Part shown: positions 1 to 64,000 of the stretch, one piece after another | Numbering within the stretch: position 1 is the stretch's first letter | How the letters are laid out: every line of letters begins with the position of its first letter | DNA from: an uncultured Sphingomonadaceae bacterium | GTDB lineage: Bacteria; Pseudomonadota; Alphaproteobacteria; Sphingomonadales; Sphingomonadaceae | DNA length: 64,000 bases | NCBI GenBank assembly: GCA_947496865.1 | Contig: CANMEE010000002.1 | Span: forward strand, 1,073,825-1,137,824 | Reading direction: 5' to 3' | Program-made: the position numbers and the translations under genes | Notes under the pieces: model-generated | What the model saw: the letters and a program-made list of their open reading frames with translations, nothing else | Told to the model about the DNA's origin: nothing | The model's database searches: none

Positions 1-503
1 TCGGCAAGATCCATGAATAATCTGAGATCGGATTGCCGTGTCTGTTTCGCCATGAAGCTGTGCATGACTTTACCGGATCGATCAATCGCTTCGGTTAAGG
101 TAATCTCGTCGGCCGAATAAGGCGTGATGGCTTGCTCGTTAATCTTCTCAATACTCGGCGCCATGATGAACAGCGACAGGAACAAGGACAGTCCAATCAA
201 AACCTGGTTCGGGGGCGTTTGTTGAAGGCCAAGCGCGTGGCGCAATATCGACAAGACAATGATGATCCGTGTAAAACTGGTCATCATCAATACGATAGAT
301 GGCAATACCGTCAGCAAACCCATCACGATGAGAATTTGCAACGTGGTGCTCAATGGTTGTCCGTCACCCGATACATCGTCCAAGGCCCGTTCCAGCGCGG
401 CAGATGCACCTGGTGCAGCCTCTTGTGCGAAAGCCGGGTCCGCGACGAATGCAGAGGCAAAAAGGGCAATGATGACCCAGATATATTTGAGACTATTCCG
501 CAT
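1..503 (-). CDS. fliP: Flagellar export apparatus protein FliP (N-terminal part; gene runs off the left edge)
   Basis: Own translation of the minus strand from ATG at 503. It gives MRNSLKYIWVIIALFASAFVADPAFAQ (signal peptide), then LQILIVMGLLTVLPSIVLMMTSFTRIIIVLSILRHALGLQQTPPNQVLIGLSLFLSLFIMAP, the conserved FliP core. Absent from the ORF track because there is no stop in the window. Overlaps the fliO stop by 11 nt. Confidence 0.9.
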   Translation of the reverse strand, partial: MRNSLKYIWVIIALFASAFVADPAFAQEAAPGASAALERALDDVSGDGQPLSTTLQILIVMGLLTVLPSIVLMMTSFTRIIIVLSILRHALGLQQTPPNQVLIGLSLFLSLFIMAPSIEKINEQAITPYSADEITLTEAIDRSGKVMHSFMAKQTRQSDLRLFMDLA

Positions 504-747
504 TTTTCACGTCAATCTTTGAGACACCATTGCGGGTGACAGAGAGAAGGATTTTGCGCCCTTCAAAATCGACGACCGCCAATTTATTGTTCACACCAAT
601 GGGGAGGACTTCGACAATATTCAGACCATTTTCTTTTTGGCGCATCATCGTCTGTGGTTGATATTTTTTGTAGAGCCACAGCGATCCGTAAATCAGCAGA
701 CCGATCAGCGGCAGCATGATCATCAGTTTGAGAATATAAAAGGTCAT
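493..747 (-). CDS. fliO: Flagellar biosynthesis protein FliO
   Basis: 84 aa with a single N-terminal TM helix (FYILKLMIMLPLIGLLIYGSLWLY). Canonical position between fliN and fliP. TAATG junction with fliN. Confidence 0.7.
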   Translation of the reverse strand: MTFYILKLMIMLPLIGLLIYGSLWLYKKYQPQTMMRQKENGLNIVEVLPIGVNNKLAVVDFEGRKILLSVTRNGVSKIDVKNAE

Positions 748-1088
748 TAGTTGCGCCTTTCAACCCGCGCGCGCGCCATGCCATTCGACACGATCTCTGC
801 AATACGCACACCAAATTTATTCTTGACCGGAACCACTTCGCCGCGCGCTACCAATGTACCGTTGACGTTAATATCAATCAGCTGATCAACTTGGCGATCC
901 AGTTCGACCACGGATCCTTCCTGCAGGTCCATAATGTCGGAAACTGTCATCGACACGCTGCCTACCTCGACCGAAAGGCGAACCTTTATATCGGCCAGAA
1001 AAGCATAATGGTCTTGTGGCTGACTGATGTTTACATCAGTAGCTTCCGCGGCTCCCAGAGCCTCACTATCATGAGTCATATCGTTCAT
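747..1088 (-). CDS. fliN: Flagellar motor switch protein FliN
   Basis: 113 aa. C-terminal SpoA/FliN domain (VRLSVEVGSVSMTVSDIMDLQEGSVVELDRQVDQLIDINVNGTLVARGEVV). Follows fliM. Confidence 0.9.
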   Translation of the reverse strand: MNDMTHDSEALGAAEATDVNISQPQDHYAFLADIKVRLSVEVGSVSMTVSDIMDLQEGSVVELDRQVDQLIDINVNGTLVARGEVVPVKNKFGVRIAEIVSNGMARARVERRN

Positions 1089-1097
1089 TATCTGGTC

Positions 1098-2021
1098 CTA
1101 TAGAAACTGTTTGATTTTAAAGGCGACGCCGCCATTTTGTTCGCCGATACTGCCATGTGCGAAGACACGATCACCGACGATCAAGGGGACGTTATCGGTC
1201 GGAGACACCGGCAAAATATCTCCTACAGCCAGTCGCGATAACTGCGACAAGTCCATAGTCGGACGCGCCAGTACAGATCGCACAGGCATGTAAACTTGCT
1301 CAAAGGAGTCTTTCATCGACCTCTGCCAAGCCGGATCAACGGCATTGGTTTCGCGACTAACCGGACGCTGCAGCTGCGGTTCAATCGCAACCAAGCCATC
1401 TATTGATTGCACAAAATCAATCGCTTCGATCGCATGACCGGAAAGTGCAATTCTCGCTTTGCTGACAAGAACATTCGGATCATCAAGTTCCATCTCGAGA
1501 TCATCTTTGTCGTGAATATATCCAGCATAGCGAACGGCTGTTTCGTTCACCACGGACCAACTGTCGGCAAGGCTCTTACCAATAGCGTTGGCCACGCGAT
1601 CAATCATTCCGATTTCAGACCGGTTCAACTTGCCTTGCGCGCATGATTCACCGTCAAATTGTCCACCAAAAAAACAATCCACACAACCGGTTAGAAATAA
1701 TCGAGAAACCCGAACCCAAATAGCAGGTGCAGAACCACCGGTATGATACTCCAAATAGACGGCGTCCGCTTCCTGTGCTTCACACCAGGTGGAAAAAGGG
1801 GACAAATCGCTGCTTGCTGTCTCGACCGCCAACTCGCAACCAATGATGTTCGTCAAATGACTTTTAAGTTGACCAGCGAACCGCTTCTCTACCTTCCGAT
1901 ATACGGACATCAGCATATCATCAGGACCGCCTTTTTTGAGGAGGCTATGCTCAACCGGCGCGCCGCTCGCAGATGCATCAACAGTGCTGGCGGACATGGG
2001 ATCTGAGGTAGGATTGGACAT
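1098..2021 (-). CDS. fliM: Flagellar motor switch protein FliM
   Basis: 307 aa. Position between fliL and fliN. C-terminal SpoA-like segment (LAVGDILPV...LIVGDRVFAHGSIGEQNGGVAFKI). Confidence 0.85.
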   Translation of the reverse strand: MSNPTSDPMSASTVDASASGAPVEHSLLKKGGPDDMLMSVYRKVEKRFAGQLKSHLTNIIGCELAVETASSDLSPFSTWCEAQEADAVYLEYHTGGSAPAIWVRVSRLFLTGCVDCFFGGQFDGESCAQGKLNRSEIGMIDRVANAIGKSLADSWSVVNETAVRYAGYIHDKDDLEMELDDPNVLVSKARIALSGHAIEAIDFVQSIDGLVAIEPQLQRPVSRETNAVDPAWQRSMKDSFEQVYMPVRSVLARPTMDLSQLSRLAVGDILPVSPTDNVPLIVGDRVFAHGSIGEQNGGVAFKIKQFL

Positions 2022-2045
2022 TGATCTATCGCTTTCGGAAAATTG

Positions 2046-2621
2046 TTACTGAACAACCAGGCTGGTGAAATAAACGTCTTCAATTCCGCCAAATCCCGAC
2101 TTTTCCTTGAGGGTAGTGTTGATCACGTCGCGCAGCTTTTTCTTGAGCTTCAGCTTTCCGTCAGACGTGTCGAGCTCGAATGGATCCTGTTGACCCAGCT
2201 CCATCAATACCGCGGAGCGGATCGCAATCTCATGCTCCGTCACATGTTCGAAAACGCGCTCGTCATAATAGGTCGAGATAGCCAGTGACAATTGTGCGAA
2301 GCTCTCCGAATTGGACAGGTTCGATGTGAACGGTTGTTCAATCTGGTGATAAGTGATTTTGAACTTGCTATCGCTTTCGTCCGGCATGGCCGCCTTGGCT
2401 TCTTTTTCACTAACAGCGGTGCCATCTTTCAATATAATCTTGGGCGCATTCGGGTCTTCCGGTTCGCCATCTTCACTGCTCATAGTGCCGGCAACATAAA
2501 ATCCGCCCGCAGCGCCGCCACCGCCCAAAACGGCCACAGCCACGAGACCAACGATAATGCCCTTCATCTTACCCTTTTTCTTTTTGGGTTTTTCTTCTTC
2601 TTCTGGATTGGTATCTGACAT
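2046..2621 (-). CDS. fliL: Flagellar basal-body-associated protein FliL
   Basis: 191 aa. Lys-rich N-terminus, one TM helix (GIIVGLVAVAVLGGGGAAGGFYVAG), periplasmic FliL-type C-terminus. Upstream of fliM. Confidence 0.8.
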   Translation of the reverse strand: MSDTNPEEEEKPKKKKGKMKGIIVGLVAVAVLGGGGAAGGFYVAGTMSSEDGEPEDPNAPKIILKDGTAVSEKEAKAAMPDESDSKFKITYHQIEQPFTSNLSNSESFAQLSLAISTYYDERVFEHVTEHEIAIRSAVLMELGQQDPFELDTSDGKLKLKKKLRDVINTTLKEKSGFGGIEDVYFTSLVVQ

Positions 2622-2663
2622 TTTGACCTCTGAAATTATGGGTTCTGATTATTTGATTGAAGC

Positions 2664-4244
2664 TTAGGCGTAGCGGCTGTCATCGGAGGGACCCGATGGA
2701 TCGACATCCCCTTCCGTCGACATTCCAGCCCCACGATTTTGAGAGGATGAAGCCGAGCGCTTGTCCTGTTCTGTGGTGCCGTCCTGCGCGCTGAAATTCG
2801 TGTTTTCATTGTGGGATTGGGCGAACATATTTTCTTTGACATCGACCCGCAGTGTGAGGTCCGAACGGCCTTGCGCTTTCAACATATCCTGAATGGCCTG
2901 GCTATGCTGCACAATCACCTCGCGCGCAGCTTCACTCTCCGCATCGATCTGAAGCACTTCGGCTCCACCACGCGAAATAAATGAGACTTCCAGGCGGCCT
3001 AGATTTCTAGGATTAATCTCGAATTTTTTCAGGTCGCCGCTGATGTTCAGATCACTGATTTCTCCAGTAAAGCGTTGAGCAAAATTCGGTGCATGCCAAT
3101 CAAAACTCACAGTTTTTGGCGCAGTGTTTTGGCCGCCAGTAACCGGCGCGGCGTGGAGCGGAGCCGATAGCTCAATATTTTTTTCCAATTGCCCTGCAGC
3201 CGGAAACTTTTCAATTTCTGCGAACGGTAATTTGGTTTCAATCTTCAACGGTTTGTCAGCAGCAATAACGCTGTCTCGCACTTCAGTTTCCGTGGCGTGA
3301 ATCCGTTTGGAAGTCTCTGTTTTACTCTTGCTGGCTAACCGCAGGTCCAGCGAATCCCGGATCTTCCGTTCTGAACCAGATATAGCTGACATTGCCGCCG
3401 CTGCGTTTGGCACGATATCCGCAGATTTCGTTTCGACCAAAGCCGGTTTCGGCATCTCGATGTTAAGAGCCTGCTTTACTGGATCATTCTTTGCAGCCGG
3501 ACTATTCGTTGCAGAAAGAGCAATTTCTGTTTTTCCGGAACTTTCCAAAACGGGTTTGTTGGACTCTGGCTGACTGCCGTCAATTGCCAGCTTGAGTATA
3601 GTTGGCGATTTGTTTTCGGGCGGTGTTACAGTGGTGCGTTCCGAAACTTTGGGCAGAGGCAAAATAGTAGCATCGCTGTCAACAACAGAAGTTTTTGGGA
3701 TGTCGGTTTTAGCCGAAACCGTCTGATCAACGGTGACATCAGCGGTGATAGTGGTGTTTGAAATGGCTGAGCCTAAAATACGTGCTCGTTGGCCTGGAGC
3801 GCTATCTTTGTTCAACCGCACAACGTCGCTACCGACACTGACCGATCCGTTTGATGACGGTTGCATGATTGATACGAAGCGTTCCATTTCCGAAACAGGA
3901 GCTGCAGAAGTCGCAGCTTCATGAGGTAACTCACTATCACCCTCGCCGCTTTCGACGGAAATTTTAGCCGCGGCCGCTTTGACAGTATTGTCAGCTTGTT
4001 GCGCATTTGGGATTAAAACTGGCAGCGTATCATCACCGATTAATTGAGCCAAAAATTCTTCACCACGCTTGTCGCCTGCTGCATCTGCCCCGTCCTTATT
4101 AGGCAGAAGACCGGGCAAGGCTTCGCCTGGGACTAGAAGAGAGCTGAACTCGTTATTTGCGGTGCGTGTTTCCATGTCCAAAGGCTTTGCAGAAAGCATG
4201 CCAATTATCGAATGAGAGGCTTCTGACATGATTTTGTCAATCAT
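2664..4244 (-). CDS. fliK: Flagellar hook-length control protein FliK
   Basis: C-terminal Flg_hook-like region (NPRNLGRLEVSFISRGGAEVLQIDAESEAAREVIVQHSQAIQDMLKAQG). Long low-complexity S/A/P/T-rich centre. I chose the start at internal ATG 4244 (MIDKIMSEAS), giving an 8-nt overlap with fliJ. The tracked 639-aa ORF would overlap all of fliJ. Confidence 0.75.
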   Translation of the reverse strand: MIDKIMSEASHSIIGMLSAKPLDMETRTANNEFSSLLVPGEALPGLLPNKDGADAAGDKRGEEFLAQLIGDDTLPVLIPNAQQADNTVKAAAAKISVESGEGDSELPHEAATSAAPVSEMERFVSIMQPSSNGSVSVGSDVVRLNKDSAPGQRARILGSAISNTTITADVTVDQTVSAKTDIPKTSVVDSDATILPLPKVSERTTVTPPENKSPTILKLAIDGSQPESNKPVLESSGKTEIALSATNSPAAKNDPVKQALNIEMPKPALVETKSADIVPNAAAAMSAISGSERKIRDSLDLRLASKSKTETSKRIHATETEVRDSVIAADKPLKIETKLPFAEIEKFPAAGQLEKNIELSAPLHAAPVTGGQNTAPKTVSFDWHAPNFAQRFTGEISDLNISGDLKKFEINPRNLGRLEVSFISRGGAEVLQIDAESEAAREVIVQHSQAIQDMLKAQGRSDLTLRVDVKENMFAQSHNENTNFSAQDGTTEQDKRSASSSQNRGAGMSTEGDVDPSGPSDDSRYA

Positions 4245-4680
4245 CGCGGCGGTCCTTTTTCCTATTATTACCGATATTATACAATATGTTATGCCTAACA
4301 TCTGTCTTGAACATTTCTGCTCTTCGGGCTTTTCGAAGGTTCGATTGGAGGAGCTTCTCGGTGCCCTCATAGGTCGTCCGGGCGGCAAGGTTTTGCCGCT
4401 CAGCATGGGCAAAATCTTGCCGCGCTGTCTCAATTGAAGCTTCAATCGACCGTTCTGCATCGACCAAACGTCCCGAAAGCTCCATCCTGGCCGACAACGT
4501 GTCGGCACTGACCGCTTCAACATCGGAAAGCGTTTCAATATGCAGTTTTCTAATCCTGCTCGCATTATGCTCCAGGGTTGCACAATGATTACCGGCTTTG
4601 GCCAGCGCCATTTCTTTCAATTTCTTTTGCGTATCACGCACCTTCAAGATGCGTTGCAGCCCTTTCACTTTCCTCTTCAT
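4237..4680 (-). CDS. fliJ: Flagellar export chaperone-like protein FliJ (by position and coiled-coil character)
   Basis: 147 aa, highly charged and helical. Sits between fliI and fliK with a 4-nt overlap to the fliI stop. Confidence 0.55.
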   Translation of the reverse strand: MKRKVKGLQRILKVRDTQKKLKEMALAKAGNHCATLEHNASRIRKLHIETLSDVEAVSADTLSARMELSGRLVDAERSIEASIETARQDFAHAERQNLAARTTYEGTEKLLQSNLRKARRAEMFKTDVRHNILYNIGNNRKKDRRDD

Positions 4681-6071
4681 GGCTCAAATAGACCGAAAAG
4701 GTCGCCAATGCTTTTCTGGAAATTGATCAGTTCACGGGGTTTCTGCTTGAGATATTCAACCATGATCGGCCACTGCGCGAGCGCTTCATCGATGTTCGGA
4801 TCACTCCCTGCTTGATAGGCACCCATCAGAACCAGATCGCGATTTTCCTCATAGATAGACCAAAGCCGTCGGAAATGGGTTTGGGCGGCATGATGTGCAT
4901 CATCAATAATATCGACAGCAACGCGGCTGATCGACTTGCCAACATCAATGGCAGGAAAAATTCCCTGCTCCGCAAGAGGTCGGGACAATATGATGTGGCC
5001 GTCGGCAATCGCACGGGCGCTATCGACGACGGGATCATCAAGATCATCCCCATCTGCCAGCACGGTATAGATCGCGGTTATCGAACCGCCCGTTTCGCTG
5101 TCATTGCCTGCGCGCTCAATCAAGCGCGGGATCATCGACAAAGCTGATGGCGGATAGCCTTTCATTGTTGGCGGTTCCCCTGCCGATAGGCCAATTTCCC
5201 GCTGCGCATGGGCAACCCGGGTCAGGCTATCGATAACCAACACAACCGATTTTCCCTGTGATCGAAAATATTCGGCAATGGCTGTTGCGCGATGTGCTGC
5301 CTTTAACCGCGAAGAGGGCGAATGATCTGCCGGCACTGCTACCGTGATGGTGGGCACCGCGTCTTTTTTCTCATTTCGGCGATTGACGAAGTCATTTACT
5401 TCGCGCCCACGTTCACCGATCAGCCCGACGACCACCACATCCGCGACAACGCCGTCGAGTATCTGATTAATCAGCATCGACTTGCCCACACCGGATCCGG
5501 CAATGACGGCAACCCGTTGCCCCTGGCCAAAGGTTAATAGCCCATTGAGCGCGCGGATGCCCATATCTATCGGCTTCGTCACACTGGCGCGGCGCATGAC
5601 ATTGCCCTCCATGCCCGATAAAGGGACGCTGTCCGTCGCCAATATCGGACCCTTGCCGTCAATCGGTTCTCCCATCGGACCAATGATCCGACCAAATAAC
5701 GCATCGCCGACAGCGGCTTCATTGGACTTAAAATAAGGCAAGACCCGGCTACCGCTGCGCAGCGGCGCGTCTTGCACCATCGGAATCATGAGCGCTCGTG
5801 ACCCTTTGAAGCCCACGACTTCTGCACTAATTTCTCTGCCATCGGTCGCGATTACGCGCCCCGAATATCCCAAAGGATAAGCAAAGCCCGTCACCTCCAG
5901 CATGCCGTTATCATGGGCGGATAGTTTTCCGACATGACGAGGTTCATTGCTGATATGTTCGATCCGCGCCAAAAGGCCTTGGATACCTTTCCCACTATTG
6001 GGATCGCTAACAAATGTTTTAGCTGGATCACTCATTCGCGTTGTCCGATTGCTGACCGCTAAACTCGTCAA
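4677..6071 (-). CDS. fliI: Flagellum-specific ATPase FliI
   Basis: 464 aa. Walker A GSGVGKS. F1/T3SS ATPase core (VVLVIDSLTRVAHAQREIGLSAGEPPTMKGYPPS). Confidence 0.95.
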   Translation of the reverse strand: MTSLAVSNRTTRMSDPAKTFVSDPNSGKGIQGLLARIEHISNEPRHVGKLSAHDNGMLEVTGFAYPLGYSGRVIATDGREISAEVVGFKGSRALMIPMVQDAPLRSGSRVLPYFKSNEAAVGDALFGRIIGPMGEPIDGKGPILATDSVPLSGMEGNVMRRASVTKPIDMGIRALNGLLTFGQGQRVAVIAGSGVGKSMLINQILDGVVADVVVVGLIGERGREVNDFVNRRNEKKDAVPTITVAVPADHSPSSRLKAAHRATAIAEYFRSQGKSVVLVIDSLTRVAHAQREIGLSAGEPPTMKGYPPSALSMIPRLIERAGNDSETGGSITAIYTVLADGDDLDDPVVDSARAIADGHIILSRPLAEQGIFPAIDVGKSISRVAVDIIDDAHHAAQTHFRRLWSIYEENRDLVLMGAYQAGSDPNIDEALAQWPIMVEYLKQKPRELINFQKSIGDLFGLFEP

Positions 6072-6699
6072 TCAACCCCCGCAATTCGTCCAGCACCACT
6101 TCGGACCCTTTTTCTATCCAACCGCCCGCGTGACTTAATTTCACATTGCCCCGCAGCATGGACGGGTCAGCGCGCAAGGGGAGCTTGCACATATCCTGAT
6201 CGATCAATTCCAAATCATCGGGATGCAAGATCAGGGTCGCGCCCTTCTGATCCTGATCAATTTTGTCTGCCAACTGGGTTGCCCACGCCTGCAACAAAAC
6301 GGGGTCTGGCACGGCGAGCTCAGAGCAACGGTGGAAAAGCGATTCAATCGCATTGAGGACCAGCGAAAAACTGCCGGTGGAATAGAGGTCGTTCAAGTAG
6401 CGGATTGCGTCTGCCAAACTTCCCGCCGCTTCCTCGTCGACAGCCAACGCTGCCTGTCCGTCTTCCCACCCCTTGCGATAGGCCGCTTCAAATATATCAT
6501 CGTCACCACCGCCGGAAGAAGCAGAGTTGTCAGCCGCCCCTGATTGACCAAAGCTGTGGAAACTATCACCGGAACCTGATCCGGCATCTGCGGATAAACT
6601 TCCCGACCAGGCGGAAAATTCTTTCTGCTCTATCGGCATGCGCCAGAGCGGAACCACTTCATCATTGTGGAGGTTTTTTTCGGAATGCAGATCAGACAT
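6028..6699 (-). CDS. fliH: Flagellar assembly protein FliH
   Basis: 223 aa. Position between fliG and fliI, overlapping both. Acidic N-terminus and FliH-like C-terminal half. Confidence 0.65.
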   Translation of the reverse strand: MSDLHSEKNLHNDEVVPLWRMPIEQKEFSAWSGSLSADAGSGSGDSFHSFGQSGAADNSASSGGGDDDIFEAAYRKGWEDGQAALAVDEEAAGSLADAIRYLNDLYSTGSFSLVLNAIESLFHRCSELAVPDPVLLQAWATQLADKIDQDQKGATLILHPDDLELIDQDMCKLPLRADPSMLRGNVKLSHAGGWIEKGSEVVLDELRGLIDEFSGQQSDNANE

Positions 6700-7744
6700 A
6701 ATCAGCGCCGCCAGTGGACATGCTGATCTCGCCGTTGTCGATCATCACTTTGGCAATCGCAATCACACCTTTCTGGGCACTGACGACCGCTTCCATCGGT
6801 TGCGGTGGTGCTTCATCCATTTCATCCTGAATAGTTTCGGCTGCGCGTTGAGACATAGCGTCGAATATTTTGGCTTTGAGCTCGCTCGATGCGCCGCGCA
6901 ATGCAGGCACCAAAATAGCGCTGTCGACTTTGCGGACCACAGAACCAATATCCTTTTTCGACAGATTCATGAGGTCGGCAAAAACAAACATTTCATCTTC
7001 AATCTGCTTGGCGATTTTGCGGTCACGTTTTGTCACGCCTTTTAAAACCGACTGGCTAAGTTGCTTTGGCAGGCTGTTGATGATGGAGGCACTATCCATC
7101 ACACCGCCGATTTCCATGGGCGGTGCAATTTCTTCCGCAGATGGTCCGTTGTTTTCCAGCAGTGCATGAATTTGTGCCAAGGCATGCGCGCTAACGGGTC
7201 CCAAAGTCGCGATCCGGTAGATTAATTCTTCTTGCAATTCCGATGGCACCAGTTGCAGCATTTCGGCCGCCGCTTCGGGTGTCATAAATGAAATTAGCAC
7301 TGCTGCGATCTGAGGCGGTTCATTTTCCACCAATTCCGCAAGGTCCTTACCGGGCACCCATTTGAGCAGGTCTGCGATGTTGCTTGGCCGTTTCGGAGCA
7401 AAGCGATTCATCATGGTTTCCGCACGTGAAGTACCCAGCGCCTGCCGGAAAACGCGGCCGACTTTTTCATCTGATTTATAAGCGAGCATCGATTGATTTT
7501 TGGTTAGCTGTAAAAATTTTTCGAGCGATCCATCAATCTGAATAGCGTCGACATCAGCAACGCTGAACATCGCCTCGCCCAATAGTTCTGCTTCATCCGG
7601 TTCAAGACGTTCCAGAATTTTGGCCGCTTCCTCGTCATCAAATAGCAGCATCAAAATCGCTGCGGTCTGACGACCGGAAATCAGTTCAAGTTGCTGACCA
7701 TCTTGGCTTTCGGCCTTATCATCTTTTTTTGCGGGCTCAGCCAT
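6692..7744 (-). CDS. fliG: Flagellar motor switch protein FliG
   Basis: 350 aa. Typical FliG repeats, including the C-terminal torque helix region (MSQRAAETIQDEMD...AQKGVIAIAKVMIDNGEI). Confidence 0.95.
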   Translation of the reverse strand: MAEPAKKDDKAESQDGQQLELISGRQTAAILMLLFDDEEAAKILERLEPDEAELLGEAMFSVADVDAIQIDGSLEKFLQLTKNQSMLAYKSDEKVGRVFRQALGTSRAETMMNRFAPKRPSNIADLLKWVPGKDLAELVENEPPQIAAVLISFMTPEAAAEMLQLVPSELQEELIYRIATLGPVSAHALAQIHALLENNGPSAEEIAPPMEIGGVMDSASIINSLPKQLSQSVLKGVTKRDRKIAKQIEDEMFVFADLMNLSKKDIGSVVRKVDSAILVPALRGASSELKAKIFDAMSQRAAETIQDEMDEAPPQPMEAVVSAQKGVIAIAKVMIDNGEISMSTGGADYV

Positions 7745-9482
7745 TAGCGTCCTCCAGCTCGTCTGACTCTTTCAAAAGTTCTTTCACCACCAGCGCGGCA
7801 TGATCAGGGTTTTGTTTGACAAAATTCTGCGTCAACAAAGCGCGTTCCTGATAGCTCGGGGCTGCTTGGATCATATCGATCGTGACCGGTGCACCGTCTG
7901 CTTGTGCCGACGCACCGTTTCCGCCGGCAGCATTGGTTGGCGCTCCATTTGGCAAGCTACGATTTTGCATCATGAGATCAGCGGGAACAGTTCCGCTATT
8001 TGCAGCCATATTGGCTTTCAGATCTTTCTCCGAATTCAACCAACGCTTTAATATTGGACGCGCGATGAGAAAGATGATCAGCAAGGCAACGATGAGCGCT
8101 GTGACGTTTCGGCTAATAATGCCGAACCAAGGCGATTCATACCAAGCCTCTGTCGCCTCTTTCTCTGTCACTGGACGAAATTGTCGCGCTGATACAGCAA
8201 TCTGGTCACCGCGCTCGGCGTTGAAACCAATGGTTCCTTTCACCAGTTTTTCGATTTCCTGAATCTCTTTGGGTGATTTGGTGTCTTTCAAAGCCTTGTC
8301 ATCAATGGCGACGGCGACCGACAGACGAGACACTTGTCCGGTGGCCTGGTTGGTTATTGCGATTTCACGCGCCAGTTCGAAGTTGCGTTGATATTCTTCA
8401 CTCGTTTTCTTGGGCCCAGCCGCTTGGGCGCCCTGCTCTTCCCCACCATCCGGCTGGTCTTCAAACTGAGCTTCAGCCGGCGGCCGGTTCGCAAGTGCGC
8501 CGGGTATACCGCCTACTTGCGGTCCACCGGCGGGTTCTTCCGAACGCATGCCCTGTTCAGAGCGCAAGACCGAGCCATCCGTCGGATAAATTTCACTGGT
8601 CGCCTGTTTCTCGTCAAAATTAACATCTGCCGTGACTTCGGCGACGAAATTTCCGGGGCCGACAATAGGCGTCAAAAGACTGGCCAGCGATTCACGGTAA
8701 CGATCTTCTATCGCCGCCTTGATTTTCAACTGGGTATCATTGTTACGTGATCCCTCGTCTTCGCGGCGCGATAGTAAAGTTCCATTCTGATCAATCACGG
8801 ATACATTTCCCGTCGACAGACCAGGGACAGAACTCGCGACCAGATTTAAGATCGCCTGTGTCTGCCGCTCGTCCAATTTTGTGGAACCCGTCAATTGCAA
8901 GATGACCGACGCGGCCGGTTCATTTCTGTCACGCAGAAAAATACTGGGCTGTTCGACAGCCAAGTGAACCCGCGCAGACAATACATTGTCTAGCGCTTCG
9001 ATCGAACGGGCCAGATCCATCTCCCTTGCGGCGCGTAACTTTTCCGATTCAACAGCGCGACTGGCTCCCATTGGCATGCTCGACATCACGGTATCGCTAC
9101 TCGGTGCCGAACGCGGCAATCCTTGGCCAGCCAATTCAATCTTGGCTGTATGATAATCTTCATTGCTGACAGTCAATGTGCCGGTGCCATCATCAACCTG
9201 ATAGGGGATGTTCGCGCTTTGCAACGCCTGCGTCACAGCCGCCTTGTCATTGTCGGGTAGTCCGCGAAATAAGTCACGCTGCGCCGGCTCACGCAACATC
9301 AACCAGGCCGACAAAGCGACAATGATTACCGCAGATAAGATAATCAACGGCATTGCTCGCGCGATGGCCGGTTGCTGCACAAAGGCTTGAATCGAACCTA
9401 GAGCGCCGCCAATATTGGGCGCGCTCGCACCTGTCGCGCCGACAGGCATCAAGTTCTGATTGGGAGACGTTTCCTCAGCCAT
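7737..9482 (-). CDS. fliF: Flagellar MS-ring protein FliF
   Basis: 581 aa. N-terminal TM helix, YscJ/FliF ring domains, second TM helix (FGIISRNVTALIVALLIIFLIA) and a C-terminal FliG-binding tail. Confidence 0.95.
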   Translation of the reverse strand: MAEETSPNQNLMPVGATGASAPNIGGALGSIQAFVQQPAIARAMPLIILSAVIIVALSAWLMLREPAQRDLFRGLPDNDKAAVTQALQSANIPYQVDDGTGTLTVSNEDYHTAKIELAGQGLPRSAPSSDTVMSSMPMGASRAVESEKLRAAREMDLARSIEALDNVLSARVHLAVEQPSIFLRDRNEPAASVILQLTGSTKLDERQTQAILNLVASSVPGLSTGNVSVIDQNGTLLSRREDEGSRNNDTQLKIKAAIEDRYRESLASLLTPIVGPGNFVAEVTADVNFDEKQATSEIYPTDGSVLRSEQGMRSEEPAGGPQVGGIPGALANRPPAEAQFEDQPDGGEEQGAQAAGPKKTSEEYQRNFELAREIAITNQATGQVSRLSVAVAIDDKALKDTKSPKEIQEIEKLVKGTIGFNAERGDQIAVSARQFRPVTEKEATEAWYESPWFGIISRNVTALIVALLIIFLIARPILKRWLNSEKDLKANMAANSGTVPADLMMQNRSLPNGAPTNAAGGNGASAQADGAPVTIDMIQAAPSYQERALLTQNFVKQNPDHAALVVKELLKESDELEDANG

Positions 9483-9483
9483 C

Positions 9484-9846
9484 TTATACCGACATGTTCA
9501 TAATGTCTTTGTAGGCGGACAAAAGTTTGTTCCGTACCTGCAAGGTGGATTCAAAACCGATAGATGCTTTATGCTTGGACAACATGACTGCTGCTACATC
9601 ATTGGTTTCACCCATTTGATAAGCGGCCGTGTCGGCTTTCGCCGTCGCCTGCATTTTATTCACTTCCTGAATGGCGTCGGTTAGCTGCGCAGCAAAGCCT
9701 GTTGGGCGTTCGGCTTTTTCCGTTTGCTGCGCTTGACCAGGGCCTGCCAGATTACTTGTTTTGCTGGCAATGTCCTGCAACGCATTGTTGCGATTTAAGA
9801 TCGCATTGCGTGCAGCCATCAGGCTATTCATATTGACGGAAGACAT
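9484..9846 (-). CDS. fliE: Flagellar hook-basal body complex protein FliE
   Basis: 120 aa. Conserved FliE C-terminus (AAVMLSKHKASIGFESTLQVRNKLLSAYKDIMNMSV). Confidence 0.9.
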   Translation of the reverse strand: MSSVNMNSLMAARNAILNRNNALQDIASKTSNLAGPGQAQQTEKAERPTGFAAQLTDAIQEVNKMQATAKADTAAYQMGETNDVAAVMLSKHKASIGFESTLQVRNKLLSAYKDIMNMSV

Positions 9847-9860
9847 ATTCTATCTCCTGC

Positions 9861-11132
9861 TCAGGCCGCCAGCGCACGCATATCGGCCATCCGATAGCGC
9901 AGCGTCCGTTCTGAAATGCCAAGCTCTTTTGCAGCTTCGCGGCGGTTGCCGTTGGTTTGTTCGAGGGTTTTGTTGATCGCGTCATATTCAACGCTCTTCG
10001 AAATCGACTGCAAATCACGGCCGCGTACGAACCGAGCGGAGCTGCCAGGTTGGACGGCGTCTTGCTTTGGTTGAGATGAGAGGTTTTCACTTGAGATCAT
10101 CAAGTCTTTTGCTTCGATACGATCACCGTCACACATAACCAATGCGCGTTGCAGCACGTTGGCAAGCTCGCGCACGTTACCCGGCCAATGATGGGCCTTC
10201 AATCGATCGATGCAACATTGTGAAAGTGACACGAACTTCTCATGTCCCTTTTGAAAGTCCATCATCATGAAAGCGGAGATCGCGACAATATCGGCGGGGC
10301 GAGAAGCCAGCGGTTCCAGCTCAACTGGCATGACATTTAGCCGCCAGTACAGATCTTCGCGGAATTTTCCGGCTTTCACTTCTTCTGCAAAATTACGGTT
10401 AGCAGCACAGATGATGCGAACATCGATCTTCTCATGACGGGTGGCACCGACCGGAAGAATTTCGCCTTCTTGCAGAACGCGCAAGAGCTTTGACTGGCTC
10501 TCCAATGGCATCTCGGTAATCTCGTCCAAGAAGATCGTGCCGCCATCCGCTTCCTTAAACAGGCCAACGGCGCTGGCATAGGCTCCGGTAAAGGCGCCTT
10601 TCTTATGACCGAATAAAATGGACTCGATCATCGTTTCGGTAATGGCTGCACAATTGACGGTGACGAGTTGCTTGTCAGCACGCGTGCTATGCTCGTGAAT
10701 ATATCGCGCGACGCCTTCCTTGCCGGTACCGGTCTCACCGGTAATCATGACATTGGCGTCGCTGCCTGCCACACGGGCGGCATATTTATATAAGGCAATA
10801 GATTTGGGATCAGCAAAAGCGGGCCCTTTGCCCCCGCGCATGCATTCGATGATGCAGGACAAACCAAATAGTTTGTCTGCTTCACCAAATTCAATGCGTG
10901 GGGGCTGGCTGAGGGTAGCCGGAACGAAACGGAATGGACCATCGCGATAAATTACGATGGGATCTTTTGCACCACCATTAGCACCTGTTTTTGCTGCACC
11001 ATCAATGTGGGGTAGTTGCGCAGCGGCAGATGACAATATGTGGTTGGAGTGGAAAGGTTCGACACTCCCGAGCATATCAACAAGCTCTGGAAACCTAGAG
11101 ACCAGGCTAGATTTTATTGCGTTGTTGATCAT
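9861..11132 (-). CDS. Sigma54-dependent flagellar transcriptional activator (FleQ/FlrA-like EBP without a recognisable receiver domain)
   Basis: 423 aa. AAA+ Walker A GETGTGKE, sigma54-contact GAFTGA motif (GHKKGAFTGA), Walker B IFLDEI, C-terminal Fis-type HTH (NRREAAKELGISERTLRYRM). Only about 107 non-REC-looking residues precede the AAA+ core. First gene of the fliE-fliP strand. Confidence 0.9.
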   Translation of the reverse strand: MINNAIKSSLVSRFPELVDMLGSVEPFHSNHILSSAAAQLPHIDGAAKTGANGGAKDPIVIYRDGPFRFVPATLSQPPRIEFGEADKLFGLSCIIECMRGGKGPAFADPKSIALYKYAARVAGSDANVMITGETGTGKEGVARYIHEHSTRADKQLVTVNCAAITETMIESILFGHKKGAFTGAYASAVGLFKEADGGTIFLDEITEMPLESQSKLLRVLQEGEILPVGATRHEKIDVRIICAANRNFAEEVKAGKFREDLYWRLNVMPVELEPLASRPADIVAISAFMMMDFQKGHEKFVSLSQCCIDRLKAHHWPGNVRELANVLQRALVMCDGDRIEAKDLMISSENLSSQPKQDAVQPGSSARFVRGRDLQSISKSVEYDAINKTLEQTNGNRREAAKELGISERTLRYRMADMRALAA

Positions 11133-11191
11133 CTCATTCCCTCACGTTTTACTCTGAACACGGGATCCTTGTTGTGCTCATCCGATACCTC

Positions 11192-11206
11192 GCAATGTGC
11201 GTGCCA
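11192..11206 (-). promoter_or_regulatory. Sigma54 (-24/-12) promoter of the activator-fliE...fliP transcription unit
   Basis: The minus strand reads TGGCACGCACATTGC, a full match to TGGCACG-N4-TTGC. It lies about 60 nt upstream of the activator ATG at 11132. Confidence 0.8.
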
Positions 11207-11217
11207 GTTTTGGGGAA

Positions 11218-11233
11218 TGGCCAAAAACTGGCA
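11218..11233 (+). promoter_or_regulatory. Candidate sigma54-like promoter facing the flagellin gene
   Basis: TGGCCAAAAACTGGCA has correct GG-N10-GC spacing, but the -12 box is TGGC rather than TTGC. It lies about 200 nt upstream of the fliC ATG. Confidence 0.35.
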
Positions 11234-11272
11234 TAAGTTGTTCTGAACCTGTCGGTTTTCCGATAGTTTTGC

Positions 11273-11325
11273 CGGTTCTCCGACAGCGATTGCAGCCAGA
11301 TGTCGGAGAACCGACAAGTTTTTTT
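11273..11325 (+). promoter_or_regulatory. 13-bp perfect inverted repeat plus T7 tract in the activator/flagellin intergenic region
   Basis: CGGTTCTCCGACA (11273-11285), 15-nt spacer, TGTCGGAGAACCG (11301-11313), then GACAAG and TTTTTTT (11319-11325). It could be an RNA hairpin in the fliC leader. It could equally be a protein-binding palindrome about 70-120 bp upstream of the minus-strand sigma54 promoter. Confidence 0.5.
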
Positions 11326-11429
11326 ATTAATTATCGTGGAGGCCGCCGTTAACTCCTCTGAGGCCGCTTCTGGAGACGAGGTGACCCACAGTATCAATCG
11401 TGTAAGTAAATTGTGAAAAGGAAGTCACC

Positions 11430-12245
11430 ATGACTGTTATAGGAACTAACGTATCGGCCCTGCGCTCCAGCTTTGCTTCAAGCCAAGCTGAAATGGGTCT
11501 CGCAAAATCAATCGAACGCCTGTCTACAGGTCGCCGGATCAACTCTGCATCTGATGATGCGGCCGGTAACGCCATCGCTACCCGCATGACCTCTGAGGTT
11601 CGCGGCTTGAATATGGCAATCCGTAACGCCAATGACGGTATTTCGGCAGCACAAACCGCAGAAGGCGGCATGAACGAGATTACGAACATGTTGCAGCGTA
11701 TGCGTGAACTGTCTGTTCAGTCTGCCAACGGCACGCTTTCTGGCGGTGACCGTACCAACCTTCAGGCAGAGGTTACTCAGCTCATCGGTCAGATCGGTGA
11801 TGTTGCATCTCGTACAACTTTCAACGATGTTGCTCTGCTTGACGGCACGAACGCATCAATCGCTATTCAGACCGGTAGTGACGCAAGTCAGACGGTTTCC
11901 ATCGCACTGACTGACGTCGACGCAACAGCCTTGGCTATTGCCGCAGTAGACATCAGCACCGATACCGGCGCAAACACTGCATTGGGTCTTCTGGACACCG
12001 CTCTGGATACGGTCACAACCGCACAGGCTAACTTAGGTGCCTCGCAGAACCGTCTGCAGACCACTGTTTCCAACCTGTCTGATCGAGTAGCCAATATTAC
12101 GGAATCTCGTTCGCGGATCATGGACGTAGATTTCTCCTCTGAAACCACTGAACTGGCCAAGAACCAGATCCTAAGCCAGGCATCCACGGCGATGCTCGCT
12201 CAGGCTAACCAGTCTCAGCAGTCCGTATTGAGCCTGATCCGGTAA
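11430..12245 (+). CDS. fliC: Flagellin (short, 271 aa)
   Basis: Conserved flagellin N-terminus ([49 protein letters not shown]) and C-terminus ([18 protein letters not shown]...[42 protein letters not shown]). AGGAAG Shine-Dalgarno before the ATG. Confidence 0.95.
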
Positions 12246-12269
12246 TTAGTTCGGTTCAATATGATAGAG

Positions 12270-12307
12270 AAGCCTCTTCCCCTAAATAGGGAGGAGGCTT
12301 TTTCTTT
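12270..12307 (+). terminator. Intrinsic terminator after flagellin
   Basis: AAGCCTCTTCCC (12270-12281), 7-nt loop, GGGAGGAGGCTT (12289-12300; 12 bp with one G-U pair), followed by TTTCTTT. Read on the minus strand (downstream of fliA) there is no U tract. Confidence 0.85.
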
Positions 12308-12341
12308 GCCTCAAGCCGTCACAAGAATACATCGATGGTAA

Positions 12342-13061
12342 TTATTTGGTTGTCATTGCTGCTTGTAGCTTTTCCAAGGCCCGCTTTTTTATCTGACAAA
12401 CACGGACAGATGATACGTCCAGCACTGCGCCAATTTCATCCAGCTGCATTTCTTCGATGAAATAACTGTTAAGTACCAGTTGTTCGCGTTCATTAAGCTT
12501 CTTCAAATTTGCCGACAAAAGCTCAACCATCTGACTTTTTTCCAACGCCTCATGCTGATCATCATCATCGTTGGTGAACCAGCTGCTGGAATCGCAATAA
12601 ACTTCATCGAGGGAATCGACATGGACATCAATCGCGCGGTCGGCATTTTTCCGAAACTCGGCCTGATCCATACCCATGGCTTCAGCAAGTTCGACTTCAT
12701 TGGGTTCTCGGCCGTTTTGCTGCGCTAACTGATCGCTAATCCGGCGCAACCTTTTGTTCCACTCCACCGCGCTTCTGCGCAGGCTGCAGGTGTTGCGTAA
12801 ATAGTCGATCATCGCGCCACGAACGCGCACGTATAAATAGGTGCTGAAATTATGCCCCTGATCTACATATTTGCCAGCAGCCTCTACCATTGCCACCAAA
12901 CCCACCTGAATCAGATCCTCTATTTCAATCTGATCTGGCGAAAACCCCTTAATCTGCCACGCAATTTTGGTGACCAGGCCCTGATGCTCGGAAACCAATT
13001 TGGTCTCGTCAATCTGCATAGCTCCATAAGCTTGGGATGCTTTTATTTTTGATTGAAACAT
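12342..13061 (-). CDS. fliA: Flagellar sigma factor sigma28 (FliA)
   Basis: 239 aa. Sigma70-family regions 2 and 4 (DLIQVGLVAMVEAAGKYV...; QLDEIGAVLDVSSVRVCQIKKRALEKL). Immediately downstream of flhA. Confidence 0.9.
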   Translation of the reverse strand: MFQSKIKASQAYGAMQIDETKLVSEHQGLVTKIAWQIKGFSPDQIEIEDLIQVGLVAMVEAAGKYVDQGHNFSTYLYVRVRGAMIDYLRNTCSLRRSAVEWNKRLRRISDQLAQQNGREPNEVELAEAMGMDQAEFRKNADRAIDVHVDSLDEVYCDSSSWFTNDDDDQHEALEKSQMVELLSANLKKLNEREQLVLNSYFIEEMQLDEIGAVLDVSSVRVCQIKKRALEKLQAAMTTK

Positions 13062-13078
13062 ATGTTCATTCCACTCGA

Positions 13079-15190
13079 TTAATAGGTTTGATTTGCTTCA
13101 ACCCGCGGCGCTTCGGGCCGGGATTGCGGGACGCCAATTTTGGCCAAGACTTCGATAGATTTGTCTTCCGGCAGCTCCTGATAGGAAAGCACGGTCAAAT
13201 CCGGGAACCGGTTCTTCAACAACCCACCTAATGGGCGCCGAACTATCGGCGACGTGATGAGCGCAATATTGCGTGATTCCATCGGCAATGTACGTGCCGT
13301 TTCATCGACGGCTTCGACCAATTGCTGGGCCAATTGTGGTTCGATCGGATAGCTTGCATCTTCTCCGATTTTGAGCGCTTTGACGAGCAGGCTTTCTAGC
13401 TCTGCATCCAATGTCACAACCGGCAGCGGCAGGTTAATCGGCACCATCGTCTGTATGATAAGGTTACCGATCTTCTGTCTTATCACATCAACAATCTGTT
13501 CCGTTTCGCTGTGATGGTTTGACGCCTCGAGCATCGCCAGACAGATTTTTTGGAAATCTTTAACCGGTACTTTTTCCGTCAGAAGTTCGCGGCAAATAGC
13601 GGTGATTGCAAATAACGAAAGCGGTTGCGGCGTTAGACTATCGACTAACTGAGGACTTGTTTCCTTGAGCAAGTCGAGCAGTTTTTGCGCTTCGTCCATG
13701 CTGAAGAGCTGTGCCGCATTTCGCCGGACGACATCGTTCAAATGTGTTGCGACAACAGTAGGCGCATCGACGACGGTATATCCTTCCGCGATGGCATGTG
13801 ATTTTTTGTCGGCGCCGATCCAGATCGCATCCATGCCGAATGTGGGATCTTTACAATGCCGCCCTTCAATCACCGCATCGACATGGCCATCATCAAGGGC
13901 CAAGAAATCATTTGGCCATACGGTGCCCTCTCCCAGAACCATACCACCCATCATGATCCGGTAGCTATTGGGTTCCAGTTCCAGATCATCTTTGATCCGC
14001 ACCAACGGCACAACAAAGCCGAGCTCTTTGGAAATCTGACGGCGAATTCCGGTGATCCTTTTCATCAACGGCGCGCCCTTGCGATCCTCGACCATCGACA
14101 CCAAACTATAACCGATTTCGATACCCAGCCGGGCTTTTTCAGATACATCTTCCCAATCAATTTGTTCCGGTTGTTTCTCCTCAACCGGCGCGGGCGCGGC
14201 TTCGACCGGTTTCGGTTTGCGGATCAAATAGACGGCAAGACCAGTGGCAACGGCGGCTGCGGAAAGCACGACCATATGCGGCATACCCGGCAATATGCCC
14301 AAGATGGTAAGGATAACCGCCACTGGAACCCAAGCCGCACCTGACCCAAATTGCGATGTAATCTGATCGGGTAAATTCTTGCTCGACGCCACCCGGGTGA
14401 CAATGGCCGCAGCAGCTATTGACAAGATCAGCGCAGGCACTTGTGCAACCAGCGCATCACCAATGGCGAGCAAAGAATATGTACTCGCTGCTTCGGCGAA
14501 GGACAGATCATGCATGGTTGTACCCAGAACGATGCCACCGATGATGTTCACCGCGAGAATCAAGATGCCGGCAACCGCATCGCCTTTTACAAATTTGGAG
14601 GCACCATCCATCGAACCGTAAAAATCAGCTTCCGTGGCAACTTCCAATCGCCGTTCTTTTGCTTCTTCTGGCGCAATCAGCCCCGCATTCAGATCGGCAT
14701 CGATAGCCATTTGCTTGCCGGGCAACGCATCTAGCGTGAACCGCGCGGATACTTCCGAAACTCGTCCCGCACCCTTGGTGATCACGATCAAGTTGATGAT
14801 CATCAGGATGGCGAAGACGAATATACCGACAACGTAATTGCCGCCGAGCAACAGACTCCCAAACGCTTCGATAATCTGCCCAGCGGAATCTCCGCCCTCA
14901 TGTCCTTGAACCAGAACAACCCGCGTCGATGCCACGTTCAAACCCAGTCGCATTAGGGTTGCGAATAGAAGCACGGTCGGGAAACTCGAAAAATCCAGCG
15001 GCTTGTTCGCGTTTAACGCGACCATCAAAATCGCCAGCGAGATCATGATATTGGTGATGAACCCGATGTCGAGCATGATGGTGGGCAGTGGCAAAACCAT
15101 GAAGATAACAAGCAACAGCGTGGCCATCGGCAACAAGCCCGATTTCAAATTGTTGGCCATCCGGTCCATCGAAAACAATTGTCGGTTCAT
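13079..15190 (-). CDS. flhA: Flagellar export gate protein FlhA
   Basis: 703 aa. Conserved FHIPEP-type TM region (FPTVLLFATLMRLGLNVASTRVVL; FVKGDAVAGILIL) and a large cytoplasmic C-domain. Confidence 0.97.
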   Translation of the reverse strand: MNRQLFSMDRMANNLKSGLLPMATLLLVIFMVLPLPTIMLDIGFITNIMISLAILMVALNANKPLDFSSFPTVLLFATLMRLGLNVASTRVVLVQGHEGGDSAGQIIEAFGSLLLGGNYVVGIFVFAILMIINLIVITKGAGRVSEVSARFTLDALPGKQMAIDADLNAGLIAPEEAKERRLEVATEADFYGSMDGASKFVKGDAVAGILILAVNIIGGIVLGTTMHDLSFAEAASTYSLLAIGDALVAQVPALILSIAAAAIVTRVASSKNLPDQITSQFGSGAAWVPVAVILTILGILPGMPHMVVLSAAAVATGLAVYLIRKPKPVEAAPAPVEEKQPEQIDWEDVSEKARLGIEIGYSLVSMVEDRKGAPLMKRITGIRRQISKELGFVVPLVRIKDDLELEPNSYRIMMGGMVLGEGTVWPNDFLALDDGHVDAVIEGRHCKDPTFGMDAIWIGADKKSHAIAEGYTVVDAPTVVATHLNDVVRRNAAQLFSMDEAQKLLDLLKETSPQLVDSLTPQPLSLFAITAICRELLTEKVPVKDFQKICLAMLEASNHHSETEQIVDVIRQKIGNLIIQTMVPINLPLPVVTLDAELESLLVKALKIGEDASYPIEPQLAQQLVEAVDETARTLPMESRNIALITSPIVRRPLGGLLKNRFPDLTVLSYQELPEDKSIEVLAKIGVPQSRPEAPRVEANQTY

Positions 15191-15196
15191 TATATA

Positions 15197-16024
15197 TTAT
15201 ATCCCTAGGGTAGCGAGCATCAGGTAGGCGGCGCGTGCCGGCTCGCTAAATGGCTTCGGCAGGTTTAAATGGCTTTGATCGTCAACATGGGCTCGGGCGA
15301 TGCGCAGATAATCTTCCGGCTGCACCATTTGCGTCTCACCATCGGACTGCGGCAAAAAATTTCCACGGGTCGGCAAAGCATTGCCGCGACCAACCAGGTC
15401 CACGGCATCGGCCAGTTTGCGCTCAAAACGGCTGCGAATATCTGCAAAGCTGCGGGCATTACCGGCGGAACTGAAAAATATATTATGGTTAGATCGAGCC
15501 GCTTTGGGAAAGACAGATGCGGCGGATGCCTCAGGGCTAGTTTCCATCTTGTTCAGGAATTTCGCTGCGCCTGCAGGTCCCAGGAAATGCGCGAGATAGA
15601 GATCAACCGACTCCGGCTTCCTGCCCGTTTTCTGCTCTAGATACTGGCTATTGTCCCGGGCAAATTCTCCTGCCAGATTGGCGGAAAGCGTTGGATCATT
15701 CCTGAGAGCCAATATGCTGGATCTCTGGGAATTATCAGCAACTGTCAGCCGCCCATTGGAATTTCTAGAAATGGCATTTTTGGCCCAACCAAGCCCGTAT
15801 TGATCACCCTTTTCCTTGACCAGACCCAGCCAGGTTTGATCGATAAATTGGTACAGGCCTGTAGCGGACGACGTCGACGCCTTGGCATCTGCCCGCATCC
15901 CGCTCTCTAGCTGCGCCTGCGCTACCAGATATTGGAAATCAACACCGGTGCGCTGCGCGCTTTGCGCGATGACGCTCGGCAAATCGCGCCGCTCGGTCAG
16001 GTTGGTGATGGATAGATTGGACAT
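15197..16024 (-). CDS. SLT-family lytic transglycosylase, flagellum-associated (SltF-like role inferred)
   Basis: SLT catalytic motif LESGMRADAKASTSSATGLYQFIDQTW. First gene of an SLT-flhA-fliA unit. Start set at ATG 16024 (GGAG upstream), because the tracked TTG at 16060 lies inside the sigma54 promoter. No obvious N-terminal signal peptide. Confidence 0.8.
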   Translation of the reverse strand: MSNLSITNLTERRDLPSVIAQSAQRTGVDFQYLVAQAQLESGMRADAKASTSSATGLYQFIDQTWLGLVKEKGDQYGLGWAKNAISRNSNGRLTVADNSQRSSILALRNDPTLSANLAGEFARDNSQYLEQKTGRKPESVDLYLAHFLGPAGAAKFLNKMETSPEASAASVFPKAARSNHNIFFSSAGNARSFADIRSRFERKLADAVDLVGRGNALPTRGNFLPQSDGETQMVQPEDYLRIARAHVDDQSHLNLPKPFSEPARAAYLMLATLGI

Positions 16025-16056
16025 GCTAGTATCAAAGTCTCCTGCAAAGGAGAGAA

Positions 16057-16071
16057 GCAATGATCATGCCA
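16057..16071 (-). promoter_or_regulatory. Sigma54 (-24/-12) promoter of the SLT-flhA-fliA unit
   Basis: The minus strand reads TGGCATGATCATTGC (TGGCAT-N5-TTGC). Its -12 box lies about 33 nt upstream of ATG 16024. Confidence 0.75.
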
Positions 16072-16124
16072 AAACTCATATTGAGAGGCTGCTACAGCGA
16101 TATATTTAGTGCTCAAATGTGAAA

Positions 16125-16151
16125 ACGCGCAGACATGTTTATGCCGCGCGT
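16125..16151 (-). terminator. Weak hairpin downstream of the flgN-like gene
   Basis: The minus strand reads ACGCGC, a 15-nt loop, GCGCGT, then TTTTCACATTT. Short stem and large loop. Confidence 0.3.
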
Positions 16152-16205
16152 AATTCAACTGTGACCCGACGTTTACAAACGCCTGGCTATTGGAAAATAA
16201 TAAAC

Positions 16206-16517
16206 CTATCGACCGCGAGTGGCATCCGAATAAGTACTGGCCTGATTTTCGCGAAATCCTGCCAATAACTGCAGTCTCGTGGAGCTATGATCACGCAAAA
16301 AGCGCAAACGATAGATGGATGCCTGCATTAAATCGTCAGCTTGGGAAATGAGCGGTTTAAGTCCCGGATCCAATTCATTGGCATTGATCGAACCCAGTTG
16401 AGCGGCGGCTTGACCCAATTGCTTGCTGGCTTGAAAAATGGCATCGCTGTCATGCCCTTCCAGCGCCGAAAACAGACTGTCCTGGGAGCTTCGGAAGGAC
16501 TCTACTATATGTTTCAT
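16206..16517 (-). CDS. Small helical protein in the flgN position (putative FlgN-like export chaperone)
   Basis: 103 aa. 4-nt overlap with the flgM stop, matching the flgM-flgN order of enteric-type clusters. Assignment is by position only. Confidence 0.4.
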   Translation of the reverse strand: MKHIVESFRSSQDSLFSALEGHDSDAIFQASKQLGQAAAQLGSINANELDPGLKPLISQADDLMQASIYRLRFLRDHSSTRLQLLAGFRENQASTYSDATRGR

Positions 16518-16804
16518 TTGTCCGATTCCACTCCAAACACCCCGTTATCCAGCATTTTCTGCGCTAGGGCGGCCGTATCGACACTATATATACCAGAGGC
16601 AATTTTCTGCCGTACGTCGGCAACTTTTTGCGCATCGAAAGGCGGCGTTTGAGCGGCCAGTATCGACGCAGTGGTGGTGATCGCCGGAGATTGTTTTGGC
16701 TGATCGGCATTGCTTTCAACCGTAGCCTTATTCGCCGCGCTATCTTGCAATACTGGCCGATCCAGCCGCGTATTAATCGCTGAGTAGCTTTCAACAGGTT
16801 TCAT
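16514..16804 (-). CDS. flgM: Anti-sigma28 factor FlgM
   Basis: 96 aa. Characteristic C-terminus (KVADVRQKIASGIYSVDTAALAQKMLD). Confidence 0.8.
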   Translation of the reverse strand: MKPVESYSAINTRLDRPVLQDSAANKATVESNADQPKQSPAITTTASILAAQTPPFDAQKVADVRQKIASGIYSVDTAALAQKMLDNGVFGVESDK

Positions 16805-16929
16805 TTCAATCTATCCTTAATACGTTCAGCTTATTGGTATTTAGTGACCTGGGCTGAAACGTTAACAACGTCTCTCGTAACAATTTACGGTCTGTTGTGA
16901 AAAAATTAATATCTTTGTCAAAAAAAAAA

Positions 16930-17427
16930 TTACTGGGCCAGTTCCACTTCCCCAGAACCGGACACGCGCGCGATCAACACTTTCGATTTACGACTGGACC
17001 GGACCGGAATGTAATCACCTACCCTGCCATTTTTTTGCGCGATAACGCCATAGCTCACACTGAAGCTAGGCCGCCGGACAACGAGGGTCAGCGGCTGATT
17101 TCTTAAAACTACATATTCGTCTGCGCGCGCGACCTTGTTCGCGGCGCGGGCTTGTGTTCGCCTGACCGGAACATATATCCTCCAACCCAGATCAGGGCAG
17201 CTCACCATCACGGCATTATTATTGGTATCTGAGAACTGCACCGGGCTGGAACAGCGTTTTAACCGCAATTTTGTGTCTATCGCCGCGCGCGCGCCACCCG
17301 CTCCGCCAACATCGGCATTTAGATGCGCTGCCACCTGTCGGTCGAGATAGGTGGTATCTTCAAACGAGGAGGCCGCGCCCATTGCAAGAACGGACAATAT
17401 GGGAATGGCAACGCGATAATATGACAT
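16930..17427 (-). CDS. flgA: Flagellar P-ring assembly chaperone FlgA
   Basis: Start set at ATG 17427 (MSYYRVAIPILSVLAMGAASS signal peptide; AGGA 7 nt upstream). SAF/FlgA-type C-terminus (GVIAQKNGRVGDYIPVRSSRKSKVLIARVSGSGEVEL). Confidence 0.8.
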   Translation of the reverse strand: MSYYRVAIPILSVLAMGAASSFEDTTYLDRQVAAHLNADVGGAGGARAAIDTKLRLKRCSSPVQFSDTNNNAVMVSCPDLGWRIYVPVRRTQARAANKVARADEYVVLRNQPLTLVVRRPSFSVSYGVIAQKNGRVGDYIPVRSSRKSKVLIARVSGSGEVELAQ

Positions 17428-17496
17428 AATGGGTTCCTGTGTACTTTGTTCAGGAAAAACTAAGCAGGTTTCATGCCAATTAGCCGGCACTCTCCA

Positions 17497-17985
17497 TTAT
17501 TTCTTTGGCAAGACAGGTTCGGGCGGAAGAAAGGTCAACACGATATTCTGTTTCTCTGCTGTTGTTGATACCAACTTATCCGGCATTTTCAGAACAATCA
17601 TGTCACCCGCCTGCCCGGCTTTTTGAAAAGCATCGGCAATGGCTGCTGATCGCGCAGCTACTTTTTCCCACTGTCGTAATCTTTGGCCGTCCTGTATCTC
17701 AGAAACGGCCGGCACATATATGGTAAGCAATTGCTTTTTCTGCACCGACAATATTTGAGAAATCTCTGAGCGGGCAAAATCTGTTAGCACCGCGCTGCTG
17801 TCGCCGAAAAATTCAACGGCTCTATATTCAAATACTCCCACGGCCTTAGAGGCCTGGTTCGTCTCACCAGATAGTTTTTCGCGGGTTTCTGGATCGGCTA
17901 TGTTCACAAAATGGGCATAGGCAAAGGCGCTGAGCAACATCAGGGCGAGGTCCAAAAAGGACAGAGTTGTACGCCCCGCCTTCAC
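17497..17985 (-). CDS. MotB/ExbD/TolR-like single-pass protein with a TM aspartate and no recognisable OmpA-type peptidoglycan-binding motif
   Basis: 162 aa, GTG start 3 nt after the stop of the MotA-like gene. N-terminal TM helix TLSFLDLALMLLSAFAYA with an embedded Asp, as in MotB (YADFVTAMMAFFLL in the canonical copy at 28195). No GHTD...NxxLSxxRA motif. Confidence 0.55.
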   Translation of the reverse strand: MKAGRTTLSFLDLALMLLSAFAYAHFVNIADPETREKLSGETNQASKAVGVFEYRAVEFFGDSSAVLTDFARSEISQILSVQKKQLLTIYVPAVSEIQDGQRLRQWEKVAARSAAIADAFQKAGQAGDMIVLKMPDKLVSTTAEKQNIVLTFLPPEPVLPKK

Positions 17986-17988
17986 TGA

Positions 17989-18684
17989 TCAGCTCGCCGC
18001 ACGCAACGGCTGTTGCGGAGAGAAATGAACCGGCCCCGAAACAAGTAATTCTCGTTTTGCAATCGCAACAGCATGTTGCACAACCGCGGCGCGATAAGCG
18101 TTCAATATATCCGCCCTGGCCTGCAGGCGCACATAGATCGGATAAGCAATAATATTCGAAACAAACAACCCATAGAGGCTAGTGAGCAATGTAAAACTCA
18201 TCGCCGGACCCATTTTTAGCGGATCAATACCCGTCGCAAAAAGCTGGATCAGACCCATGATGGTGCCAATCAAACCGATGGCGGGCGCGATTTCAGAGGC
18301 TGCGCTCCAATATGTTGCCATCATATCCTGTTTCTTTTGCACGGAATTCTGTTCAAGTCGCGCCCATTCTTCAAAGGTTTTCGCTTCTTTGGAGTTTAGC
18401 AGATGAGCAATGACGCGGGTGACAAAAACATCCTCACTGCGAACCCGTTCCAACCCCACAAACCCGTCTTCTCTCAAGACAAAGTCGATGCGACGACACA
18501 TGAAAGTGGCATTTTCTCCGCTCTCGGCAAAGGGATCTCTGCTGCATTGCAACAGGCCACCAAAGGCTAAACCAAATGAGGCCCGGCCATTTTGGAGCCA
18601 TGCCATAAGCAACACGCTGCCCAGCACCAGGCCGAAAGATAGCGGGTCAAAAAATCGACCAATATTGTTGAGAATAGCGTCCAT
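17989..18684 (-). CDS. MotA/TolQ/ExbB-family proton-channel protein (second, shorter MotA-like paralog)
   Basis: 231 aa. C-terminal channel helices APAIGLIGTIMGLIQLF...GPAMSFTLLTSLYGLFVSNIIAYPIYVRL resemble the MotA TM3/TM4 signature. Divergent from flgB and upstream of flgA. Confidence 0.75.
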   Translation of the reverse strand: MDAILNNIGRFFDPLSFGLVLGSVLLMAWLQNGRASFGLAFGGLLQCSRDPFAESGENATFMCRRIDFVLREDGFVGLERVRSEDVFVTRVIAHLLNSKEAKTFEEWARLEQNSVQKKQDMMATYWSAASEIAPAIGLIGTIMGLIQLFATGIDPLKMGPAMSFTLLTSLYGLFVSNIIAYPIYVRLQARADILNAYRAAVVQHAVAIAKRELLVSGPVHFSPQQPLRAAS

Positions 18685-18706
18685 TAGATCCCGCCTCGTT
18701 CAAAAG

Positions 18707-18744
18707 CGGCAAATTTTTTCCGGCAACCGGCAAAAAATTGCCGG
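18707..18744. repeat. CGGCAA repeat cluster with an 18-bp palindrome (candidate activator-binding site)
   Basis: CGGCAA at 18707-18712. CCGGCAA at 18720-18726 and 18727-18733. Inverted TTGCCGG at 18738-18744, giving CCGGCAA-AAAA-TTGCCGG. The cluster lies 85-120 bp upstream of the flgB sigma54 promoter. A TTGCCGG half-site also occurs at 11269-11275. Confidence 0.4.
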
Positions 18745-18828
18745 TCCAGTCTGCCTGTCGATAAAATTTTTGCCATCACGGTTACGAAATCCCCAAAAAC
18801 TGCGCTTTTTCGCCTAGTACCAGAAAAC

Positions 18829-18843
18829 TGGCACGCCCTTTGC
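18829..18843 (+). promoter_or_regulatory. Sigma54 (-24/-12) promoter of the flgB operon
   Basis: TGGCACGCCCTTTGC, a full match to TGGCACG-N4-TTGC. About 90 nt upstream of the flgB ATG at 18932. Confidence 0.85.
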
Positions 18844-18931
18844 GAAGTATTGTTCGAGATTACCGATCCCGGTGCTTCTCACGCCAAAGTGACGGTCGAA
18901 TGGCCGGACAGTTAAGACAGGATTTAATTCG

Positions 18932-19285
18932 ATGCCGAGTTTGGATCAAATTTTTGCATTAAACGGGGGAGCGCTGAAACTGCGTTCGCAGCGTCTGAAT
19001 ATGCTGGCCTCCAATATCGCAAACGCGTCCACGCCTGGATATAAGGCGAAGGACCTCGATTTCGATCGGGCGATGCAGCAAGCCCAAAATGGTGGTTCAT
19101 TGGACAAAGCGATGAAAGACCATACTGGCTTTCGCGTACCGCTCCAATCCTCGCTGGATGGGAATACCGTCGAACTGTCGGTTGAACAAACCTTGTTCGC
19201 TGAAAATGCCATTCAATATCGCACCACCCTGTCCTTCCTTAAAGGACAAGTGTCGTCGATCAAACGCGCCTTGAAAGGGGAATAG
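18932..19285 (+). CDS. flgB: Flagellar basal-body rod protein FlgB
   Basis: 117 aa. N-terminal rod motif (LRSQRLNMLASNIANASTPGYKAKD). First gene of the flgB-L order. Confidence 0.9.
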   Translation: MPSLDQIFALNGGALKLRSQRLNMLASNIANASTPGYKAKDLDFDRAMQQAQNGGSLDKAMKDHTGFRVPLQSSLDGNTVELSVEQTLFAENAIQYRTTLSFLKGQVSSIKRALKGE

Positions 19286-19287
19286 AT

Positions 19288-19686
19288 ATGAGCGGCAGTA
19301 TGAATGTATTTGATGTCGCCAGCCGGGCTATGTCGGCTCAGATGGTGCGGCTCAACACAACCGCATCCAATCTGGCCAATGCCCGGACCGACTATGCGAG
19401 CAAGGACGAAGCCTATCGCGCAATGCGGCCGGTTTTCCGATCCGTCATGGAAGATAACATGGCGACAGTCGATGTTGAAAAAGTGGTTCAAACTGACGCC
19501 GAACCACAGCGACGTTACGACCCATCCAACCCGATTGCCGACAAGGAAGGCTATGTCTGGGAAGCGGCTGTCGATGAGACCGCCGAGATGATCGATATGC
19601 TCGAAACCGCCCGAAATTATAAGAATAACGTACAAGTTTTACAGACCGCAAAATCACTCATTCTAGAAACGGTAAGGAACCAATAA
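19288..19686 (+). CDS. flgC: Flagellar basal-body rod protein FlgC
   Basis: 132 aa. Motifs LNTTASNLANART and a C-terminal ETARNYKNNVQVLQTAKSLILETV. Confidence 0.92.
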   Translation: MSGSMNVFDVASRAMSAQMVRLNTTASNLANARTDYASKDEAYRAMRPVFRSVMEDNMATVDVEKVVQTDAEPQRRYDPSNPIADKEGYVWEAAVDETAEMIDMLETARNYKNNVQVLQTAKSLILETVRNQ

Positions 19687-20354
19687 TGGAAATTGCACCA
19701 CAAGTTTTTGAAAACACTAATAATAATATTGCAGGCCTCGCAGCCGCGCAGCCAGCCGATGCCATCGGCAATAACAACTTGGGTCAAGATTCCTTTCTGC
19801 GGCTAATGACGACACAGCTAAAGTTTCAGGACCCGTTTGACCCGTTGGATAACCAGGCGATGGTAGCCCAACTCGCGCAATTTTCGAGCGTTGCCGGCAT
19901 TTCCGAAATGAACCAGTCGCTCACCGACATCGCGGCAATGCTGGGTAATAACCGTTTATCCGATGCTAAAGAATGGATTGGGCACAATGTATTGGTTCCC
20001 GGAAACTTCTCGGTCGCAAACAAGGATGGTGAATATACTGGCGAGTTTGAACTAAACCAGTCGAGCGAAAACCTGTCGATTGACTTGCTGAATGAAGCAG
20101 GGGAAATTGTGATGTTTGCCGAGCTAGGCAGTCAAGAAGCTGGGCCAATCCAGTTTAACTTCGACAGCAAAAACGCCAATGGAGAGCCACAAGATCTGGG
20201 GCGTCTGCGGGTTCGCGTAAACGGCGGAAATGTATCTAACCTTGCAACATGGGTGCCCGTGGCATCCGTACAGGCATCGCAAGGCAATGATCCCACAATT
20301 CTTGTGACCCCAATTGGCAATGTCCTGCCATCCGAAGCCTTGCGCATCGGATAG
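19686..20354 (+). CDS. flgD: Flagellar hook capping/assembly protein FlgD
   Basis: 222 aa. FlgD N-domain LGQDSFLRLMTTQLKFQDPFDPLDNQAMVAQLAQFSSV. TAATG junction with flgC. Confidence 0.92.
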   Translation: MEIAPQVFENTNNNIAGLAAAQPADAIGNNNLGQDSFLRLMTTQLKFQDPFDPLDNQAMVAQLAQFSSVAGISEMNQSLTDIAAMLGNNRLSDAKEWIGHNVLVPGNFSVANKDGEYTGEFELNQSSENLSIDLLNEAGEIVMFAELGSQEAGPIQFNFDSKNANGEPQDLGRLRVRVNGGNVSNLATWVPVASVQASQGNDPTILVTPIGNVLPSEALRIG

Positions 20355-20397
20355 TCGAATGTTCCTCCCCAACAGATTTTAACCAGGAGAAGAGATA

Positions 20398-21228
20398 ATG
20401 TCTTTCTTTACGTCCCTTAGCGGCCTGAAAGCTGCACAAACCGATTTGAACGTGATTTCAAACAACGTCGCGAATACAAACTCGACCGGCTTCAAAAAAA
20501 GCCGCGCGCAGTTTGGCGACCTGTTTGCCGCTTCCCCTACCCAGACGACCAAAACCGTTGCAGGGCAAGGCGTTCGACTGACTGGCATCACACAGCAATT
20601 TACGCAGGGTACATTGCAGGCAACTGACAAAACACTGGATCTCGCGATTGCCGGCGACGGGTTTTTCTCCGTACGCGGTCAACCCCCGCGTCAGGGTCTT
20701 TCCTTTACCCGCAATGGTTCTTTCGCCGTAAATGTCGATCGTGAAGTTGTCGATACTACCGGGGCCAAGGCGCAACTTTTGCCGGTCGATGCCAATGGTG
20801 TCGCGACTTCTACCAATGCCGCCGACATGTTCGATTTCATTTTGCCTGATGCCGATCCCGGCGATCCGGCTGCGCTTCTGACCAATATCGCCGTCAACGG
20901 TGAAGGGGTTGTCAGTGCAACATTCTCTAACGGAAACCAGATTGATATTGGCGCCCTTGCGATGTCCAGTTTCAACTCCATCGAAGGTTTGCGGCCCATT
21001 GGTGATGCCCACTGGGTAGCGACCGGTGATTCCGGTCCAGCGCAGCTTAATCAGGCCGCTAACGGCCCATTGGGTCAGGTGCGCTCCGGTACGCTGGAAC
21101 TGGCCAACGTTGATATTACGGAAGAGCTGGTCTCTTTGATTTCCGCTCAGCGGAATTTCCAAGCCAATGCCCAGGCGATCGAGACGGCCAACACCCTAAG
21201 CCAGACGATTATCAACCTTCAGGTCTAA
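20398..21228 (+). CDS. flgE: Flagellar hook protein FlgE (unusually short, 276 aa)
   Basis: N-terminus MSFFTSLSGLKAAQTDLNVISNNVANTNSTGFKKSRAQF. C-terminus LELANVDITEELVSLISAQRNFQANAQAIETANTLSQTIINL. Position between flgD and flgF. Confidence 0.88.
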   Translation: MSFFTSLSGLKAAQTDLNVISNNVANTNSTGFKKSRAQFGDLFAASPTQTTKTVAGQGVRLTGITQQFTQGTLQATDKTLDLAIAGDGFFSVRGQPPRQGLSFTRNGSFAVNVDREVVDTTGAKAQLLPVDANGVATSTNAADMFDFILPDADPGDPAALLTNIAVNGEGVVSATFSNGNQIDIGALAMSSFNSIEGLRPIGDAHWVATGDSGPAQLNQAANGPLGQVRSGTLELANVDITEELVSLISAQRNFQANAQAIETANTLSQTIINLQV

Positions 21229-21261
21229 CAGCTGAAGGCGATAACAATCTAGGAATAGTCT

Positions 21262-22005
21262 ATGGATAAGCTTGCATATACCGCCGTCAACACGATGAAA
21301 TCGTTGATGAACCGGCAAACGGCTGTCGCCAATAATATGGCGAACTCAAACACTGTGGGTTTCAAAGCCGATATGGTTTCAGCCAAAGCCAAATATCTGA
21401 ACGGCCCCGGTCACGACAGTCGGGCCATGGCTGTCGAGCGGGATATGCAAGCGGATATGAACAGCGGTTCTATAACGCAAACCGGTCGGTCACTCGACGT
21501 CGCCATGGAAGGCGACGCAATGATCGCAGTTCAGGCTGCAGATGGCAAAGAAGCCTATTCGCGGCGTGGTGATTTTCGCATCGCCGCATCGGGTGCGATG
21601 GTTACCGGCGACGGCTTTCCGGTCTTGGGCGAAGGTGGACCAATTACCATGCCACCGGCCGAGCGAGTCGACATTGGTGCAGACGGCACCGTGTTCTTCG
21701 TACCACAGGGCGGCGACCCCACACAGCCGCAAGAACTCGACCGGATCAAACTGGTCAGCATGACCGGCAGCGCCCTTTCCAAAGGGTCGGATGCGCTGTT
21801 CCGTGCGCCGGATGATGGCGTCCTACCGATTGATGACAATGCGCGGGTTGTTTCTGGCGCGCTGGAAGAATCGAATGTGAATATGACCGCCGCGCTGGTC
21901 GATATGATTGAGACCAGCCGTGCTTGGGAAACTCAGGCAAAAATGCTGCGCACAGCCGAAGAGCTGGATGAAAGCAGCGCCAGCGTCATGAACATGCCGC
22001 AGTAA
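21262..22005 (+). CDS. flgF: Flagellar proximal rod protein FlgF
   Basis: 247 aa. Motif QTAVANNMANSNTVGFKAD and a C-terminal LEESNVNMTAALVDMIETSRAWETQAKM. Confidence 0.9.
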   Translation: MDKLAYTAVNTMKSLMNRQTAVANNMANSNTVGFKADMVSAKAKYLNGPGHDSRAMAVERDMQADMNSGSITQTGRSLDVAMEGDAMIAVQAADGKEAYSRRGDFRIAASGAMVTGDGFPVLGEGGPITMPPAERVDIGADGTVFFVPQGGDPTQPQELDRIKLVSMTGSALSKGSDALFRAPDDGVLPIDDNARVVSGALEESNVNMTAALVDMIETSRAWETQAKMLRTAEELDESSASVMNMPQ

Positions 22006-22041
22006 TTATGGGTGCGATAATCGCACGAAGGAGACGATGAA

Positions 22042-22830
22042 ATGAGCAATGCTGCTTTACAAGTTGCGCGCACCGGTTTGGATGCGCAAAATACCAAAAT
22101 GCGCGTCATCGCCAACAATCTGGCGAACGTAAACACAACCGGTTTTAAACGCGATCGTGCGGACTTTGAGACGCTTGCTTATCAGAATGTTGTCACACCC
22201 GGAGCGCCCTCGGACGCGCAAAATCGGTTCGCCAGTGGTTTGCAACTGGGCACCGGTGTCAAACTTTCGGGCATCGGGAAAATCAGTACGCAAGGTACCT
22301 TGCAAATGACCGAAAACGCCCTCGATATGGCGATCGAAGGTTCTGGTTTTTTCCAAGTTGAAATGCCCGACGGGACCACAGGCTATTCGCGTGCAGGTAA
22401 TTTCAACCTGACCGCTGAGGGCAATATCGTAACCAGCGATGGTTTTCCCCTCGTACCGGCCATCCAGGTGCCCCAAGGGGCTACTGCAGTGACAATCGGT
22501 AATAACGGGACCGTGACCGCTACATTAGCAGGCCAATCTGACCCCAGTGAATTGGGTCAAATAGAATTGGCTAGCTTTACCAATCCAGCCGGGTTGCTCT
22601 CCGTCGGCAATAATATCCGCACAGAGACTGCCGCTAGCGGTGCACCGCAAGTTGGTGAAGCGGGTACCGAAGGCCGCGGTAACATCCGCCAAGGCGCGCT
22701 GGAGCAATCCAACGTCAATATTGTCGAAGAGCTGGTGAACATGATCGAGACACAGCGCGCCTATGAGGTCAATTCCAAGATGATCTCTGCGACCGATGAA
22801 ATGCTGCAATTCGTAAACCAGCAGCTTTAA
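22042..22830 (+). CDS. flgG: Flagellar distal rod protein FlgG
   Basis: 262 aa. Motif MRVIANNLANVNTTGFKRDRADFE and a C-terminal LEQSNVNIVEELVNMIETQRAYEVNSKMISATDEML. Confidence 0.95.
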   Translation: MSNAALQVARTGLDAQNTKMRVIANNLANVNTTGFKRDRADFETLAYQNVVTPGAPSDAQNRFASGLQLGTGVKLSGIGKISTQGTLQMTENALDMAIEGSGFFQVEMPDGTTGYSRAGNFNLTAEGNIVTSDGFPLVPAIQVPQGATAVTIGNNGTVTATLAGQSDPSELGQIELASFTNPAGLLSVGNNIRTETAASGAPQVGEAGTEGRGNIRQGALEQSNVNIVEELVNMIETQRAYEVNSKMISATDEMLQFVNQQL

Positions 22831-22859
22831 AAATATCCTGAGCGAGAGACATTAGCATC

Positions 22860-23546
22860 ATGCCCATATCATCTATTTCGAAAACAGCTTTGACCGTCAC
22901 CATCGCGCCCTTTCTGCTAATCAGCTGCATGGGGTCTGGCGGATCCACACCCGAGCAAGGTTTTACTGCCGCTATTGCCGCTCCACTGCCCCCCCCAGCG
23001 CCCGCCATTGCCAATGGTGCCATCTTTCAGCAGGCATCGGGCTATGCAGCGCTCACCAGCGGCACGCGTGCCAGCAGCAAGGGCGATATTATAACCATCT
23101 TGCTGGTCGAAAACACCAGAGCAAGCAAAGCTAATAGTGCATCGAAAGACCGCAGTGGCGGTATTTCATTAGCGCCGCCTACTACTGGTTTATTCTCGCT
23201 ATTCTCTCCCAGCGACGTTGGGACGAGTGGCTCGCAGAATTTCTCAGGGACCGGCAACGCGTCGCAATCAAACTCGCTACAGGGACAGGTCAGTGTGACA
23301 GTCGCCGAAAGCTACGCCAACGGCACGATGCTTGTTCGCGGGCAGAAAATGACCTCACTCAACCGTGGAGACGAACATGTTCAATTTAGCGGACTTATCC
23401 GAGCGATTGATGTGTCATCCGAGAACACGATCCCGTCGACCAAAGTGGCCAATGCCCGAATTATCTACGGCGGCTCCGGGGAAATCGCCTCTGCCAGCAA
23501 ACAAGGCTGGCTACAGAATTTCTTTTCCAAAATCTCACCCTTTTAG
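22860..23546 (+). CDS. flgH: Flagellar L-ring lipoprotein FlgH
   Basis: 228 aa. Lipobox LLISC. FlgH core (GDIITILLVENTRASK...GTMLVRGQK...IPSTKVANARIIYGG). Confidence 0.92.
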   Translation: MPISSISKTALTVTIAPFLLISCMGSGGSTPEQGFTAAIAAPLPPPAPAIANGAIFQQASGYAALTSGTRASSKGDIITILLVENTRASKANSASKDRSGGISLAPPTTGLFSLFSPSDVGTSGSQNFSGTGNASQSNSLQGQVSVTVAESYANGTMLVRGQKMTSLNRGDEHVQFSGLIRAIDVSSENTIPSTKVANARIIYGGSGEIASASKQGWLQNFFSKISPF

Positions 23547-23567
23547 ATTCCTGATCAGGCACATTTT

Positions 23568-24692
23568 ATGACCCTATCATTCAAAATAACCCGTCTCGTC
23601 CATTTGCTTGCCGCACTCGCCATCACCGTGTTGATCGCGATGCAACCGGCTCAGGCGGAGCGGATTAAAGACCTCGGTCACTTCGCTGGTCTGCGGACCA
23701 ACCAGCTTGTTGGTTATGGCGTCGTGGTCGGGCTTGCCGGTACCGGCGATGACAGTCTGGAATATGCGACATTGGGTGTGAAAGGCATGACCAGCCGCTT
23801 TGGCCTGGCCCTGCCCCCCGGCGTTAACCCGGCAACCAAAAATGCAGCTGCCGTTATGGTGACAGCGGAAATGCCAGCCTTTGCCAAACCCGGTCAGCGG
23901 ATGGACGTCACCGTATCAGCAATTGGCAAGGCCAAATCGCTGCGCGGTGGAACGCTGATTTTAATGCCGCTCTATGGAGCGGATCAACAGATTTACGCGA
24001 TGGCGCAGGGGAACCTTGCCGTTGGCGGTCTTGGCGTTTCTGCAGCAGACGGATCAAGGCTAACCGTCAACATCCCTTCGGTCGGACGTATCTCAGGTGG
24101 CGCTTCGATCGAAAGAACCGTTGCCACTGGTTTTGAAACCCAGCCATTTCTCAGTTTCAATCTAACCGATGCCGATCTTACGACATCGTTGCGGGTGGCC
24201 GATGCGATTAATGAAGCTGTCGGCGCTGACATGGCCATAGCCGCGGACGCGGTAACCGTGCGTATTATTGCACCGATAGGTGTGCAGGAACGGGTCATGC
24301 TGATGGGAAAAATCGAAAACCTCAATGTGAAGCCGGCTGAAGCGCGCGCGCGGATCATTGTGAATGCGAGAACCGGCACCGTCGTCATTAACGGAGCCGT
24401 TCGTCTAGGCCCTGCAGCAGTCAGTCACGGAAAACTGACCGTGCGTGTCGAAGAAAATCCAACGGTCGTTCAACCCGAACCGTTTAGTCGGGGAAGGACC
24501 GCAGTAGAGCCGAATAGTGACATTGCTCTGGAAGATGAAGGGGCCCCTGCCTTTGAAATTGGTCGCCGTGCTTCTTTGTCAGAAATTGTCGAAACTATTA
24601 ATTCCATCGGCGTTTCACCGTCTGATCTAACAGCGATCCTGGAAGGTTTGAAGCAAGCAGGAGCCCTGAAAGCGGAGTTGATCATCATATGA
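23568..24692 (+). CDS. flgI: Flagellar P-ring protein FlgI
   Basis: 374 aa. Signal peptide ending AQA, then ERIKDLGHFAGLRTNQLVGYGVVVGLAGTGD, the typical mature FlgI N-terminus. Confidence 0.95.
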   Translation: MTLSFKITRLVHLLAALAITVLIAMQPAQAERIKDLGHFAGLRTNQLVGYGVVVGLAGTGDDSLEYATLGVKGMTSRFGLALPPGVNPATKNAAAVMVTAEMPAFAKPGQRMDVTVSAIGKAKSLRGGTLILMPLYGADQQIYAMAQGNLAVGGLGVSAADGSRLTVNIPSVGRISGGASIERTVATGFETQPFLSFNLTDADLTTSLRVADAINEAVGADMAIAADAVTVRIIAPIGVQERVMLMGKIENLNVKPAEARARIIVNARTGTVVINGAVRLGPAAVSHGKLTVRVEENPTVVQPEPFSRGRTAVEPNSDIALEDEGAPAFEIGRRASLSEIVETINSIGVSPSDLTAILEGLKQAGALKAELIII

Positions 24693-24991
24693 CCACTATT
24701 AATCCTCAAGGGAATCTTCTGGCGGCGGCGGCAACAAGTGCCACGAAACCGGCGGCCAATGGCGTCAAAACCGAAACGGAAGCGATGGCTGCTAATTTTG
24801 AAGCAATCTTCGTCCGGCAAATGCTCTCCACCATGCGCACAGCGTCTTTGGGTGAGGGTTTGTTTGACGGCCAGGGAATGGAAGAATTTCGCGATATGCA
24901 GGATAGCATGCTGGCAGAGAATATGGCGGACAAAGGCGTTTTTGGCATTGCCGAATTGCTGACTCGCCATGTGGAGAAAAATAATGTCTGA
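24689..24991 (+). CDS. flgJ: Rod-binding protein (FlgJ N-terminal-domain-only form)
   Basis: 100 aa. Rod_binding-type motif FEAIFVRQMLSTMR...EEFRDMQDSMLAENMADKGVFGIAELL. No glucosaminidase or muramidase domain. Confidence 0.8.
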   Translation: MTTINPQGNLLAAAATSATKPAANGVKTETEAMAANFEAIFVRQMLSTMRTASLGEGLFDGQGMEEFRDMQDSMLAENMADKGVFGIAELLTRHVEKNNV

Positions 24992-26315
24992 TCTATTATC
25001 CATCGGACGTTCCGCGCTGCAGGTGAACAGCCGCGCGCTTGAAGTAGTCGGGTCCAATGTCGCCAACGCCGAAAACCCTGATTATGTGCGGCGTTCACTC
25101 AATGTCGGTGACACGACAATTTACGGATCTACCAATCCACTATATAGCAATTTTACAGGCGTCGGCGGCGTGGCGATAAACGGTATTGTCCGTGCCAGTG
25201 ATCAGTTTTTGGAAGCCGCGACGCGGCAGACGGGCGCCAATCGCGTCCGGACCGAGGTAACGGTACAATGGCTTGATCAAGGCGAGATCGCGCTCGCGAA
25301 TAATCAATCGGATATTGGCAGCCAGCTGACCGAGCTTTTCGGTAGCGCCGAAGAATTGTCAGCAGTCCCGTTTGAACCAGCGCTAAGAGGGCAATTTCTT
25401 GGTGATATCGAAGATACGGTTGCCCGGTTCAACCAGACAGCGTCAAACCTTTCCACCACCACAACATTGATGAACGGTGCTGCGGCACAAGAGGCATCGG
25501 AACTTAATTCTGCCCTAGCCGAACTCGCAGCCGTCAACGAAAAATTGCGCCCCACCAAAACCGGTACATCACAACAAGTGGCATTGCTCGACCAACGCGA
25601 TGCGGCCCTGACCGTCATCACCGAGAAGCTGGATGTCGAAATTAGCTTTGGTGACAATGGACTAGCCGATATTACGCGCGGTGGCGTCAGTCTGGTCGCC
25701 TATGATGCAGTCAACCCGGTCACTTTTGTTGCCAATGCAGGCGGTGCGTTTGACATAGAGATCGGCGGGACAATACAATCTCCGCCAACCAACGGAACAT
25801 TGGGCGGGCTACATCGCGCACAATCTGACATTGCAGCTCTATCCACTAATCTCGATAGCTTGGCGGTACAATTTGCCGGTGAAATTAACGGTTGGCAAGC
25901 CAATGGCCGGACCGACGCCGGCACCGTTGGCGCGGCGATTGTTTCTCATGGAGGAACGGCGGCCAGCCTTACGACTACCGGATTGACGGGGGATGATCTG
26001 GCGCTGGCTTCACCAGCGGGGGTCGCCAACGGCAATATTTTGGCTTTCGTCGATCTCCGCACACCGACCGGAACCGAACAACAATTTGAAGGCCTGGTGC
26101 TCGGACAAGCACAGAATCTTTTGTCAGCACGCAGCGAAAGTGATGCGGCGACGGCCTTTGATGTGGCAACACGAGAATCGCGAGACCGGGTCTCGGTCGT
26201 GGACCTTGACCGCGAGGCTGCTGACCTCATTCGGTTGCAACAGGCATATGAAGCATCTGCCCGGATCATTCAGGTCGCTCGTGAAACGGTCCAATCCGTA
26301 TTGGCAATTTTTTAA
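24984..26315 (+). CDS. flgK: Hook-filament junction protein FlgK (HAP1)
   Basis: Start set at ATG 24984 (GGAG upstream; MSDLLSIGRSALQVNSRALEVVGSNVANAENPDYVRR). C-terminus VDLDREAADLIRLQQAYEASARIIQVARE. Confidence 0.9.
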   Translation: MSDLLSIGRSALQVNSRALEVVGSNVANAENPDYVRRSLNVGDTTIYGSTNPLYSNFTGVGGVAINGIVRASDQFLEAATRQTGANRVRTEVTVQWLDQGEIALANNQSDIGSQLTELFGSAEELSAVPFEPALRGQFLGDIEDTVARFNQTASNLSTTTTLMNGAAAQEASELNSALAELAAVNEKLRPTKTGTSQQVALLDQRDAALTVITEKLDVEISFGDNGLADITRGGVSLVAYDAVNPVTFVANAGGAFDIEIGGTIQSPPTNGTLGGLHRAQSDIAALSTNLDSLAVQFAGEINGWQANGRTDAGTVGAAIVSHGGTAASLTTTGLTGDDLALASPAGVANGNILAFVDLRTPTGTEQQFEGLVLGQAQNLLSARSESDAATAFDVATRESRDRVSVVDLDREAADLIRLQQAYEASARIIQVARETVQSVLAIF

Positions 26316-26351
26316 TGAGGCGCTGAACCAGCAGCACCTAAGGGGTATGTA

Positions 26352-27200
26352 ATGGAATCTATCAATCGCACCAGACCAGCGGACACCATTCAGAAACAGA
26401 CTTCACTGTCTGAGCTGATCGCACGGAAACAAGAATCCATCGCCACCGGTATCAGCTTTAATCGGCCGTCGGAGGCTCCCGCTAGCTGGTTGGAAATATC
26501 CAGTATCAGCAGGCAATCGACGATCGAAGACAGCTGGTCGAACAATATCGGTCGCGCCCGTATATTGGCCCAGCAGGCAGAATCGACCTTAGACACCATG
26601 TCAAATGGCGCGACGCGCATCAGAGAGTTGATGGTGCTGGCGAACAACGAAACATTGGCGCCGCAAGACCGTGAGATTATTGCGTTGGAGCTCCAGAGTT
26701 TTCAGGAACAATTTAATCAACTGACCCAGGTACAAGACAATTATGGTGGTCAGCTTTTCCATTCCGGCGATCCGATCCAGATGCGTATTGACGCCAATAT
26801 TCTTGTCACCCCTGCCCCCACATTGCGCGCCGTTGCTGAAGATGTCGACATTGGCGGTGGCGCGACCGAAAGCCTGGATATGATCCTCACTGATATGATT
26901 GACGCGGTGCTGACAGGTGCACCAGCAGAACGGGGGGAACAGCTGGATCGCGCCAAGTCGATGACAGATCATTTTTCCGTACTGCTTGGCGGCCAAGGTG
27001 TCCTTGTCAACAGACTGGATGAGCAGGACTTGAGGCTTCAAGATTCACAACTCAACACAACCGAACGCCGGTCTGCGCTGGAAAACACCGATGTTGCCGA
27101 AGCGATTTCCCAGTTCCAGTCGCTGCTGGTCAATTTGGAGGCAGCCCAGCGGCTTTATGCTCAAACCGCCAGAACTTCGTTGATCCAACTTATCGGCTAG
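26352..27200 (+). CDS. flgL: Hook-filament junction protein FlgL (HAP3)
   Basis: 282 aa. Flagellin-like N and C helices (ATRIRELMVLANNETLAPQDREIIALEL...; ENTDVAEAISQFQSLLVNLEAAQRLYAQT). Follows flgK. Confidence 0.85.
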   Translation: MESINRTRPADTIQKQTSLSELIARKQESIATGISFNRPSEAPASWLEISSISRQSTIEDSWSNNIGRARILAQQAESTLDTMSNGATRIRELMVLANNETLAPQDREIIALELQSFQEQFNQLTQVQDNYGGQLFHSGDPIQMRIDANILVTPAPTLRAVAEDVDIGGGATESLDMILTDMIDAVLTGAPAERGEQLDRAKSMTDHFSVLLGGQGVLVNRLDEQDLRLQDSQLNTTERRSALENTDVAEAISQFQSLLVNLEAAQRLYAQTARTSLIQLIG

Positions 27201-27327
27201 CCCGCCAAAATCATCGCTATCGCGCTCTTAACCATATGTGTTTTTGTCCGTTCACCAATATAAGAATTGTCCCGTGGCCAGTGCGCGACCGGGCAAGTTT
27301 AAACGGACCTGTGGATTGGAATAAATA

Positions 27328-28191
27328 ATGTTCGCTGGAATTGGTATTGTTGTCTTGCTCGTCATGGTTTTTGGCGTGTTCATGATTTCTGGCGGTGACA
27401 TGGGCGTCGTTGTAGCTGCTCTGCCAGTTGAAATGGGCATTATCGGCGGATCCGCTGTTGCCGGACTGATCATCGGTAATAGCAGCGCACAACTCAAAGC
27501 CTTGATGGGGGGCTTTGGAAAAGTCTTTAAAGGTCCAACCTACGTGAAACAGGATTATATGGACTGCATATTGCTGGTTTCAAAACTGACAAAAATCCTG
27601 AAAAGCGAAGGTCCAGTGGCTCTGGAACCTCATATTGAAGATCCGAAAGCATCTCCGATATTCAGCGAATATTCGAAGCTTTTAAAAGACGACACGCTGA
27701 TCCATCTCATCGCTGACAGTCTCAGACTTGTCGTTGTTTCTTCCGGCACACTCGATCCGCACGCGGTCGAAGATGTTATGGATCAAGCGATCAAGACCCA
27801 CCATCACGAAGCAATTGCGCCGGCTGACAATCTTCAGGGTTTGGCTGATGCCTTGCCCGCATTGGGTATTGTTGCCGCTGTTCTGGGCATTATCAAAGTC
27901 ATGGGCTCGATCGACCAGCCTCCGGTAGTCTTAGGGGGGATGATCGGCTCCGCACTCGTTGGGACTTTCCTGGGCGTTTTGCTGGCCTATGGTTTGGTTG
28001 GTCCGATGGCCAATCGCGCGCGTTCTGTTATCGAAAGCGATGCGAGCATTTATCATGTCGCCAAACAGTTGATCATTGCTAGCCTCCACGGCCATCCACA
28101 GCCGCTCATTATTGAGGCGGCTCGCACCAGCTTGCAGCATGCAAATCAGCCAAGTTTCTCCGATGTATTTGATGCCATAAGGGCGAAATAG
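27328..28191 (+). CDS. motA: Flagellar stator protein MotA (canonical copy)
   Basis: 287 aa. Four TM helices. Channel signature LPALGIVAAVLGIIKVMGS...GGMIGSALVGTFLGVLLAYGLVGPMANR. Confidence 0.92.
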   Translation: MFAGIGIVVLLVMVFGVFMISGGDMGVVVAALPVEMGIIGGSAVAGLIIGNSSAQLKALMGGFGKVFKGPTYVKQDYMDCILLVSKLTKILKSEGPVALEPHIEDPKASPIFSEYSKLLKDDTLIHLIADSLRLVVVSSGTLDPHAVEDVMDQAIKTHHHEAIAPADNLQGLADALPALGIVAAVLGIIKVMGSIDQPPVVLGGMIGSALVGTFLGVLLAYGLVGPMANRARSVIESDASIYHVAKQLIIASLHGHPQPLIIEAARTSLQHANQPSFSDVFDAIRAK

Positions 28192-28194
28192 ACT

Positions 28195-29052
28195 ATGGCC
28201 AAAAAAGCAGCTCCGGAGCCGGTTCGACCGATCATTGTCAAAAAAATCATTATGGAAGACCATGGCGGCCATCACGGCGGCGCGTGGAAAGTCGCCTATG
28301 CCGACTTTGTAACGGCCATGATGGCGTTCTTTTTGCTGATGTGGCTACTTGGGGCAACGGATGAGAAGCAACGCAAGGGTATCGCGGATTATTTCGCGCC
28401 GACGCTCGCGCAGGTAAAACGCGATAGCGCGGGGGGCAAAGGGATGTTTGGCGGCTCTTCCGTCACCGACCCTGATAAATATCCCTACCCGGCCAAAAAT
28501 ACAGCGGCTACGGCCATAGCTGTGCCGAGTAATACAGCAGGCACTGACCAAGGTAAGGATGATGGCAAAAAAGCCAAACCCAAGTCCATCACCGCTAAAG
28601 AATTTGAAAAGCGCATTCGCGAACAACTCAAAAATGATCCGGGCAACCTCAAGCTCCTGTCAAACGTCCGCTTCACGGATACAGCAGAGGGCCTGCGCAT
28701 CGATATTATCGATGAAGCGGATTTCAGCATGTTTGCTTTGGCCACAGACGATCTGAAATCGAAGGCGGCAGAGCTGATTGGACAGGTCGCACGGATTATC
28801 AATACCGTCGATAATGAACTCATTATCAGAGGTCATACAGACAGCCTGCCTTATGCGAGCGGGCAAAGTATGAATAATTGGCTCCTGTCCTCTGCCAGAG
28901 CAGAAGCAACCCGACAGGAACTGGTCCGGCGAGGCGTCGCAACGGGCCGCACAGCCCGGATTGAGGGCGTCGCAGACACGGAACCCTATAATCCAGCAGA
29001 ACCCATGGATGATAGAAACCGGCGCATATCAATAACAATGAAAACTATTTAG
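28195..29052 (+). CDS. motB: Flagellar stator protein MotB (canonical copy)
   Basis: 285 aa. TM helix with conserved Asp (WKVAYADFVTAMMAFFLLMWLL). OmpA-like PG-binding domain (IIRGHTDSLPY...NNWLLSSARAEATRQELVRRG). Confidence 0.95.
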   Translation: MAKKAAPEPVRPIIVKKIIMEDHGGHHGGAWKVAYADFVTAMMAFFLLMWLLGATDEKQRKGIADYFAPTLAQVKRDSAGGKGMFGGSSVTDPDKYPYPAKNTAATAIAVPSNTAGTDQGKDDGKKAKPKSITAKEFEKRIREQLKNDPGNLKLLSNVRFTDTAEGLRIDIIDEADFSMFALATDDLKSKAAELIGQVARIINTVDNELIIRGHTDSLPYASGQSMNNWLLSSARAEATRQELVRRGVATGRTARIEGVADTEPYNPAEPMDDRNRRISITMKTI

Positions 29053-29262
29053 AGGCCTTTTCGTTTTTTGGGATGCCGCATTACAACCATTTTGGAAGTA
29101 AAACGGACCAATCTATTCATATTGGGCTGAAAATGAATTGCTATTCAAGTCCGCTATTCGGATACACGTGTTAGAAAGTGTAAACCCTTTCTACCAAGGC
29201 CATCCCAGCCCCCGCAGGTTGCGGCTTTGGTAAGCGTAGCGCACCTGGTCTGCGTTATCACT

Positions 29263-29298
29263 AATTGGGTAGAGTGGTTTGTACCACTCTACCCAATT
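29263..29298. repeat. Perfect 15-bp inverted repeat (palindromic element) in the motB/GGDEF convergent spacer
   Basis: AATTGGGTAGAGTGG, TTTGTA, CCACTCTACCCAATT. No flanking U tract on either strand. Confidence 0.6.
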
Positions 29299-29410
29299 TC
29301 CCTTGGGCCCCTGCAGAAAACTCTATGCCCGTTCCCAGTGCGAACAGATCCACCAAACCGTCTGACATCAGGCCTATGGCCCGCAATTTGACCTATCGGA
29401 GAGATGTCAC

Positions 29411-29450
29411 CACAAAAAAACAGGAGAATAAGCCTATGCCTATTCTCCTG
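29411..29450 (-). terminator. Intrinsic terminator of the sthA-GGDEF unit
   Basis: The minus strand reads CAGGAGAATA, a 10-nt loop, TATTCTCCTG (perfect 10-bp stem), then TTTTTTTGTG. About 125 nt past the GGDEF stop codon. Confidence 0.8.
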
Positions 29451-29573
29451 TCTGATAATCGAAATGCCGCTATGCAGCTGTAACAAACTGATTTCAAATA
29501 TATGGTCTCATGTAACGTCCATATTAGCGACCATTTCTAACAGGCAAGATGCGCTGCTGAAAATGGCCTTGGG

Positions 29574-30659
29574 CTATGGGCCGTTGGAATAGGTCATAAC
29601 GTTGTTACGCCCCTGAGATTTGGCTTCGTACAGCGCCAAATCTGCCTTCCTGAGGAGAGAGCGTTTTGTATCTGTCTCAAGGCCCTGGGCAACTCCAGCG
29701 GAAAAGGTGACCTTGCCCACCGCGCTACCGGACTCCAGATCGACAAGTTCGCGACGTGCCAAAACCTCACGGCATTCATCAATTCTGCGGCATACTTCGT
29801 CAACATCGACATCTTCAAAAATAACGGCAAATTCTTCTCCACCATAGCGCGATGTATGACATTTGCTGTTCGACAGCGATGATAGCTCATCGGCGACAAG
29901 TCTCAGAACCCGGTCGCCACATTCATGACCAAATGTGTCATTGACCTTCTTAAAGTGATCAATGTCGATGAAAGACAAGACCAACGGCTGATCATCCTTA
30001 TGCATCTTCTCTAAGCTCGTATCCAAAGTACGCTCAAACTTTCGCCGGTTCGGGAGTTTGGTTAGCTGATCGAAATCAGCTTCATTTCTTGCTTGCTCCA
30101 GTTCGCCTTGCAAACTGGCCAGTTTCTCATTGGTTTCAGCGATTTGCTCTCTGTTTTCACGTGTAGATTCAACCATGAGTTGCGAAAGATCGAGCAGTTT
30201 CTGGATAGCAGCATCGATGTTTCCGGACCCCGTGCGGATGTTGTCAGCATGCTCGATCAAATTTGTTTCACATTCGATGGTGTTCTTATTCCCATCATCA
30301 ATGATCTGCGTGGTATTGCGAATATGTTCTATCGCCTGCATCAATATCTTATCAATATGGATGCCAATATCTGATCGCAAATATTTCTCATGCAACTGTT
30401 GGGCCGCTGCGTTGTCGAGACGTCCGGCAGAAGACAATCCCATGATTTCGTTTTTGAGAACGCTCTTCCCACCGCAAATATATTCCCAAGCCAATTCCAG
30501 GTTACCGGAAGACAAGCTGAGATTATGTTGGTGAATGAAACTAGCAATAGCATAGAGCGGAGACTTCTCGCCGTCATCTTCTATGCAAACAGGGCATGTT
30601 TCATCGCCGTTATTTTCGCGGAAATAGCTTTCGAGTATATTTTTGATATCTAATTTCAC
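29574..30659 (-). CDS. Diguanylate cyclase (GGDEF domain) with an uncharacterised coiled-coil N-terminal region
   Basis: 361 aa. C-terminal GGDEF domain (DIDHFKKVNDTFGHECGDRVL...SRYGGEEFAVIF). No RxxD I-site five residues upstream of GGEEF. No TM helix. Confidence 0.9.
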   Translation of the reverse strand: MKLDIKNILESYFRENNGDETCPVCIEDDGEKSPLYAIASFIHQHNLSLSSGNLELAWEYICGGKSVLKNEIMGLSSAGRLDNAAAQQLHEKYLRSDIGIHIDKILMQAIEHIRNTTQIIDDGNKNTIECETNLIEHADNIRTGSGNIDAAIQKLLDLSQLMVESTRENREQIAETNEKLASLQGELEQARNEADFDQLTKLPNRRKFERTLDTSLEKMHKDDQPLVLSFIDIDHFKKVNDTFGHECGDRVLRLVADELSSLSNSKCHTSRYGGEEFAVIFEDVDVDEVCRRIDECREVLARRELVDLESGSAVGKVTFSAGVAQGLETDTKRSLLRKADLALYEAKSQGRNNVMTYSNGP

Positions 30660-30660
30660 G

Positions 30661-32082
30661 TCATGCTCTCAATCTGGGTTGCGGCATCCGATTGTACGCA
30701 TCTAACGCAGCAACCTTGTAAGCCTCGGCTAATGTTGGAAAGTTAAAAACTGTATCGGACAAATAATCGATGCCACCATCGAGATTGAGGACCGCTTGAC
30801 CGATATGGATAAGCTCCGTCGCGCCCTCGCCGACAATATGCACGCCTAGTAATTTTCGATTATTCAGATCAAAAATACATTTCAGCATACCTTTGCAATT
30901 ACCCAATATATGACCACGGGATGTTTCCTGAAATCTCGCCACACCAATCTCGACTTGCATGCCCTTACCGCGCGCTTCTTCTTCGGACAGCCCGATGCTG
31001 GCAATTTCGGGGATGGAATATATGCCCAGCGGGAAGCTGTGCTCAGAACAATGAATCGGATGATTAAAAGCATGGCAAGCTGCCAACCTGCCTTGCTCCA
31101 TTGAAGTCGACGCCAGCGCTGGAAAGCCGATAATATCTCCAGCCGCATAAATATGAGGCTGTGATGTCTGCAGCGTTTTCGGATCTACCGACAATCTTCC
31201 CCTCTTATCCGGCTCAATGCCAATTTTATCGAGGCCAAGCTTGTCGACGGCGCCAACACGGCCTGCAGTAAACAGCAGCATCTCGGCCCGGAGTTGACGA
31301 CCATCATCCAGTTCAACATGTGGGTTATCGTTTTGATCTAGTTTAATCGTTTTAATCGCTCTGCCCAAACGAAGACTAATCCCGCGTTCAGACAGTTGAT
31401 GCGTGAAATTTGCAATTATATCGCGGTCAATAAATTCCAATATGTTTTCACGCGCCTCTACTACCGTTACGGGAATTTCAAGTGTGGAGAATATCGTCGC
31501 ATATTCCAGACCGATAACACCACCGCCGACCACTATGATCGATTTCGGCATCGGCATGTTGGCCGCAATGCAATCACTGTCGACCACGGTCGTGCCATTA
31601 AACGGAATATGATTTGGCCGGTAAGGCTTCGTACCGACAGCAATCAGAAATTTTTCTGCCGTAACAGTATAGCTTGTTTTCTTCCCTTGAACGGATTGGG
31701 AAACCGCTAGTTTATTGGGTCCGGCAAACTTCGCCCTACCTTTCAGCGTGGCGATGTTGTTCCGGCTTAATTGGCTGTCGATCACTTCGACTTCGTCACC
31801 CAAAGTGGTTGAAAGACGGGAAGCAATGGAATTTTGTGTGACGTCTGTACCGTCTCGCTGACGCCCTGCTTTGAAATGTTGGTCGCGCCATCCGGTCACT
31901 GACAGAACTGATTCCCTGATCGTCTTTGATGGCAAGGTTCCGGTATGAACCGAAACGCCGCCTATTTTCTTTTGATCGTCAACAATGGCAACTGATTTGC
32001 CAAGTTTGGATGCTTGAATTGCAGCTCTGCGTCCTGCGGGACCACCTCCAATTATCACGAAATCATAGTCAAAATCAGTCAT
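30661..32082 (-). CDS. sthA: Soluble pyridine nucleotide transhydrogenase (SthA/UdhA-type flavoprotein disulfide reductase family)
   Basis: 473 aa. FAD motif VIIGGGPAGRRAA, a second Rossmann motif IIVVGGGVIGLEYA, and the motif GGVSVHTGTLPSKT (no redox-active Cys pair), as in SthA. Confidence 0.8.
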   Translation of the reverse strand: MTDFDYDFVIIGGGPAGRRAAIQASKLGKSVAIVDDQKKIGGVSVHTGTLPSKTIRESVLSVTGWRDQHFKAGRQRDGTDVTQNSIASRLSTTLGDEVEVIDSQLSRNNIATLKGRAKFAGPNKLAVSQSVQGKKTSYTVTAEKFLIAVGTKPYRPNHIPFNGTTVVDSDCIAANMPMPKSIIVVGGGVIGLEYATIFSTLEIPVTVVEARENILEFIDRDIIANFTHQLSERGISLRLGRAIKTIKLDQNDNPHVELDDGRQLRAEMLLFTAGRVGAVDKLGLDKIGIEPDKRGRLSVDPKTLQTSQPHIYAAGDIIGFPALASTSMEQGRLAACHAFNHPIHCSEHSFPLGIYSIPEIASIGLSEEEARGKGMQVEIGVARFQETSRGHILGNCKGMLKCIFDLNNRKLLGVHIVGEGATELIHIGQAVLNLDGGIDYLSDTVFNFPTLAEAYKVAALDAYNRMPQPRLRA

Positions 32083-32321
32083 TTATTTCCCTTTCGTGTT
32101 TTGGTTAACGGCGACAGAGAAAAACATTAACCTCCAGGATCAATATAAACGTGATTTTGGGAGAAATGGCAGCTGCTGATGGAAAACCATCGTTGAGCGG
32201 CTGCCCTAATATTCGTACACCAATTTGCGACATATCTTAACAACTTGTCACTTCATGCCAAATACACGCAATTTTTGTTGAAACTGCAACCAGTTGCAAT
32301 TAGTGGACTGGACGCTATTAG

Positions 32322-32576
32322 ATGTCACACCCTGTTTCGTCTTTTGAATCTAGTAATAGAAATTTGAACTATGACAGTTTCACTACCCCAGGAAAGGCGC
32401 TGTCGATCAGTATGAGTAATAGCAAAATCGACATACTTAATTTGGTAGAAAGACTGGAAGGAATTCTGGCGCGATTAGATGAAAATGGCCATGCAATAGC
32501 AGCGATCAAAGTCGAAGAAGCCATTAATGCGATACAACAAGCAGAAGGTCTTTCCGAGCAAACCGACAACGGTTAA
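32322..32576 (+). CDS. Small hypothetical protein, paralog of the ORF at 36186-36344 (true start may be ATG 32412)
   Basis: 84 aa, or 54 aa from MSNSKIDILNLVERLEGILARLDENGHAIAAIKVEEAINAIQQ. Shares the LE-ILA-D...AIK--EAI----Q pattern with the 52-aa ORF at 36186. Confidence 0.45.
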   Translation: MSHPVSSFESSNRNLNYDSFTTPGKALSISMSNSKIDILNLVERLEGILARLDENGHAIAAIKVEEAINAIQQAEGLSEQTDNG

Positions 32577-32585
32577 TAGTTTCGA

Positions 32586-32897
32586 TTATTGAATTTCATA
32601 GATCACAAAAACACAATCTTTAAACAGTTTCTGCGCCGCAACATCGCAATCTTGAAAGCTGATGTCTGCTAAACTTTCGTCGCCAGGATTATGCGGTTCC
32701 GAAAAACTCTCTGGTCGAACCTCAAAACGCTTATGAATTTTAACGGTGACGGACGCTGTCGCAGCGACATTGCTTTTTTGATTTGATTTGTCTGCGGCTC
32801 TTACCGGGAGCGTCATTGCGCTGGCCAATATGGATATGGCCGTAAATTTTGCGCCCGCTTTGAGAAACAACGTCGCCAGTTGGCAAACTTGGGTCAT
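32586..32897 (-). CDS. Small secreted hypothetical protein
   Basis: 103 aa. Signal-peptide-like N-terminus (KFTAISILASAMTLPVRAAD). No recognisable domain. Confidence 0.45.
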   Translation of the reverse strand: MTQVCQLATLFLKAGAKFTAISILASAMTLPVRAADKSNQKSNVAATASVTVKIHKRFEVRPESFSEPHNPGDESLADISFQDCDVAAQKLFKDCVFVIYEIQ

Positions 32898-33016
32898 GTC
32901 GCCTGCCCCTTCTGATACCGAAATGGTTCAGAGGTAGTAACGGTCACGACAAGATAATTTTAAGCCGGTCTTAAGAAAAATCCGATCAGATCATTTTTGT
33001 AGAGATGTCTGACAAA

Positions 33017-33361
33017 CTACAAATCCATTGCCGCATCCAAATAGGCAACGCATTGCGCACGCGCATGGTCTGTCATGCAAATACAATCGGCATCATGCTT
33101 GCCACAACGGGTAATAAAGTCATGGTTTGAAAAAACAGTAATCCAACGAGATGCAATCGTATCTGTCGTGGACAGTTTTCCAAGTAGGTCTGATTTCGAA
33201 ACGCATTGATGCTGCTCGGTCGCTATATAGATTTCCAGCAACAACTCCCATGCAGGGTCGCCAAATAGACCGTCGTTTGAGAAGAATAGGCTTCTTTTGC
33301 GTTGCATGGCCAGAAATTGTTGAGCCCGCTCTACAGAGCTATCTAATATTTTATCCGTCAT
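33017..33361 (-). CDS. Hypothetical protein, probable winged-helix DNA-binding protein
   Basis: 114 aa. ATGA overlap with the stop of the radC-like gene. GDPAWELLLEIYIA...SKSDL...IASRWITV resembles a wHTH family I recall from alphaproteobacteria (unverified). Confidence 0.5.
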   Translation of the reverse strand: MTDKILDSSVERAQQFLAMQRKRSLFFSNDGLFGDPAWELLLEIYIATEQHQCVSKSDLLGKLSTTDTIASRWITVFSNHDFITRCGKHDADCICMTDHARAQCVAYLDAAMDL

Positions 33362-34134
33362 AACAATTTCATTTTACGAAAGCTCGACCAGTTGTTACCG
33401 GCGATAATGATATGGTCATGCAATTTTATCTCCAGTTCTCGGCACAGCGTCCTGATCGACATCGTGAACTTTATATCTGATTGACTGGGTTTCACATCGC
33501 CGGCAGGGTGATTATGTATTAATATGACCGCGCTGGCATTCAGTTCCAAAGCGCGTTTCAATATGGACCGGGGTTGCACAATTATTTTTCCCGGAGTCCC
33601 ATTGCCAAATTCCTGATCACTTAACAGCCTATTGCCGTTATCCAAAAACAGCACCCGCATGGTTTCGACGGCCAAAGAGCCCATGCTGCCCTGCAAATAC
33701 CTGATCAATCTTTCATCAGTCGCTGACACCAGCTTTTTAGGCAGTTCGCTTCGCAACTGCGCCATAAGCAGTTTTTCAGTAGCCATAAGCAAGTTAATCA
33801 CAGCATCCTGCGACCCTAATATACGCCGTAATGCTTCCTCTGACTCTGACAGTATCCGGCCAATTGATCCAAATTCGTCCAACAGCGCAGCTGATAGCGT
33901 GATGGCCTTGTCAGGGGCCACCGACGCTATCAATTGCGCCAAGACGGATCGATCCCGTTCACTTTCAACCTGCGCTGATGACAATAGGTTCCGATCGCCA
34001 GAGTTATCAATACCGGAAAAGAAGTCGCGTACTGCATTACGAAATAAGCTCTGGGAACGATAGTTACGTCCATGAACTTTGCCGTATGCGCCACCAGCGC
34101 GATGGTTTGAAGCGAGACTAAGCATAACGGCCAA
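33358..34134 (-). CDS. RadC-like JAB/MPN-domain protein (start uncertain)
   Basis: C-terminal JAB motif SAVILIHNHPAGDVKPSQSDIKFT and an upstream HhH-like ALLDEFGSIGRILSESEEAL. The first about 68 codons of the tracked ORF overlap the 3' end of the membrane gene at 33930-34367. Alternative TTG starts exist at 33942 and at 33933, the latter forming TTGA with that gene's stop. Confidence 0.7.
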   Translation of the reverse strand: MAVMLSLASNHRAGGAYGKVHGRNYRSQSLFRNAVRDFFSGIDNSGDRNLLSSAQVESERDRSVLAQLIASVAPDKAITLSAALLDEFGSIGRILSESEEALRRILGSQDAVINLLMATEKLLMAQLRSELPKKLVSATDERLIRYLQGSMGSLAVETMRVLFLDNGNRLLSDQEFGNGTPGKIIVQPRSILKRALELNASAVILIHNHPAGDVKPSQSDIKFTMSIRTLCRELEIKLHDHIIIAGNNWSSFRKMKLL

Positions 34135-34367
34135 AACCTTTTTGCTCGCATAGCGACCGCAAAAAATGCAATCCAGATAAGAAAGTCGATGACCAGATGT
34201 CCTGGATCCATTTCCTCATATTCTGCCGGCGTAAAATAATGGACCGAGCGGTCCAATATCCACGAACCAAAATACGAAACAGCAACTGTACGCTCTGGCG
34301 CCCCTCCACGCCACAGTGCGTAAAGGGTACATGAAACCAATAGGGCATAGTAAACCGCAGCTCGCAT
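33930..34367 (-). CDS. Small polytopic membrane protein, tandem paralog 1
   Basis: 145 aa. About 60 percent identical by eye to the ORF at 34432-34872. Shared motifs are YAL-RGGAPER, MDPGH-IDFL-W, RFWPLC--SLQTIALVAH and PVLITLAIGTY. Confidence 0.65.
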   Translation of the reverse strand: MRAAVYYALLVSCTLYALWRGGAPERTVAVSYFGSWILDRSVHYFTPAEYEEMDPGHLVIDFLIWIAFFAVAMRAKRFWPLCLVSLQTIALVAHTAKFMDVTIVPRAYFVMQYATSFPVLITLAIGTYCHQRRLKVNGIDPSWRN

Positions 34368-34431
34368 CCCCCAACGACAACAGAATCACGGGAGATGGTC
34401 AACAATTTTACTGGTCTAGCAACAACTGGCC

Positions 34432-34872
34432 CTACGTTCCACGCCACGACGGATCGGAGCCGCTCGTTTTCAATCTGCGCCGGTGAAAATATGTCCCTAT
34501 CGCGAGTGTTATGAGCACAGGATAGGAAGAAGAGACCTGCATGATCAAATAAGCCTGCGGGTGTATCGACACATCCATTAGCTTCGCCAAATGCGCAACC
34601 AGCGCGATAGTTTGTAAGGAAGTTACGCATAACGGCCAAAACCTTCTTGCTCGTAATGATATTGCGAGCACACCTGTCCAAACCAGAAAATCGATAATGA
34701 AATGACCGGGATCCATTTCGGAATATTCCACCGGCGTAAAAAAGTGAACCATGGGATCCAACAGAACTCCGACCAAGAGGGTCGCAGCAATCGAACGCTC
34801 GGGCGCTCCTCCCCGGTACAAGGCATAGAATGTCGTTGCACAGAGGAGGAGGAGGAAAATCGTCGTTCGCAT
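34432..34872 (-). CDS. Small polytopic membrane protein, tandem paralog 2
   Basis: 146 aa. Same motifs and length as paralog 1, and alignable to the last residues (DPSWR). Confidence 0.65.
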   Translation of the reverse strand: MRTTIFLLLLCATTFYALYRGGAPERSIAATLLVGVLLDPMVHFFTPVEYSEMDPGHFIIDFLVWTGVLAISLRARRFWPLCVTSLQTIALVAHLAKLMDVSIHPQAYLIMQVSSSYPVLITLAIGTYFHRRRLKTSGSDPSWRGT

Positions 34873-34919
34873 TGCTTAGAAGGAACATGCTGGTGAACCA
34901 TAGTCAACACCTTGTTAAC

Positions 34920-35261
34920 TCAAGCAACGATCGTGAGATGCGCGTCTGGTTTTTCGGACGCTTTTGCCGCCGGCGGACAATCTTCATGCGTATCTCCCCA
35001 CGCATATTCCTTGCCAATTTTTTTCAGTTCGCCATGCACACGCAATACATCGCTACTTGCATCGACCAGCGCCATCTGCGCCTTGGCAAGGCGCAGGATT
35101 GCTGCTTGTCCGGTAGACGCGGGAACACCCGTGCTCAGTCGTGCGTTTACCAATGTCGACATCAGATTTGAAACAGAAACAAGCGCCTGATCAATGCTAT
35201 ATTCGGTATTCGGCATATCTTGGCCGATTTGATCTTTGGCTTTTTTGATTTCGTAAGACAT
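34920..35261 (-). CDS. Hypothetical helical protein
   Basis: 113 aa from ATG 35261 (MSYEIKKAKDQ; AAGGGA upstream). No recognisable motif. Lies between the LuxR-type gene and the membrane paralogs on the same strand. Confidence 0.45.
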   Translation of the reverse strand: MSYEIKKAKDQIGQDMPNTEYSIDQALVSVSNLMSTLVNARLSTGVPASTGQAAILRLAKAQMALVDASSDVLRVHGELKKIGKEYAWGDTHEDCPPAAKASEKPDAHLTIVA

Positions 35262-35331
35262 AAGATTCCCTTTCCGCGAAGCGCGAATTTCCAAAAATTA
35301 AATTTTTAGGTAGGTCTTGTCTTGGCTTTCG

Positions 35332-35883
35332 TTAGCCCAGTAGACCTGAAAGAGACTGAGAGACAGCCAGGCCGATCAACACAATTGCTAAAATGCCGAC
35401 GGTCATGCCAACAATGATAGCCAATCTTTGAACGGTACCCAGATCACCACTCGGTTCCTTCAAGGCTTGCAAAATAAAATCAGATTCATGGGAAGAATGA
35501 AAGCCGTATGGTACGGCTGCTTCTTCCAACATGAACGACTCAGATTGTTCGCCCTGAGAAGCTTTTGCCGCTATTTCAGGAGCAGATGGAAGATAGGCCG
35601 GATCATATATGATCCGATCATAGTCCCCAGCAGCACGCGCATAGACAATTGCGGCCTCATCTCGCGTGGCCACATCCAAAGTACGGCGAGCGCTATCAAG
35701 ACGCTGATCCACAGCCGGTTTGGATATGTTCAGAATCCGAGCAATTTCTTTTGATGATTTTCGCAGGACCACAAGATGCAAACATTCTCGCTGCTTCTCA
35801 GTTAGCTTCGCAACACGTGCGGCTTCAATTTCAAACTGGACCACTAGCAATCCCCACGAACCAATTGGAATATACGTTCTCAT
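35332..35883 (-). CDS. LuxR/GerE-type HTH regulator with a C-terminal transmembrane anchor
   Basis: 183 aa. N-terminal LuxR HTH (LTEKQRECLHLVVLRKSSKEIARILNISKPAVDQRLDSARRTL). C-terminal hydrophobic helix (LAIIVGMTVGILAIVLIGLAV). Confidence 0.7.
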   Translation of the reverse strand: MRTYIPIGSWGLLVVQFEIEAARVAKLTEKQRECLHLVVLRKSSKEIARILNISKPAVDQRLDSARRTLDVATRDEAAIVYARAAGDYDRIIYDPAYLPSAPEIAAKASQGEQSESFMLEEAAVPYGFHSSHESDFILQALKEPSGDLGTVQRLAIIVGMTVGILAIVLIGLAVSQSLSGLLG

Positions 35884-36185
35884 TCGTGGATAGGCAACTA
35901 GCTAAAAAACTAAATATCATTTCGACCGAATAGCCACCAGCTTCAACCAACTGTCGAATTTCAAGACTAGCAATCAGTTGATTACAACAGATTATATCTG
36001 TATTAAAATATGACTTACACAAATTCTATTTTATATGTTTATTACACTAAGATATGCCCTGTTACAATTCAAAGTTTTTGACAGTCTAGGTTAATATTCA
36101 CATCGCTATGAGAAGGTTCGACTTCGAGTAGATTATCGGCCTCCCTGCTGTGAATTGGGTGCCCAAAGGCATTGGATGACATGTG

Positions 36186-36344
36186 ATGAAAAATTTCGAA
36201 CAAATTTCAGTTGGTGAAGAAACACCGCAAAAAGATGAGATTATTGCGTTACTCGAACAAATCTTAGCTGAGTTCGATTCCATGAGACTTTCTGTTCCGG
36301 CGATCAAAATTTCAGAAGCGATTGACTGTCTCAAGCAGCGGTAA
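36186..36344 (+). CDS. Small hypothetical protein (52 aa), paralog of 32322-32576; not in the ORF track
   Basis: Own translation: MKNFEQISVGEETPQKDEIIALLEQILAEFDSMRLSVPAIKISEAIDCLKQR. AIKISEAIDCLKQ aligns to AIKVEEAINAIQQ, and LEQILAEFD aligns to LEGILARLD. Confidence 0.45.
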   Translation: MKNFEQISVGEETPQKDEIIALLEQILAEFDSMRLSVPAIKISEAIDCLKQR

Positions 36345-36661
36345 ACGCATTTTCGGCGCGCCTTTAGACCGCCGCAGAAAAATCAAAATTAAAAATCAGT
36401 ATGACGGTTAATCTAGGCTGGGAATGCCCGTAAACTTGTTTAGGCACTTTGAACTGCCTAAATTTGTTAAGCTCCGCATTAATCATCCCCACAATGAGCG
36501 GTCGGTTTAACACGAATTGGATGGGAGCGATTTCCGTTAGCTGGTCCTTACTGTGATCGCTCCCTTCTCCAACATCCGCCTGCCTATTGCAGGCCAGATT
36601 TGGAGAGATATCCCAGACATTATTCTATATGATCGCACATATTCAGGCAGCATCGCTGCGT

Positions 36662-37819
36662 TTATTCAGCCAAACCATCCCACGCTTCTTTTATTTTGGA
36701 AAAGAAGCCGCTGCTATTTGGACTCTCATCTCCAGTCTCTGTTTCCTGAAACTCGCGTAGCAATTCTTTTTGTCGCGAAGACAGTTTGGTCGGCGTTTCC
36801 ACTTCTATTTGCACAACCATATCGCCATTGCCGCGCCCACGCAGAACCGGCATGCCAGCTCCGCGTTGACGAATTTGTTTGCCCGATTGGATGCCAGCCG
36901 GAATACGGATTTCGTGTTTTGTCCCGTCTAGCCCGGGGATGACAATCTCTCCTCCAAGCGCTGCCACCGAAAAACTGATCGGCGCGCGCGTGAACAAGGT
37001 CGTACCTTCCCGCTCAAAAAGATCATGCCGCTCAAGGTGCAGGAAAATGTAGAGATCTCCCGGAGGGGCGCCCCGTGCACCTGCTTCACCTTTGCCGGAG
37101 AGGCGGATACGCGTCCCGCTATCGACTCCAGCAGGAATTTCAACTTCCAGAGCCTGCGGTTTGTCGACACGACCTTCGCCATAACAAATATGACACGGGC
37201 TTTCGATGACTTCACCCCGTCCCTGACAGCTTGCGCATGTCCGCTCGACAACAAAAAAGCCTTGTTGCGCTCTCACCTTGCCATGACCGTGGCAGGTCGC
37301 GCAGGTTTTTACGCCTGTCCCCGGTTCTGCGCCCGATCCGTCGCATTCATCGCAACCGACAGAAACGTCTATTTCAATCTCGGTTTGCTTGCCGTGGAAA
37401 GCGTCTTCCAACGAGATTTCCATATCATAGCGCAAATCAGCACCACGGGCCGGGCCGCGCTGTTGCTGCTGGCCGCCAAAGCCGCCGCCGCCACCGCCAC
37501 CGCCACCGAAAATTGTCTCAAAAATATCACCAATATCGTTAAATGCCGCGCCACCAAAACCGCCGCCGCCAGCGTTGTTACCGCCGCCATTGGTGAAGGC
37601 TGCATGGCCATATTGATCATAAGCCGCGCGCTTTTGTGGGTCTTTCAATACTTCATATGCTTCACTGATTGACTTGAACTTGGTCTCAGCCGCCTCATCA
37701 CCGGGATTTTTATCCGGATGATATTTCATCGCCAGTTTGCGATAAGATGATTTTAGCGTCGCTCCATCGCAGCCACGATCGACCTGAAGCTGTTCATAAT
37801 AGTCTGTTTCGGTTGCCAT
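36662..37819 (-). CDS. dnaJ: Molecular chaperone DnaJ
   Basis: 385 aa. J domain (DYYEQLQV...YRKLAMKYHPDKNPGD), G/F-rich linker, four CxxCxGxG zinc motifs. Confidence 0.98.
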   Translation of the reverse strand: MATETDYYEQLQVDRGCDGATLKSSYRKLAMKYHPDKNPGDEAAETKFKSISEAYEVLKDPQKRAAYDQYGHAAFTNGGGNNAGGGGFGGAAFNDIGDIFETIFGGGGGGGGGFGGQQQQRGPARGADLRYDMEISLEDAFHGKQTEIEIDVSVGCDECDGSGAEPGTGVKTCATCHGHGKVRAQQGFFVVERTCASCQGRGEVIESPCHICYGEGRVDKPQALEVEIPAGVDSGTRIRLSGKGEAGARGAPPGDLYIFLHLERHDLFEREGTTLFTRAPISFSVAALGGEIVIPGLDGTKHEIRIPAGIQSGKQIRQRGAGMPVLRGRGNGDMVVQIEVETPTKLSSRQKELLREFQETETGDESPNSSGFFSKIKEAWDGLAE

Positions 37820-37940
37820 TACTGTACCTCAGCCCCCCAATAGCCGAAAATCCAAAAGCCGTTCGTCCTGAACCTATCGAAGCAAGTTCCCGTAAAAGGA
37901 ATGACTTCAACGGGCACAGTCCGAACGGCTTTCGTGATTG

Positions 37941-39887
37941 TTATTCAGCCGCTTTTTCTTTTTTGTCAGAATCAGCGTCGTCGCTATCGTCTACCTCGGA
38001 AAATTCTGCGTCGACCACATCATCATCCGCCTTCGCGGCTGCATCGGCTGCGGCTGCATCAGCAGCATCGCCGCCTTCAGCTTGCTCAGCTTCATAGATT
38101 TTCTGGCCCATTTGCATGGAAACCTGCGCCAGTGCTTCTGACTTGGTCTTCATCGCTTCCGGATCGCCGCCTTCAATCGCTTCCTTGGTTTCCTTGACGG
38201 CTTCTTCGATCTGGCCTTTCAGATCGGCATCAATCTTGTCGCCATGTTCAGACAATTGTTTCTCGGTAGTGTGGACCAGGCTTTCCGCGTTGTTTTTGGC
38301 TTCCGCCTCCGCACGCCGCTGCTTGTCTTCTTCAGCAAATTTCTCGGCATCTTGAACCATCTGATCAATGTCATTGTCAGTCAGACCGCCAGAAGCCTGG
38401 ATCTTAATCTGCTGTTCTTTGCCGGTCCCTTTATCCTTGGCAGAAACATTGACGATACCATTGGCATCAATATCAAACGTCACGTCAATTTGTGGCACAC
38501 CGCGTGGTGCTGGCGGGATACCGACCAAATCAAAATTGCCGAGCATTTTGTTATCCGCGGCCATTTCGCGTTCGCCCTGAAATACACGGATGGTCACGGC
38601 ACCCTGATTGTCATCAGCAGTCGAATAGACTTGCGATTTTTTCGTCGGGATCGTCGTATTGCGGTCGATCATGCGAGTGAAGACACCGCCAAGAGTTTCG
38701 ATACCCAATGATAATGGTGTCACGTCGAGCAGAAGAACGTCTTTAACATCGCCCTGCAAAACGCCAGCCTGAATAGCTGCGCCCATGGCAACAACTTCAT
38801 CAGGATTCACGCCTGTATGTGGTTCTTTGCCAAAAAACTCCTGAACGGTTTCACGAACCTTAGGCATACGGGTCATACCGCCAACCATCACGACATCATC
38901 AATTTCCGATGCGCTGATGCCAGCATCTTTCAATGCTTTCTTACAAGGATCGAGTGTTCGCTTGATCAGATCACCGACCAACTTTTCAAGATCAGAGCGG
39001 GTAATCGATTTCACTAAATGCTTGGGACCATTTTGGTCTGCCGTGATAAATGGCAGGTTGACCTCTGTCGTCTGAGCCGAAGACAATTCAATCTTCGCTT
39101 TTTCCGCCGCTTCTTTCAAACGTTGCAGAGCCAGCTTGTCCTGGGTCAGGTCAATGCTTTCCGCTTTTTTAAAATCTTCAGCAAGAAATTCGACGAGTTT
39201 GGCGTCAAAATCTTCACCGCCCAAGAAAGTGTCACCATTGGTTGACTTAACTTCGAAAACACCATCGCCAATTTCCAGAATGGAAATATCAAATGTACCG
39301 CCACCAAGATCATAAACCGCGATGGTCTTGCCGTCATTCTTGTCGAGACCATAAGCCAAGGCCGCAGCCGTTGGTTCGTTGATGATCCGCAAGACTTCCA
39401 GACCCGAAATCTTACCGGCATCTTTGGTTGCCTGACGTTGCGCGTCATTAAAATATGCAGGAACCGTAATAACGGCCTGTGTAACCGTCTCACCAAGATA
39501 GCTCTCGGCGGTTTCTTTCATCTTCTGCAACGTGAAGGCTGAAATCTGTGCAGGGGAATAATCTTCACCGCCTGCTTTCACCCAGGCATCGCCATTCGAA
39601 CCTTTGACAATTTCATAAGGGACCAGTTTCATGTCCTTTTTGGTCATCGGATCGTCGAACCGGCGACCGATCAGGCGTTTCACGGCAAAGATTGTGCTCT
39701 CTGGATTGGTGACAGCCTGACGCTTGGCCGGTTGTCCAATCAGACGCTCGCCGTCTTTAGCAAAGGCCACGACCGATGGTGTCGTGCGCGCGCCTTCTGC
39801 ATTTTCAATAACTTTTGGCTTACCGCCGTCCATAACTGCAACGCAGCTGTTGGTGGTTCCCAAATCTATACCGATAACTTTAGCCAT
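37941..39887 (-). CDS. dnaK: Molecular chaperone DnaK (Hsp70)
   Basis: 648 aa. [18 protein letters not shown]..., [12 protein letters not shown], and an acidic C-terminal tail. Confidence 0.99.
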
Positions 39888-39980
39888 TTTTCCCTCAATT
39901 CAATTTCAATATATTTTCTGTTCAAAGCAAAATAACCGCCCGGCCCTTTTCTATTGGCACCGTTACGGCTTCGAATTGGG

Positions 39981-40008
39981 ATATAGGAGGCATTTTCTTG
40001 CGCACAAG
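39981..40008 (-). promoter_or_regulatory. Sigma32 (RpoH)-type heat-shock promoter of dnaK
   Basis: The minus strand reads CTTG, 17 nt, CCTATAT. This matches the alphaproteobacterial RpoH consensus CTTG-N17-CYTATNT as I recall it. About 95-120 nt upstream of the dnaK ATG. Confidence 0.7.
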
Positions 40009-40087
40009 TCTTGGCACGAAGGTCGAGAGGCTGTACGTATTAAGAAATGTCTTCATTACCCCGAAATTCAGGAGTTTTCAGCCAGTC

Positions 40088-40567
40088 ATGACCAAATATG
40101 TTTCGATATTTTTTGCAAGCTTTGCCGCAATTTTTTTAGCGTCCTGCGGTCAAGGCGATGTCTTGCTGGTCAAGGATGTTGTGGTTAATTTATCACCAGT
40201 AGAGGGCAATCCGTCATCTGGCTATGCGACGATTAAGGGCGGACCGACTGATGTGACGCTGGTAAGTGTGACAGCAGATGACGTCATGCGCATGGAAATG
40301 CACGAAACTGTTGAAGAAGACGGCATGGCTAAGATGCAAAACTTAAAAAATGCGCTGATACCCGCTGGTGGAACCGTCAAATTTGAGCCCGGCGGCAAAC
40401 ATCTCATGATATGGGGCGTGGGTGGCGGTTCCGTGGCCCAAGGGACACTGAAAATGATTTTTATCTTTTCCAACGATGATCGGATTGAGGTCAACGCCGT
40501 TATCCGGAAGATCGGAGCAGCAGATAGCTTGGATGAAGATGCCGAAAAAACCGACAGCGCAGATTAA
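40088..40567 (+). CDS. Periplasmic copper chaperone PCu(A)C (DUF461 family)
   Basis: Start set at ATG 40088 (MTKYVSIFFASFAAIFLASC lipobox). Cu-binding H/M pattern (MRMEMHETVEEDGMAKM...GGKHLMIWG). The tracked N-terminal extension would cover the dnaK promoter. Confidence 0.8.
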   Translation: MTKYVSIFFASFAAIFLASCGQGDVLLVKDVVVNLSPVEGNPSSGYATIKGGPTDVTLVSVTADDVMRMEMHETVEEDGMAKMQNLKNALIPAGGTVKFEPGGKHLMIWGVGGGSVAQGTLKMIFIFSNDDRIEVNAVIRKIGAADSLDEDAEKTDSAD

Positions 40568-40578
40568 GAGACAGCCAG

Positions 40579-41043
40579 GTGACAGGCAACGCCAGAGCAG
40601 CGCGGCCGCTTACCGAAGCGGAAGTCAATCTATGCCGGTCGGTATTTGGTGACGCGATAGACTATCGCACTGTTCAGATATTTAACCGCAAATGGTGGCT
40701 CTTCCATCCTCGGCGAGTAACCATGGCCCCAGATGGCAATATATGGTTTCATCCCAAAGGTGGATTGTTTCGCGATGACTATGGATATGCAGACTTAAAT
40801 CTGCAGGGGCTTTTCATTCATGAGATGGTCCATGTGTGGCAACATCAAAAAGGTGTATTCCTGCCGATCGCGCGGCATCCCTTCTGTACCTATAGTTACG
40901 AACTCATTCCCGGCAAAGCTTTTGCAAATTATGGCATCGAGCAACAGGCCGAGATTGTAAGGCATGATTTTTTATTGAAGCAAGGCGCGCGTTTGAAAAA
41001 CGGGCTGCAGGCTGAGCAATTTACCGGATTGGTACCGTTTTAA
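40579..41043 (+). CDS. Small HExxH-motif putative zinc metallopeptidase-like protein
   Basis: 154 aa, GTG start. FIHEMVHVWQH motif. Similar proteins are, as I recall, often annotated vgr-related protein (unverified). Confidence 0.55.
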   Translation: MTGNARAARPLTEAEVNLCRSVFGDAIDYRTVQIFNRKWWLFHPRRVTMAPDGNIWFHPKGGLFRDDYGYADLNLQGLFIHEMVHVWQHQKGVFLPIARHPFCTYSYELIPGKAFANYGIEQQAEIVRHDFLLKQGARLKNGLQAEQFTGLVPF

Positions 41044-41046
41044 ATG

Positions 41047-41355
41047 CTAGTCGAACAAATCTTCCAGAAATGACTTCCGGCGTTTCTTTTTGTAATTTCT
41101 GTTGTCATAGCTGTCGCTGTAAATGGTGCGATCGGGGCGGTAAGTTTTTTGGGCTTGCGGTATTTCAGCAGGTCGTGACCTTTCGATAATCTTGTCTATT
41201 TCACCGCGGTCGAGCCATACGCCGCGGCATTGCGGGCAGTAGTCGATTTCCACCCCTTGCCTTTCGCTTATCGTCAAACTGACGTGACAAACCGGACACG
41301 GCATGGTCGGCGGTACTTGAGGAGCGCGGGAACCATCGGCAGAGTGAGATGTCAT
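41047..41355 (-). CDS. TFIIB-type zinc-ribbon protein
   Basis: 102 aa. CPVC...16 residues...CPQCRGVWLDRGEIDKI. Basic C-terminal tail. Confidence 0.7.
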   Translation of the reverse strand: MTSHSADGSRAPQVPPTMPCPVCHVSLTISERQGVEIDYCPQCRGVWLDRGEIDKIIERSRPAEIPQAQKTYRPDRTIYSDSYDNRNYKKKRRKSFLEDLFD

Positions 41356-41476
41356 GTCATATCCTGAAATGGGTTTGCGGGAAGTTGGGGCAAAGCATGT
41401 TGGACGACATCGGAGTGTTTCCGGCGGGGACCGGGGAGTGAAACACCATAGATGCCGCCCAACTGTCTCTGGTCTG

Positions 41477-41650
41477 TTATGCTGTAACAGGGTCCAGTTC
41501 GCGCTTTGCAGCGACGATCTTGTCCTTGATCCTCAGGCGAATGCGCTTCAGCTTCTGCATTTCCTGCTGCCGGCCAGCGGCGCGGCAGTTATCGATCAAG
41601 CGATTAAGTCGGCGGTGGCGTTTGACCAATTCGTTTATATAGTTTTTCAT
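41477..41650 (-). CDS. DUF465/YdcH-like small coiled-coil protein
   Basis: 57 aa from ATG 41650 (GGAGG upstream). MKNYINELVKRHRRLNRLIDNCRAAGRQQEMQKLKRIRLRIKDKI. Confidence 0.6.
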   Translation of the reverse strand: MKNYINELVKRHRRLNRLIDNCRAAGRQQEMQKLKRIRLRIKDKIVAAKRELDPVTA

Positions 41651-41791
41651 AACGGCCTCCTTTAGATTTATTGCTTGAGAGATATCTGCCAAAGACAAGC
41701 CGATTGATCCAATCGAAACGATTGCTCGTTTTTCATAGTTTTTTACTATCGCGCTTAGTGTTCGGGCTCTATCTCGCAAACGCCGATCAGC

Positions 41792-43180
41792 TTAGGGAAG
41801 CAACCCGATCCGTTCGCGCATCATCCAACGCGCCAGCATCAGCACTGCAACAATACCAAGGCCACTAGCGAGACCGGTCCAGACGCCAATGCCCTCCCAG
41901 CCTTGCCAAAAGGCGAGCCCCGCACCGACGCCTATGCCGATGAACCAATAGCCCATCAGCGCAAAGACCATCGGCACCGTTGTATCGTGCAATCCGCGCA
42001 GCATCCCTGCCCCAACGACTTGCGCACCATCGACAATCTGGAAAATCGCGGCAATTGCAAGGAAGCTGACAGCAAGAGCCGCTACTTTCTCGTTACCCGG
42101 AGCCTTCGCATCGATAAAAATCGAAATCAGAAAATCAGGCGCCAGAACAAAGACCAGCGCCATCGCAGCCATAAAGCCTGTACCGATCACAAAGCTGACC
42201 CAGCCCGCCCGGGTAATCCCTGCATGGTCACGGCGACCATATTGAATACCCACACGCACGGTCGCCGCCTGGGCTAACCCCATGGGCACCATGAATGTTA
42301 GCGACGCGAGCTGCAAAGCAATCGCGTGCGCCGCAACGGACTCCGCATTGATTAAGCCCATTAAAAGTGCCGCGATACCAAAAACCGAGCCCTCGAGCCC
42401 CATGGTCACGGCAATGGGCAGGCCCAATTTCCACAGCGCGCTATAGCGCTGCCAATCCGCCCGCCAAAAACGACCGAACAAATGATAACGCCGAAAGCGT
42501 CTATGGAGAATGACAACCAAAGCCATACCGCCAAACATCAATAAATTCGTCATCACGCTGCCAATGCCCGCGCCAATCACACCAAATTCGGGCACGCCGA
42601 ATTTTCCGAAAATCAAGGCATAGTTGAACAATGCATTGGCGAGGACCGCAATGATACTAATTATCAGCGCCCAAACCGGTTGCTCCAACGCCGAGACGAA
42701 ATTCCGGAGGATAATGAAACATAAAAACGGCAGTATCGACCACATATAGGCCGATATATAGAGTCCTGCATTGTGCGCTAGATCGGGTTGTTGACCAAAG
42801 AAAACCAGGATGCTTTCGGTGTTCCAGAGTAATATCCAGAAGGGTATAATGACCGTCACAGCCGACCAAATCGCCTGCCGAAAGGTCCGACGCACGTCGC
42901 GCACGCTGTGGCCCATACGGCCAATTTCGCTGGCCATCATCGGTGCCGAGGCCGTTATCAAACCCATGCAGAAAATTGCGCAGCTCATCGCAAGGTTAAA
43001 ACCCAGCGTTGCAGCAGCCAGTTCGCGTGCACCGAGCCAGCCGATCATCAAAACGTCGGTGGCACCAATCAGCGCCATGGTCAGGTTCGACAAGATGAGC
43101 GGCCACGCGAGTTTCAACGTCGTGCTCGCTTCGCGGCGCCACGGATTGGGTGTTGGAAAAGATTGCGCTGCGCTGGCCAT
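41792..43180 (-). CDS. MATE-family multidrug/toxin efflux transporter
   Basis: 462 aa, about 12 TM helices. N-terminal LKLAWPLILSNLTMALIGATDVLMIGWLG is typical of NorM/DinF-type MATE pumps. Confidence 0.88.
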   Translation of the reverse strand: MASAAQSFPTPNPWRREASTTLKLAWPLILSNLTMALIGATDVLMIGWLGARELAAATLGFNLAMSCAIFCMGLITASAPMMASEIGRMGHSVRDVRRTFRQAIWSAVTVIIPFWILLWNTESILVFFGQQPDLAHNAGLYISAYMWSILPFLCFIILRNFVSALEQPVWALIISIIAVLANALFNYALIFGKFGVPEFGVIGAGIGSVMTNLLMFGGMALVVILHRRFRRYHLFGRFWRADWQRYSALWKLGLPIAVTMGLEGSVFGIAALLMGLINAESVAAHAIALQLASLTFMVPMGLAQAATVRVGIQYGRRDHAGITRAGWVSFVIGTGFMAAMALVFVLAPDFLISIFIDAKAPGNEKVAALAVSFLAIAAIFQIVDGAQVVGAGMLRGLHDTTVPMVFALMGYWFIGIGVGAGLAFWQGWEGIGVWTGLASGLGIVAVLMLARWMMRERIGLLP

Positions 43181-43236
43181 AAACGCCCGTTAGCCTAGAC
43201 AGACAGAAGGCGCTAGCGAATCCTTGCAGCCACGGA

Positions 43237-43506
43237 TTAACCGCCTTGTGCGCGGTCCATCAAATCCATGAAGTCACGCGCAGAATTGCGGTCCACTTCC
43301 TCTTTAAACGCGCTATCGAGGTCAGGCGCTGAACCGAGCATGTAAAGGACTGCCCACAAAGCGAAGCGTCGTCCGCGATCCTTCTCGAGTCCGAGATCCA
43401 CCCGCATCTTTTCAAGGCCCGCATCCATCGCTTCAGCGTGAACAGACGTCAGGTCAGCCGTGCCGAAATAACGTTGCAATTGATCATCAAAATCCATGTC
43501 AATCAA
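43237..43506 (-). CDS. Small acidic hypothetical protein
   Basis: 89 aa (TTG start, or ATG three codons downstream). No recognisable motif. Confidence 0.4.
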   Translation of the reverse strand: MIDMDFDDQLQRYFGTADLTSVHAEAMDAGLEKMRVDLGLEKDRGRRFALWAVLYMLGSAPDLDSAFKEEVDRNSARDFMDLMDRAQGG

Positions 43507-43602
43507 ACTACCCCATGGCTATCCACAACTCTATCAAAAAATACGCTGCCAGGACGCTCAGGGTCTGTTGCAACTTCTCGGCCATCTCGGTAGTGGCGAA
43601 CT

Positions 43603-45072
43603 GTGAATGTCGGGATCGAAATTGGGTGTGATGACACGGGGCAACCTGTGCATGTAAACATAGAAGAGCTGTTAGCCACGCGGCTCTTGGTTCAGGGCAA
43701 TTCCGGTTCGGGAAAGTCGCATCTTTTGCGCCGCCTGTTAGAGGAAAGCGCGCATCTGGTGCAGCAGGTCGTGATCGACCCAGAAGGGGATTTCGCCACA
43801 TTAGCCGATGCCTATAATCACGTTGTTATCGACGCAAGTGACTATAATGAAAACGAAATAGCGACAATGGGCGCTCGTATCAGGGAGCATCGCGCATCGA
43901 TCATCCTCAACCTAGAGGCTCTGGAACTGGAAGCGCAAATGACCTGTGCGGCCGCCTTTCTGAATGCCATGTTCGATGCGCCGAGGGACCATTGGTATCC
44001 TGCCTTGGTGGTTGTGGACGAGGCTCAGATGTTTGCGCCTTCCGTCTCAGGAGATGTGCCCGATGCGGTGCGCCGAGCGAGCCTTGGCGCGATGACCAAT
44101 TTAATGTGCCGCGGCCGTAAACGCGGTCTGGCTGGCGCGATTGCAACCCAAAGGCTAGCCAAGTTAGCCAAAAATGTTGCTGCCGAAGCCAGTAATTTCC
44201 TTATGGGACGTACTTTTTTGGATATTGATATGGCACGTGCCGCCGACTTGCTCGGTATGGAGCGCCGACAAGCCGAACGGATCAGGGATTTGGAACGCGG
44301 GTGCTTCCTTGGCCTCGGCCCCGCGATATCCCGGCGACCGATATCCATGAAAATTGGGCCGACAAAAACGAGCACAAAAATGGGCACTCACAGCCTGTTG
44401 CCGATGCCGGAAGCCGAACCAGAAGATATGCGCACAATGCTATTTGCCGAAATGGAATCAGAACCCGTTCTCGCCCGGGAAGAACCGGTCGCGCAGCCAA
44501 TTGCTGCTGAAGAGTTGATCCGCCAGATCGCTGCGCCGGACCTGACGACCGAAACGGCATCAACCAGCGATAGTGCGGATGATCTTAGCGAAACCGATAC
44601 CATTGATATAGAGCCGGTCGTTGTCGCTGTTTTACAAGATATGCTGGCTGATGAAAACAGCGCCTATCAGCCAGATGCTTTGCTATATCAAGATTTCTCG
44701 GTGCGATGCCGGATGCAGCAATTGCCGTCAGTACCCCTAAAACTATCAGATTTTCGTCGCCGTTTTGCATTGGCGAAAGCCGGAATACTCGACCCCGATG
44801 ATGCCCGTTGGGCAGAGATACTAAGAGCTGCCACGCAGTTACCAGAAGATATGGCCGCACCCTTCCTGCAAATCGCGCGCGCCGCAATGGACGGCCACCC
44901 GTGTCCCGATGATGACACGCTCGGCCGTGCTTACGGCACGCGTTCACCGGGCCGTATTCGCAGGCTAGTGGAATATATGGAAAAACAAGGTGCCATTGTT
45001 GTACGGGCCGATTTCGGTGGAAAGCGGTCTATCGGCATCCCGCAATTGGGCCTGAGTACGGAAGCAGAGTAA
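43603..45072 (+). CDS. HerA/FtsK-like (DUF87-type) P-loop ATPase with an acidic linker and a C-terminal wHTH-like domain
   Basis: 489 aa, GTG start. Walker A GNSGSGKSHLL, Walker B LVVVDEAQMF, and an RGRKRG arginine-finger-like region. C-terminal GRIRRLVEYMEKQGAIVV. Confidence 0.7.
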   Translation: MNVGIEIGCDDTGQPVHVNIEELLATRLLVQGNSGSGKSHLLRRLLEESAHLVQQVVIDPEGDFATLADAYNHVVIDASDYNENEIATMGARIREHRASIILNLEALELEAQMTCAAAFLNAMFDAPRDHWYPALVVVDEAQMFAPSVSGDVPDAVRRASLGAMTNLMCRGRKRGLAGAIATQRLAKLAKNVAAEASNFLMGRTFLDIDMARAADLLGMERRQAERIRDLERGCFLGLGPAISRRPISMKIGPTKTSTKMGTHSLLPMPEAEPEDMRTMLFAEMESEPVLAREEPVAQPIAAEELIRQIAAPDLTTETASTSDSADDLSETDTIDIEPVVVAVLQDMLADENSAYQPDALLYQDFSVRCRMQQLPSVPLKLSDFRRRFALAKAGILDPDDARWAEILRAATQLPEDMAAPFLQIARAAMDGHPCPDDDTLGRAYGTRSPGRIRRLVEYMEKQGAIVVRADFGGKRSIGIPQLGLSTEAE

Positions 45073-45159
45073 ACCGGCCCGACACGCCCTGAATTCAAGC
45101 TAAATCTCCTTAGCCCTCAAATCCACTAGTGTGCATGTTTCGCTCTATGCCTTAACTTA

Positions 45160-46944
45160 ATGTCTCGGATCATCGGGAGAAGCAAGTTGTTGGATACAAT
45201 CATAAAGGGCGGCATGATTGTCGATGGACTGGGCGGTTCCCCTTACATTGGGGATATCGCTCTGCAAGATGGCATTATTGCCGAAATAGACAGTGATATT
45301 TCCACGCCTGCGAGAGAAACGCTGAATGCCAAGGGCGCTATCGTGACGCCAGGATGGATCGACGTGCACACCCATTATGATGGTCAAGTCAGTTGGGACA
45401 CCGAGCTGGCACCCTCCTCCCACAACGGTGCAACCACGGTCGTCATGGGCAATTGCGGTGTCGGTTTTGCTCCCGTGAAACCCGGCGAAGAGAAAACACT
45501 GATCGAGTTGATGGAAGGCGTTGAGGATATCCCCGGTACCGCGCTCTATGAAGGCATAGAATGGGGCCAGTGGGAGAGCTTTCCCGAATATATGGATTAT
45601 ATTGCCGGTCGTGAATTTGCGATCGATGTGGCTGCGCAAATTCCGCATGGCGCAGTGCGCTATTATGTCATGGGTGAACGCGGCAAACAAAATAAGGATG
45701 CAACCGCCGAAGATATTGACACCATGGCGACCATTGTCGGCGAAGCAATAGAAGCCGGCGCTGTGGGTTTCAGCACATCGCGCACTATAGGTCACCGCTC
45801 GCTGTGGGGCACCGAAGTTCCAGGAACCTTTGCGCCGGAAAAAGAATTGCTCAGCATCGCAGGCGCTATGGGCAAGCTCGGCAAAGGTGTGTTTGAACTG
45901 ATACCCGCGGGGACCGTCGGCAAGCTCGAACATCTCGGCGGGGAAAGAACGACGCCCGATCAAGAACACGCGATGATGCGTAAAATCTCAGTATCCAGCG
46001 GGCGACCAGTGACTTTCACTTTGATCCAGTCCCCCGATTATGAACCGGACCTATGGCGCAAAACATTGGTGATGGCGAAAGAGGCCAATGACAATGGTGC
46101 AAAACTGCATCCGCAAGTACCGTCGCGCTTGATTGGCTATCTAACCGGCCTCAGCAGCTATCATCCGTTTATGCGCAAGCCCACATATTTGAACAAGCTC
46201 GCCAAATTGCCGTTGAGCGAAAGGGTAGCGGCTATGCGTGATCCGGATGTGAAAAAAGCGCTGCTATCCGAAAAAGAAATCAAGCATGAAGCGCCTGGCA
46301 GCATGGAGAACATCTCGGCGTTGCTCGGCCGTGGCGCCGGGATATTATATCCCCTCTCCGATCCTGTAGATTATGAAGCGGGAACCGATGAAACCATCGG
46401 TAGTCTTGCAAAAGCCGAGGGCCGCGAGCCGTTGGAATATCTCTATGACTGGATGCTGGAAGACGGCGGTAAGCGCTTTTGTTCGTTAAGCGCGCCGAAT
46501 TTACCCAAAGGCATGGAGGTGCTGCGCGAATTGTTGGAACATTCTGAAACCGTCACCGGTCTCAGTGATGCCGGTGCGCATGTGACGCTAATTTGCGATG
46601 CCACTATGCCAACGACCCAGCTATCCTATTGGGCGCGTGATCGCAAAAAAGGCGAACGGTTGCCGCTGGAATTTCTGGTGCACAAACAAACTGCCCGCAA
46701 CGCCGCGCTTTACGGATTTGATGATCGTGGTTCGTTAGAAGTCGGCAAACGGGCTGATATCAACGTTATTGATTTTGACAATCTCAGCGTCGCATCACCG
46801 GTGGCCTATAAAGACCTACCGGCCGGCGGAACCAGGGTGATGCAGCCGGTCACAGGCTATATCGCAACCTATTGCAAAGGCATCAAGGTCCGTGAAAATG
46901 ACAGCGACACCGGAGCCCGGCCCGGTCGCCTAGTCCGCAGCTAA
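45160..46944 (+). CDS. N-acyl-D-amino-acid deacylase (D-aminoacylase) family amidohydrolase
   Basis: 594 aa. N-terminal [29 protein letters not shown] and the metal motif [12 protein letters not shown]. Length is typical of the family. Confidence 0.8.
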
Positions 46945-47031
46945 ACCATAGGATAGCAGATGCCAGCCACTTGACTCTGATGCTGGATATCAAGCCAATG
47001 GTTTTAGCGGACGAACCCACAGCCTTAGAGT

Positions 47032-48711
47032 TTAAGCATCATATTTTCCCAATTGACCCGGCTGCTTTATCGTCACTGGCGGCGCCGACGCGATATTTTG
47101 AGCATGCCGCGCCGGCTGCTCGCCCAAAACCAACTTCAAATGATCCGCTAGTCGCAAAGACAAGGCGATGATCGTTGCTGTAGGGTTAGCCCAACCGCCA
47201 GTGGGAAAAACACTGCTGCTAGCGACATATAGATTGGGGCTGTCATGCAACCTGCAATCTTTGTCCACTACCCCTGTATCAGGTGAGCTGCTCATGCGGG
47301 TGCCGCCCATATGATGATATCCGCCGATAGGGTGGCTCGAAATTAGGGGGTCCGAATTCCAGCGCGTCGAGGTTTCTGACAACCAGCTCGAGACCTTCAC
47401 ATCGCCCCAGCCCAAACGACGATATTCTTCACCGACAGTTTCCATCAGTATTTTTACGCTATGTTTGTCGATTTCGGACAGCTGCCAGTTCAACGCAACC
47501 TGCGGCGTACCGAGCCTATCCGTCTCGCGCGCAAGCGTTATACGGCTATCCGGGTTCGGGGCCTGCTCTGCACGCACTATAGCAAAGACACCCATTTTGT
47601 CGCGGTTAAGCTTCATGTTCAGGATCGAAGACCAGGGATCAGTCCATTCCAGGCCTTTGACAGCCATTTTCTTCAACCCATGATAGCTTGAACGCCAAAA
47701 ACGGCTGGAAGGCAGGTCATGCTTGAACTTACTGGTAGCGGAGCGAAACAATTCCATTTTTTCGCCCTCACGCAATCTGGGTGCGATGCTGATGGATGAA
47801 TTTAAAATTCCCTTCTGTCTCTGCATCTCGTCCGCCGGGCGCATATAAGCGGCATAGCGATTGCGGTCATGCCGGATGGCACGAGGCAGAGCCGTTAATG
47901 TCTGTGCCAGATTGGTAGGAATGAACTCACCGCCCCGCGCATGCGGATGTTCCATGAAAAAACGACCCAAAAGATCACGGTCATTGCCAAGGCCGTTAGG
48001 TCTATGGCCAACAGCTCCCATCAACAGACGAACGGTTTCAATCGCTCCAGCTGCCAGAACAAATACTTTGGCGTTTATTTTGGTACAATGCCCCGTCACG
48101 CTTTCGGCTCGTACATGCTGCACGGCATTTTTCGCGTTCACTTCAATGTCGGTCACCGTTGCATTTAACAATATGCGGCTGTGCGAAAAGCTGTCGCGTT
48201 CCGGGTCGGTGAATCGCTCTCCCATTTCATCGAACACCCATAAATTGCTATCCAGCTTGGTAGGGTCAAATGGCGGTGCGGATTTGCCAATGGTGGACCA
48301 CAGACCTTCTGCACGCGGTCGTTTTAAGCCCAGACGATCAAATGTTTTTTTATAATAGGGAGAGAGTTCGGCTTTGGAAATCGGCCAGCCGCTGTGAGGC
48401 AAATAATCGCGTTTTTCAAAATCGATAGCATCCAATTCTGCGCAACGCCCACCCCATATGGCGGCTGTACCTCCGAACAAGCGTAAACGCGCTTCGTCGA
48501 GATCATAATAAGGCATTCCAACATTATGGCCGTGTGCCAATGATTGAACATTAGGATCAAAATCACGCCCGCCGCTTTCGACAATTACGACGTCGCGGGT
48601 GGGTGTACTCAGAGCTTCTGCCAGCATTTGGCCGGCAACACCGCCTCCGATGATGCACAGATCGGCATCGATTTGTCTGGGCACATTGCCTGTCGCTATA
48701 TCCAATATCAT
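47032..48711 (-). CDS. FAD-dependent GMC-family oxidoreductase
   Basis: N-terminal DLCIIGGGVAGQ. C-terminal GMC motif HPIGGYHMGGTRM...NLYVASSSVFPTGGWANPTATIIALSLRLADHL. ATG 48711 forms ATGA with the stop of the upstream small ORF. The tracked TTG start is at 48741. Confidence 0.85.
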   Translation of the reverse strand: MILDIATGNVPRQIDADLCIIGGGVAGQMLAEALSTPTRDVVIVESGGRDFDPNVQSLAHGHNVGMPYYDLDEARLRLFGGTAAIWGGRCAELDAIDFEKRDYLPHSGWPISKAELSPYYKKTFDRLGLKRPRAEGLWSTIGKSAPPFDPTKLDSNLWVFDEMGERFTDPERDSFSHSRILLNATVTDIEVNAKNAVQHVRAESVTGHCTKINAKVFVLAAGAIETVRLLMGAVGHRPNGLGNDRDLLGRFFMEHPHARGGEFIPTNLAQTLTALPRAIRHDRNRYAAYMRPADEMQRQKGILNSSISIAPRLREGEKMELFRSATSKFKHDLPSSRFWRSSYHGLKKMAVKGLEWTDPWSSILNMKLNRDKMGVFAIVRAEQAPNPDSRITLARETDRLGTPQVALNWQLSEIDKHSVKILMETVGEEYRRLGWGDVKVSSWLSETSTRWNSDPLISSHPIGGYHHMGGTRMSSSPDTGVVDKDCRLHDSPNLYVASSSVFPTGGWANPTATIIALSLRLADHLKLVLGEQPARHAQNIASAPPVTIKQPGQLGKYDA

Positions 48712-48992
48712 TTTATAATTCCCGGCTGCGATACTATGCAAAGAAATTGCTTTGTTTTTATCTCAGCAACAATCACGCGGTCAATACGGGTTTCCTGCAT
48801 CCTTTTCAGAGCAGCGCTAGGCCGTTGAACATACTCTATTATTTGTGCATTGAAGCCCTTGTCTGGCTCAATATTTTGGACAATCATCTCTAAGCCTTTC
48901 TGAAATAAGGCCCCCGTAACTGGGTTCGACAAGACCGAGCGTAGGGTTACAGATAAATTGAGTATCATCGAATGAAGATAATGTTTCAGCAT
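48708..48992 (-). CDS. Hypothetical small protein translationally coupled to the GMC oxidoreductase
   Basis: 94 aa, ATG start. The stop overlaps ATG 48711 (ATGA). No motif recognised. Confidence 0.35.
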   Translation of the reverse strand: MLKHYLHSMILNLSVTLRSVLSNPVTGALFQKGLEMIVQNIEPDKGFNAQIIEYVQRPSAALKRMQETRIDRVIVAEIKTKQFLCIVSQPGIIK

Positions 48993-49164
48993 ACGAGAGC
49001 ATGATAAACAGAAGTCCGCAGCTCGCAGTGATTTAAAGCACTGGGTGCGTAGCCTCAGCCGCGCGGTTAATCGTTGGAATATTTGAGATTAATCACTCAT
49101 GTTCAAGTCGTTATAAATCGTTCAACGTCCGATTTGGTTCCTACATCAAGCGTGGTCACCAAAG

Positions 49165-50856
49165 CTAGTCGGCCGGTCTTTCACGCTGTCTTGTTTGCCA
49201 ATTCTCGTCAATCCAGCTCGGCGCTGACGATGGCGGGAGAATTGGTTCTTCCAAGATAATATCCGACACCCGCTCTGCGACCATGATTGTTGGCGCATTG
49301 ATATTTCCATTGGTGACGGTGGGGAAAACCGATGCATCAACGACGCGAAGGCCGTCTAATCCTATAACCCGGCATTCTGTATCAACGACCGCCATCGGGT
49401 CATCAGGCGATCCCATTTTACAGGTTCCACATGGGTGATAGGCGCTCTCTACATTGTCCTTTACCCAAGCATCTATAGCTTCATCGGATTCGATATTTTT
49501 GCCCGGCTGCAATTCTTCGCCACGATAGGCATCCATGGCCGGTTGATCGATAATTTCCCGGGTGAGACGAATACATCGCCGCCACACCGCCACATCATCT
49601 GGATGTTGCATGTAATTGTAGAGGATGCTTGGCGCGTCCAATGGGTCAGTCGATTTTATGCGCACATGGCCCCTGCTCTTCGGTTTGTTCGGACCAACAT
49701 GGACTTGGAAACCATGACCTTTCAGAGACGGCGTACCGTCATATCGCATGGCGGCAGGCAGAAAATGATACTGGATATCGGGAGATTTTCGTCCCGCTTC
49801 AGATCGTATAAAGGCACAGGACTCAAAATGATTGGTCGCGCCTAGCCCGGTTTTGAACAGCACCCATTCTATGCCAATTAACAACTTGCTGAACCATCCC
49901 AATTTATTGTTGAGGCTGACCGGCTGCTTGCAATGAAACTGGAAATAAACTTCCAGATGATCTTGCAAATTTTCACCCACGCCCGGCAGTTCGTGGACAA
50001 GCGCCACTCCCGCTTCATCAAGCGCCGATTTTGCACCAATGCCAGACCGTTGAAGCAATGCTGGAGACGCGATCGCACCAGCAGACAGAATAATTTCCTT
50101 TTCCGCAAAAACCTCAGCAGCGATATCGTTGCGCTCCAGCGCTATACCAACAGCACGTTTGTCTTCCATGATCACGCGATCAACCAGTGCCCCAGTCCAA
50201 ACTGTTAGATTGGATCTCTTTTTCACTGGATCCAGATAGGCCCGCGCCGTGGATTCGCGAAAGCCGCCCCGCACTGTCATGTGCATTGCGCCAAACCCCT
50301 CTTGGCGATAGCCGTTATAGTCTTCCGTATGCGGATATCCCGCCTCAATCCCGGCATCAATAAATGTCTGATAGAGCGGATTCCCAGTCATATTATTGCC
50401 GCCCCCAACGCCCAAAGGACCATTGCCGCCGCGATAATCATCTGCGCCATTTTGCCATGTTTCGGATTTTCGAAAATAAGGCAGGCAAGCGGCATAGTTC
50501 CAACCTTTGGCCCCCAATTTCTCCCATTCTTCAAAATCACAGCTATGCCCGCGAACATAGACCATACCGTTGATCGACGATGTTCCACCCAGCCCCTTGC
50601 CGCGTGGACAGCTAATTTGCCTGCCGTCCAATGCCGGTTCTGGATCGCTATGATATCCCCAATTATAGGTCTCGGAAGCCATTGGATAAGACAAGGCCGT
50701 CGGCATTTGAACGAGGATATTTTTGTCGCTCCCTCCAGCTTCGAGAAGCAAAACCCTATTCTGCCCGTTCTCGGTCAATCGGTTCGCCAGCACACAGCCA
50801 GCCGACCCGGCTCCGACAATGATATAGTCCCAATCAGATTCTCTATTATTCGACAT
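49165..50856 (-). CDS. betA: Choline dehydrogenase (GMC family)
   Basis: 563 aa. [20 protein letters not shown]...[10 protein letters not shown]-terminal HPCGTCKMG...[24 protein letters not shown]. Confidence 0.85.
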
Positions 50857-52009
50857 GAATTAGGGGCCTCGTTTGCGACATTTTTTGCAACGCATCTCTG
50901 CGTTGATAGCTCAGGACGTAGATGCAGCCGTAGAGGGCAATAACAACCATACCAATCCACTCAATTTTCAGCGGTGTAAATTGATATAGCAATATCAAAC
51001 CGAAAAGCAGTACCCAATGGCCCAGAATATAGAGCGGCATGCCCAGACGTTTGACAGTCAGATTGAGGTTTTCCGAATAGAGCCGGGTCAGAGAGTCTAG
51101 TGAATTGAGGACGAAGATTATCCCGACAACAACCATCGCAATCTGAAGATATCCGGCCAAAACAATCTCTTGGCTGTGATAGTAAAATAGCACCGAAAAC
51201 CAGATGGCGATTGGAATGGACGGCAGTATCAAAAGCGCGATCAACAACTGCAATGGTTTTATCCCGCCCAAGAACCGAGCGACAAACTGCCCAATCATGA
51301 TGCTCCACGCAAACCACCAGAATAGGTAAAACGCATGATAGTCCGTCTGTGGGCTGATAAATTTTTCGAGATTACTGAAATAACCACCGAGATTTTGGCC
51401 ACTCGCTAGAAGGTCCGCTATCCCCATCTCGTTGGTAATCATCAAGCTTAGGATCAATAGCCCGAATAAGGCGAATGACGCGTAACTGAGCCATTTGACA
51501 TAGCGAATATCGGTACTGGACAACACCGCGCCCAAAACCACCGCAGCGACCAGCCCGTAGCGTGCGGCCGGTGTAATATCGATGATATAATTTGGGAGAT
51601 AACTCAGAAAAAGAAACCCGGTAAAGGCGCATGTCGCTACAATCACAATGTTATTTGCCAAGGCGACCCACCATATCTCAAAAAGTTTCAGGCGCGGTTC
51701 GATCACACAAAAATAGAAAGTCGTCAGAAAGTAGAAGCCCCAGACCAGAAACCCCCAAAAACCGAACTCGATCGCCAATGGGTTCGTAAATCCATAGGAC
51801 GCTTCTCGTGCATAAACTGGAAATTCCGTGAGAGGAAACATGATCAATCCTACGTCCAGCCCTGATGTGAAAAGGATTGCGGTAAACGCAAGCAGATTGC
51901 TAGGTTGGGCGCCATAGAGCTTGATATTTCGATAGCGCAAGGCAAAGCAAATCGATGTCGCCAATGTTATCAAAATGGCAGCGGTCAAAATGATATGGGC
52001 GAGTGGCAA
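50846..52009 (-). CDS. BCCT-family-like transporter (short form, 387 aa)
   Basis: Polytopic membrane protein. [20 protein letters not shown] resembles the BCCT Trp-rich signature helix. TTG start. 11-nt overlap with the betA start. Confidence 0.65.
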
Positions 52010-52213
52010 TCATGATTCCTGATAGCGGCAGAGGCTCATGGCTTAATGCGCCGCTCCGGCAATGTCGAACATAGAATATATGTTACTAGCTTTTTGGCCA
52101 GCCCGAAAAGACGCCTCCAGACCGGTCCCTTATTTTTTGTGCAACTTGCTTGCCAAGCCACTGTTGTGCCATCGATATTTTTTACGTGACCGAATTTAGT
52201 CGATGGACGATTT

Positions 52214-52900
52214 ATGGATTTTAACTTCAACACTGCGCTGCTCATCCATTTTGGTGCACTTTTCTACATCGTTGCTTTTCTCATCCGGGATGAACTGAAA
52301 CTCCGCCTGATGGTACTCGCTGGTTCGGCATTCTATTTGCTTTACTATTATCTATTCCCAGACATTCCGCTTTGGGATGCAATCATCACGACTTGCATTT
52401 TGGTTTTCGCCAATCTCATCATCCTCTTCCGGATATCACTGGAACGGACGGTCTTTGCGCTCAATACCGAAGAAAAAGCGCTGTTCGAGTATTTTGAGGG
52501 CTTTACTCCGGGCCAGTTTCGCCAATTGCTTAAATTCGCGCGCTGGACAACCGCCGAGACATCGGTGGCTCTGGCCACTGAGAATCAACAATTATCAAAC
52601 TTGCACTTCATTGTTGATGGCACGGTGGTGATAAAAAAAGGTGACAATGAATTTCTGCTGGAACCCGGCAATTTTATCGGGGAGATCGCTTTTGTTCTGA
52701 ACCGCCTGCCATCCGCCGATGTGATTGCGCAACAAGGGGCACGACTAGTGACGTGGGATGCCGCACAAGTAACGCTGCTGATGGAAAAGTCGCCCGCTTT
52801 TAAAAACGCCATTGTCGCATTGCTCAGCCGTGATCTGGCCGACAAATTGGCAACCAGCGTTAGAGTCGAAAAACTGACGAATAGTGTTCCCACGATCTGA
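52214..52900 (+). CDS. Membrane protein with a C-terminal cyclic-nucleotide-binding-like domain
   Basis: 228 aa. Three N-terminal TM helices, then a cNMP-type beta-roll (LHFIVDGTVVIKKGDNEFLLEPGNFIGEIAFVLNRLPSADVIA). The phosphate-binding Arg is not in its canonical position. Confidence 0.65.
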   Translation: MDFNFNTALLIHFGALFYIVAFLIRDELKLRLMVLAGSAFYLLYYYLFPDIPLWDAIITTCILVFANLIILFRISLERTVFALNTEEKALFEYFEGFTPGQFRQLLKFARWTTAETSVALATENQQLSNLHFIVDGTVVIKKGDNEFLLEPGNFIGEIAFVLNRLPSADVIAQQGARLVTWDAAQVTLLMEKSPAFKNAIVALLSRDLADKLATSVRVEKLTNSVPTI

Positions 52901-52994
52901 TTGAAGCATAATATTGTCTTCCTTCTATCACTATTGCCAATCGACGTATGTGTCCTGGCAATGGCATTCCGCTCGACAAGGAGAAGACAAAACC

Positions 52995-54293
52995 ATGTCC
53001 ATGGACTCTGCCTATGTCGCGCAGATGAAGCGCCTGATGGATTGGGAAGCCGCGCGGACCGCGCCGCCGGAGGGTTTTCCGCATCTGCCCGACTTGCCCG
53101 CTGGCCGTTATACATCCCAAGAATATTATGATCTCGAACAACAGCATATCTGGAAGAAAAGCTGGTTGTTTGCCGCTCATATCGACGAAGTACCAGAACC
53201 AGGCTGCTTCATGAAATGGGAAAATACCGGGACTCCAGTCATCATTGTCCACGGCATGGATGGTGAAGTACGGGCCTTTTACAACACCTGTCGGCATCGT
53301 GGAGCGCCGGTCGTGACCGAGGAAAAGGGGCGCTCGCCGCGTCTGATGTGCGGTTATCATAATTGGACTTACAAAACCGACGGAGAGCTGGTCGGGGTGC
53401 CCGAGAAACACGATTTTACCGGACTCAATATGTCTTGTCGAAGCTTGATCCCGGTTAAATGCGAGATGCTGGGCAATGTCATATTTGTAAACTTCGACGA
53501 TGAAGCGATGCCGCTGAAAAAATGGCTCGGCCCGGTTTGGAATGATTGGGAAGAGTTTCAGTTTGACAAAATCAGGCTCGCCGCGCGCCACAGCTTCGAA
53601 CTCAACTGTAACTGGAAGGTCGCGATGGAGGCCAATATGGAGGTTTATCATGTGCCCTTCATCCATCCCGAAACCGTCGCACCACTCGTTGACAGCAAGC
53701 GCAACGTGAACACAATGTTCCCCAATGGCCATGCCCGGATGCTGGCCCCTGCACCGCAGCAAACCGACCGCGAACATGTCCGCGCCGTTGACTCCCCGCC
53801 AGAATGGCAAGAGATTGATACGGTCGGTGAACTGGGGCGCACCTGCACCCAAAGCTACACCATGTTCCCCAACTGGGTGTCCCCACTATCCAATTATTTT
53901 GTACCGCCTTTGATTTTCTGGCCGACCGGATTGAATACAACCCGGTTAGAGCTCGTCACGATGGCGCTGGACTGGGGGGACGGTCCAGCGCCAGACTTGT
54001 GGACGGTACCGGATGAGAGCAAGCCCAATGGCCGGGATATGAGCCCGATTATCTTGGAAGACACGCAATTTGGCGAAATGATCCAGAAGTCCATGGAAAG
54101 TGACGGTTTCAAGAGCGTGCCGCTGAGCTATCAGGAAGCGCGCATCTACAGTTTCCATCAGACTTGCGACAAAATGATTGGTCTTGACAATGTGCCTGAC
54201 CACCTTGCCGTTGATCAAGTTATCGGCGAAGAATGGGTCTATCCCAATGATCCTCGCGTCGAGCAAATGGAGCAATTGGAAGCTGCGGAATGA
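52995..54293 (+). CDS. Rieske [2Fe-2S] non-heme-iron oxygenase, alpha-subunit type
   Basis: 432 aa from ATG 52995 (GGAGA upstream). Rieske motif CRHRGAPV...CGYHNWTY. Substrate unknown. A quaternary-amine (betaine-type) demethylase is plausible given the neighbouring betA, but this is unproven. Confidence 0.8.
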   Translation: MSMDSAYVAQMKRLMDWEAARTAPPEGFPHLPDLPAGRYTSQEYYDLEQQHIWKKSWLFAAHIDEVPEPGCFMKWENTGTPVIIVHGMDGEVRAFYNTCRHRGAPVVTEEKGRSPRLMCGYHNWTYKTDGELVGVPEKHDFTGLNMSCRSLIPVKCEMLGNVIFVNFDDEAMPLKKWLGPVWNDWEEFQFDKIRLAARHSFELNCNWKVAMEANMEVYHVPFIHPETVAPLVDSKRNVNTMFPNGHARMLAPAPQQTDREHVRAVDSPPEWQEIDTVGELGRTCTQSYTMFPNWVSPLSNYFVPPLIFWPTGLNTTRLELVTMALDWGDGPAPDLWTVPDESKPNGRDMSPIILEDTQFGEMIQKSMESDGFKSVPLSYQEARIYSFHQTCDKMIGLDNVPDHLAVDQVIGEEWVYPNDPRVEQMEQLEAAE

Positions 54294-54301
54294 ATCCCTA
54301 G

Positions 54302-56514
<2,213 letters not shown>

Positions 56515-56534
56515 AGCGGGGCATCATTAAATAG

Positions 56535-57461
56535 ATGCGAACCAAGCAAACTTTGGCGATAACCGGCGCGACTGGTTTTGTGGGTGGACATCTGCTCAAT
56601 CTCGCCGTGCGGGCTGGCTTCCCCGTCCGTGCGCTGACCCGTCGGACTCAAGATGACCGGCCCAATGTGACATGGGTACGTGGCGCGTTGGATAACCCGG
56701 CTAGCCTTAGCGTTTTGTGCACTGGCGCTGATGTGGTGATCCACATAGCTGGCGTGGTCAATGCACCCACACGCGACGGCTTTGAAGCCGGTAATGTCGC
56801 TGGAACATTAGCAGTTGTAGAGGCAGCGAAAAAAGCCGGATGCCAACGGTTCATTCACGTTTCATCACTCGCGGCAACCTTGCCTAGGCTCTCCATTTAC
56901 GGTGAAACCAAAGCTAAGGCCGAGAAAATCGTGAAAAGCAGCGGGCTCGATTGGACGATCATACGCCCCCCTGCCATCTATGGTCCCGGCGACGGCGAAA
57001 TGCTCGAGCTGTTCAAAATGGCAAAAATGGGTTTCATCACTTTGCCACCCGATGCTGATGGCCGTCTTTCCGCCATTCATGTTGATGATCTGTCGCGTGC
57101 GTTAATGACCATCATTCCCGAACATGAAGATCTCACCGCTAAAATCTTTGAAATAGACGATGGCAAAACCGGCGGTTGGACCCAGACCAGTTTTGCCAAA
57201 GCAATTGGCTGGGCGATGGGCAAACGGATCAAACCCATTGCGACCCCCAAATTCCTCCTCGAACTGGGCGCCAAAACGGATCGTCTCGTACGCCGCGACA
57301 AAGCCAAGTTGACGGAAGACCGGGTGAGCTATTTCTGCCATGATGACTGGACGGTCGATCCCGCCAAACGCCTTCCGCCAGAACTATGGACAGCCCAAAT
57401 TGAAACACGGCAGGGTCTGAAAGATACCGCCAAATGGTACCGTCAGAACGATTGGCTCTAA
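56535..57461 (+). CDS. NAD(P)-dependent epimerase/dehydratase-family (atypical SDR, NDUFA9-like) protein
   Basis: 308 aa. ITGATGFVGGHL Rossmann motif and a YGETKAKAE catalytic YxxxK. Confidence 0.8.
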   Translation: MRTKQTLAITGATGFVGGHLLNLAVRAGFPVRALTRRTQDDRPNVTWVRGALDNPASLSVLCTGADVVIHIAGVVNAPTRDGFEAGNVAGTLAVVEAAKKAGCQRFIHVSSLAATLPRLSIYGETKAKAEKIVKSSGLDWTIIRPPAIYGPGDGEMLELFKMAKMGFITLPPDADGRLSAIHVDDLSRALMTIIPEHEDLTAKIFEIDDGKTGGWTQTSFAKAIGWAMGKRIKPIATPKFLLELGAKTDRLVRRDKAKLTEDRVSYFCHDDWTVDPAKRLPPELWTAQIETRQGLKDTAKWYRQNDWL

Positions 57462-57529
57462 CGCCTCCTAAAATCACTAGCTGCCATCGCTGCCCAACAG
57501 GCCCATAATTGTGCTCTGGGAGATGATTC

Positions 57530-58726
57530 ATGCCAAGCAACGCTGCGGTGCGCGACGATGTGCCAATCCATAATTTCGATATTTATGCCGAGCCAGCAAT
57601 TAAGGTTGATGTCCACGATGCCTTTCTCGCTCTGAAAAGCGAAGCCCCGCCGTTGTTTTGGACGCCTGCCAATGGTGGCCATTGGATAGTGACCGACGGC
57701 GATCTCATGATCGACCTCCTCCGCAAGCCCAATATCTTTTCAAATGAGAATTTTTCGATTCCCCACATTGAGAATATACCAAAGACGATCCCGCTCTCCC
57801 TCGATCCGCCTGAGCATCGCCCCTACCGCCAAATGATGCGTCCGTTTTTTGAGAAAAAAGCGATAACGCCGTTGCAAGATCGAATACAGCAATGGGCGGA
57901 CAGACTTATCGGGGCGGTAAAAACCGATGGACAATGCGAATTTGTTGAAGCGGTTGGTTCGCGCTTCCCGGTATCGGTTTTCATGGAAATGCTGGGGTTA
58001 CCGCTCGACCGGTTTGATGAATTTCGCGCATTGGTGAACGAGAATTTTGAACTCGCCGGAACGCCTGATGCGGCAGCGGTGCAGCAAAAAATCGTCGCGA
58101 TACTGGCGGAATTTGTGAAAGTGCGTCAGGCCGATCCCCAAGATGATATGATGAGCCATATCATCCAATCCGACATTGATGGCCGCGCACTTTCTTTCGA
58201 AGAACTGCTCTCCATCGCGCATTTATTGTTCCTCGCTGGCCTTGATACTGTAGTCAACGCGCTGAGTTTTAGTATGAAGCATCTGGCCGTAAATACGGCA
58301 CTGCAACAGCGGATTATTGATGATCCTGCCTGCATCCCCGATGTCACCGAGGAATTGTTACGCCGCTACAGCTTCGTCAACCTCCCCCGCCAAATTAACG
58401 AAGACACAACACTAGGCGGGCAAAAATTATCCAAGGGCGAGAAGATAATCTGTCCACTGGCTATGATCGGATGGGAGGATAAGCTCAACGAAGACCCAAT
58501 GACCGTTTCCATCGACCGCAAACATTATCGCCATGGCGCTTTTGGGTCAGGAATCCACACTTGCCTCGGGTTGCATCTGGCGCGGATGGAGCTGCATATT
58601 TTTTATGAAACCTGGTTCCGTGAGATTGGCAAATTTGAGTTGCAGCCGGATCAACCGCAAGGAGCCATGCGCGGCGGCGTTGTTTGGGCTATTGAAGACC
58701 TATGGCTCCGCTGGGGACAGGCCTAA
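57530..58726 (+). CDS. Cytochrome P450
   Basis: 398 aa. Heme-binding loop FGSGIHTCLGLHLAR, ExxR (EELLRR), and I-helix LLFLAGLDTV. Confidence 0.92.
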   Translation: MPSNAAVRDDVPIHNFDIYAEPAIKVDVHDAFLALKSEAPPLFWTPANGGHWIVTDGDLMIDLLRKPNIFSNENFSIPHIENIPKTIPLSLDPPEHRPYRQMMRPFFEKKAITPLQDRIQQWADRLIGAVKTDGQCEFVEAVGSRFPVSVFMEMLGLPLDRFDEFRALVNENFELAGTPDAAAVQQKIVAILAEFVKVRQADPQDDMMSHIIQSDIDGRALSFEELLSIAHLLFLAGLDTVVNALSFSMKHLAVNTALQQRIIDDPACIPDVTEELLRRYSFVNLPRQINEDTTLGGQKLSKGEKIICPLAMIGWEDKLNEDPMTVSIDRKHYRHGAFGSGIHTCLGLHLARMELHIFYETWFREIGKFELQPDQPQGAMRGGVVWAIEDLWLRWGQA

Positions 58727-59334
58727 CCTTGCAGTAACGGACCGGCAAACTGCTCGGCAAGATACGTAACAAAGGTCAGCGAGAGGCCGAGCAGAAACAC
58801 GCGGTAGGCAAGACCCAGATAACGGTATTTTTTGCGCTCCAGCACCAGGCCCATTTGATATATATCGCGCAGCATTGTGCGATAGACCGTTTCCTGATCC
58901 ACGAAACTCTCGGTCAACAGCCTGTCCTTAAACTCCTCCTCCGATATTTTTGAAAACGCACCAAAAAACAGCATATTGGGATTGGCACCCGACCGGATTT
59001 TAGTCGCTGGCATCACTGCAATCGCGGCTAAGCCCGCAGCAGAAAATGCCGAGATCGCAAGGATCAGCAAAGGCAAAGAAAAGCTACTCGCATGGCTTTG
59101 CCCGATCGCCAATGTGAAGACCACAAATGTCGCACCGATCAGCATATTTGCCTTATGATCCGCCATCAGACTGAGTTGGACATGATGCTGCTGTGTGGTG
59201 CGCAGCAATTGGATGACTTCATCAGGCCATTTTCGTCCCTCGGACACGCGTCGCCCTCCACAAAAGCGCGACCCGATGCGCCCAAAGAGTGGCACAGTCG
59301 GCGCAATTGGGCAAGTTGCGGCCGATATACCCAT
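58723..59334 (-). CDS. DUF5706 / PycTM-like membrane protein (start uncertain)
   Basis: LLRTTQQHHVQLSLMADHKANMLIGATFVVFTLAI, followed by further TM helices, resembles the DUF5706 family as I recall it. ATG 59334 is preferred over the tracked 59418, which would leave 16 nt to the divergent ACP gene. Confidence 0.55.
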   Translation of the reverse strand: MGISAATCPIAPTVPLFGRIGSRFCGGRRVSEGRKWPDEVIQLLRTTQQHHVQLSLMADHKANMLIGATFVVFTLAIGQSHASSFSLPLLILAISAFSAAGLAAIAVMPATKIRSGANPNMLFFGAFSKISEEEFKDRLLTESFVDQETVYRTMLRDIYQMGLVLERKKYRYLGLAYRVFLLGLSLTFVTYLAEQFAGPLLQG

Positions 59335-59434
59335 GCTTGTGCCGCGTTTCGGCCTTATTCGCTTGCCAATGGGGGGATCATATTGGCAAAGGTCGCTTAG
59401 AGTGAAGCAGACCAGCATATTGGGGAATTAAAAC

Positions 59435-59680
59435 ATGGCAAGTCGCGAAGAAATTATGGCTAAGGTTGAGGCTTTGATAGGCCCATTTAATAATAAAGGC
59501 GTTGCACTGAAAGATGCGACCACGTTCGCTGGCGATCTGGAATGGGACAGTCTCACGGTCATGGATTTTGTCGCTGCCGTAGAAGATGAATTTGATATCA
59601 TCATCACCATGAACATGCAGGCCGAAATTGAAACCGTCGGACAGCTGGCCGATGCGGTTGCCAAGTTGATGGATAACTAG
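59435..59680 (+). CDS. Acyl carrier protein (sphingolipid-pathway type, by context)
   Basis: 81 aa. Phosphopantetheine attachment motif LEWDSLTVMDFV. About 100 nt upstream of spt. Confidence 0.85.
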   Translation: MASREEIMAKVEALIGPFNNKGVALKDATTFAGDLEWDSLTVMDFVAAVEDEFDIIITMNMQAEIETVGQLADAVAKLMDN

Positions 59681-59779
59681 ACCAAACCGACGGCGAAGCA
59701 TCCTTAACACCTTTAGGCATCTTTTGTTTCCTGACCAAATAGCCGAAGACGGTCAGCAACATGATAAACAGAGAGACCA

Positions 59780-60979
59780 ATGACTGACCTTTTGAGTAAA
59801 TTCGATCCGCTAATCCAGGAACGCGAAACGCTTCTCGCGACGGGCGTGAAAGATCCATTCTCCCTAGTAATGGAAGAAGTGAAATCACCGACCGTGGCGG
59901 TATGCAATGGCAAAGAGACCATTTTGCTGGGTACCTATAATTATATGGGCATGACGTTTGACGACGATGTGCGGGAAGCGGGCCTAACGGCGCTGAAAGA
60001 ATTTGGCTCCGGAACCACCGGTAGCCGCGTTCTCAATGGCACATACAGCCCGCACAGAGATTGCGAAGAAGCGCTCAAAGAATTTTACGACATGGACCAT
60101 GCGATGGTCTTTTCCACCGGCTATCAGGCCAATTTGGGAATTATTTCGACACTGGCTGGCAAGGGTGATTATGTCATTCTGGACATTGACAGCCATGCGT
60201 CCATTTATGACGGCTGTGCGATGGGCAATGCAGAAGTTGTTGCGTTCCGCCACAATGATGTTGAGGCTCTGGAAAAGCGTCTGAAGCGTCTTCCTGCCGA
60301 AGCTGGTAAGTTGGTCGTGCTCGAAGGCGTATATTCGATGCTCGGCGACGTCGCACCGCTCAAAGAAATGATCCGTGTCTGCATGGAAAACGGCGCGATG
60401 ACCTTAGTCGACGAGGCTCATAGCATGGGCTTTATCGGTGATAATGGCCGCGGCGTTTGCGAAGAACAGGGCGTTATTGACGACGTTGATTTTATCATCG
60501 GCACCTTCAGCAAGTCTGTCGGAACCGTTGGTGGTTTCTGTGTTTCCAACCATCCCAAATTTGAAATCATGCGGCTGGTTTGCCGCCCCTATGTATTTAC
60601 CGCCTCGCTACCGCCTAGCGTTATGGCAACTGCCAGCACTTCCATCCGCAAGCTGATGCACAGCGGAAACAAACGCGCACATTTATGGGAAAACAGCAAG
60701 AAGCTCCACAAGGGCCTGCGCGATCTTGGTTTTGAGTTAGGAACTCCCGAAGCGCAAAGCGCGATTATCGCGGTGATCATGCCGGATCTGGAACGGGGCG
60801 CGATGATGTGGCAAGCCCTGCTCGCCGAAGGGCTGTACGTCAATCTGGCGCGACCACCGGCAACACCAGCGAATATGACCCTGCTACGCTGCTCTCTCTG
60901 TGCCGAGCACACGTCCGAGCAAGTCGATCAGATTTTAGGCATGTTTAAAGCGGCTGGCAAAGCGGTAGGGGCGATTTGA
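59780..60979 (+). CDS. spt: Serine palmitoyltransferase (alpha-oxoamine synthase family)
   Basis: 399 aa. DLLSKFDPLIQERETLLATGVKDPFSLVMEEVKSPT...ILLGTYNYMGMTFD and the PLP-Lys motif GTFSKSVGTVGGF. Long colinear similarity to Sphingomonas paucimobilis SPT as I remember it. Confidence 0.9.
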   Translation: MTDLLSKFDPLIQERETLLATGVKDPFSLVMEEVKSPTVAVCNGKETILLGTYNYMGMTFDDDVREAGLTALKEFGSGTTGSRVLNGTYSPHRDCEEALKEFYDMDHAMVFSTGYQANLGIISTLAGKGDYVILDIDSHASIYDGCAMGNAEVVAFRHNDVEALEKRLKRLPAEAGKLVVLEGVYSMLGDVAPLKEMIRVCMENGAMTLVDEAHSMGFIGDNGRGVCEEQGVIDDVDFIIGTFSKSVGTVGGFCVSNHPKFEIMRLVCRPYVFTASLPPSVMATASTSIRKLMHSGNKRAHLWENSKKLHKGLRDLGFELGTPEAQSAIIAVIMPDLERGAMMWQALLAEGLYVNLARPPATPANMTLLRCSLCAEHTSEQVDQILGMFKAAGKAVGAI

Positions 60980-61000
60980 TCCGCCACGTATGAGACAGAA

Positions 61001-61795
61001 ATGACCAACCCCATCCTTATCGAACAACGCGGCGCGATCGAGATACTCTCTCTCAATCGACCGGATAAACTCAACACCATGAACGAAGACATGATCTTCG
61101 CGCTGCAAGAATATTTCCGCGATCTACAGGATAGACATGATATTCGAGTGGTGTTGTTCCGCGCCGAAGGCCGCGCCTTTTGTGCCGGTCTAGATATCGG
61201 GGCATGGAAAAATGATGGCTCGCGCGGCCAAGTGCAGCATATCTGGCGGACCCAAAGAAGCATTGCGACGGTTATGCAGTTGATGCGACAATGTCCACAA
61301 CCGATTATTGCCCTCGGGCAAGGCGCGGCTTGTGGCGGCGGTTTCTCGCTGCTGCTTGCCAGCGATGTCCGCTATGGTGCGCCCAGTCTGAAAATGAACG
61401 CGGCCTACATAAAAATAGGGCTTGGCGGCTGTGATATGGGATCGAGCTATTTCCTGCCGCGGCTTGTCGGATCATCGCTCGCCTCAGAACTGCTCCTGAC
61501 CGGCCGCTTCATTCACGCCGAGCGAGCCGAAAAATTGGGGTTGATCAGCGACACTGTCGAAGAAGACAAACTGCTCTCCACTGGCCTATCACTGGCCGAA
61601 GAGATGTTAGAAACCGCGCCAATGGGTCTGCGGCTCACAAAAGATGCGCTCAACCGTAATATCGATGCCCAAAGCTTTGAAGCTGCAATGGCGATTGAAG
61701 ATCGACAACAAGCTATGTTGAGCATGACCGAAGACAGTCGGGAAGCAGCCAAAGCCTTTTTCAGCAAGCGAAAGCCGGATTACAAGGATCGTTGA
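61001..61795 (+). CDS. Enoyl-CoA hydratase/isomerase (crotonase) family protein
   Basis: 264 aa. Crotonase oxyanion-hole region (FCAGLDI...GAACGGGFSLLLASDVRYG). Confidence 0.85.
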   Translation: MTNPILIEQRGAIEILSLNRPDKLNTMNEDMIFALQEYFRDLQDRHDIRVVLFRAEGRAFCAGLDIGAWKNDGSRGQVQHIWRTQRSIATVMQLMRQCPQPIIALGQGAACGGGFSLLLASDVRYGAPSLKMNAAYIKIGLGGCDMGSSYFLPRLVGSSLASELLLTGRFIHAERAEKLGLISDTVEEDKLLSTGLSLAEEMLETAPMGLRLTKDALNRNIDAQSFEAAMAIEDRQQAMLSMTEDSREAAKAFFSKRKPDYKDR

Positions 61796-61804
61796 TCCGA
61801 TCAA

Positions 61805-62200
61805 CTAACGATCGCGATTTTCGGTTCCCTGCCCCGCCGTAATGAAGAGCGCCGTCGCTTCGCCCGCAACATCTGCCGTATGCCAGACGCCGGGTGGATT
61901 GATCGCATATTCGCCTTCTCCGAGCACGATCTGTTTTTCTGATCCATCGTTCATTTGCTGAATCAGGGACATTTCGCCCTTAATACATATGACGACCTCG
62001 GCGCCGACGGGATGCATTTCCCAGACCGCCCAAGGCTCGGTAAAATTGTGCAGCGATACCAGACGTCCTTCTGCGCCATCATTGGCGTGACGCTCGCCAT
62101 AGGCCTGATACCAAGCCGGATCGCCTGTAAAGGGGGCTTCCGAAAACGCAGTTGCACCGAGCCCGAGATGGATCGGCTTGTCGGTTAGTTTATCAGCCAT
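61805..62200 (-). CDS. Cupin-domain protein
   Basis: 131 aa. Cupin beta-barrel motifs (WEMHPVGAEVVICIKGEM...PPGVWHTADV). Confidence 0.65.
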   Translation of the reverse strand: MADKLTDKPIHLGLGATAFSEAPFTGDPAWYQAYGERHANDGAEGRLVSLHNFTEPWAVWEMHPVGAEVVICIKGEMSLIQQMNDGSEKQIVLGEGEYAINPPGVWHTADVAGEATALFITAGQGTENRDR

Positions 62201-62237
62201 AGTAACGCCTCCTCAAAATGCAAAAGCACATTCTACC

Positions 62238-63140
62238 CTATTTAATCGCCCCGCCAGCAATTAATCGCGGCAACATCATCAAAGCGCCCAATATTGGCCA
62301 TTTGCGCTGCCACGGTTTGACCTCGTAACTGGTTCCGGCATGGCGGTTTATCTTCCAAGCAAGATAGTCGATCCCGCCTGCATAGGTTCCTGACGCCTTT
62401 GCTAAGCGCGCTAATGTAAGCAGCTTGCCATTGCGGCGCAGTGTTTTCCAACGCTTTTCAGCTTCATCCAACGACAGTTCACCAGATTCTGATGGATCCT
62501 GATCTTGCATTGTTGCCATGGTCGCGAGACCAAAGCGTTCATAGCGTTCCAGATCGGAATCGACGACCGAACCAGGGCGATTACCGCGCTCCGCCCGCAA
62601 TTCAGCGCCATAGGTCAGTTCAAAGCCGCGATGGAATATACGTACCGGTGTCTGCGGCTGGATACCCAGAAGCGGTAGGGCCAGCTCAAACAAGGTTATC
62701 GGCGCGCGCGATATTGCCGCGACAGCCTTTTCTTTGGCCGCTTCATCTGCACACCAGACCAGTCGCGATGGCTGCGCAAAACGCGCCCAGACACTCACTG
62801 CACTGGCTTCGGGACCGTTTAGTCTATGAAAATCTTCTTCGCTCAGCACCGCTAATTTTGCGACCAGGCCGTCATGTTCGGCCGGAAAAACATTGGGTGG
62901 GAGCAGCTTATTCGCTCGAACCAACCAACTTTTTCCGTAGGCCGCTTCATAGCTGGAAACGACCAGATAAAAATCGAGCATCTGCCCGTCCAATTCCGCC
63001 GTCCGCAGACACGAACCGTAAAACAGCACCGCGCGAGAAGCGTCACCATATTGCGCCGCAATCGACTGGGCAAATGCAGCCACACGCGGTTCGACTGGTT
63101 CTGCCAGCTCCGCTTCTATGAGAGGTTTAAGGTGATTCAC
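62238..63140 (-). CDS. Tam41/Mmp37-like nucleotidyltransferase-fold protein (phosphatidate cytidylyltransferase-like)
   Basis: 300 aa. Colinear motifs: VLFYGSCL, MLDFYLVV, PPNVF, VAKLAVLSEEDF, WARFAQPSRL, LTYGAELR. In yeast Tam41, as I recall it, the matching motifs are GYGSGVF, IDIILGV, GVYFNPF, VKYGVVS, LAGRLQKP, LSYAGDIR. Needs HMM confirmation. Confidence 0.55.
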   Translation of the reverse strand: MNHLKPLIEAELAEPVEPRVAAFAQSIAAQYGDASRAVLFYGSCLRTAELDGQMLDFYLVVSSYEAAYGKSWLVRANKLLPPNVFPAEHDGLVAKLAVLSEEDFHRLNGPEASAVSVWARFAQPSRLVWCADEAAKEKAVAAISRAPITLFELALPLLGIQPQTPVRIFHRGFELTYGAELRAERGNRPGSVVDSDLERYERFGLATMATMQDQDPSESGELSLDEAEKRWKTLRRNGKLLTLARLAKASGTYAGGIDYLAWKINRHAGTSYEVKPWQRKWPILGALMMLPRLIAGGAIK

Positions 63141-63155
63141 CCGATGGATGATAGC

Positions 63156-64000
63156 CTAAGCAGCGAGGCGAAGGAAAGACACTGGTTTGGTAGATTTCAA
63201 AACAATCGGCTGGCCTTCTTGCGCGCGAAACAATTCACCGTCCATGACGACATTGCTATTCTTGCCTTCTATGCGGATCACGTCGCCCTGCTCAAGATGA
63301 ATACCTTTTTGCACATTTTTACCGAGACGGCCAAATAAGGCTGATAATATAAAGCGAACCAAAGCCGCTGGCTTTTGGTCAATCGCCATTAGTTGTAGAC
63401 GTCCGCGTTTGCCACGCGACTGAGTCAAGCGCCGCATCAACAGCAATTTTTCCAGGGTCGTCACGATCAGAATCGCAAAATTCCCCTGATACTGGCCTTT
63501 TTTAATCAATGAAATACTGATTGGCGATGGCTTGTTCGGCAAGAACTTAGCCCGTATTCCAAACAAAACCGAGGCCAGTGCCGCAAAAACTGTCAATATA
63601 TGGGATGCCGCATTGGGTAGTCCCAGTGGATATATCTTGTGACGGCAATAGAGAATAAATTCTGACAAGCCTGCACCACCTAGGAACATGCCCAGCACGA
63701 CTTTACTGTCTTTACCGCCGTCAGATAAAGCAATCAGCTCGCGATCAACGAGATGCTCATGCAAATCATGCTTTGCCATTTCGACGATGCGTTCCAGCGC
63801 CTTTAGTGGATTGCCTTCTGCCCCGAGGTCTAGAGCAATCAAGTTGGTCTTGCCATTGGGCAACACTGCGACTGGTGGCGGATTATCACCAAAATGCCCG
63901 CCCTGGTGCAATTCTGTAAGAGCGGCCTGAACGGTCCCATCCCCGCCATTAATAACCAGCACCTTGGGTTTCACTTTGGCAATGGTTTGCAGCGCTTTCC
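63156..64000 (-). CDS. DAGK/LCB5-family lipid kinase (5' end beyond the right edge)
   Basis: VLVINGGDGT catalytic-domain motif. The reading frame stays open upstream of the tracked GTG (…KALQTIAKVKPKVLVINGGDGT) to position 64000. 15 nt upstream of the Tam41-like gene. Confidence 0.75.
   Translation of the reverse strand, partial: KALQTIAKVKPKVLVINGGDGTVQAALTELHQGGHFGDNPPPVAVLPNGKTNLIALDLGAEGNPLKALERIVEMAKHDLHEHLVDRELIALSDGGKDSKVVLGMFLGGAGLSEFILYCRHKIYPLGLPNAASHILTVFAALASVLFGIRAKFLPNKPSPISISLIKKGQYQGNFAILIVTTLEKLLLMRRLTQSRGKRGRLQLMAIDQKPAALVRFILSALFGRLGKNVQKGIHLEQGDVIRIEGKNSNVVMDGELFRAQEGQPIVLKSTKPVSFLRLAA

Follow-up and report, generated by a model that had tools for sequence, protein, structure and literature searches.

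Organization of the locus

Within the 64,000-nucleotide stretch of DNA from a marine sphingomonad analysed here (the window), we find a flagellar gene cluster with the order flgB<-|->A, B, flgA, flgM, flgN, where A and B are two small genes on the minus strand. A (17989..18684) encodes a 231-residue PomA-like paralogue of MotA that lacks the first transmembrane (TM) helix, and B (17497..17985) encodes a 162-residue, single-pass "mini-MotB" with an aspartate in its TM helix. Both reading frames had been proposed in a preliminary description of this DNA, and their coordinates and strand hold exactly. The GTG start codon of B falls 3 nt past the stop codon of A. Next downstream is flgA (16930..17490, minus strand; PF13144, ChapFlgA), which encodes the P-ring chaperone and probably starts at ATG 17427, which yields a signal peptide, rather than at GTG 17490, so that the gap between B and flgA is 69 nt and not 6 nt. 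The same gene string ends with flgM (16514-16804, minus strand; PF04316, FlgM) and a flgN-like open reading frame (16206-16517, minus strand) that is assigned from position and size only and is without a family match. The arrangement described earlier, with flgB divergent and flgA on the strand of the pair, is correct and extends to flgM and the flgN-like gene.

The window also carries, as had been noted, a canonical E. coli-type motAB (27328..29052, plus strand), encoding a 287-residue MotA with MotA_N and MotA_ExbB domains and a 285-residue MotB with MotB_plug and OmpA domains; this MotAB is presumed to be the primary stator. A motAB that follows flgL is also found in Sphingobium and in lineage L043, and motAB is annotated in Zymomonas mobilis ZM4, such that canonical motAB co-occurs with the A-B pair in the same cluster wherever this is checkable (the window, Sphingobium, L043 and, by annotation, Z. 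mobilis). Within the window, fliG is present as a single copy (6692-7744).

A is a MotA-family subunit with three transmembrane segments

The A protein matches the MotA_ExbB model PF01618 over residues 84-194 with 63.4 bits (gathering cutoff 22.9), and the MotA-like TM3/TM4 stretch quoted in the preliminary description is present. Hydropathy gives exactly three TM segments, TM-a (residues 12-30; 18595..18651), TM-b (residues 132-150; 18235..18291) and TM-c (residues 162-180; 18145..18201), all encoded on the minus strand, which correspond in an alignment with PomA to TM2, TM3 and TM4, respectively. TM-a is preceded by a short N-terminal tail with a conserved FFDP motif (the F29-D31 loop of PomA), in which D13 and P14 are kept in 26-27 of 30 clade members, and the N-terminus is predicted to be periplasmic. 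TM-b holds P134 (PomA P151, E. coli MotA P173), G137 and T141 (PomA T158), while TM-c holds T168 and S169 (PomA T185 and T186), with P182 (PomA P199) just past its end. P134 and T141 are invariant in the clade (30/30), as is G137, and T168 and S/T169 are conserved. The pore-lining helices TM-b and TM-c keep every residue of the ion path.

The PomA alignment begins at PomA residue 24, and an in-frame TGA lies five codons upstream of the A ATG, which makes an N-terminal extension impossible; together these show that the first TM helix, a peripheral one, is missing and that A, called truncated in the preliminary description, truly is so. With this stop codon in place, TM1 cannot come from an overlooked N-terminal exon or an earlier start. 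Some database entries for A are longer, with N-terminal extensions that are not conserved, and a hydrophobic N-terminal extension (TM1) is absent from 59 of the 60 metagenomic A genes in which it could be assessed.

An AlphaFold2 (AF2) model of A (pLDDT 81) places helices at residues 34-44, 59-73, 75-80, 86-97 and from 101 onward between TM-a and TM-b, and superposes on the PomA cytoplasmic domain. Flagellar stators (the "FIT" group) have been proposed to be marked, in their A subunits, by a 4-TM "square fold" TM domain, a torque-generating interface of at least four helices and a continuous, unbroken TM3, and in their B subunits by a plug and linker next to the TM helix and an expanded OmpA-homologous peptidoglycan-binding domain (Puente-Lelievre et al. 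2025, PMC12505986). The AF2 model of A has the expanded cytoplasmic interface of at least four helices and, in the model only, a continuous TM3 formed by a single helix, residues 101-151; with three TM segments, A has no four-helix square fold. The functional stator signature is present, namely the TM aspartate in B and, in A, prolines P134 (30/30) and P182 (28/30), equivalent to P173 and P222 of E. coli MotA.

The charged residues by which a stator pairs with the torque helix of FliG are less uniformly kept. At the positions of PomA R88, E96 and D114, whose roles are described in PMC10374538, window A has R71, E79 and N97. The R88 position is arginine in 10/30 members of the A clade versus 31/34 of the 4-TM relatives, and the D114 position is aspartate in 13/30 versus 32/34, while the E96 position is acidic (D/E) in 28/30 versus 29/34. 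The position of PomA R135 is R or K in 22/30 clade members, a basic patch persists within one or two residues of the R88 position, and a (D/E)79-R80 motif is specific to the clade.

A belongs with flagellar MotA and PomA

We find that sequence, fold and profile comparisons all rank PomA first. In searches of the PDB by sequence, the best match to A is PomA (8brd, E = 7e-19), followed by MotA (1e-13) and, far behind, TolQ (8e-3); Foldseek ranks PomA highest (TM-score 0.70-0.73), with MotA next and ExbB/TolQ last (ExbB ≈0.55). With an HMM of the A family, 4-TM PomA-like proteins reach 165-186 bits, as against 44-46 for E. coli-type MotA and 20-28 for TolQ/ExbB. The best NCBIfam models for A are PomA, MotC-type and MotP, although the score against the PomA equivalog NF006527 (86.2 bits) is below the curated cutoff of 341, as is that against the TolQ model (20.7 bits, cutoff 221). 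Narrow profiles built from Parasphingorhabdus alone give no significant hhalign match to the MotA and MotB of the window. In an outgroup-rooted tree, the A clade groups with flagellar MotA/PomA to the exclusion of TolQ and ExbB in 100/100 bootstraps and nests, weakly, within the PomA-like group; a placement outside all other flagellar stators, with 4-TM PomA-like and E. coli-type MotA forming one clade, is recovered in 15/100 bootstraps. The proposal that this is a stator-like MotA/MotB pair rather than TolQR/ExbBD is thus upheld, and the clustering with TolQR/ExbBD that was named in advance as evidence against it is not observed. A search of the pair against defence-system stator models including those for ZorAB (PADLOC) gave no relevant match, and homology to ZorAB or another defence stator is rejected on this basis.

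B is a minimal MotB with a degenerate OmpA-like domain

B has one TM segment (residues 9-27; 17905..17961, minus strand), preceded by ≈8 residues and containing Asp12 (codon 17950-17952), which is the equivalent of PomB D24 and E. coli MotB D32, just as B F10 corresponds to PomB F22. The stretch from R5 to F26, D12 included, is invariant in 25 homologues, which favours the GTG start over the Met16 start of some gene callers, and D12 is invariant across genera; the single-pass topology and hallmark TM aspartate reported earlier for this 162-residue protein are thereby corroborated. The B gene is mostly annotated as encoding a "hypothetical protein", often with a start codon that cuts off the essential aspartate, and the present finding corrects this routine annotation.

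The helix is followed by a linker of ≈22 residues and a degenerate OmpA-like domain (residues 50-153; 17527..17838, minus strand) that is identified from AF2, Foldseek and HMM evidence. It is minimal, at ≈100 residues, and AF2 models it as beta-alpha-beta-alpha-beta-beta (pLDDT ≈80). Its fold matches in Foldseek are YfiB, the C-terminal domain of H. pylori MotB, Pal and the C-terminal domain of OmpA (E = 5e-5 to 1e-3), and the 50 top matches listed include neither an ExbD nor a TolR structure. The sequence FFGDSSAVLT follows the OmpA "F.f.S..L" pattern, VPAV stands in place of GHTD, and the segment after VPAV, RLRQWEKVAARSAA, is a degenerate version of the MotB motif (QWEKVAAR, cf. "NWELSAxRA" in MotB), so that a MotB-type WE(L/K)xAAR motif is present. 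The aspartate of GHTD in OmpA-type peptidoglycan binding is lost, and the anchoring of B is therefore uncertain.

Against Pfam OmpA (PF00691), window B scores 13.9 bits, below the cutoff of 27.2, and 7/8 members of the B family match the model (best E = 1.7e-7). The MotB_plug model PF13677 is matched by 4/8 family members (best E = 1e-9) and not by window B, in which residues 32-48 show variability and a low pLDDT. Neither the single sequence of B nor a profile found a match in the PDB, and the link to MotB came only from fold comparison and from a broader family profile: a cross-genus B profile aligns with the MotB of the window (hhalign, E = 3.6e-5), and the B-family HMM aligns with canonical MotB end to end through the TM helix and the OmpA domain, minus an internal stretch of ≈100 residues. 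ExbD and TolR match this HMM in the TM helix only, and a search for PF02472 (the ExbD/TolR domain) found no match in the pair. The preliminary statement that B has no OmpA-type motif is correct for the canonical GHTD...NxxLSxxRA, but a degenerate OmpA/MotB domain with an OmpA-like fold is there. A standard OmpA or ExbD domain in B had also been named as an outcome that would speak against the proposal; the fold is indeed OmpA-like, but the domain scores below the Pfam threshold and lacks the GHTD aspartate.

These features bear directly on whether the pair is a housekeeping ExbBD/TolQR-type energizer that sits in a flagellar cluster by chance. The sizes (231 and 162 residues) and the 3-TM topology with the N-terminus out do resemble those systems, as does the TM aspartate in a small B subunit (≈140-160 residues in ExbBD/TolQR). 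ExbBD and TolQR differ in belonging to another sequence clade, in their condensed cytoplasmic domain, in the periplasmic fold of ExbD/TolR as against the OmpA-like fold of B, and in a genomic context with TonB or TolA partners. Since sequence and fold place A with PomA/MotA in a tree that excludes TolQ/ExbB, B has an OmpA-like rather than a PF02472 domain and the flagellar synteny is invariant (see below), we regard this identity as scarcely credible and reject it.

The pair is fixed at one position of the sphingomonad flagellar cluster

We find the A-B pair at the flgB/flgA position in 32/32 Parasphingorhabdus genomes and, at the same position, in Sphingobium, Zymomonas and four other lineages. 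Among 80 metagenomic loci retrieved by a scan with an alignment of the B subunit, A is upstream of B in 70/70 testable cases, flgA is downstream of B in 73/74 and flgB is divergent in 55/55. Among more than 120 loci, the pair was never seen away from the flgB/flgA junction, and a plasmid collection contains only distant 4-TM PomA-like matches and no sphingomonad copy. The pair, which the whole order apparently keeps at this one place, lies within the flagellar cluster at all related loci that we examined, in support of the preliminary description, and the absence from related clusters that would have counted against that proposal is not seen. Its term "insertion" holds merely relative to enteric clusters; in the sphingomonad cluster the pair is ancestral and fixed.

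This constancy also weighs on the suggestion that the cluster encodes an ion motor with a non-motility job, such as energization of the envelope or of secretion, that is merely co-regulated with flagella. AglRQS, ZorAB and SiiAB are examples of stator homologues that took on a non-flagellar task, and the link of A-B to the rotor is a presumed one, both of which speak for such a job; but in the more than 120 loci the pair resides only at the flgB/flgA junction and no non-flagellar partner gene travels with it, and we consider this explanation improbable.

Both genes are under purifying selection, with dN/dS of 0.04-0.07 for A and 0.09-0.12 for B, compared to 0.09 for flgA and a similar value for flgM. 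Core residues are invariant across genera whose proteins share only 22-32% identity, and Zymomonas, with a small 2-Mb genome, retains the pair, which stands at the identical position in Z. mobilis subsp. pomaceae. The truncations (TM1 and the linker) and degenerate motifs might otherwise suggest a decaying duplicate, the non-functional remnant of a second stator operon. That reading is contradicted by selection of the same order as on flgA and flgM, by intact reading frames with an invariant core, by the recurrence of the same truncated architecture in the metagenomic genes and by retention in Zymomonas, and is highly improbable.

The "motB2" gene of Z. mobilis ZM4 (ZMO0617) and the MotA/TolQ/ExbB-family gene upstream of it are most likely orthologues of the A-B pair. 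The name "motB2" occurs in a published gene table and comes from annotation only; it is the only mention that we found in the literature of any member of the pair, for which we found no published study or experiment.

Candidate promoter elements of the flgB/A spacer

A candidate sigma-28 (FliA)-type promoter of the A-B-flgA-flgM-flgN operon is located at 18890..18915 on the minus strand (TTAACTGTCCGGCCATTCGACCGTCA). The pattern TTAA-N14-16-CCGTYM has six matches versus 0.9 expected, a motif partly derived from these same sites, and the sigma-28-like matches include sites upstream of flagellin and canonical motA. TTAA...gACCGT is kept in 33 aligned intergenic sequences of the flgB/A type (the window and 32 Parasphingorhabdus genomes), and a similar sigma-28-like element occupies the same position in Sphingobium and lineage L037. 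From these matches we infer that the operon has a FliA-type promoter.

Two 20-nt palindromic sites (CGGCAA-N-TTGCCG; 18704..18744, unstranded), spaced 21 nt apart, lie 20-60 nt ahead of the start codon of A and 85-125 bp upstream of the sigma-54 promoter of flgB (18829-18843). They most likely serve the divergent flgB promoter as enhancers at which its sigma-54 activator binds, and they could gate the A-B operon too. No sigma-54 promoter was found for the A-B operon, the only one in the spacer pointing to flgB; the GGCA-N-TGCC elements were rejected as a sigma-54 promoter since they are palindromic and have the wrong spacing. A scan for sigma-70 promoters and terminators gave no convincing candidate, and Rfam over 16000-19100 no RNA family.

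Comparison with described stators

Among known systems, the pair is closest in sequence (≈25% identity) and in fold to PomAB, the Na+-driven polar stator of Vibrio (PDB 8BRD, 8ZYV). A and PomA have in common the four-helix cytoplasmic domain, the continuous TM3 and both prolines, the positions of PomA T158, T185 and T186 are T, T and S(T) in the A clade, and the genes are adjacent and translationally coupled as in PomAB. In contrast to PomA, A is without TM1, and its clade as a whole has not kept the R88 and D114 charges; B, at 162 residues versus 315 in PomB, is without the long linker, a recognizable plug and the GHTD aspartate.

The canonical MotAB of the window belongs to the same superfamily and cluster as A-B, and probably shares their promoter class. 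NNWLLSSARA of canonical MotB corresponds to QWEKVAARSA of B, but MotA and A are only ≈13% identical; MotA has a MotA_N domain and four TM segments where A has three, and MotB has a MotB_plug domain, a linker of ≈110 residues and GHTD, none of which is found in window B. One flagellar system, judged by the single fliG of the window, with two MotA/MotB-type pairs of different subtypes is reminiscent of the dual-stator systems MotAB+MotCD (Pseudomonas), PomAB+MotAB (Shewanella) and MotAB+MotPS (Bacillus); here the two are E. coli-like ("TGI5") and PomA-like ("TGI4"). As with motCD, the second pair is encoded within the flagellar cluster. All described second stators, however, combine a full-length 4-TM A with a full-length B, whereas the window pair is pared down in both subunits and goes with flgA, not with che or mot genes.

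Possible functions of the pair

Taken together, these data identify A and B as paralogues of flagellar stator subunits that form a divergent second pair of the PomAB ("TGI4") type, and we are highly confident that this pair is a stator paralogue associated with the flagellum. On our preferred reading, to which we give about even odds, it forms a conserved auxiliary unit of the flagellar motor, of the 5:2 stator type. A and B would assemble in the inner membrane as a 5:2 ion-driven rotary unit like MotAB, PomAB and ExbBD, probably transcribed from the FliA-type promoter alongside other late flagellar genes, and would work next to MotAB in the single flagellar motor, as an auxiliary stator or an alternative one. 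The retained acidic and basic patch of A would engage FliG, and the OmpA-like domain of B would hold the unit in place. That the pair generates torque on FliG is conjectural and falls slightly short of an even chance in our estimation. The coupling ion may be Na+, a weak inference from the three PomA threonine positions that are kept as T, T and S/T.

Several observations count against an auxiliary stator. The rotor-facing charges that are relaxed here are indispensable in PomA, A lacks the square fold, window B lacks a recognizable plug helix and the GHTD aspartate, and the pair adjoins flgA, which encodes an assembly chaperone, and not motAB; the FliA promoter is a motif match only, and in published RNA-seq data on hfq mutants of Z. 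mobilis, motB2 (ZMO0617) failed to track flgB. The pair could instead be a stator-derived rotary motor that conducts ions and rotates, but that energizes or regulates another flagellar step instead of putting torque on FliG, e.g., assembly of the P/L-ring or a periplasmic structure with FlgA, the recruitment or gating of stators, or a brake. The strict retention of the ion-path residues alongside relaxed FliG-facing charges and the clade's new (D/E)79-R80 motif are in keeping with such retargeting, as are the fixed spot directly upstream of flgA, the loss of TM1 and of the MotB linker and plug, and the degenerate peptidoglycan-binding motif. It is opposed by the retained basic patch near the R88 position and acidic E96 position, by a cytoplasmic domain with the fold of PomA and by the failure to find a candidate alternative partner. 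Flagellar assembly is not known to include a step that depends on a MotAB-type motor, and retargeting on the whole strikes us as somewhat unlikely. A more specific form, that the 3-TM clade is a retargeted 5:2 motor with remodelled rotor-facing surface and periplasmic anchor that drives or gates FlgA-dependent P-ring or periplasmic assembly or stator loading, is unlikely; in a weaker variant, the clade could preserve an architecture midway from generic 3-TM ion transporters to flagellar stators with four TM helices.

The clade breaks two or three of the proposed rules of stator architecture, and this rule-breaking pair is nonetheless found inside the flagellar cluster of at least five sphingomonad genera, in every related locus sampled, beside a normal MotAB. 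As a working stator, the pair would show that torque generation can do without TM1 and the long MotB linker, and would provide structural and biophysical studies with a minimal stator. Tractable organisms for such work include Z. mobilis (ZMO0617 and the gene upstream), Sphingomonas and Sphingobium. Otherwise the pair would be a motor derived from a stator that has acquired a new flagellar role, and retargeting, if true, would give MotAB-type motors a third kind of job inside the flagellum.

The A–B gene pair has a fixed place among flagellar genes

The ORF list contains both genes of the pair exactly as the preliminary description had placed and sized them, the A subunit gene at 17989-18684(-) (231 aa, ATG start) and the B subunit gene at 17497-17985(-) (162 aa, GTG start), and only 3 nt separate the end of A from the start codon of B. 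Downstream of B on the same strand are flgA (PF13144), flgM (PF04316), a 103-aa flgN-like ORF for which a family search returned no match, a lytic transglycosylase, flhA and fliA. The divergent strand carries flgB, C, D, E, F, G, H, I, K and L, followed by canonical MotA (MotA_N and MotA_ExbB) and MotB (MotB_plug and OmpA) at 27328-29052, these domain matches agreeing with the earlier identification of motAB there. Farther upstream lie fliF, G, H, I, K, L and M and a sigma-54 activator gene; the window holds one flagellar system and one fliG.

Several neighbouring genes have features of their own. The longest flgA ORF opens at GTG 17490(-), and ATG 17427, with GGAA just before it, begins the signal-peptide-like sequence MSYYRVAIPILSVLAMGAASS; this ATG is probably the true flgA start, in which case B and flgA are 69 nt apart, with a weak sigma-70-like site at 17443-17416. 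FlgJ is split into a rod-binding protein of ~100 aa between flgI and flgK (about 24690-24970) and a separate SLT-domain transglycosylase between flgN and flhA (15197-16060(-)), an SltF-like arrangement. The hook protein FlgE (20398-21228(+)) has only 276 aa and no D2 domain, an unusually minimal hook; FlgE is 280 aa long in Sphingobium versus 421-434 aa in Zymomonas and the related lineage L043, with FlgE_D2 detected in lineages L041 and L043. Just past the flagellar cluster are a RadC-like JAB-domain protein (33358-34134(-)) and a LuxR/GerE-type regulator (35332-35883(-)), where GC is lower (0.45-0.48).

The window comes from a Parasphingorhabdus: close homologues that carry an organism name all belong to Parasphingorhabdus/Sphingorhabdus, and the related L001 is 93-100% identical. 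Scanning the genome collection with the B alignment recovers 32 species-level genomes, all Parasphingorhabdus/Sphingorhabdus, and the order divergent flgB, A, B, flgA, flgM, flgN, SLT, flhA is found in 32/32. Named sources of short A homologues extend to Sphingobium, Blastomonas, Sphingomonas vulcanisoli and Zymomonas mobilis, and gene neighbourhoods reveal an identical layout in Sphingobium, Z. mobilis subsp. pomaceae and four other lineages, with B proteins of 150-218 aa. Sphingobium and L043 have a canonical motAB too, after flgL, and the Z. mobilis ZM4 annotation lists the canonical pair as motA1/motB1 (ZMO0603/0602) and ZMO0617 as motB2. A metagenome scan with the cross-genus B alignment yields 80 loci; counting only those whose contig permitted the test, B is immediately preceded by an A-like gene in 70/70 and immediately followed by flgA in 73/74, and divergent flgB is found upstream in 55/55. 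The position between divergent flgB and flgA, first noted for the window, recurs in genomes, further lineages and metagenomic loci. A non-flagellar role of the pair is contradicted by several lines of evidence.

The A protein is a PomA-type subunit without TM1

PF01618 matches the A protein at 63.4 bits, bearing out its proposed membership of the MotA/ExbB family. Among NCBIfam models it scores highest with PomA, a MotC-type model and MotP, in each case far under the equivalog cutoff, and the TolQ and ExbB models score marginally. A sequence search of the PDB finds PomA first (E 7e-19), several MotA structures next and TolQ at 8e-3; the aligned part of PomA starts with residue 24, which lies in the periplasmic loop joining TM1 and TM2. 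Three TM segments are seen by hydropathy, an in-frame TGA lies five codons 5' of the ATG, and an AlphaFold2 model (pLDDT 81) superposes on PomA with a TM-score of 0.70-0.73, with MotA structures second and ExbB/TolQ clearly worse. We conclude that the A protein is a PomA-type stator A subunit that genuinely lacks TM1, and so has an ExbB/TolQ-like topology with its N-terminus outside.

The same architecture characterizes its closest relatives. When the A profile was run exhaustively as an HMM against 1.84 billion representative proteins, 2539 matched at E<=1e-3; in the best ~25 clusters, 215-248 aa long, the alignment opens at residue 2-12 of the matched protein, so that these also lack TM1, and 4-TM PomA-like proteins (254-260 aa, aligned from about residue 25) start at E about 1e-25. 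Some longer database entries of A homologues have N-terminal extensions without conservation and hence miscalled starts, and 59/60 testable metagenomic A genes have either no room upstream for a TM helix or no hydrophobic segment there.

In a neighbour-joining tree of the top matches, nearly all TM1-less proteins fall in one clade beside the 4-TM PomA-like proteins, and the few exceptions scattered in the 4-TM group look like truncated entries. A second tree, rooted with E. coli TolQ and ExbB, unites the MotA/PomA-type proteins, 3-TM clade included, in 100/100 bootstraps, in keeping with the earlier view of the pair as stator-like. In the best tree the 3-TM clade is monophyletic and nested in the PomA-like group, if weakly supported (monophyly in 38/100 bootstraps). 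The simplest reading is that TM1 was lost secondarily from a PomAB-type paralogue in an ancestor of Sphingomonadales. A housekeeping ExbBD/TolQR identity is contradicted by several lines of evidence.

Compared with 32 relatives, A has a dN/dS of 0.04-0.07 and B one of 0.09-0.12, with flgA (0.09), flgM (0.12) and flgB (0.04) as comparators. Pseudogene decay of the pair is likewise contradicted on several grounds.

The B protein is a pared-down MotB

No library searched names the B protein, the best match being a sub-threshold OmpA hit (E 0.069). Residues R5 to F26, D12 included, are invariant in 25 Parasphingorhabdus homologues, which fixes the GTG start and makes the TM helix the most constrained part. 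Many database entries are 143-147 aa long because gene callers took Met16 as the start, so that the invariant Asp12 is lost together with half the TM helix; most named entries read 'hypothetical protein'.

An AlphaFold2 model places a beta-alpha-beta-alpha-beta-beta domain at residues 50-153 (pLDDT about 80), and the Foldseek matches listed for it are OmpA-like domains only (YfiB, H. pylori MotB-C, Pal, OmpA-C and PomB-C; E 5e-5 to 1e-3), with no ExbD or TolR structure among the top 50. Cross-genus orthologues share F60, L67, R102, A111, R112, G124 and the motif RLD-WELAAAR, the version of the OmpA motif NxxLSxxRA that is found in MotB (SNWELSADRA in E. coli). PF00691 matches 7/8 family members and PF13677 (MotB_plug) 4/8. 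The family aligns with the window's own MotB (hhalign E 3.6e-5), its HMM pairing TM helix and OmpA domain with those of canonical MotB and omitting ~100 MotB residues in between; ExbD and TolR match in the TM helix only. The preliminary description had seen neither a plug nor an OmpA-type motif in B. In the window protein no conserved plug helix is evident; the OmpA-like domain and MotB-form motif are present, and the GHTD aspartate is not conserved in the family. Together these results identify B as a pared-down MotB.

The ion-conducting core is conserved and rotor-facing charges are relaxed

We took residue roles from the PomAB structure paper (PMC10374538) and mapped them onto the 3-TM clade. 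P151 and T158 of PomA (window P134 and T141) are kept in 30/30 members, P199 and G154 (P182 and G137) in 28/30; the T185 position (T168) is Thr in 22/30, the T186 position (S169) Thr in 24/30 and Ser in 6/30, and the D148 position (E131) Asp or Glu in 30/30. PomB F22/D24 correspond to F10/D12 of B, where D12 is invariant and F10 invariant within Parasphingorhabdus. By these conserved equivalents, the predicted ion-conducting, rotating core of the pair is intact. At the T158 and T185 positions, canonical MotA of E. coli and of the window has Ala and Gly, respectively, as in the H+-type pattern; Thr at the T158 position is found in TolQ and ExbB as well, so that coupling of the short pair to Na+ can be inferred only weakly.

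Rotor-facing charges are less constrained than in 4-TM relatives. The R88 position is Arg in 10/30 3-TM members, the others having basic residues 1-2 positions away, versus 31/34 4-TM relatives; the D114 position is Asp in 13/30 (N97 in the window) versus 32/34; and the E96 position is Asp or Glu in 28/30 and 29/34, respectively. A clade-specific Arg directly follows the E96 position in 22/30 3-TM members.

That the pair represents flagellum-associated, PomAB-derived stator paralogues of reduced architecture is well supported. A and B would form a 5:2 ion-driven rotary unit, most likely acting at the motor next to MotAB as an auxiliary or alternative stator. The pair may instead have been retargeted to a flagellar role other than torque, a reading compatible with the relaxed charges facing FliG, with the loss of TM1, linker and GHTD motif and of a recognisable plug in the window protein, and with the fixed linkage to flgA.

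As an auxiliary or alternative stator, the pair invites comparison with the dual systems MotAB/MotCD, PomAB/MotAB and MotAB/MotPS, whose described members are, to our knowledge, all full-length, in contrast to the reduced A and B. Features that the FIT/GIT framework regards as specific to flagella include the 'square fold' of four TM helices, the plug with its linker and the enlarged PG-binding domain; sphingomonads and 3-TM forms are absent from that paper (PMC12505986). The 3-TM clade has the cytoplasmic domain, TM3, Asp and Pro of stators, lacks the square fold, and is equivocal as to plug and PG-binding domain. We found no paper describing the pair, only generic or 'motB2' annotation.

Candidate regulatory elements of the A–B operon

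The flgB/A spacer (247 bp) contains a perfect sigma-54 promoter facing flgB, TGGCACGCCCTTTGC (18829-18843(+)), 88 nt upstream of that gene and kept across genera (Sphingobium and lineages L037, L040 and L041), and no sigma-54 promoter on the A strand. Two 20-nt palindromes, CGGCAA-N-TTGCCG (18704-18723 and 18725-18744), conserved across genera and 21 nt or two helical turns apart, lie 85-125 bp upstream of this promoter, where activator enhancer sites are expected, and are probably enhancer sites for a FlbD/FleQ-like activator of flgB. They are only 20-60 nt upstream of the A gene, so that such an activator could also repress or gate the A–B operon. Further canonical sigma-54 promoters (TGGCAC-N5-TTGC) are found at 11192-11206(-), preceding the gene of the sigma-54 activator (9861-11132), and at 16057-16071(-), where the transglycosylase-flhA-fliA string has its called start. 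The latter promoter indicates that TTG 16060 was wrongly called as a start.

A TTAA-N16-CCGTCA element at 18890-18915(-) is a sigma-28-like candidate promoter of the A–B operon. It resembles the sigma-28 consensus, TAAA-N15-GCCGATAA, and is conserved in 33 aligned Parasphingorhabdus spacers, the window's among them, and Sphingobium and L037 have a similar element at the corresponding place. In the window, TTAA-N14-16-CCGTYM is matched 6 times where 0.9 matches are expected; three of the six are this element and sites upstream of flagellin and of canonical motA. The likeness to the sigma-28 consensus suggests that the pair is expressed late and FliA-dependently, along with motAB, but the motif was partly derived from the same sites, making the sigma-28 promoter a lead rather than proof. 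A highly conserved block, TCC-GT-TTAA...CGG...GACCGT, beside the flgB start (18916-18925(-)) covers the flgB leader and ribosome-binding site on the flgB strand and could thus also serve control of flgB translation.

The sigma-28-like motif common to the flagellin and motA upstream regions also occurs at 32106-32130(-), 23 nt ahead of the gene for a pyridine-nucleotide-disulphide oxidoreductase (30661-32082), which is followed by a GGDEF diguanylate cyclase gene (29574-30659), the latter directly after motB. This arrangement suggests a c-di-GMP enzyme within the late flagellar regulon.

Follow-up and report, generated by a model that had tools for sequence, protein, structure and literature searches.

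Gene layout at the locus

The window, by which we mean the whole stretch of 64,000 nucleotides of Sphingomonadaceae DNA that was analysed, carries near its end three minus-strand genes, encoding a lipid kinase, a protein of 300 residues and a cupin, which are convergent with a plus-strand series for a sphingolipid ACP, the serine palmitoyltransferase Spt and an enoyl-CoA hydratase (Table 1). This is the arrangement proposed in an initial annotation of the locus, and it held up throughout: all three reading frames lie where they had been placed, the kinase combines the GGDGT motif with a DAGK_cat domain above the Pfam cut-off, the cupin downstream is likewise above its cut-off, and Spt faces the minus-strand genes at a distance of 1.3 kb from the gene for the 300-residue protein. 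The 15-nt spacing between this gene and the kinase was reproduced from the kinase stop codon (TAG, 63156-63158) and the GTG start at 63140, and a gap of 37 nt, with GAGGAGG inside it, leads on to the cupin. Scanning for promoters and terminators gave no signal beyond shuffled expectation.

Table 1. Genes and sequence features of the locus, with window coordinates.
Feature	Position	Strand	Basis or remark
cpgB-like ceramide/lipid kinase, DAGK_cat	63156 to beyond 64000	-	Pfam DAGK_cat 44.9 bits vs 23.6 cut-off, E=1.1e-11
Kinase GGDGT ATP-binding motif	63933-63947	-	Translation check
cpgC-like gene, 300 aa, putative Tam41-fold nucleotidyltransferase	62238-63140	-	Family profile; AF2/Foldseek
NTase core Y41-G42-S43 ... 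D56-F-Y58, single carboxylate	62973-63020	-	G42 and D56 invariant (113/113)
K95	62856-62858	-	Family-invariant; aligned to Tam41 CTP-binding Lys (SpTam41 K156, human K109)
R120-F-A-Q123-P124	62769-62783	-	Aligned to Tam41 R-F-Q-K-P CTP pocket
E180-L-R182-A-E184, second domain	62589-62603	-	Invariant; lines up with D-I-R...E in SpTam41
Hydrophobic cationic C-terminal tail, last ~30 residues	62238-62330	-	Family charge, predicted helices
Cupin_2 protein, 131 aa	61805-62200	-	Cupin_2 32 bits vs 27.2 cut-off
Enoyl-CoA hydratase (ECH), between Spt and cupin	61001-61795	+	ECH_1 152.6 bits
Spt, serine palmitoyltransferase	59780-60979	+	NF047603 SerpalmtaseAlphaP 794 bits vs 670
Sphingolipid ACP	59435-59680	+	PP-binding
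NAD-dependent epimerase/dehydratase-family protein, candidate CerR (ceramide reductase)	56535-57461	+	Pfam Epimerase/NAD_binding_10

The N-terminal 44 residues of the kinase lie past the window end, and its full length of 324 aa was taken from a metagenome contig (L001) that is 100% identical. The kinase is 27-29% identical to the kinases of cpgABC-type operons in other phyla; a GGDG motif has been described for both CpgB and hCERK, and CpgB of Caulobacter has ceramide kinase activity in vitro (PMC10331486). The 300-residue reading frame is a real gene, with at least 8000 homologues and, among the matches listed, 1155 cluster representatives (50% identity) at E≤1e-3.

Gene neighbourhoods across relatives

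A locus scan that used a 12-sequence subset of the family yielded 592 confirmed matches, of which the best 80 were listed; all but one of these 80 are labelled Sphingomonadales or unclassified. Across 81 Sphingomonadales loci the kinase immediately precedes the cpgC-like gene in 63, Spt is found within about 1-3 kb and almost always convergent in 74, an ACP gene is near in 64, an LptF/LptG pair is present at 53-54 and a CerR-like epimerase in 44. This layout matches the one published for S. wittichii, where Swit_3899 is acp, 3900 spt, 3902 the CC_1161 orthologue, 3903 the CC_1160 orthologue and 3905/3906 LptG2/F2 (PMC11324152). The epimerase-family gene of the window may thus be regarded as a candidate CerR, Caulobacter CerR (CC_1164) occupying the same position (PMC11324152).

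Other neighbours vary. The enoyl-CoA hydratase, found in 16 of the 81 loci, is no conserved part of the cluster; the cupin follows the cpgC-like gene in 12, mostly from Parasphingorhabdus, and has no counterpart in the distant loci L083-L089 and no relative among PDB sequences. While the initial annotation had drawn the cupin into the proposed pathway, its co-occurrence with cpgC and cpgB at only 12/81 loci led us to exclude it from the head-group operon, and both genes are lineage-specific passengers. Genes resembling CpgA (CDP-OH_P_transf), CpgD or CC_1153 are absent from the window and generally from the Sphingomonadales flanks, and a single Sphingomonadales locus matched the NTP_transf_3 query. 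A 396-aa gene near the cluster, with no Pfam or NCBIfam match, was considered together with a 389-aa gene of L083 as a shared bCerS; the two have no similarity, and the candidate was dropped.

The wider family spans Alpha- and Gammaproteobacteria and Verrucomicrobia, and a search seeded with the member P0254 retrieved relatives from Rhodospirillales, Opitutaceae and Arenicellales, Caulobacter not being among them. In these distant lineages a CDP-OH_P_transf gene mostly sits in the same operon, and the Caulobacter order CDP-OH_P_transf - DAGK_cat - CpgC-like is kept, as cpgA-cpgB-cpgC, in three distant loci: L085 (Opitutaceae), together with a convergent Spt-ACP-acyl-ACP synthetase group, L087 (Dongiaceae), and L088 (Limimonas), which holds the whole CC_1152-CC_1161 set. 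One protein, P0208, is a natural fusion of DAGK_cat with a CpgC-like domain, and its gene adjoins that of a CDP-OH_P_transf protein.

Since the synteny with Spt and ACP, the distant cpgA-cpgB-cpgC order and the natural fusion all agree, we are highly confident that the kinase and the 300-residue protein are a cpgB/cpgC-type pair of Parasphingorhabdus, and the suggestion that they are head-group genes akin to Caulobacter cpg is borne out. The putative orthology to CC_1161 is based on synteny together with the S. wittichii table in the literature, in which Swit_3902 and CC_1161 share 39% identity (8e-44; PMC11324152).

As a side observation, the published deletion primers for Caulobacter cpgC, when read one base off the frame that their authors state, encode VAAELSQ and WRERRQ, which resemble N- and C-terminal motifs of the family; this is a weak hint, and comparison of the primer-encoded peptides with the family representatives gave no exact match.

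Relationship of the 300-residue protein to Tam41

The 300-residue protein alone has no Pfam match at E≤1, no NCBIfam match and no significant match among PDB sequences (phmmer), and for this reason the similarity search was moved to the level of a family profile. Built from 113 sequences, this profile has one significant match in the PDB, S. pombe Tam41 (6ig2/6ig4; E=1.2e-4). The Mmp37 profile (PF09139), to which the initial annotation had tied its proposal and which formally speaks against it for the window protein, is matched at E≤1 by 20 of the 113 members (best E 1.1e-6), one of which, P0249, reaches 34.3 bits and passes the 24-bit gathering score of Tam41_Mmp37. As most members, like the window protein, score under this threshold, we treat the family as a branch separate from Tam41. 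A search for homologues from an SpTam41 fragment, in a database that is essentially prokaryotic and metagenomic, returned a single fragment of 92 aa. The colinear motifs noticed earlier do reflect a real, though weak, similarity to Tam41, which reaches significance only at the level of the family profile and of the predicted structure.

The structural comparison rests on an AlphaFold (AF2) model of high confidence (pLDDT 94.7, pTM 0.91), for which the top five Foldseek matches are all Tam41 (E 1e-7 to 8e-6, TM 0.47-0.59, 270-284 columns). The best of them is 7ecd (E=1.2e-7, TM 0.54/0.59, 272 columns), with 6ig2 and 6ig4 next. In the model the overall fold is Tam41-like, an NTase domain followed by a second domain. 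Against the resemblance we count the RMSD of these matches (5-10 Å) and the identity of the protein and its family to Tam41, which is about 13%; the model has no β-strands past residue 130, and so no evident equivalent of the 'winged helix' of Tam41. The last 30 residues carry a mean net charge of +5.4 across the family (range +2 to +9) and are predicted to form helices at 276-280 and 282-295, with a hydrophobic moment of 0.06-0.51 across the tail windows that peaks at 0.51 over residues 283-294. By analogy with the C-terminal amphipathic helix of Tam41, which binds the membrane (PMC7018664), this tail may be a membrane-interface anchor.

At the level of residues, the YGS...D core aligns with the YGS...D of SpTam41 in the family profile alignment, and of the three NTase acidic residues Tam41 itself has a single one left (PMC11646218). 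No member departs from R120 or Q123, and 110 of the 113 have P124; the counterparts are R180/K183/P184 in the S. pombe protein and R133/K136/P137 in the human one, with roles in the CTP pocket as given in PMC8935507. K95, R120 and Q123 would thus make up a basic NTP pocket, predicted from the alignment to match the CTP-binding Lys and Arg of Tam41. The third mapped position is an invariant Gln (Q123) where Tam41 has Lys (human K136), and this counts against our proposed explanation; so do two residues of the window protein, V93 and F169, at positions occupied by R in 97 and by W in 108 of the 113 relatives. In the second domain, Y259 and K263 are likewise invariant, and eleven residues are invariant across the family.

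Could this be a nucleotidyltransferase of another kind, such as an ANT-like enzyme whose adenylylation target is a hydroxyl of a small molecule or of ceramide, or a non-catalytic partner of the kinase? The second tier of Foldseek matches does consist of aminoglycoside and lincosamide nucleotidyltransferases and HalB (E 1e-5 to 1e-3), and a few of the 113 members have weak Polbeta and NTP_transf_2 matches. However, TM values are 0.25-0.39 in this tier (0.31-0.39 for ANT(4'), the first of it) as against 0.47-0.59 for Tam41, the canonical second and third carboxylates are missing (D56-F-Y58), and the eleven invariant residues argue for catalysis, so that we give this reading very little credence. 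Considering the profile, the model and the residues together, the 300-residue family is a true distant relative of Tam41.

A related question is whether the protein could simply be a bacterial Tam41, converting phosphatidate to CDP-diacylglycerol for glycerophospholipids and taking no part in sphingolipid head groups. Some UniRef relatives do bear the automatic name 'Phosphatidate cytidylyltransferase', the Tam41 fold and the CTP-binding Lys/Arg are conserved, and in vitro CpgB accepts DAG as well, yielding PA (PMC10331486). Nonetheless, in 63-74 of 81 loci the gene is closely associated with Spt/ACP and the ceramide kinase, and P0208 combines it with the kinase in a single protein; Caulobacter cpgC mutants specifically lack CPG while C1P is kept, and deletion of cpgB leaves PA unchanged (PMC9393093, PMC10331486). 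With most of the family also falling under the Tam41_Mmp37 threshold, as a separate branch, we hold this alternative to be quite improbable, if less so than the ANT-like one. The idea that the locus bears on the origin of the mitochondrial pathway fared poorly: homologues of Tam41 had been found and crystallised from bacteria before (7ecd; PMC11646218), and at ~13% identity the analysis offers no support for taking the protein as orthologous or ancestral to the mitochondrial enzyme, a reading that we set aside.

Proposed chemistry and comparison with known systems

Tam41 catalyses PA + CTP → CDP-DAG + PPi, and it is on analogy with this reaction that our proposal is built. The kinase and the 300-residue protein would catalyse the two opening steps by which ceramide receives an anionic phospho-head group. 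The first step would be that of a ceramide kinase, which is biochemically established for Caulobacter CpgB and is suggested here by synteny and family membership. In the second, the 300-residue protein, a putative peripheral-membrane nucleotidyltransferase, would most likely let the phosphate of C1P attack the α-phosphate of CTP, giving CDP-ceramide and PPi. In the third, a CDP-alcohol phosphotransferase-type enzyme, none of which is encoded in the window, or CpgC itself, may swap CMP for glycerate, phosphoglycerate or another alcohol, presumably to yield a ceramide-phospho-X. We put the probability of this explanation as a whole, that is, cpgB and cpgC counterparts acting via a Tam41-like activation of C1P, at roughly 60%. 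Of the possible chemistries, activation of C1P by CTP is the most plausible, and for CDP-ceramide as such, judged by analogy, we see the odds as about even.

Neither the gene pair nor the step of a nucleotide-activated ceramide is a new idea: Olea-Ozuna et al. 2024 (PMC11324152) had already recorded an InterPro Tam41 domain for CC_1161 and put forward an NDP-activated ceramide, and the locus is an ordinary addition to the cpgBC group that adds nothing new in kind. Rather, the published NDP-ceramide guess is narrowed here to a specific prediction, C1P + CTP → CDP-ceramide, because of the Tam41-like model, the invariant Lys and Arg of the CTP pocket, the kinase-CpgC fusion and the recurrence of a CDP-alcohol phosphotransferase gene in distant phyla. 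CDP-ceramide had no mention in the literature that we searched.

The genetics of Caulobacter place CpgC at this step: deletion of cpgC loses CPG and keeps C1P, and deletion of cpgB loses C1P (PMC9393093). They also lend weight to the model of Zik et al., in which a CpgC-like enzyme attaches glycerate or another alcohol to C1P in one step, with no free nucleotide-activated ceramide, the NTase fold serving a coupled or enzyme-bound activation. Among the known Caulobacter genes, the passage from C1P to CPG requires only CpgC, and CPG continues to be formed when cpgA is deleted (PMC9393093), which we count against the CDP-ceramide reading. The same goes for Sphingomonadales, where no CDP-alcohol phosphotransferase or CpgD-like gene lies within 10 kb, so that cpgBC has no such transferase beside it; the additional invariant residues of the second domain (E180, R182, E184, Y259 and K263) could, moreover, form a site for a second substrate. 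On the other hand, joining an alcohol directly to a phosphate monoester is energetically unfavourable unless there is some activation (PMC11324152), the conserved pocket matches the CTP site of Tam41, and a CDP-OH_P_transf gene shares the operon in most distant lineages. Weighing both sides, we regard the one-step model as unlikely, although it is the strongest of the three alternatives, and prefer the formation of CDP-ceramide.

If the CDP-ceramide proposal is right, sphingolipids would have a lipid-nucleotide intermediate parallel to CDP-DAG, and the Tam41 fold would have been recruited twice for the activation of a lipid phosphate. More tentatively, at a little under even odds, we could speculate that CpgC-family proteins are CTP:ceramide-1-phosphate cytidylyltransferases and that CDP-ceramide is to bacterial phosphosphingolipids the general branch point that CDP-DAG is to glycerophospholipids; in Sphingomonadales, where cpgB-cpgC lies beside spt with no adjacent cpgA, it would then feed a head group other than diphosphoglycerate. 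Anionic ceramide-phosphoglycerate sphingolipids can replace LPS in Caulobacter and set its polymyxin sensitivity. CpgC is the sole bacterial ceramide-phosphoglycerate step with a mechanism that its authors and the groups concerned still called 'unidentified' in 2025-2026.

It is worth setting the pair against the systems it most resembles. With bacterial kinases of the YegS/BmrU/DgkB type and with eukaryotic CERK, the window kinase has in common the DAGK_cat catalytic domain and its GGDG; unlike them, it is linked to spt, scores far under the cut-offs of all NCBIfam lipid-kinase equivalogs (17-27 bits vs 118-400) and, over its full length, lacks the CxxxCxxC motif of CERK (CVKNC is followed by DVF, with no third Cys). 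Tam41/TAMM41/Mmp37 (PF09139; 6ig2, 6ig4, 7ecd) likewise joins an NTase N-domain with a single-carboxylate YGS...D to a helical second domain, its CTP-binding Lys and Arg are conserved in the 300-residue protein (K95, R120), and both have a cationic, hydrophobic C-terminus. The differences lie in the low identity noted above, sub-threshold Pfam scores, a Gln for the second pocket Lys and the lack of a predicted β 'wing'; and whilst Tam41 acts on phosphatidate, the genomic and genetic context here favours ceramide-1-phosphate as the lipid substrate. CpgD (CCNA_01210), the CTP:phosphoglycerate cytidylyltransferase, is a cytidylyltransferase of the same pathway and establishes CDP-activated intermediates there, but it has an unrelated, GlmU/IspD-like NTP_transferase fold and activates a soluble head-group donor, not a lipid.

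Closest of all are Caulobacter CpgC (CCNA_01219/CC_1161) and CpgB (CCNA_01218/CC_1160). The window differs from Caulobacter in having no adjacent cpgA for a CDP-alcohol phosphotransferase and in the cupin and enoyl-CoA hydratase that lie between cpgC and spt. Nevertheless, in both a DAGK_cat gene lies directly upstream of one for a protein of ~300 aa with 'no conserved domain', for which S. wittichii and Zymomonas orthologues of CpgC have been published, and in both the pair stands beside a convergent spt-acp.

Genomic context of the kinase and its 300-aa neighbour

Towards the window's right edge, three ORFs succeed one another on the minus strand, encoding a DAGK_cat kinase, a 300-aa protein and a cupin, and these converge with plus-strand genes for an acyl carrier protein (ACP), serine palmitoyltransferase (Spt) and an enoyl-CoA hydratase (ECH). 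The initial annotation had described this anatomy correctly. The window lacks the 44 N-terminal residues of the kinase, whose full length is 324 aa in a 100%-identical metagenome contig (L001), and 37 nt containing GAGGAGG separate the 300-aa ORF from the cupin gene.

Features near the window's right edge and at related loci (window coordinates unless a contig is named)
Feature	Position	Strand	Remarks
Cytochrome P450	57530-58726	+	between CerR-like gene and ACP/Spt genes
PycTM (Pycsar effector) membrane protein	58723-59418	-	79 bits; between P450 and sphingolipid ACP
ACP	59435-59680	+	
Spt	59780-60979	+	NCBIfam SerpalmtaseAlphaP, 794 bits vs 670
ECH	61001-61795	+	
Cupin_2 protein, 131 aa	61805-62200	-	32 bits vs 27.2
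300-aa ORF	62238-63140	-	GTG start at 63140; 15-nt gap after kinase stop codon
Residue F169 of 300-aa protein	62634-62636		
Residue V93 of 300-aa protein	62862-62864		
Kinase (DAGK_cat)	63156 to past window end	-	Pfam 44.9 bits vs cut-off 23.6
GGDGT motif of kinase	63933-63947	-	
DUF2141 gene	L002 8493-8975		just past window end, upstream of kinase
396-aa gene	L002 3563-4753	-	no Pfam or NCBIfam match; near cluster in 47/81 loci
Kinase-CpgC fusion P0208	L084 4390-6378		662 aa
Sulfotransfer_1 gene	L086 8358-9383		directly adjoins CpgC-like gene
Sulfotransfer_1 gene	L088 9072-10013		directly adjoins CpgC-like gene

In Caulobacter, the genes run CC_1159 (cpgA, PgsA-like), CC_1160 (cpgB), CC_1161 (cpgC), CC_1162 (spt) and CC_1163 (acp). 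Olea-Ozuna et al. list for S. wittichii Swit_3899 as acp, 3900 as spt, 3902 and 3903 as the orthologues of CC_1161 and CC_1160, and 3905/3906 as LptG2/F2 (PMC11324152). Judged from synteny and this table, the kinase and 300-aa genes are assigned to the cpgB/cpgC system as putative orthologues.

Neighbours were counted by tblastn in 81 loci: the best 80 of 592 genome-scan matches, nearly all labelled Sphingomonadales, and the metagenome contig L002. The kinase lies directly upstream of the CpgC-like gene in 63/81 loci, whilst Spt lies ~1-3 kb away, almost always convergent, in 74/81; ACP is found in 64, a DUF2141 gene directly preceding the kinase in 57, and an LptF/LptG pair in 53-54. The cupin, on the other hand, occurs in only 12/81 loci and ECH in only 16/81, and both are thus lineage-specific insertions outside the pathway. 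Of the operon of kinase, nucleotidyltransferase and cupin originally proposed for sphingolipid head groups, the first two genes stand, by synteny, as cpgB/cpgC, and the cupin is incidental, its membership contradicted by these counts.

The layout is the same in L002, a 933-kb contig from a 93%-identical relative, which carries the LptF/LptG pair, DUF2141, kinase, 300-aa gene and cupin in that order and, on the opposite strand, ECH, Spt and ACP, with a CerR-like epimerase farther along. The pair after DUF2141 scores over the NCBIfam equivalog cut-offs, and this neighbourhood is consistent with the idea, from Caulobacter, of sphingolipid export by LptF2/G2. The 396-aa gene of L002 occupies the position of bCerS in S. 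wittichii and Caulobacter; no similarity was found between it and a 389-aa gene, also without a Pfam match, of the related locus L083. A PycTM homologue adjoins ACP in 24/81 Sphingomonadales loci, and since no cyclase partner was seen, this may be a sphingolipid-related membrane protein instead of a defence effector. The cytochrome P450, found in only 4/81 related loci, is probably a recent insertion in the window's lineage.

Relationship of the 300-aa family to Tam41

Taken alone, the 300-aa protein has no Pfam match at E<=1, no NCBIfam match and no significant PDB sequence match, so the Mmp37 (Tam41) profile failed on the very sequence to which a Tam41 likeness had been ascribed. The likeness does hold for the family and for the predicted model. 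At least 8000 homologues exist, with 1155 cluster representatives (50% identity) at E<=1e-3, the closest among the matches listed being from Parasphingorhabdus and Sphingorhabdus. A profile of 113 full-length members finds a sole significant PDB match, S. pombe Tam41 (6ig2/6ig4, E=1.2e-4), in colinear alignment; individually, 20 of the 113 match Pfam Tam41_Mmp37 at E<=1, and another member, P0249, exceeds the gathering score (34.3 bits vs 24). AlphaFold2 models the window protein with high confidence (pLDDT 94.7, pTM 0.91), and when this model is compared with the PDB by Foldseek, Tam41 takes all five top places: a Firmicutes Tam41 with CTP-Mg (7ecd; E=1.2e-7, TM 0.54/0.59, 272 columns) comes first, then four S. 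pombe chains. Aminoglycoside nucleotidyltransferases form the second tier, at TM only 0.31-0.39, and this poor structural match speaks against an ANT-like or other nucleotidyltransferase.

Eleven residues are invariant in the family (G42, D56, P82, K95, R120, Q123, E180, R182, E184, Y259, K263). The N-terminal core, YGS...D56-F-Y58, holds a single carboxylate vs the canonical two or three, the same peculiarity as that described for Tam41 (PMC11646218). In human TAMM41, CTP is bound by K109, R133 and K136, and human Y110 and P137 correspond to S. pombe Y157 and P184 (PMC8935507); the PDB chain index runs +6 against that numbering, as checked by the F240A mutation visible in 6ig2. In our alignment, S. 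pombe K156, R180, K183 and P184 fall on K95, R120, Q123 and P124, so that K95 and R120 are family-invariant counterparts of two mapped CTP contacts, whilst an invariant Gln stands at the third. Throughout the family, the C-terminal 30 residues combine hydrophobicity with positive charge (mean net charge +5.4), perhaps reminiscent of the membrane-binding C-terminal helix of Tam41 (PMC7018664). Two positions deviate: V93, shared with close Parasphingorhabdus relatives, is Arg in 97/113 members, and F169 is Trp in 108/113, a sign, perhaps, that this lineage differs in substrate or partner.

Distant members of the family

Distant members with cpgABC-type neighbours strengthen the link to the cpg system. 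In an Opitutaceae locus (L085), CDP-OH_P_transf, DAGK_cat and CpgC-like genes converge with Spt, ACP and an acyl-ACP synthetase; a Dongiaceae locus (L087) has a three-gene operon of cpgABC type, Limimonas (L088) the entire CC_1152-CC_1161 repertoire, and L083 kinase, CpgC-like, CpgA-like and CpgD-like genes together. Kinase and CpgC-like genes overlap in an Arenicellales locus (L089), and in P0208 they form a natural fusion, DAGK_cat N-terminal and CpgC-like domain C-terminal, immediately downstream of a CDP-OH_P_transf gene, an arrangement that would reduce the pathway to a minimum of two genes. The Sulfotransfer_1 neighbours at two unrelated loci hint at other head-group chemistry; the CpgC-like gene of one, L086, lacks a neighbouring kinase gene, and its product carries a ~105-aa N-terminal extension and scores above the Pfam threshold for Tam41.

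A putative CDP-ceramide route and known systems

In the route we envisage, the kinase would produce ceramide-1-phosphate, as Caulobacter CpgB, a biochemically proven ceramide kinase, does (PMC10331486). The conserved K95/R120/Q123 pocket of the Tam41-fold enzyme would then take up an NTP, probably CTP, and attack of the lipid phosphate on the alpha-phosphate would yield CDP-ceramide and PPi, in parallel with the Tam41 reaction PA + CTP -> CDP-DAG. The fold, the conserved residues, the kinase fusion and, in other phyla, a CDP-alcohol phosphotransferase gene within the operon point to this step, and we place the probability that CpgC-like proteins make CDP-ceramide at roughly 0.45, a little short of even. 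Finally, a transferase, with no candidate among the window genes, would swap CMP for the head-group alcohol; neither the window nor, in general, the Sphingomonadales flanks encode a CpgA- or CpgD-like protein, and Caulobacter still makes ceramide phosphoglycerate when cpgA is deleted (PMC9393093). Deletion of cpgC there preserves ceramide-1-phosphate and abolishes ceramide phosphoglycerate (PMC9393093). In the original Zik model CpgC attaches glycerate in one step, which is energetically awkward, whilst a true CDP-DAG synthase, the activity of Tam41 itself, is opposed by the sphingolipid-specific genetics and gene linkage.

Parts of this picture are already in print, namely the cpgB/cpgC pair beside spt in Sphingomonadales and, with IPR015222 (Tam41) assigned to CC_1161 homologues, the Tam41 connection and the idea of activation (PMC11324152). 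Later Klein-group papers still call the CpgC mechanism unidentified, and the literature searched holds no mention of CDP-ceramide. As Tam41 homologues from bacteria have been described and crystallised before (7ecd; PMC11646218), the suggested bearing on the origin of the mitochondrial pathway adds little. What is new here is the natural kinase-CpgC fusion, the incidental status of the cupin, the mapping of CTP-pocket residues onto the CpgC-like family and its high-confidence predicted structural match to Tam41, from which the window protein differs in sequence (identity ~13%) and in a beta 'wing' that the AlphaFold2 model does not predict past residue 130.
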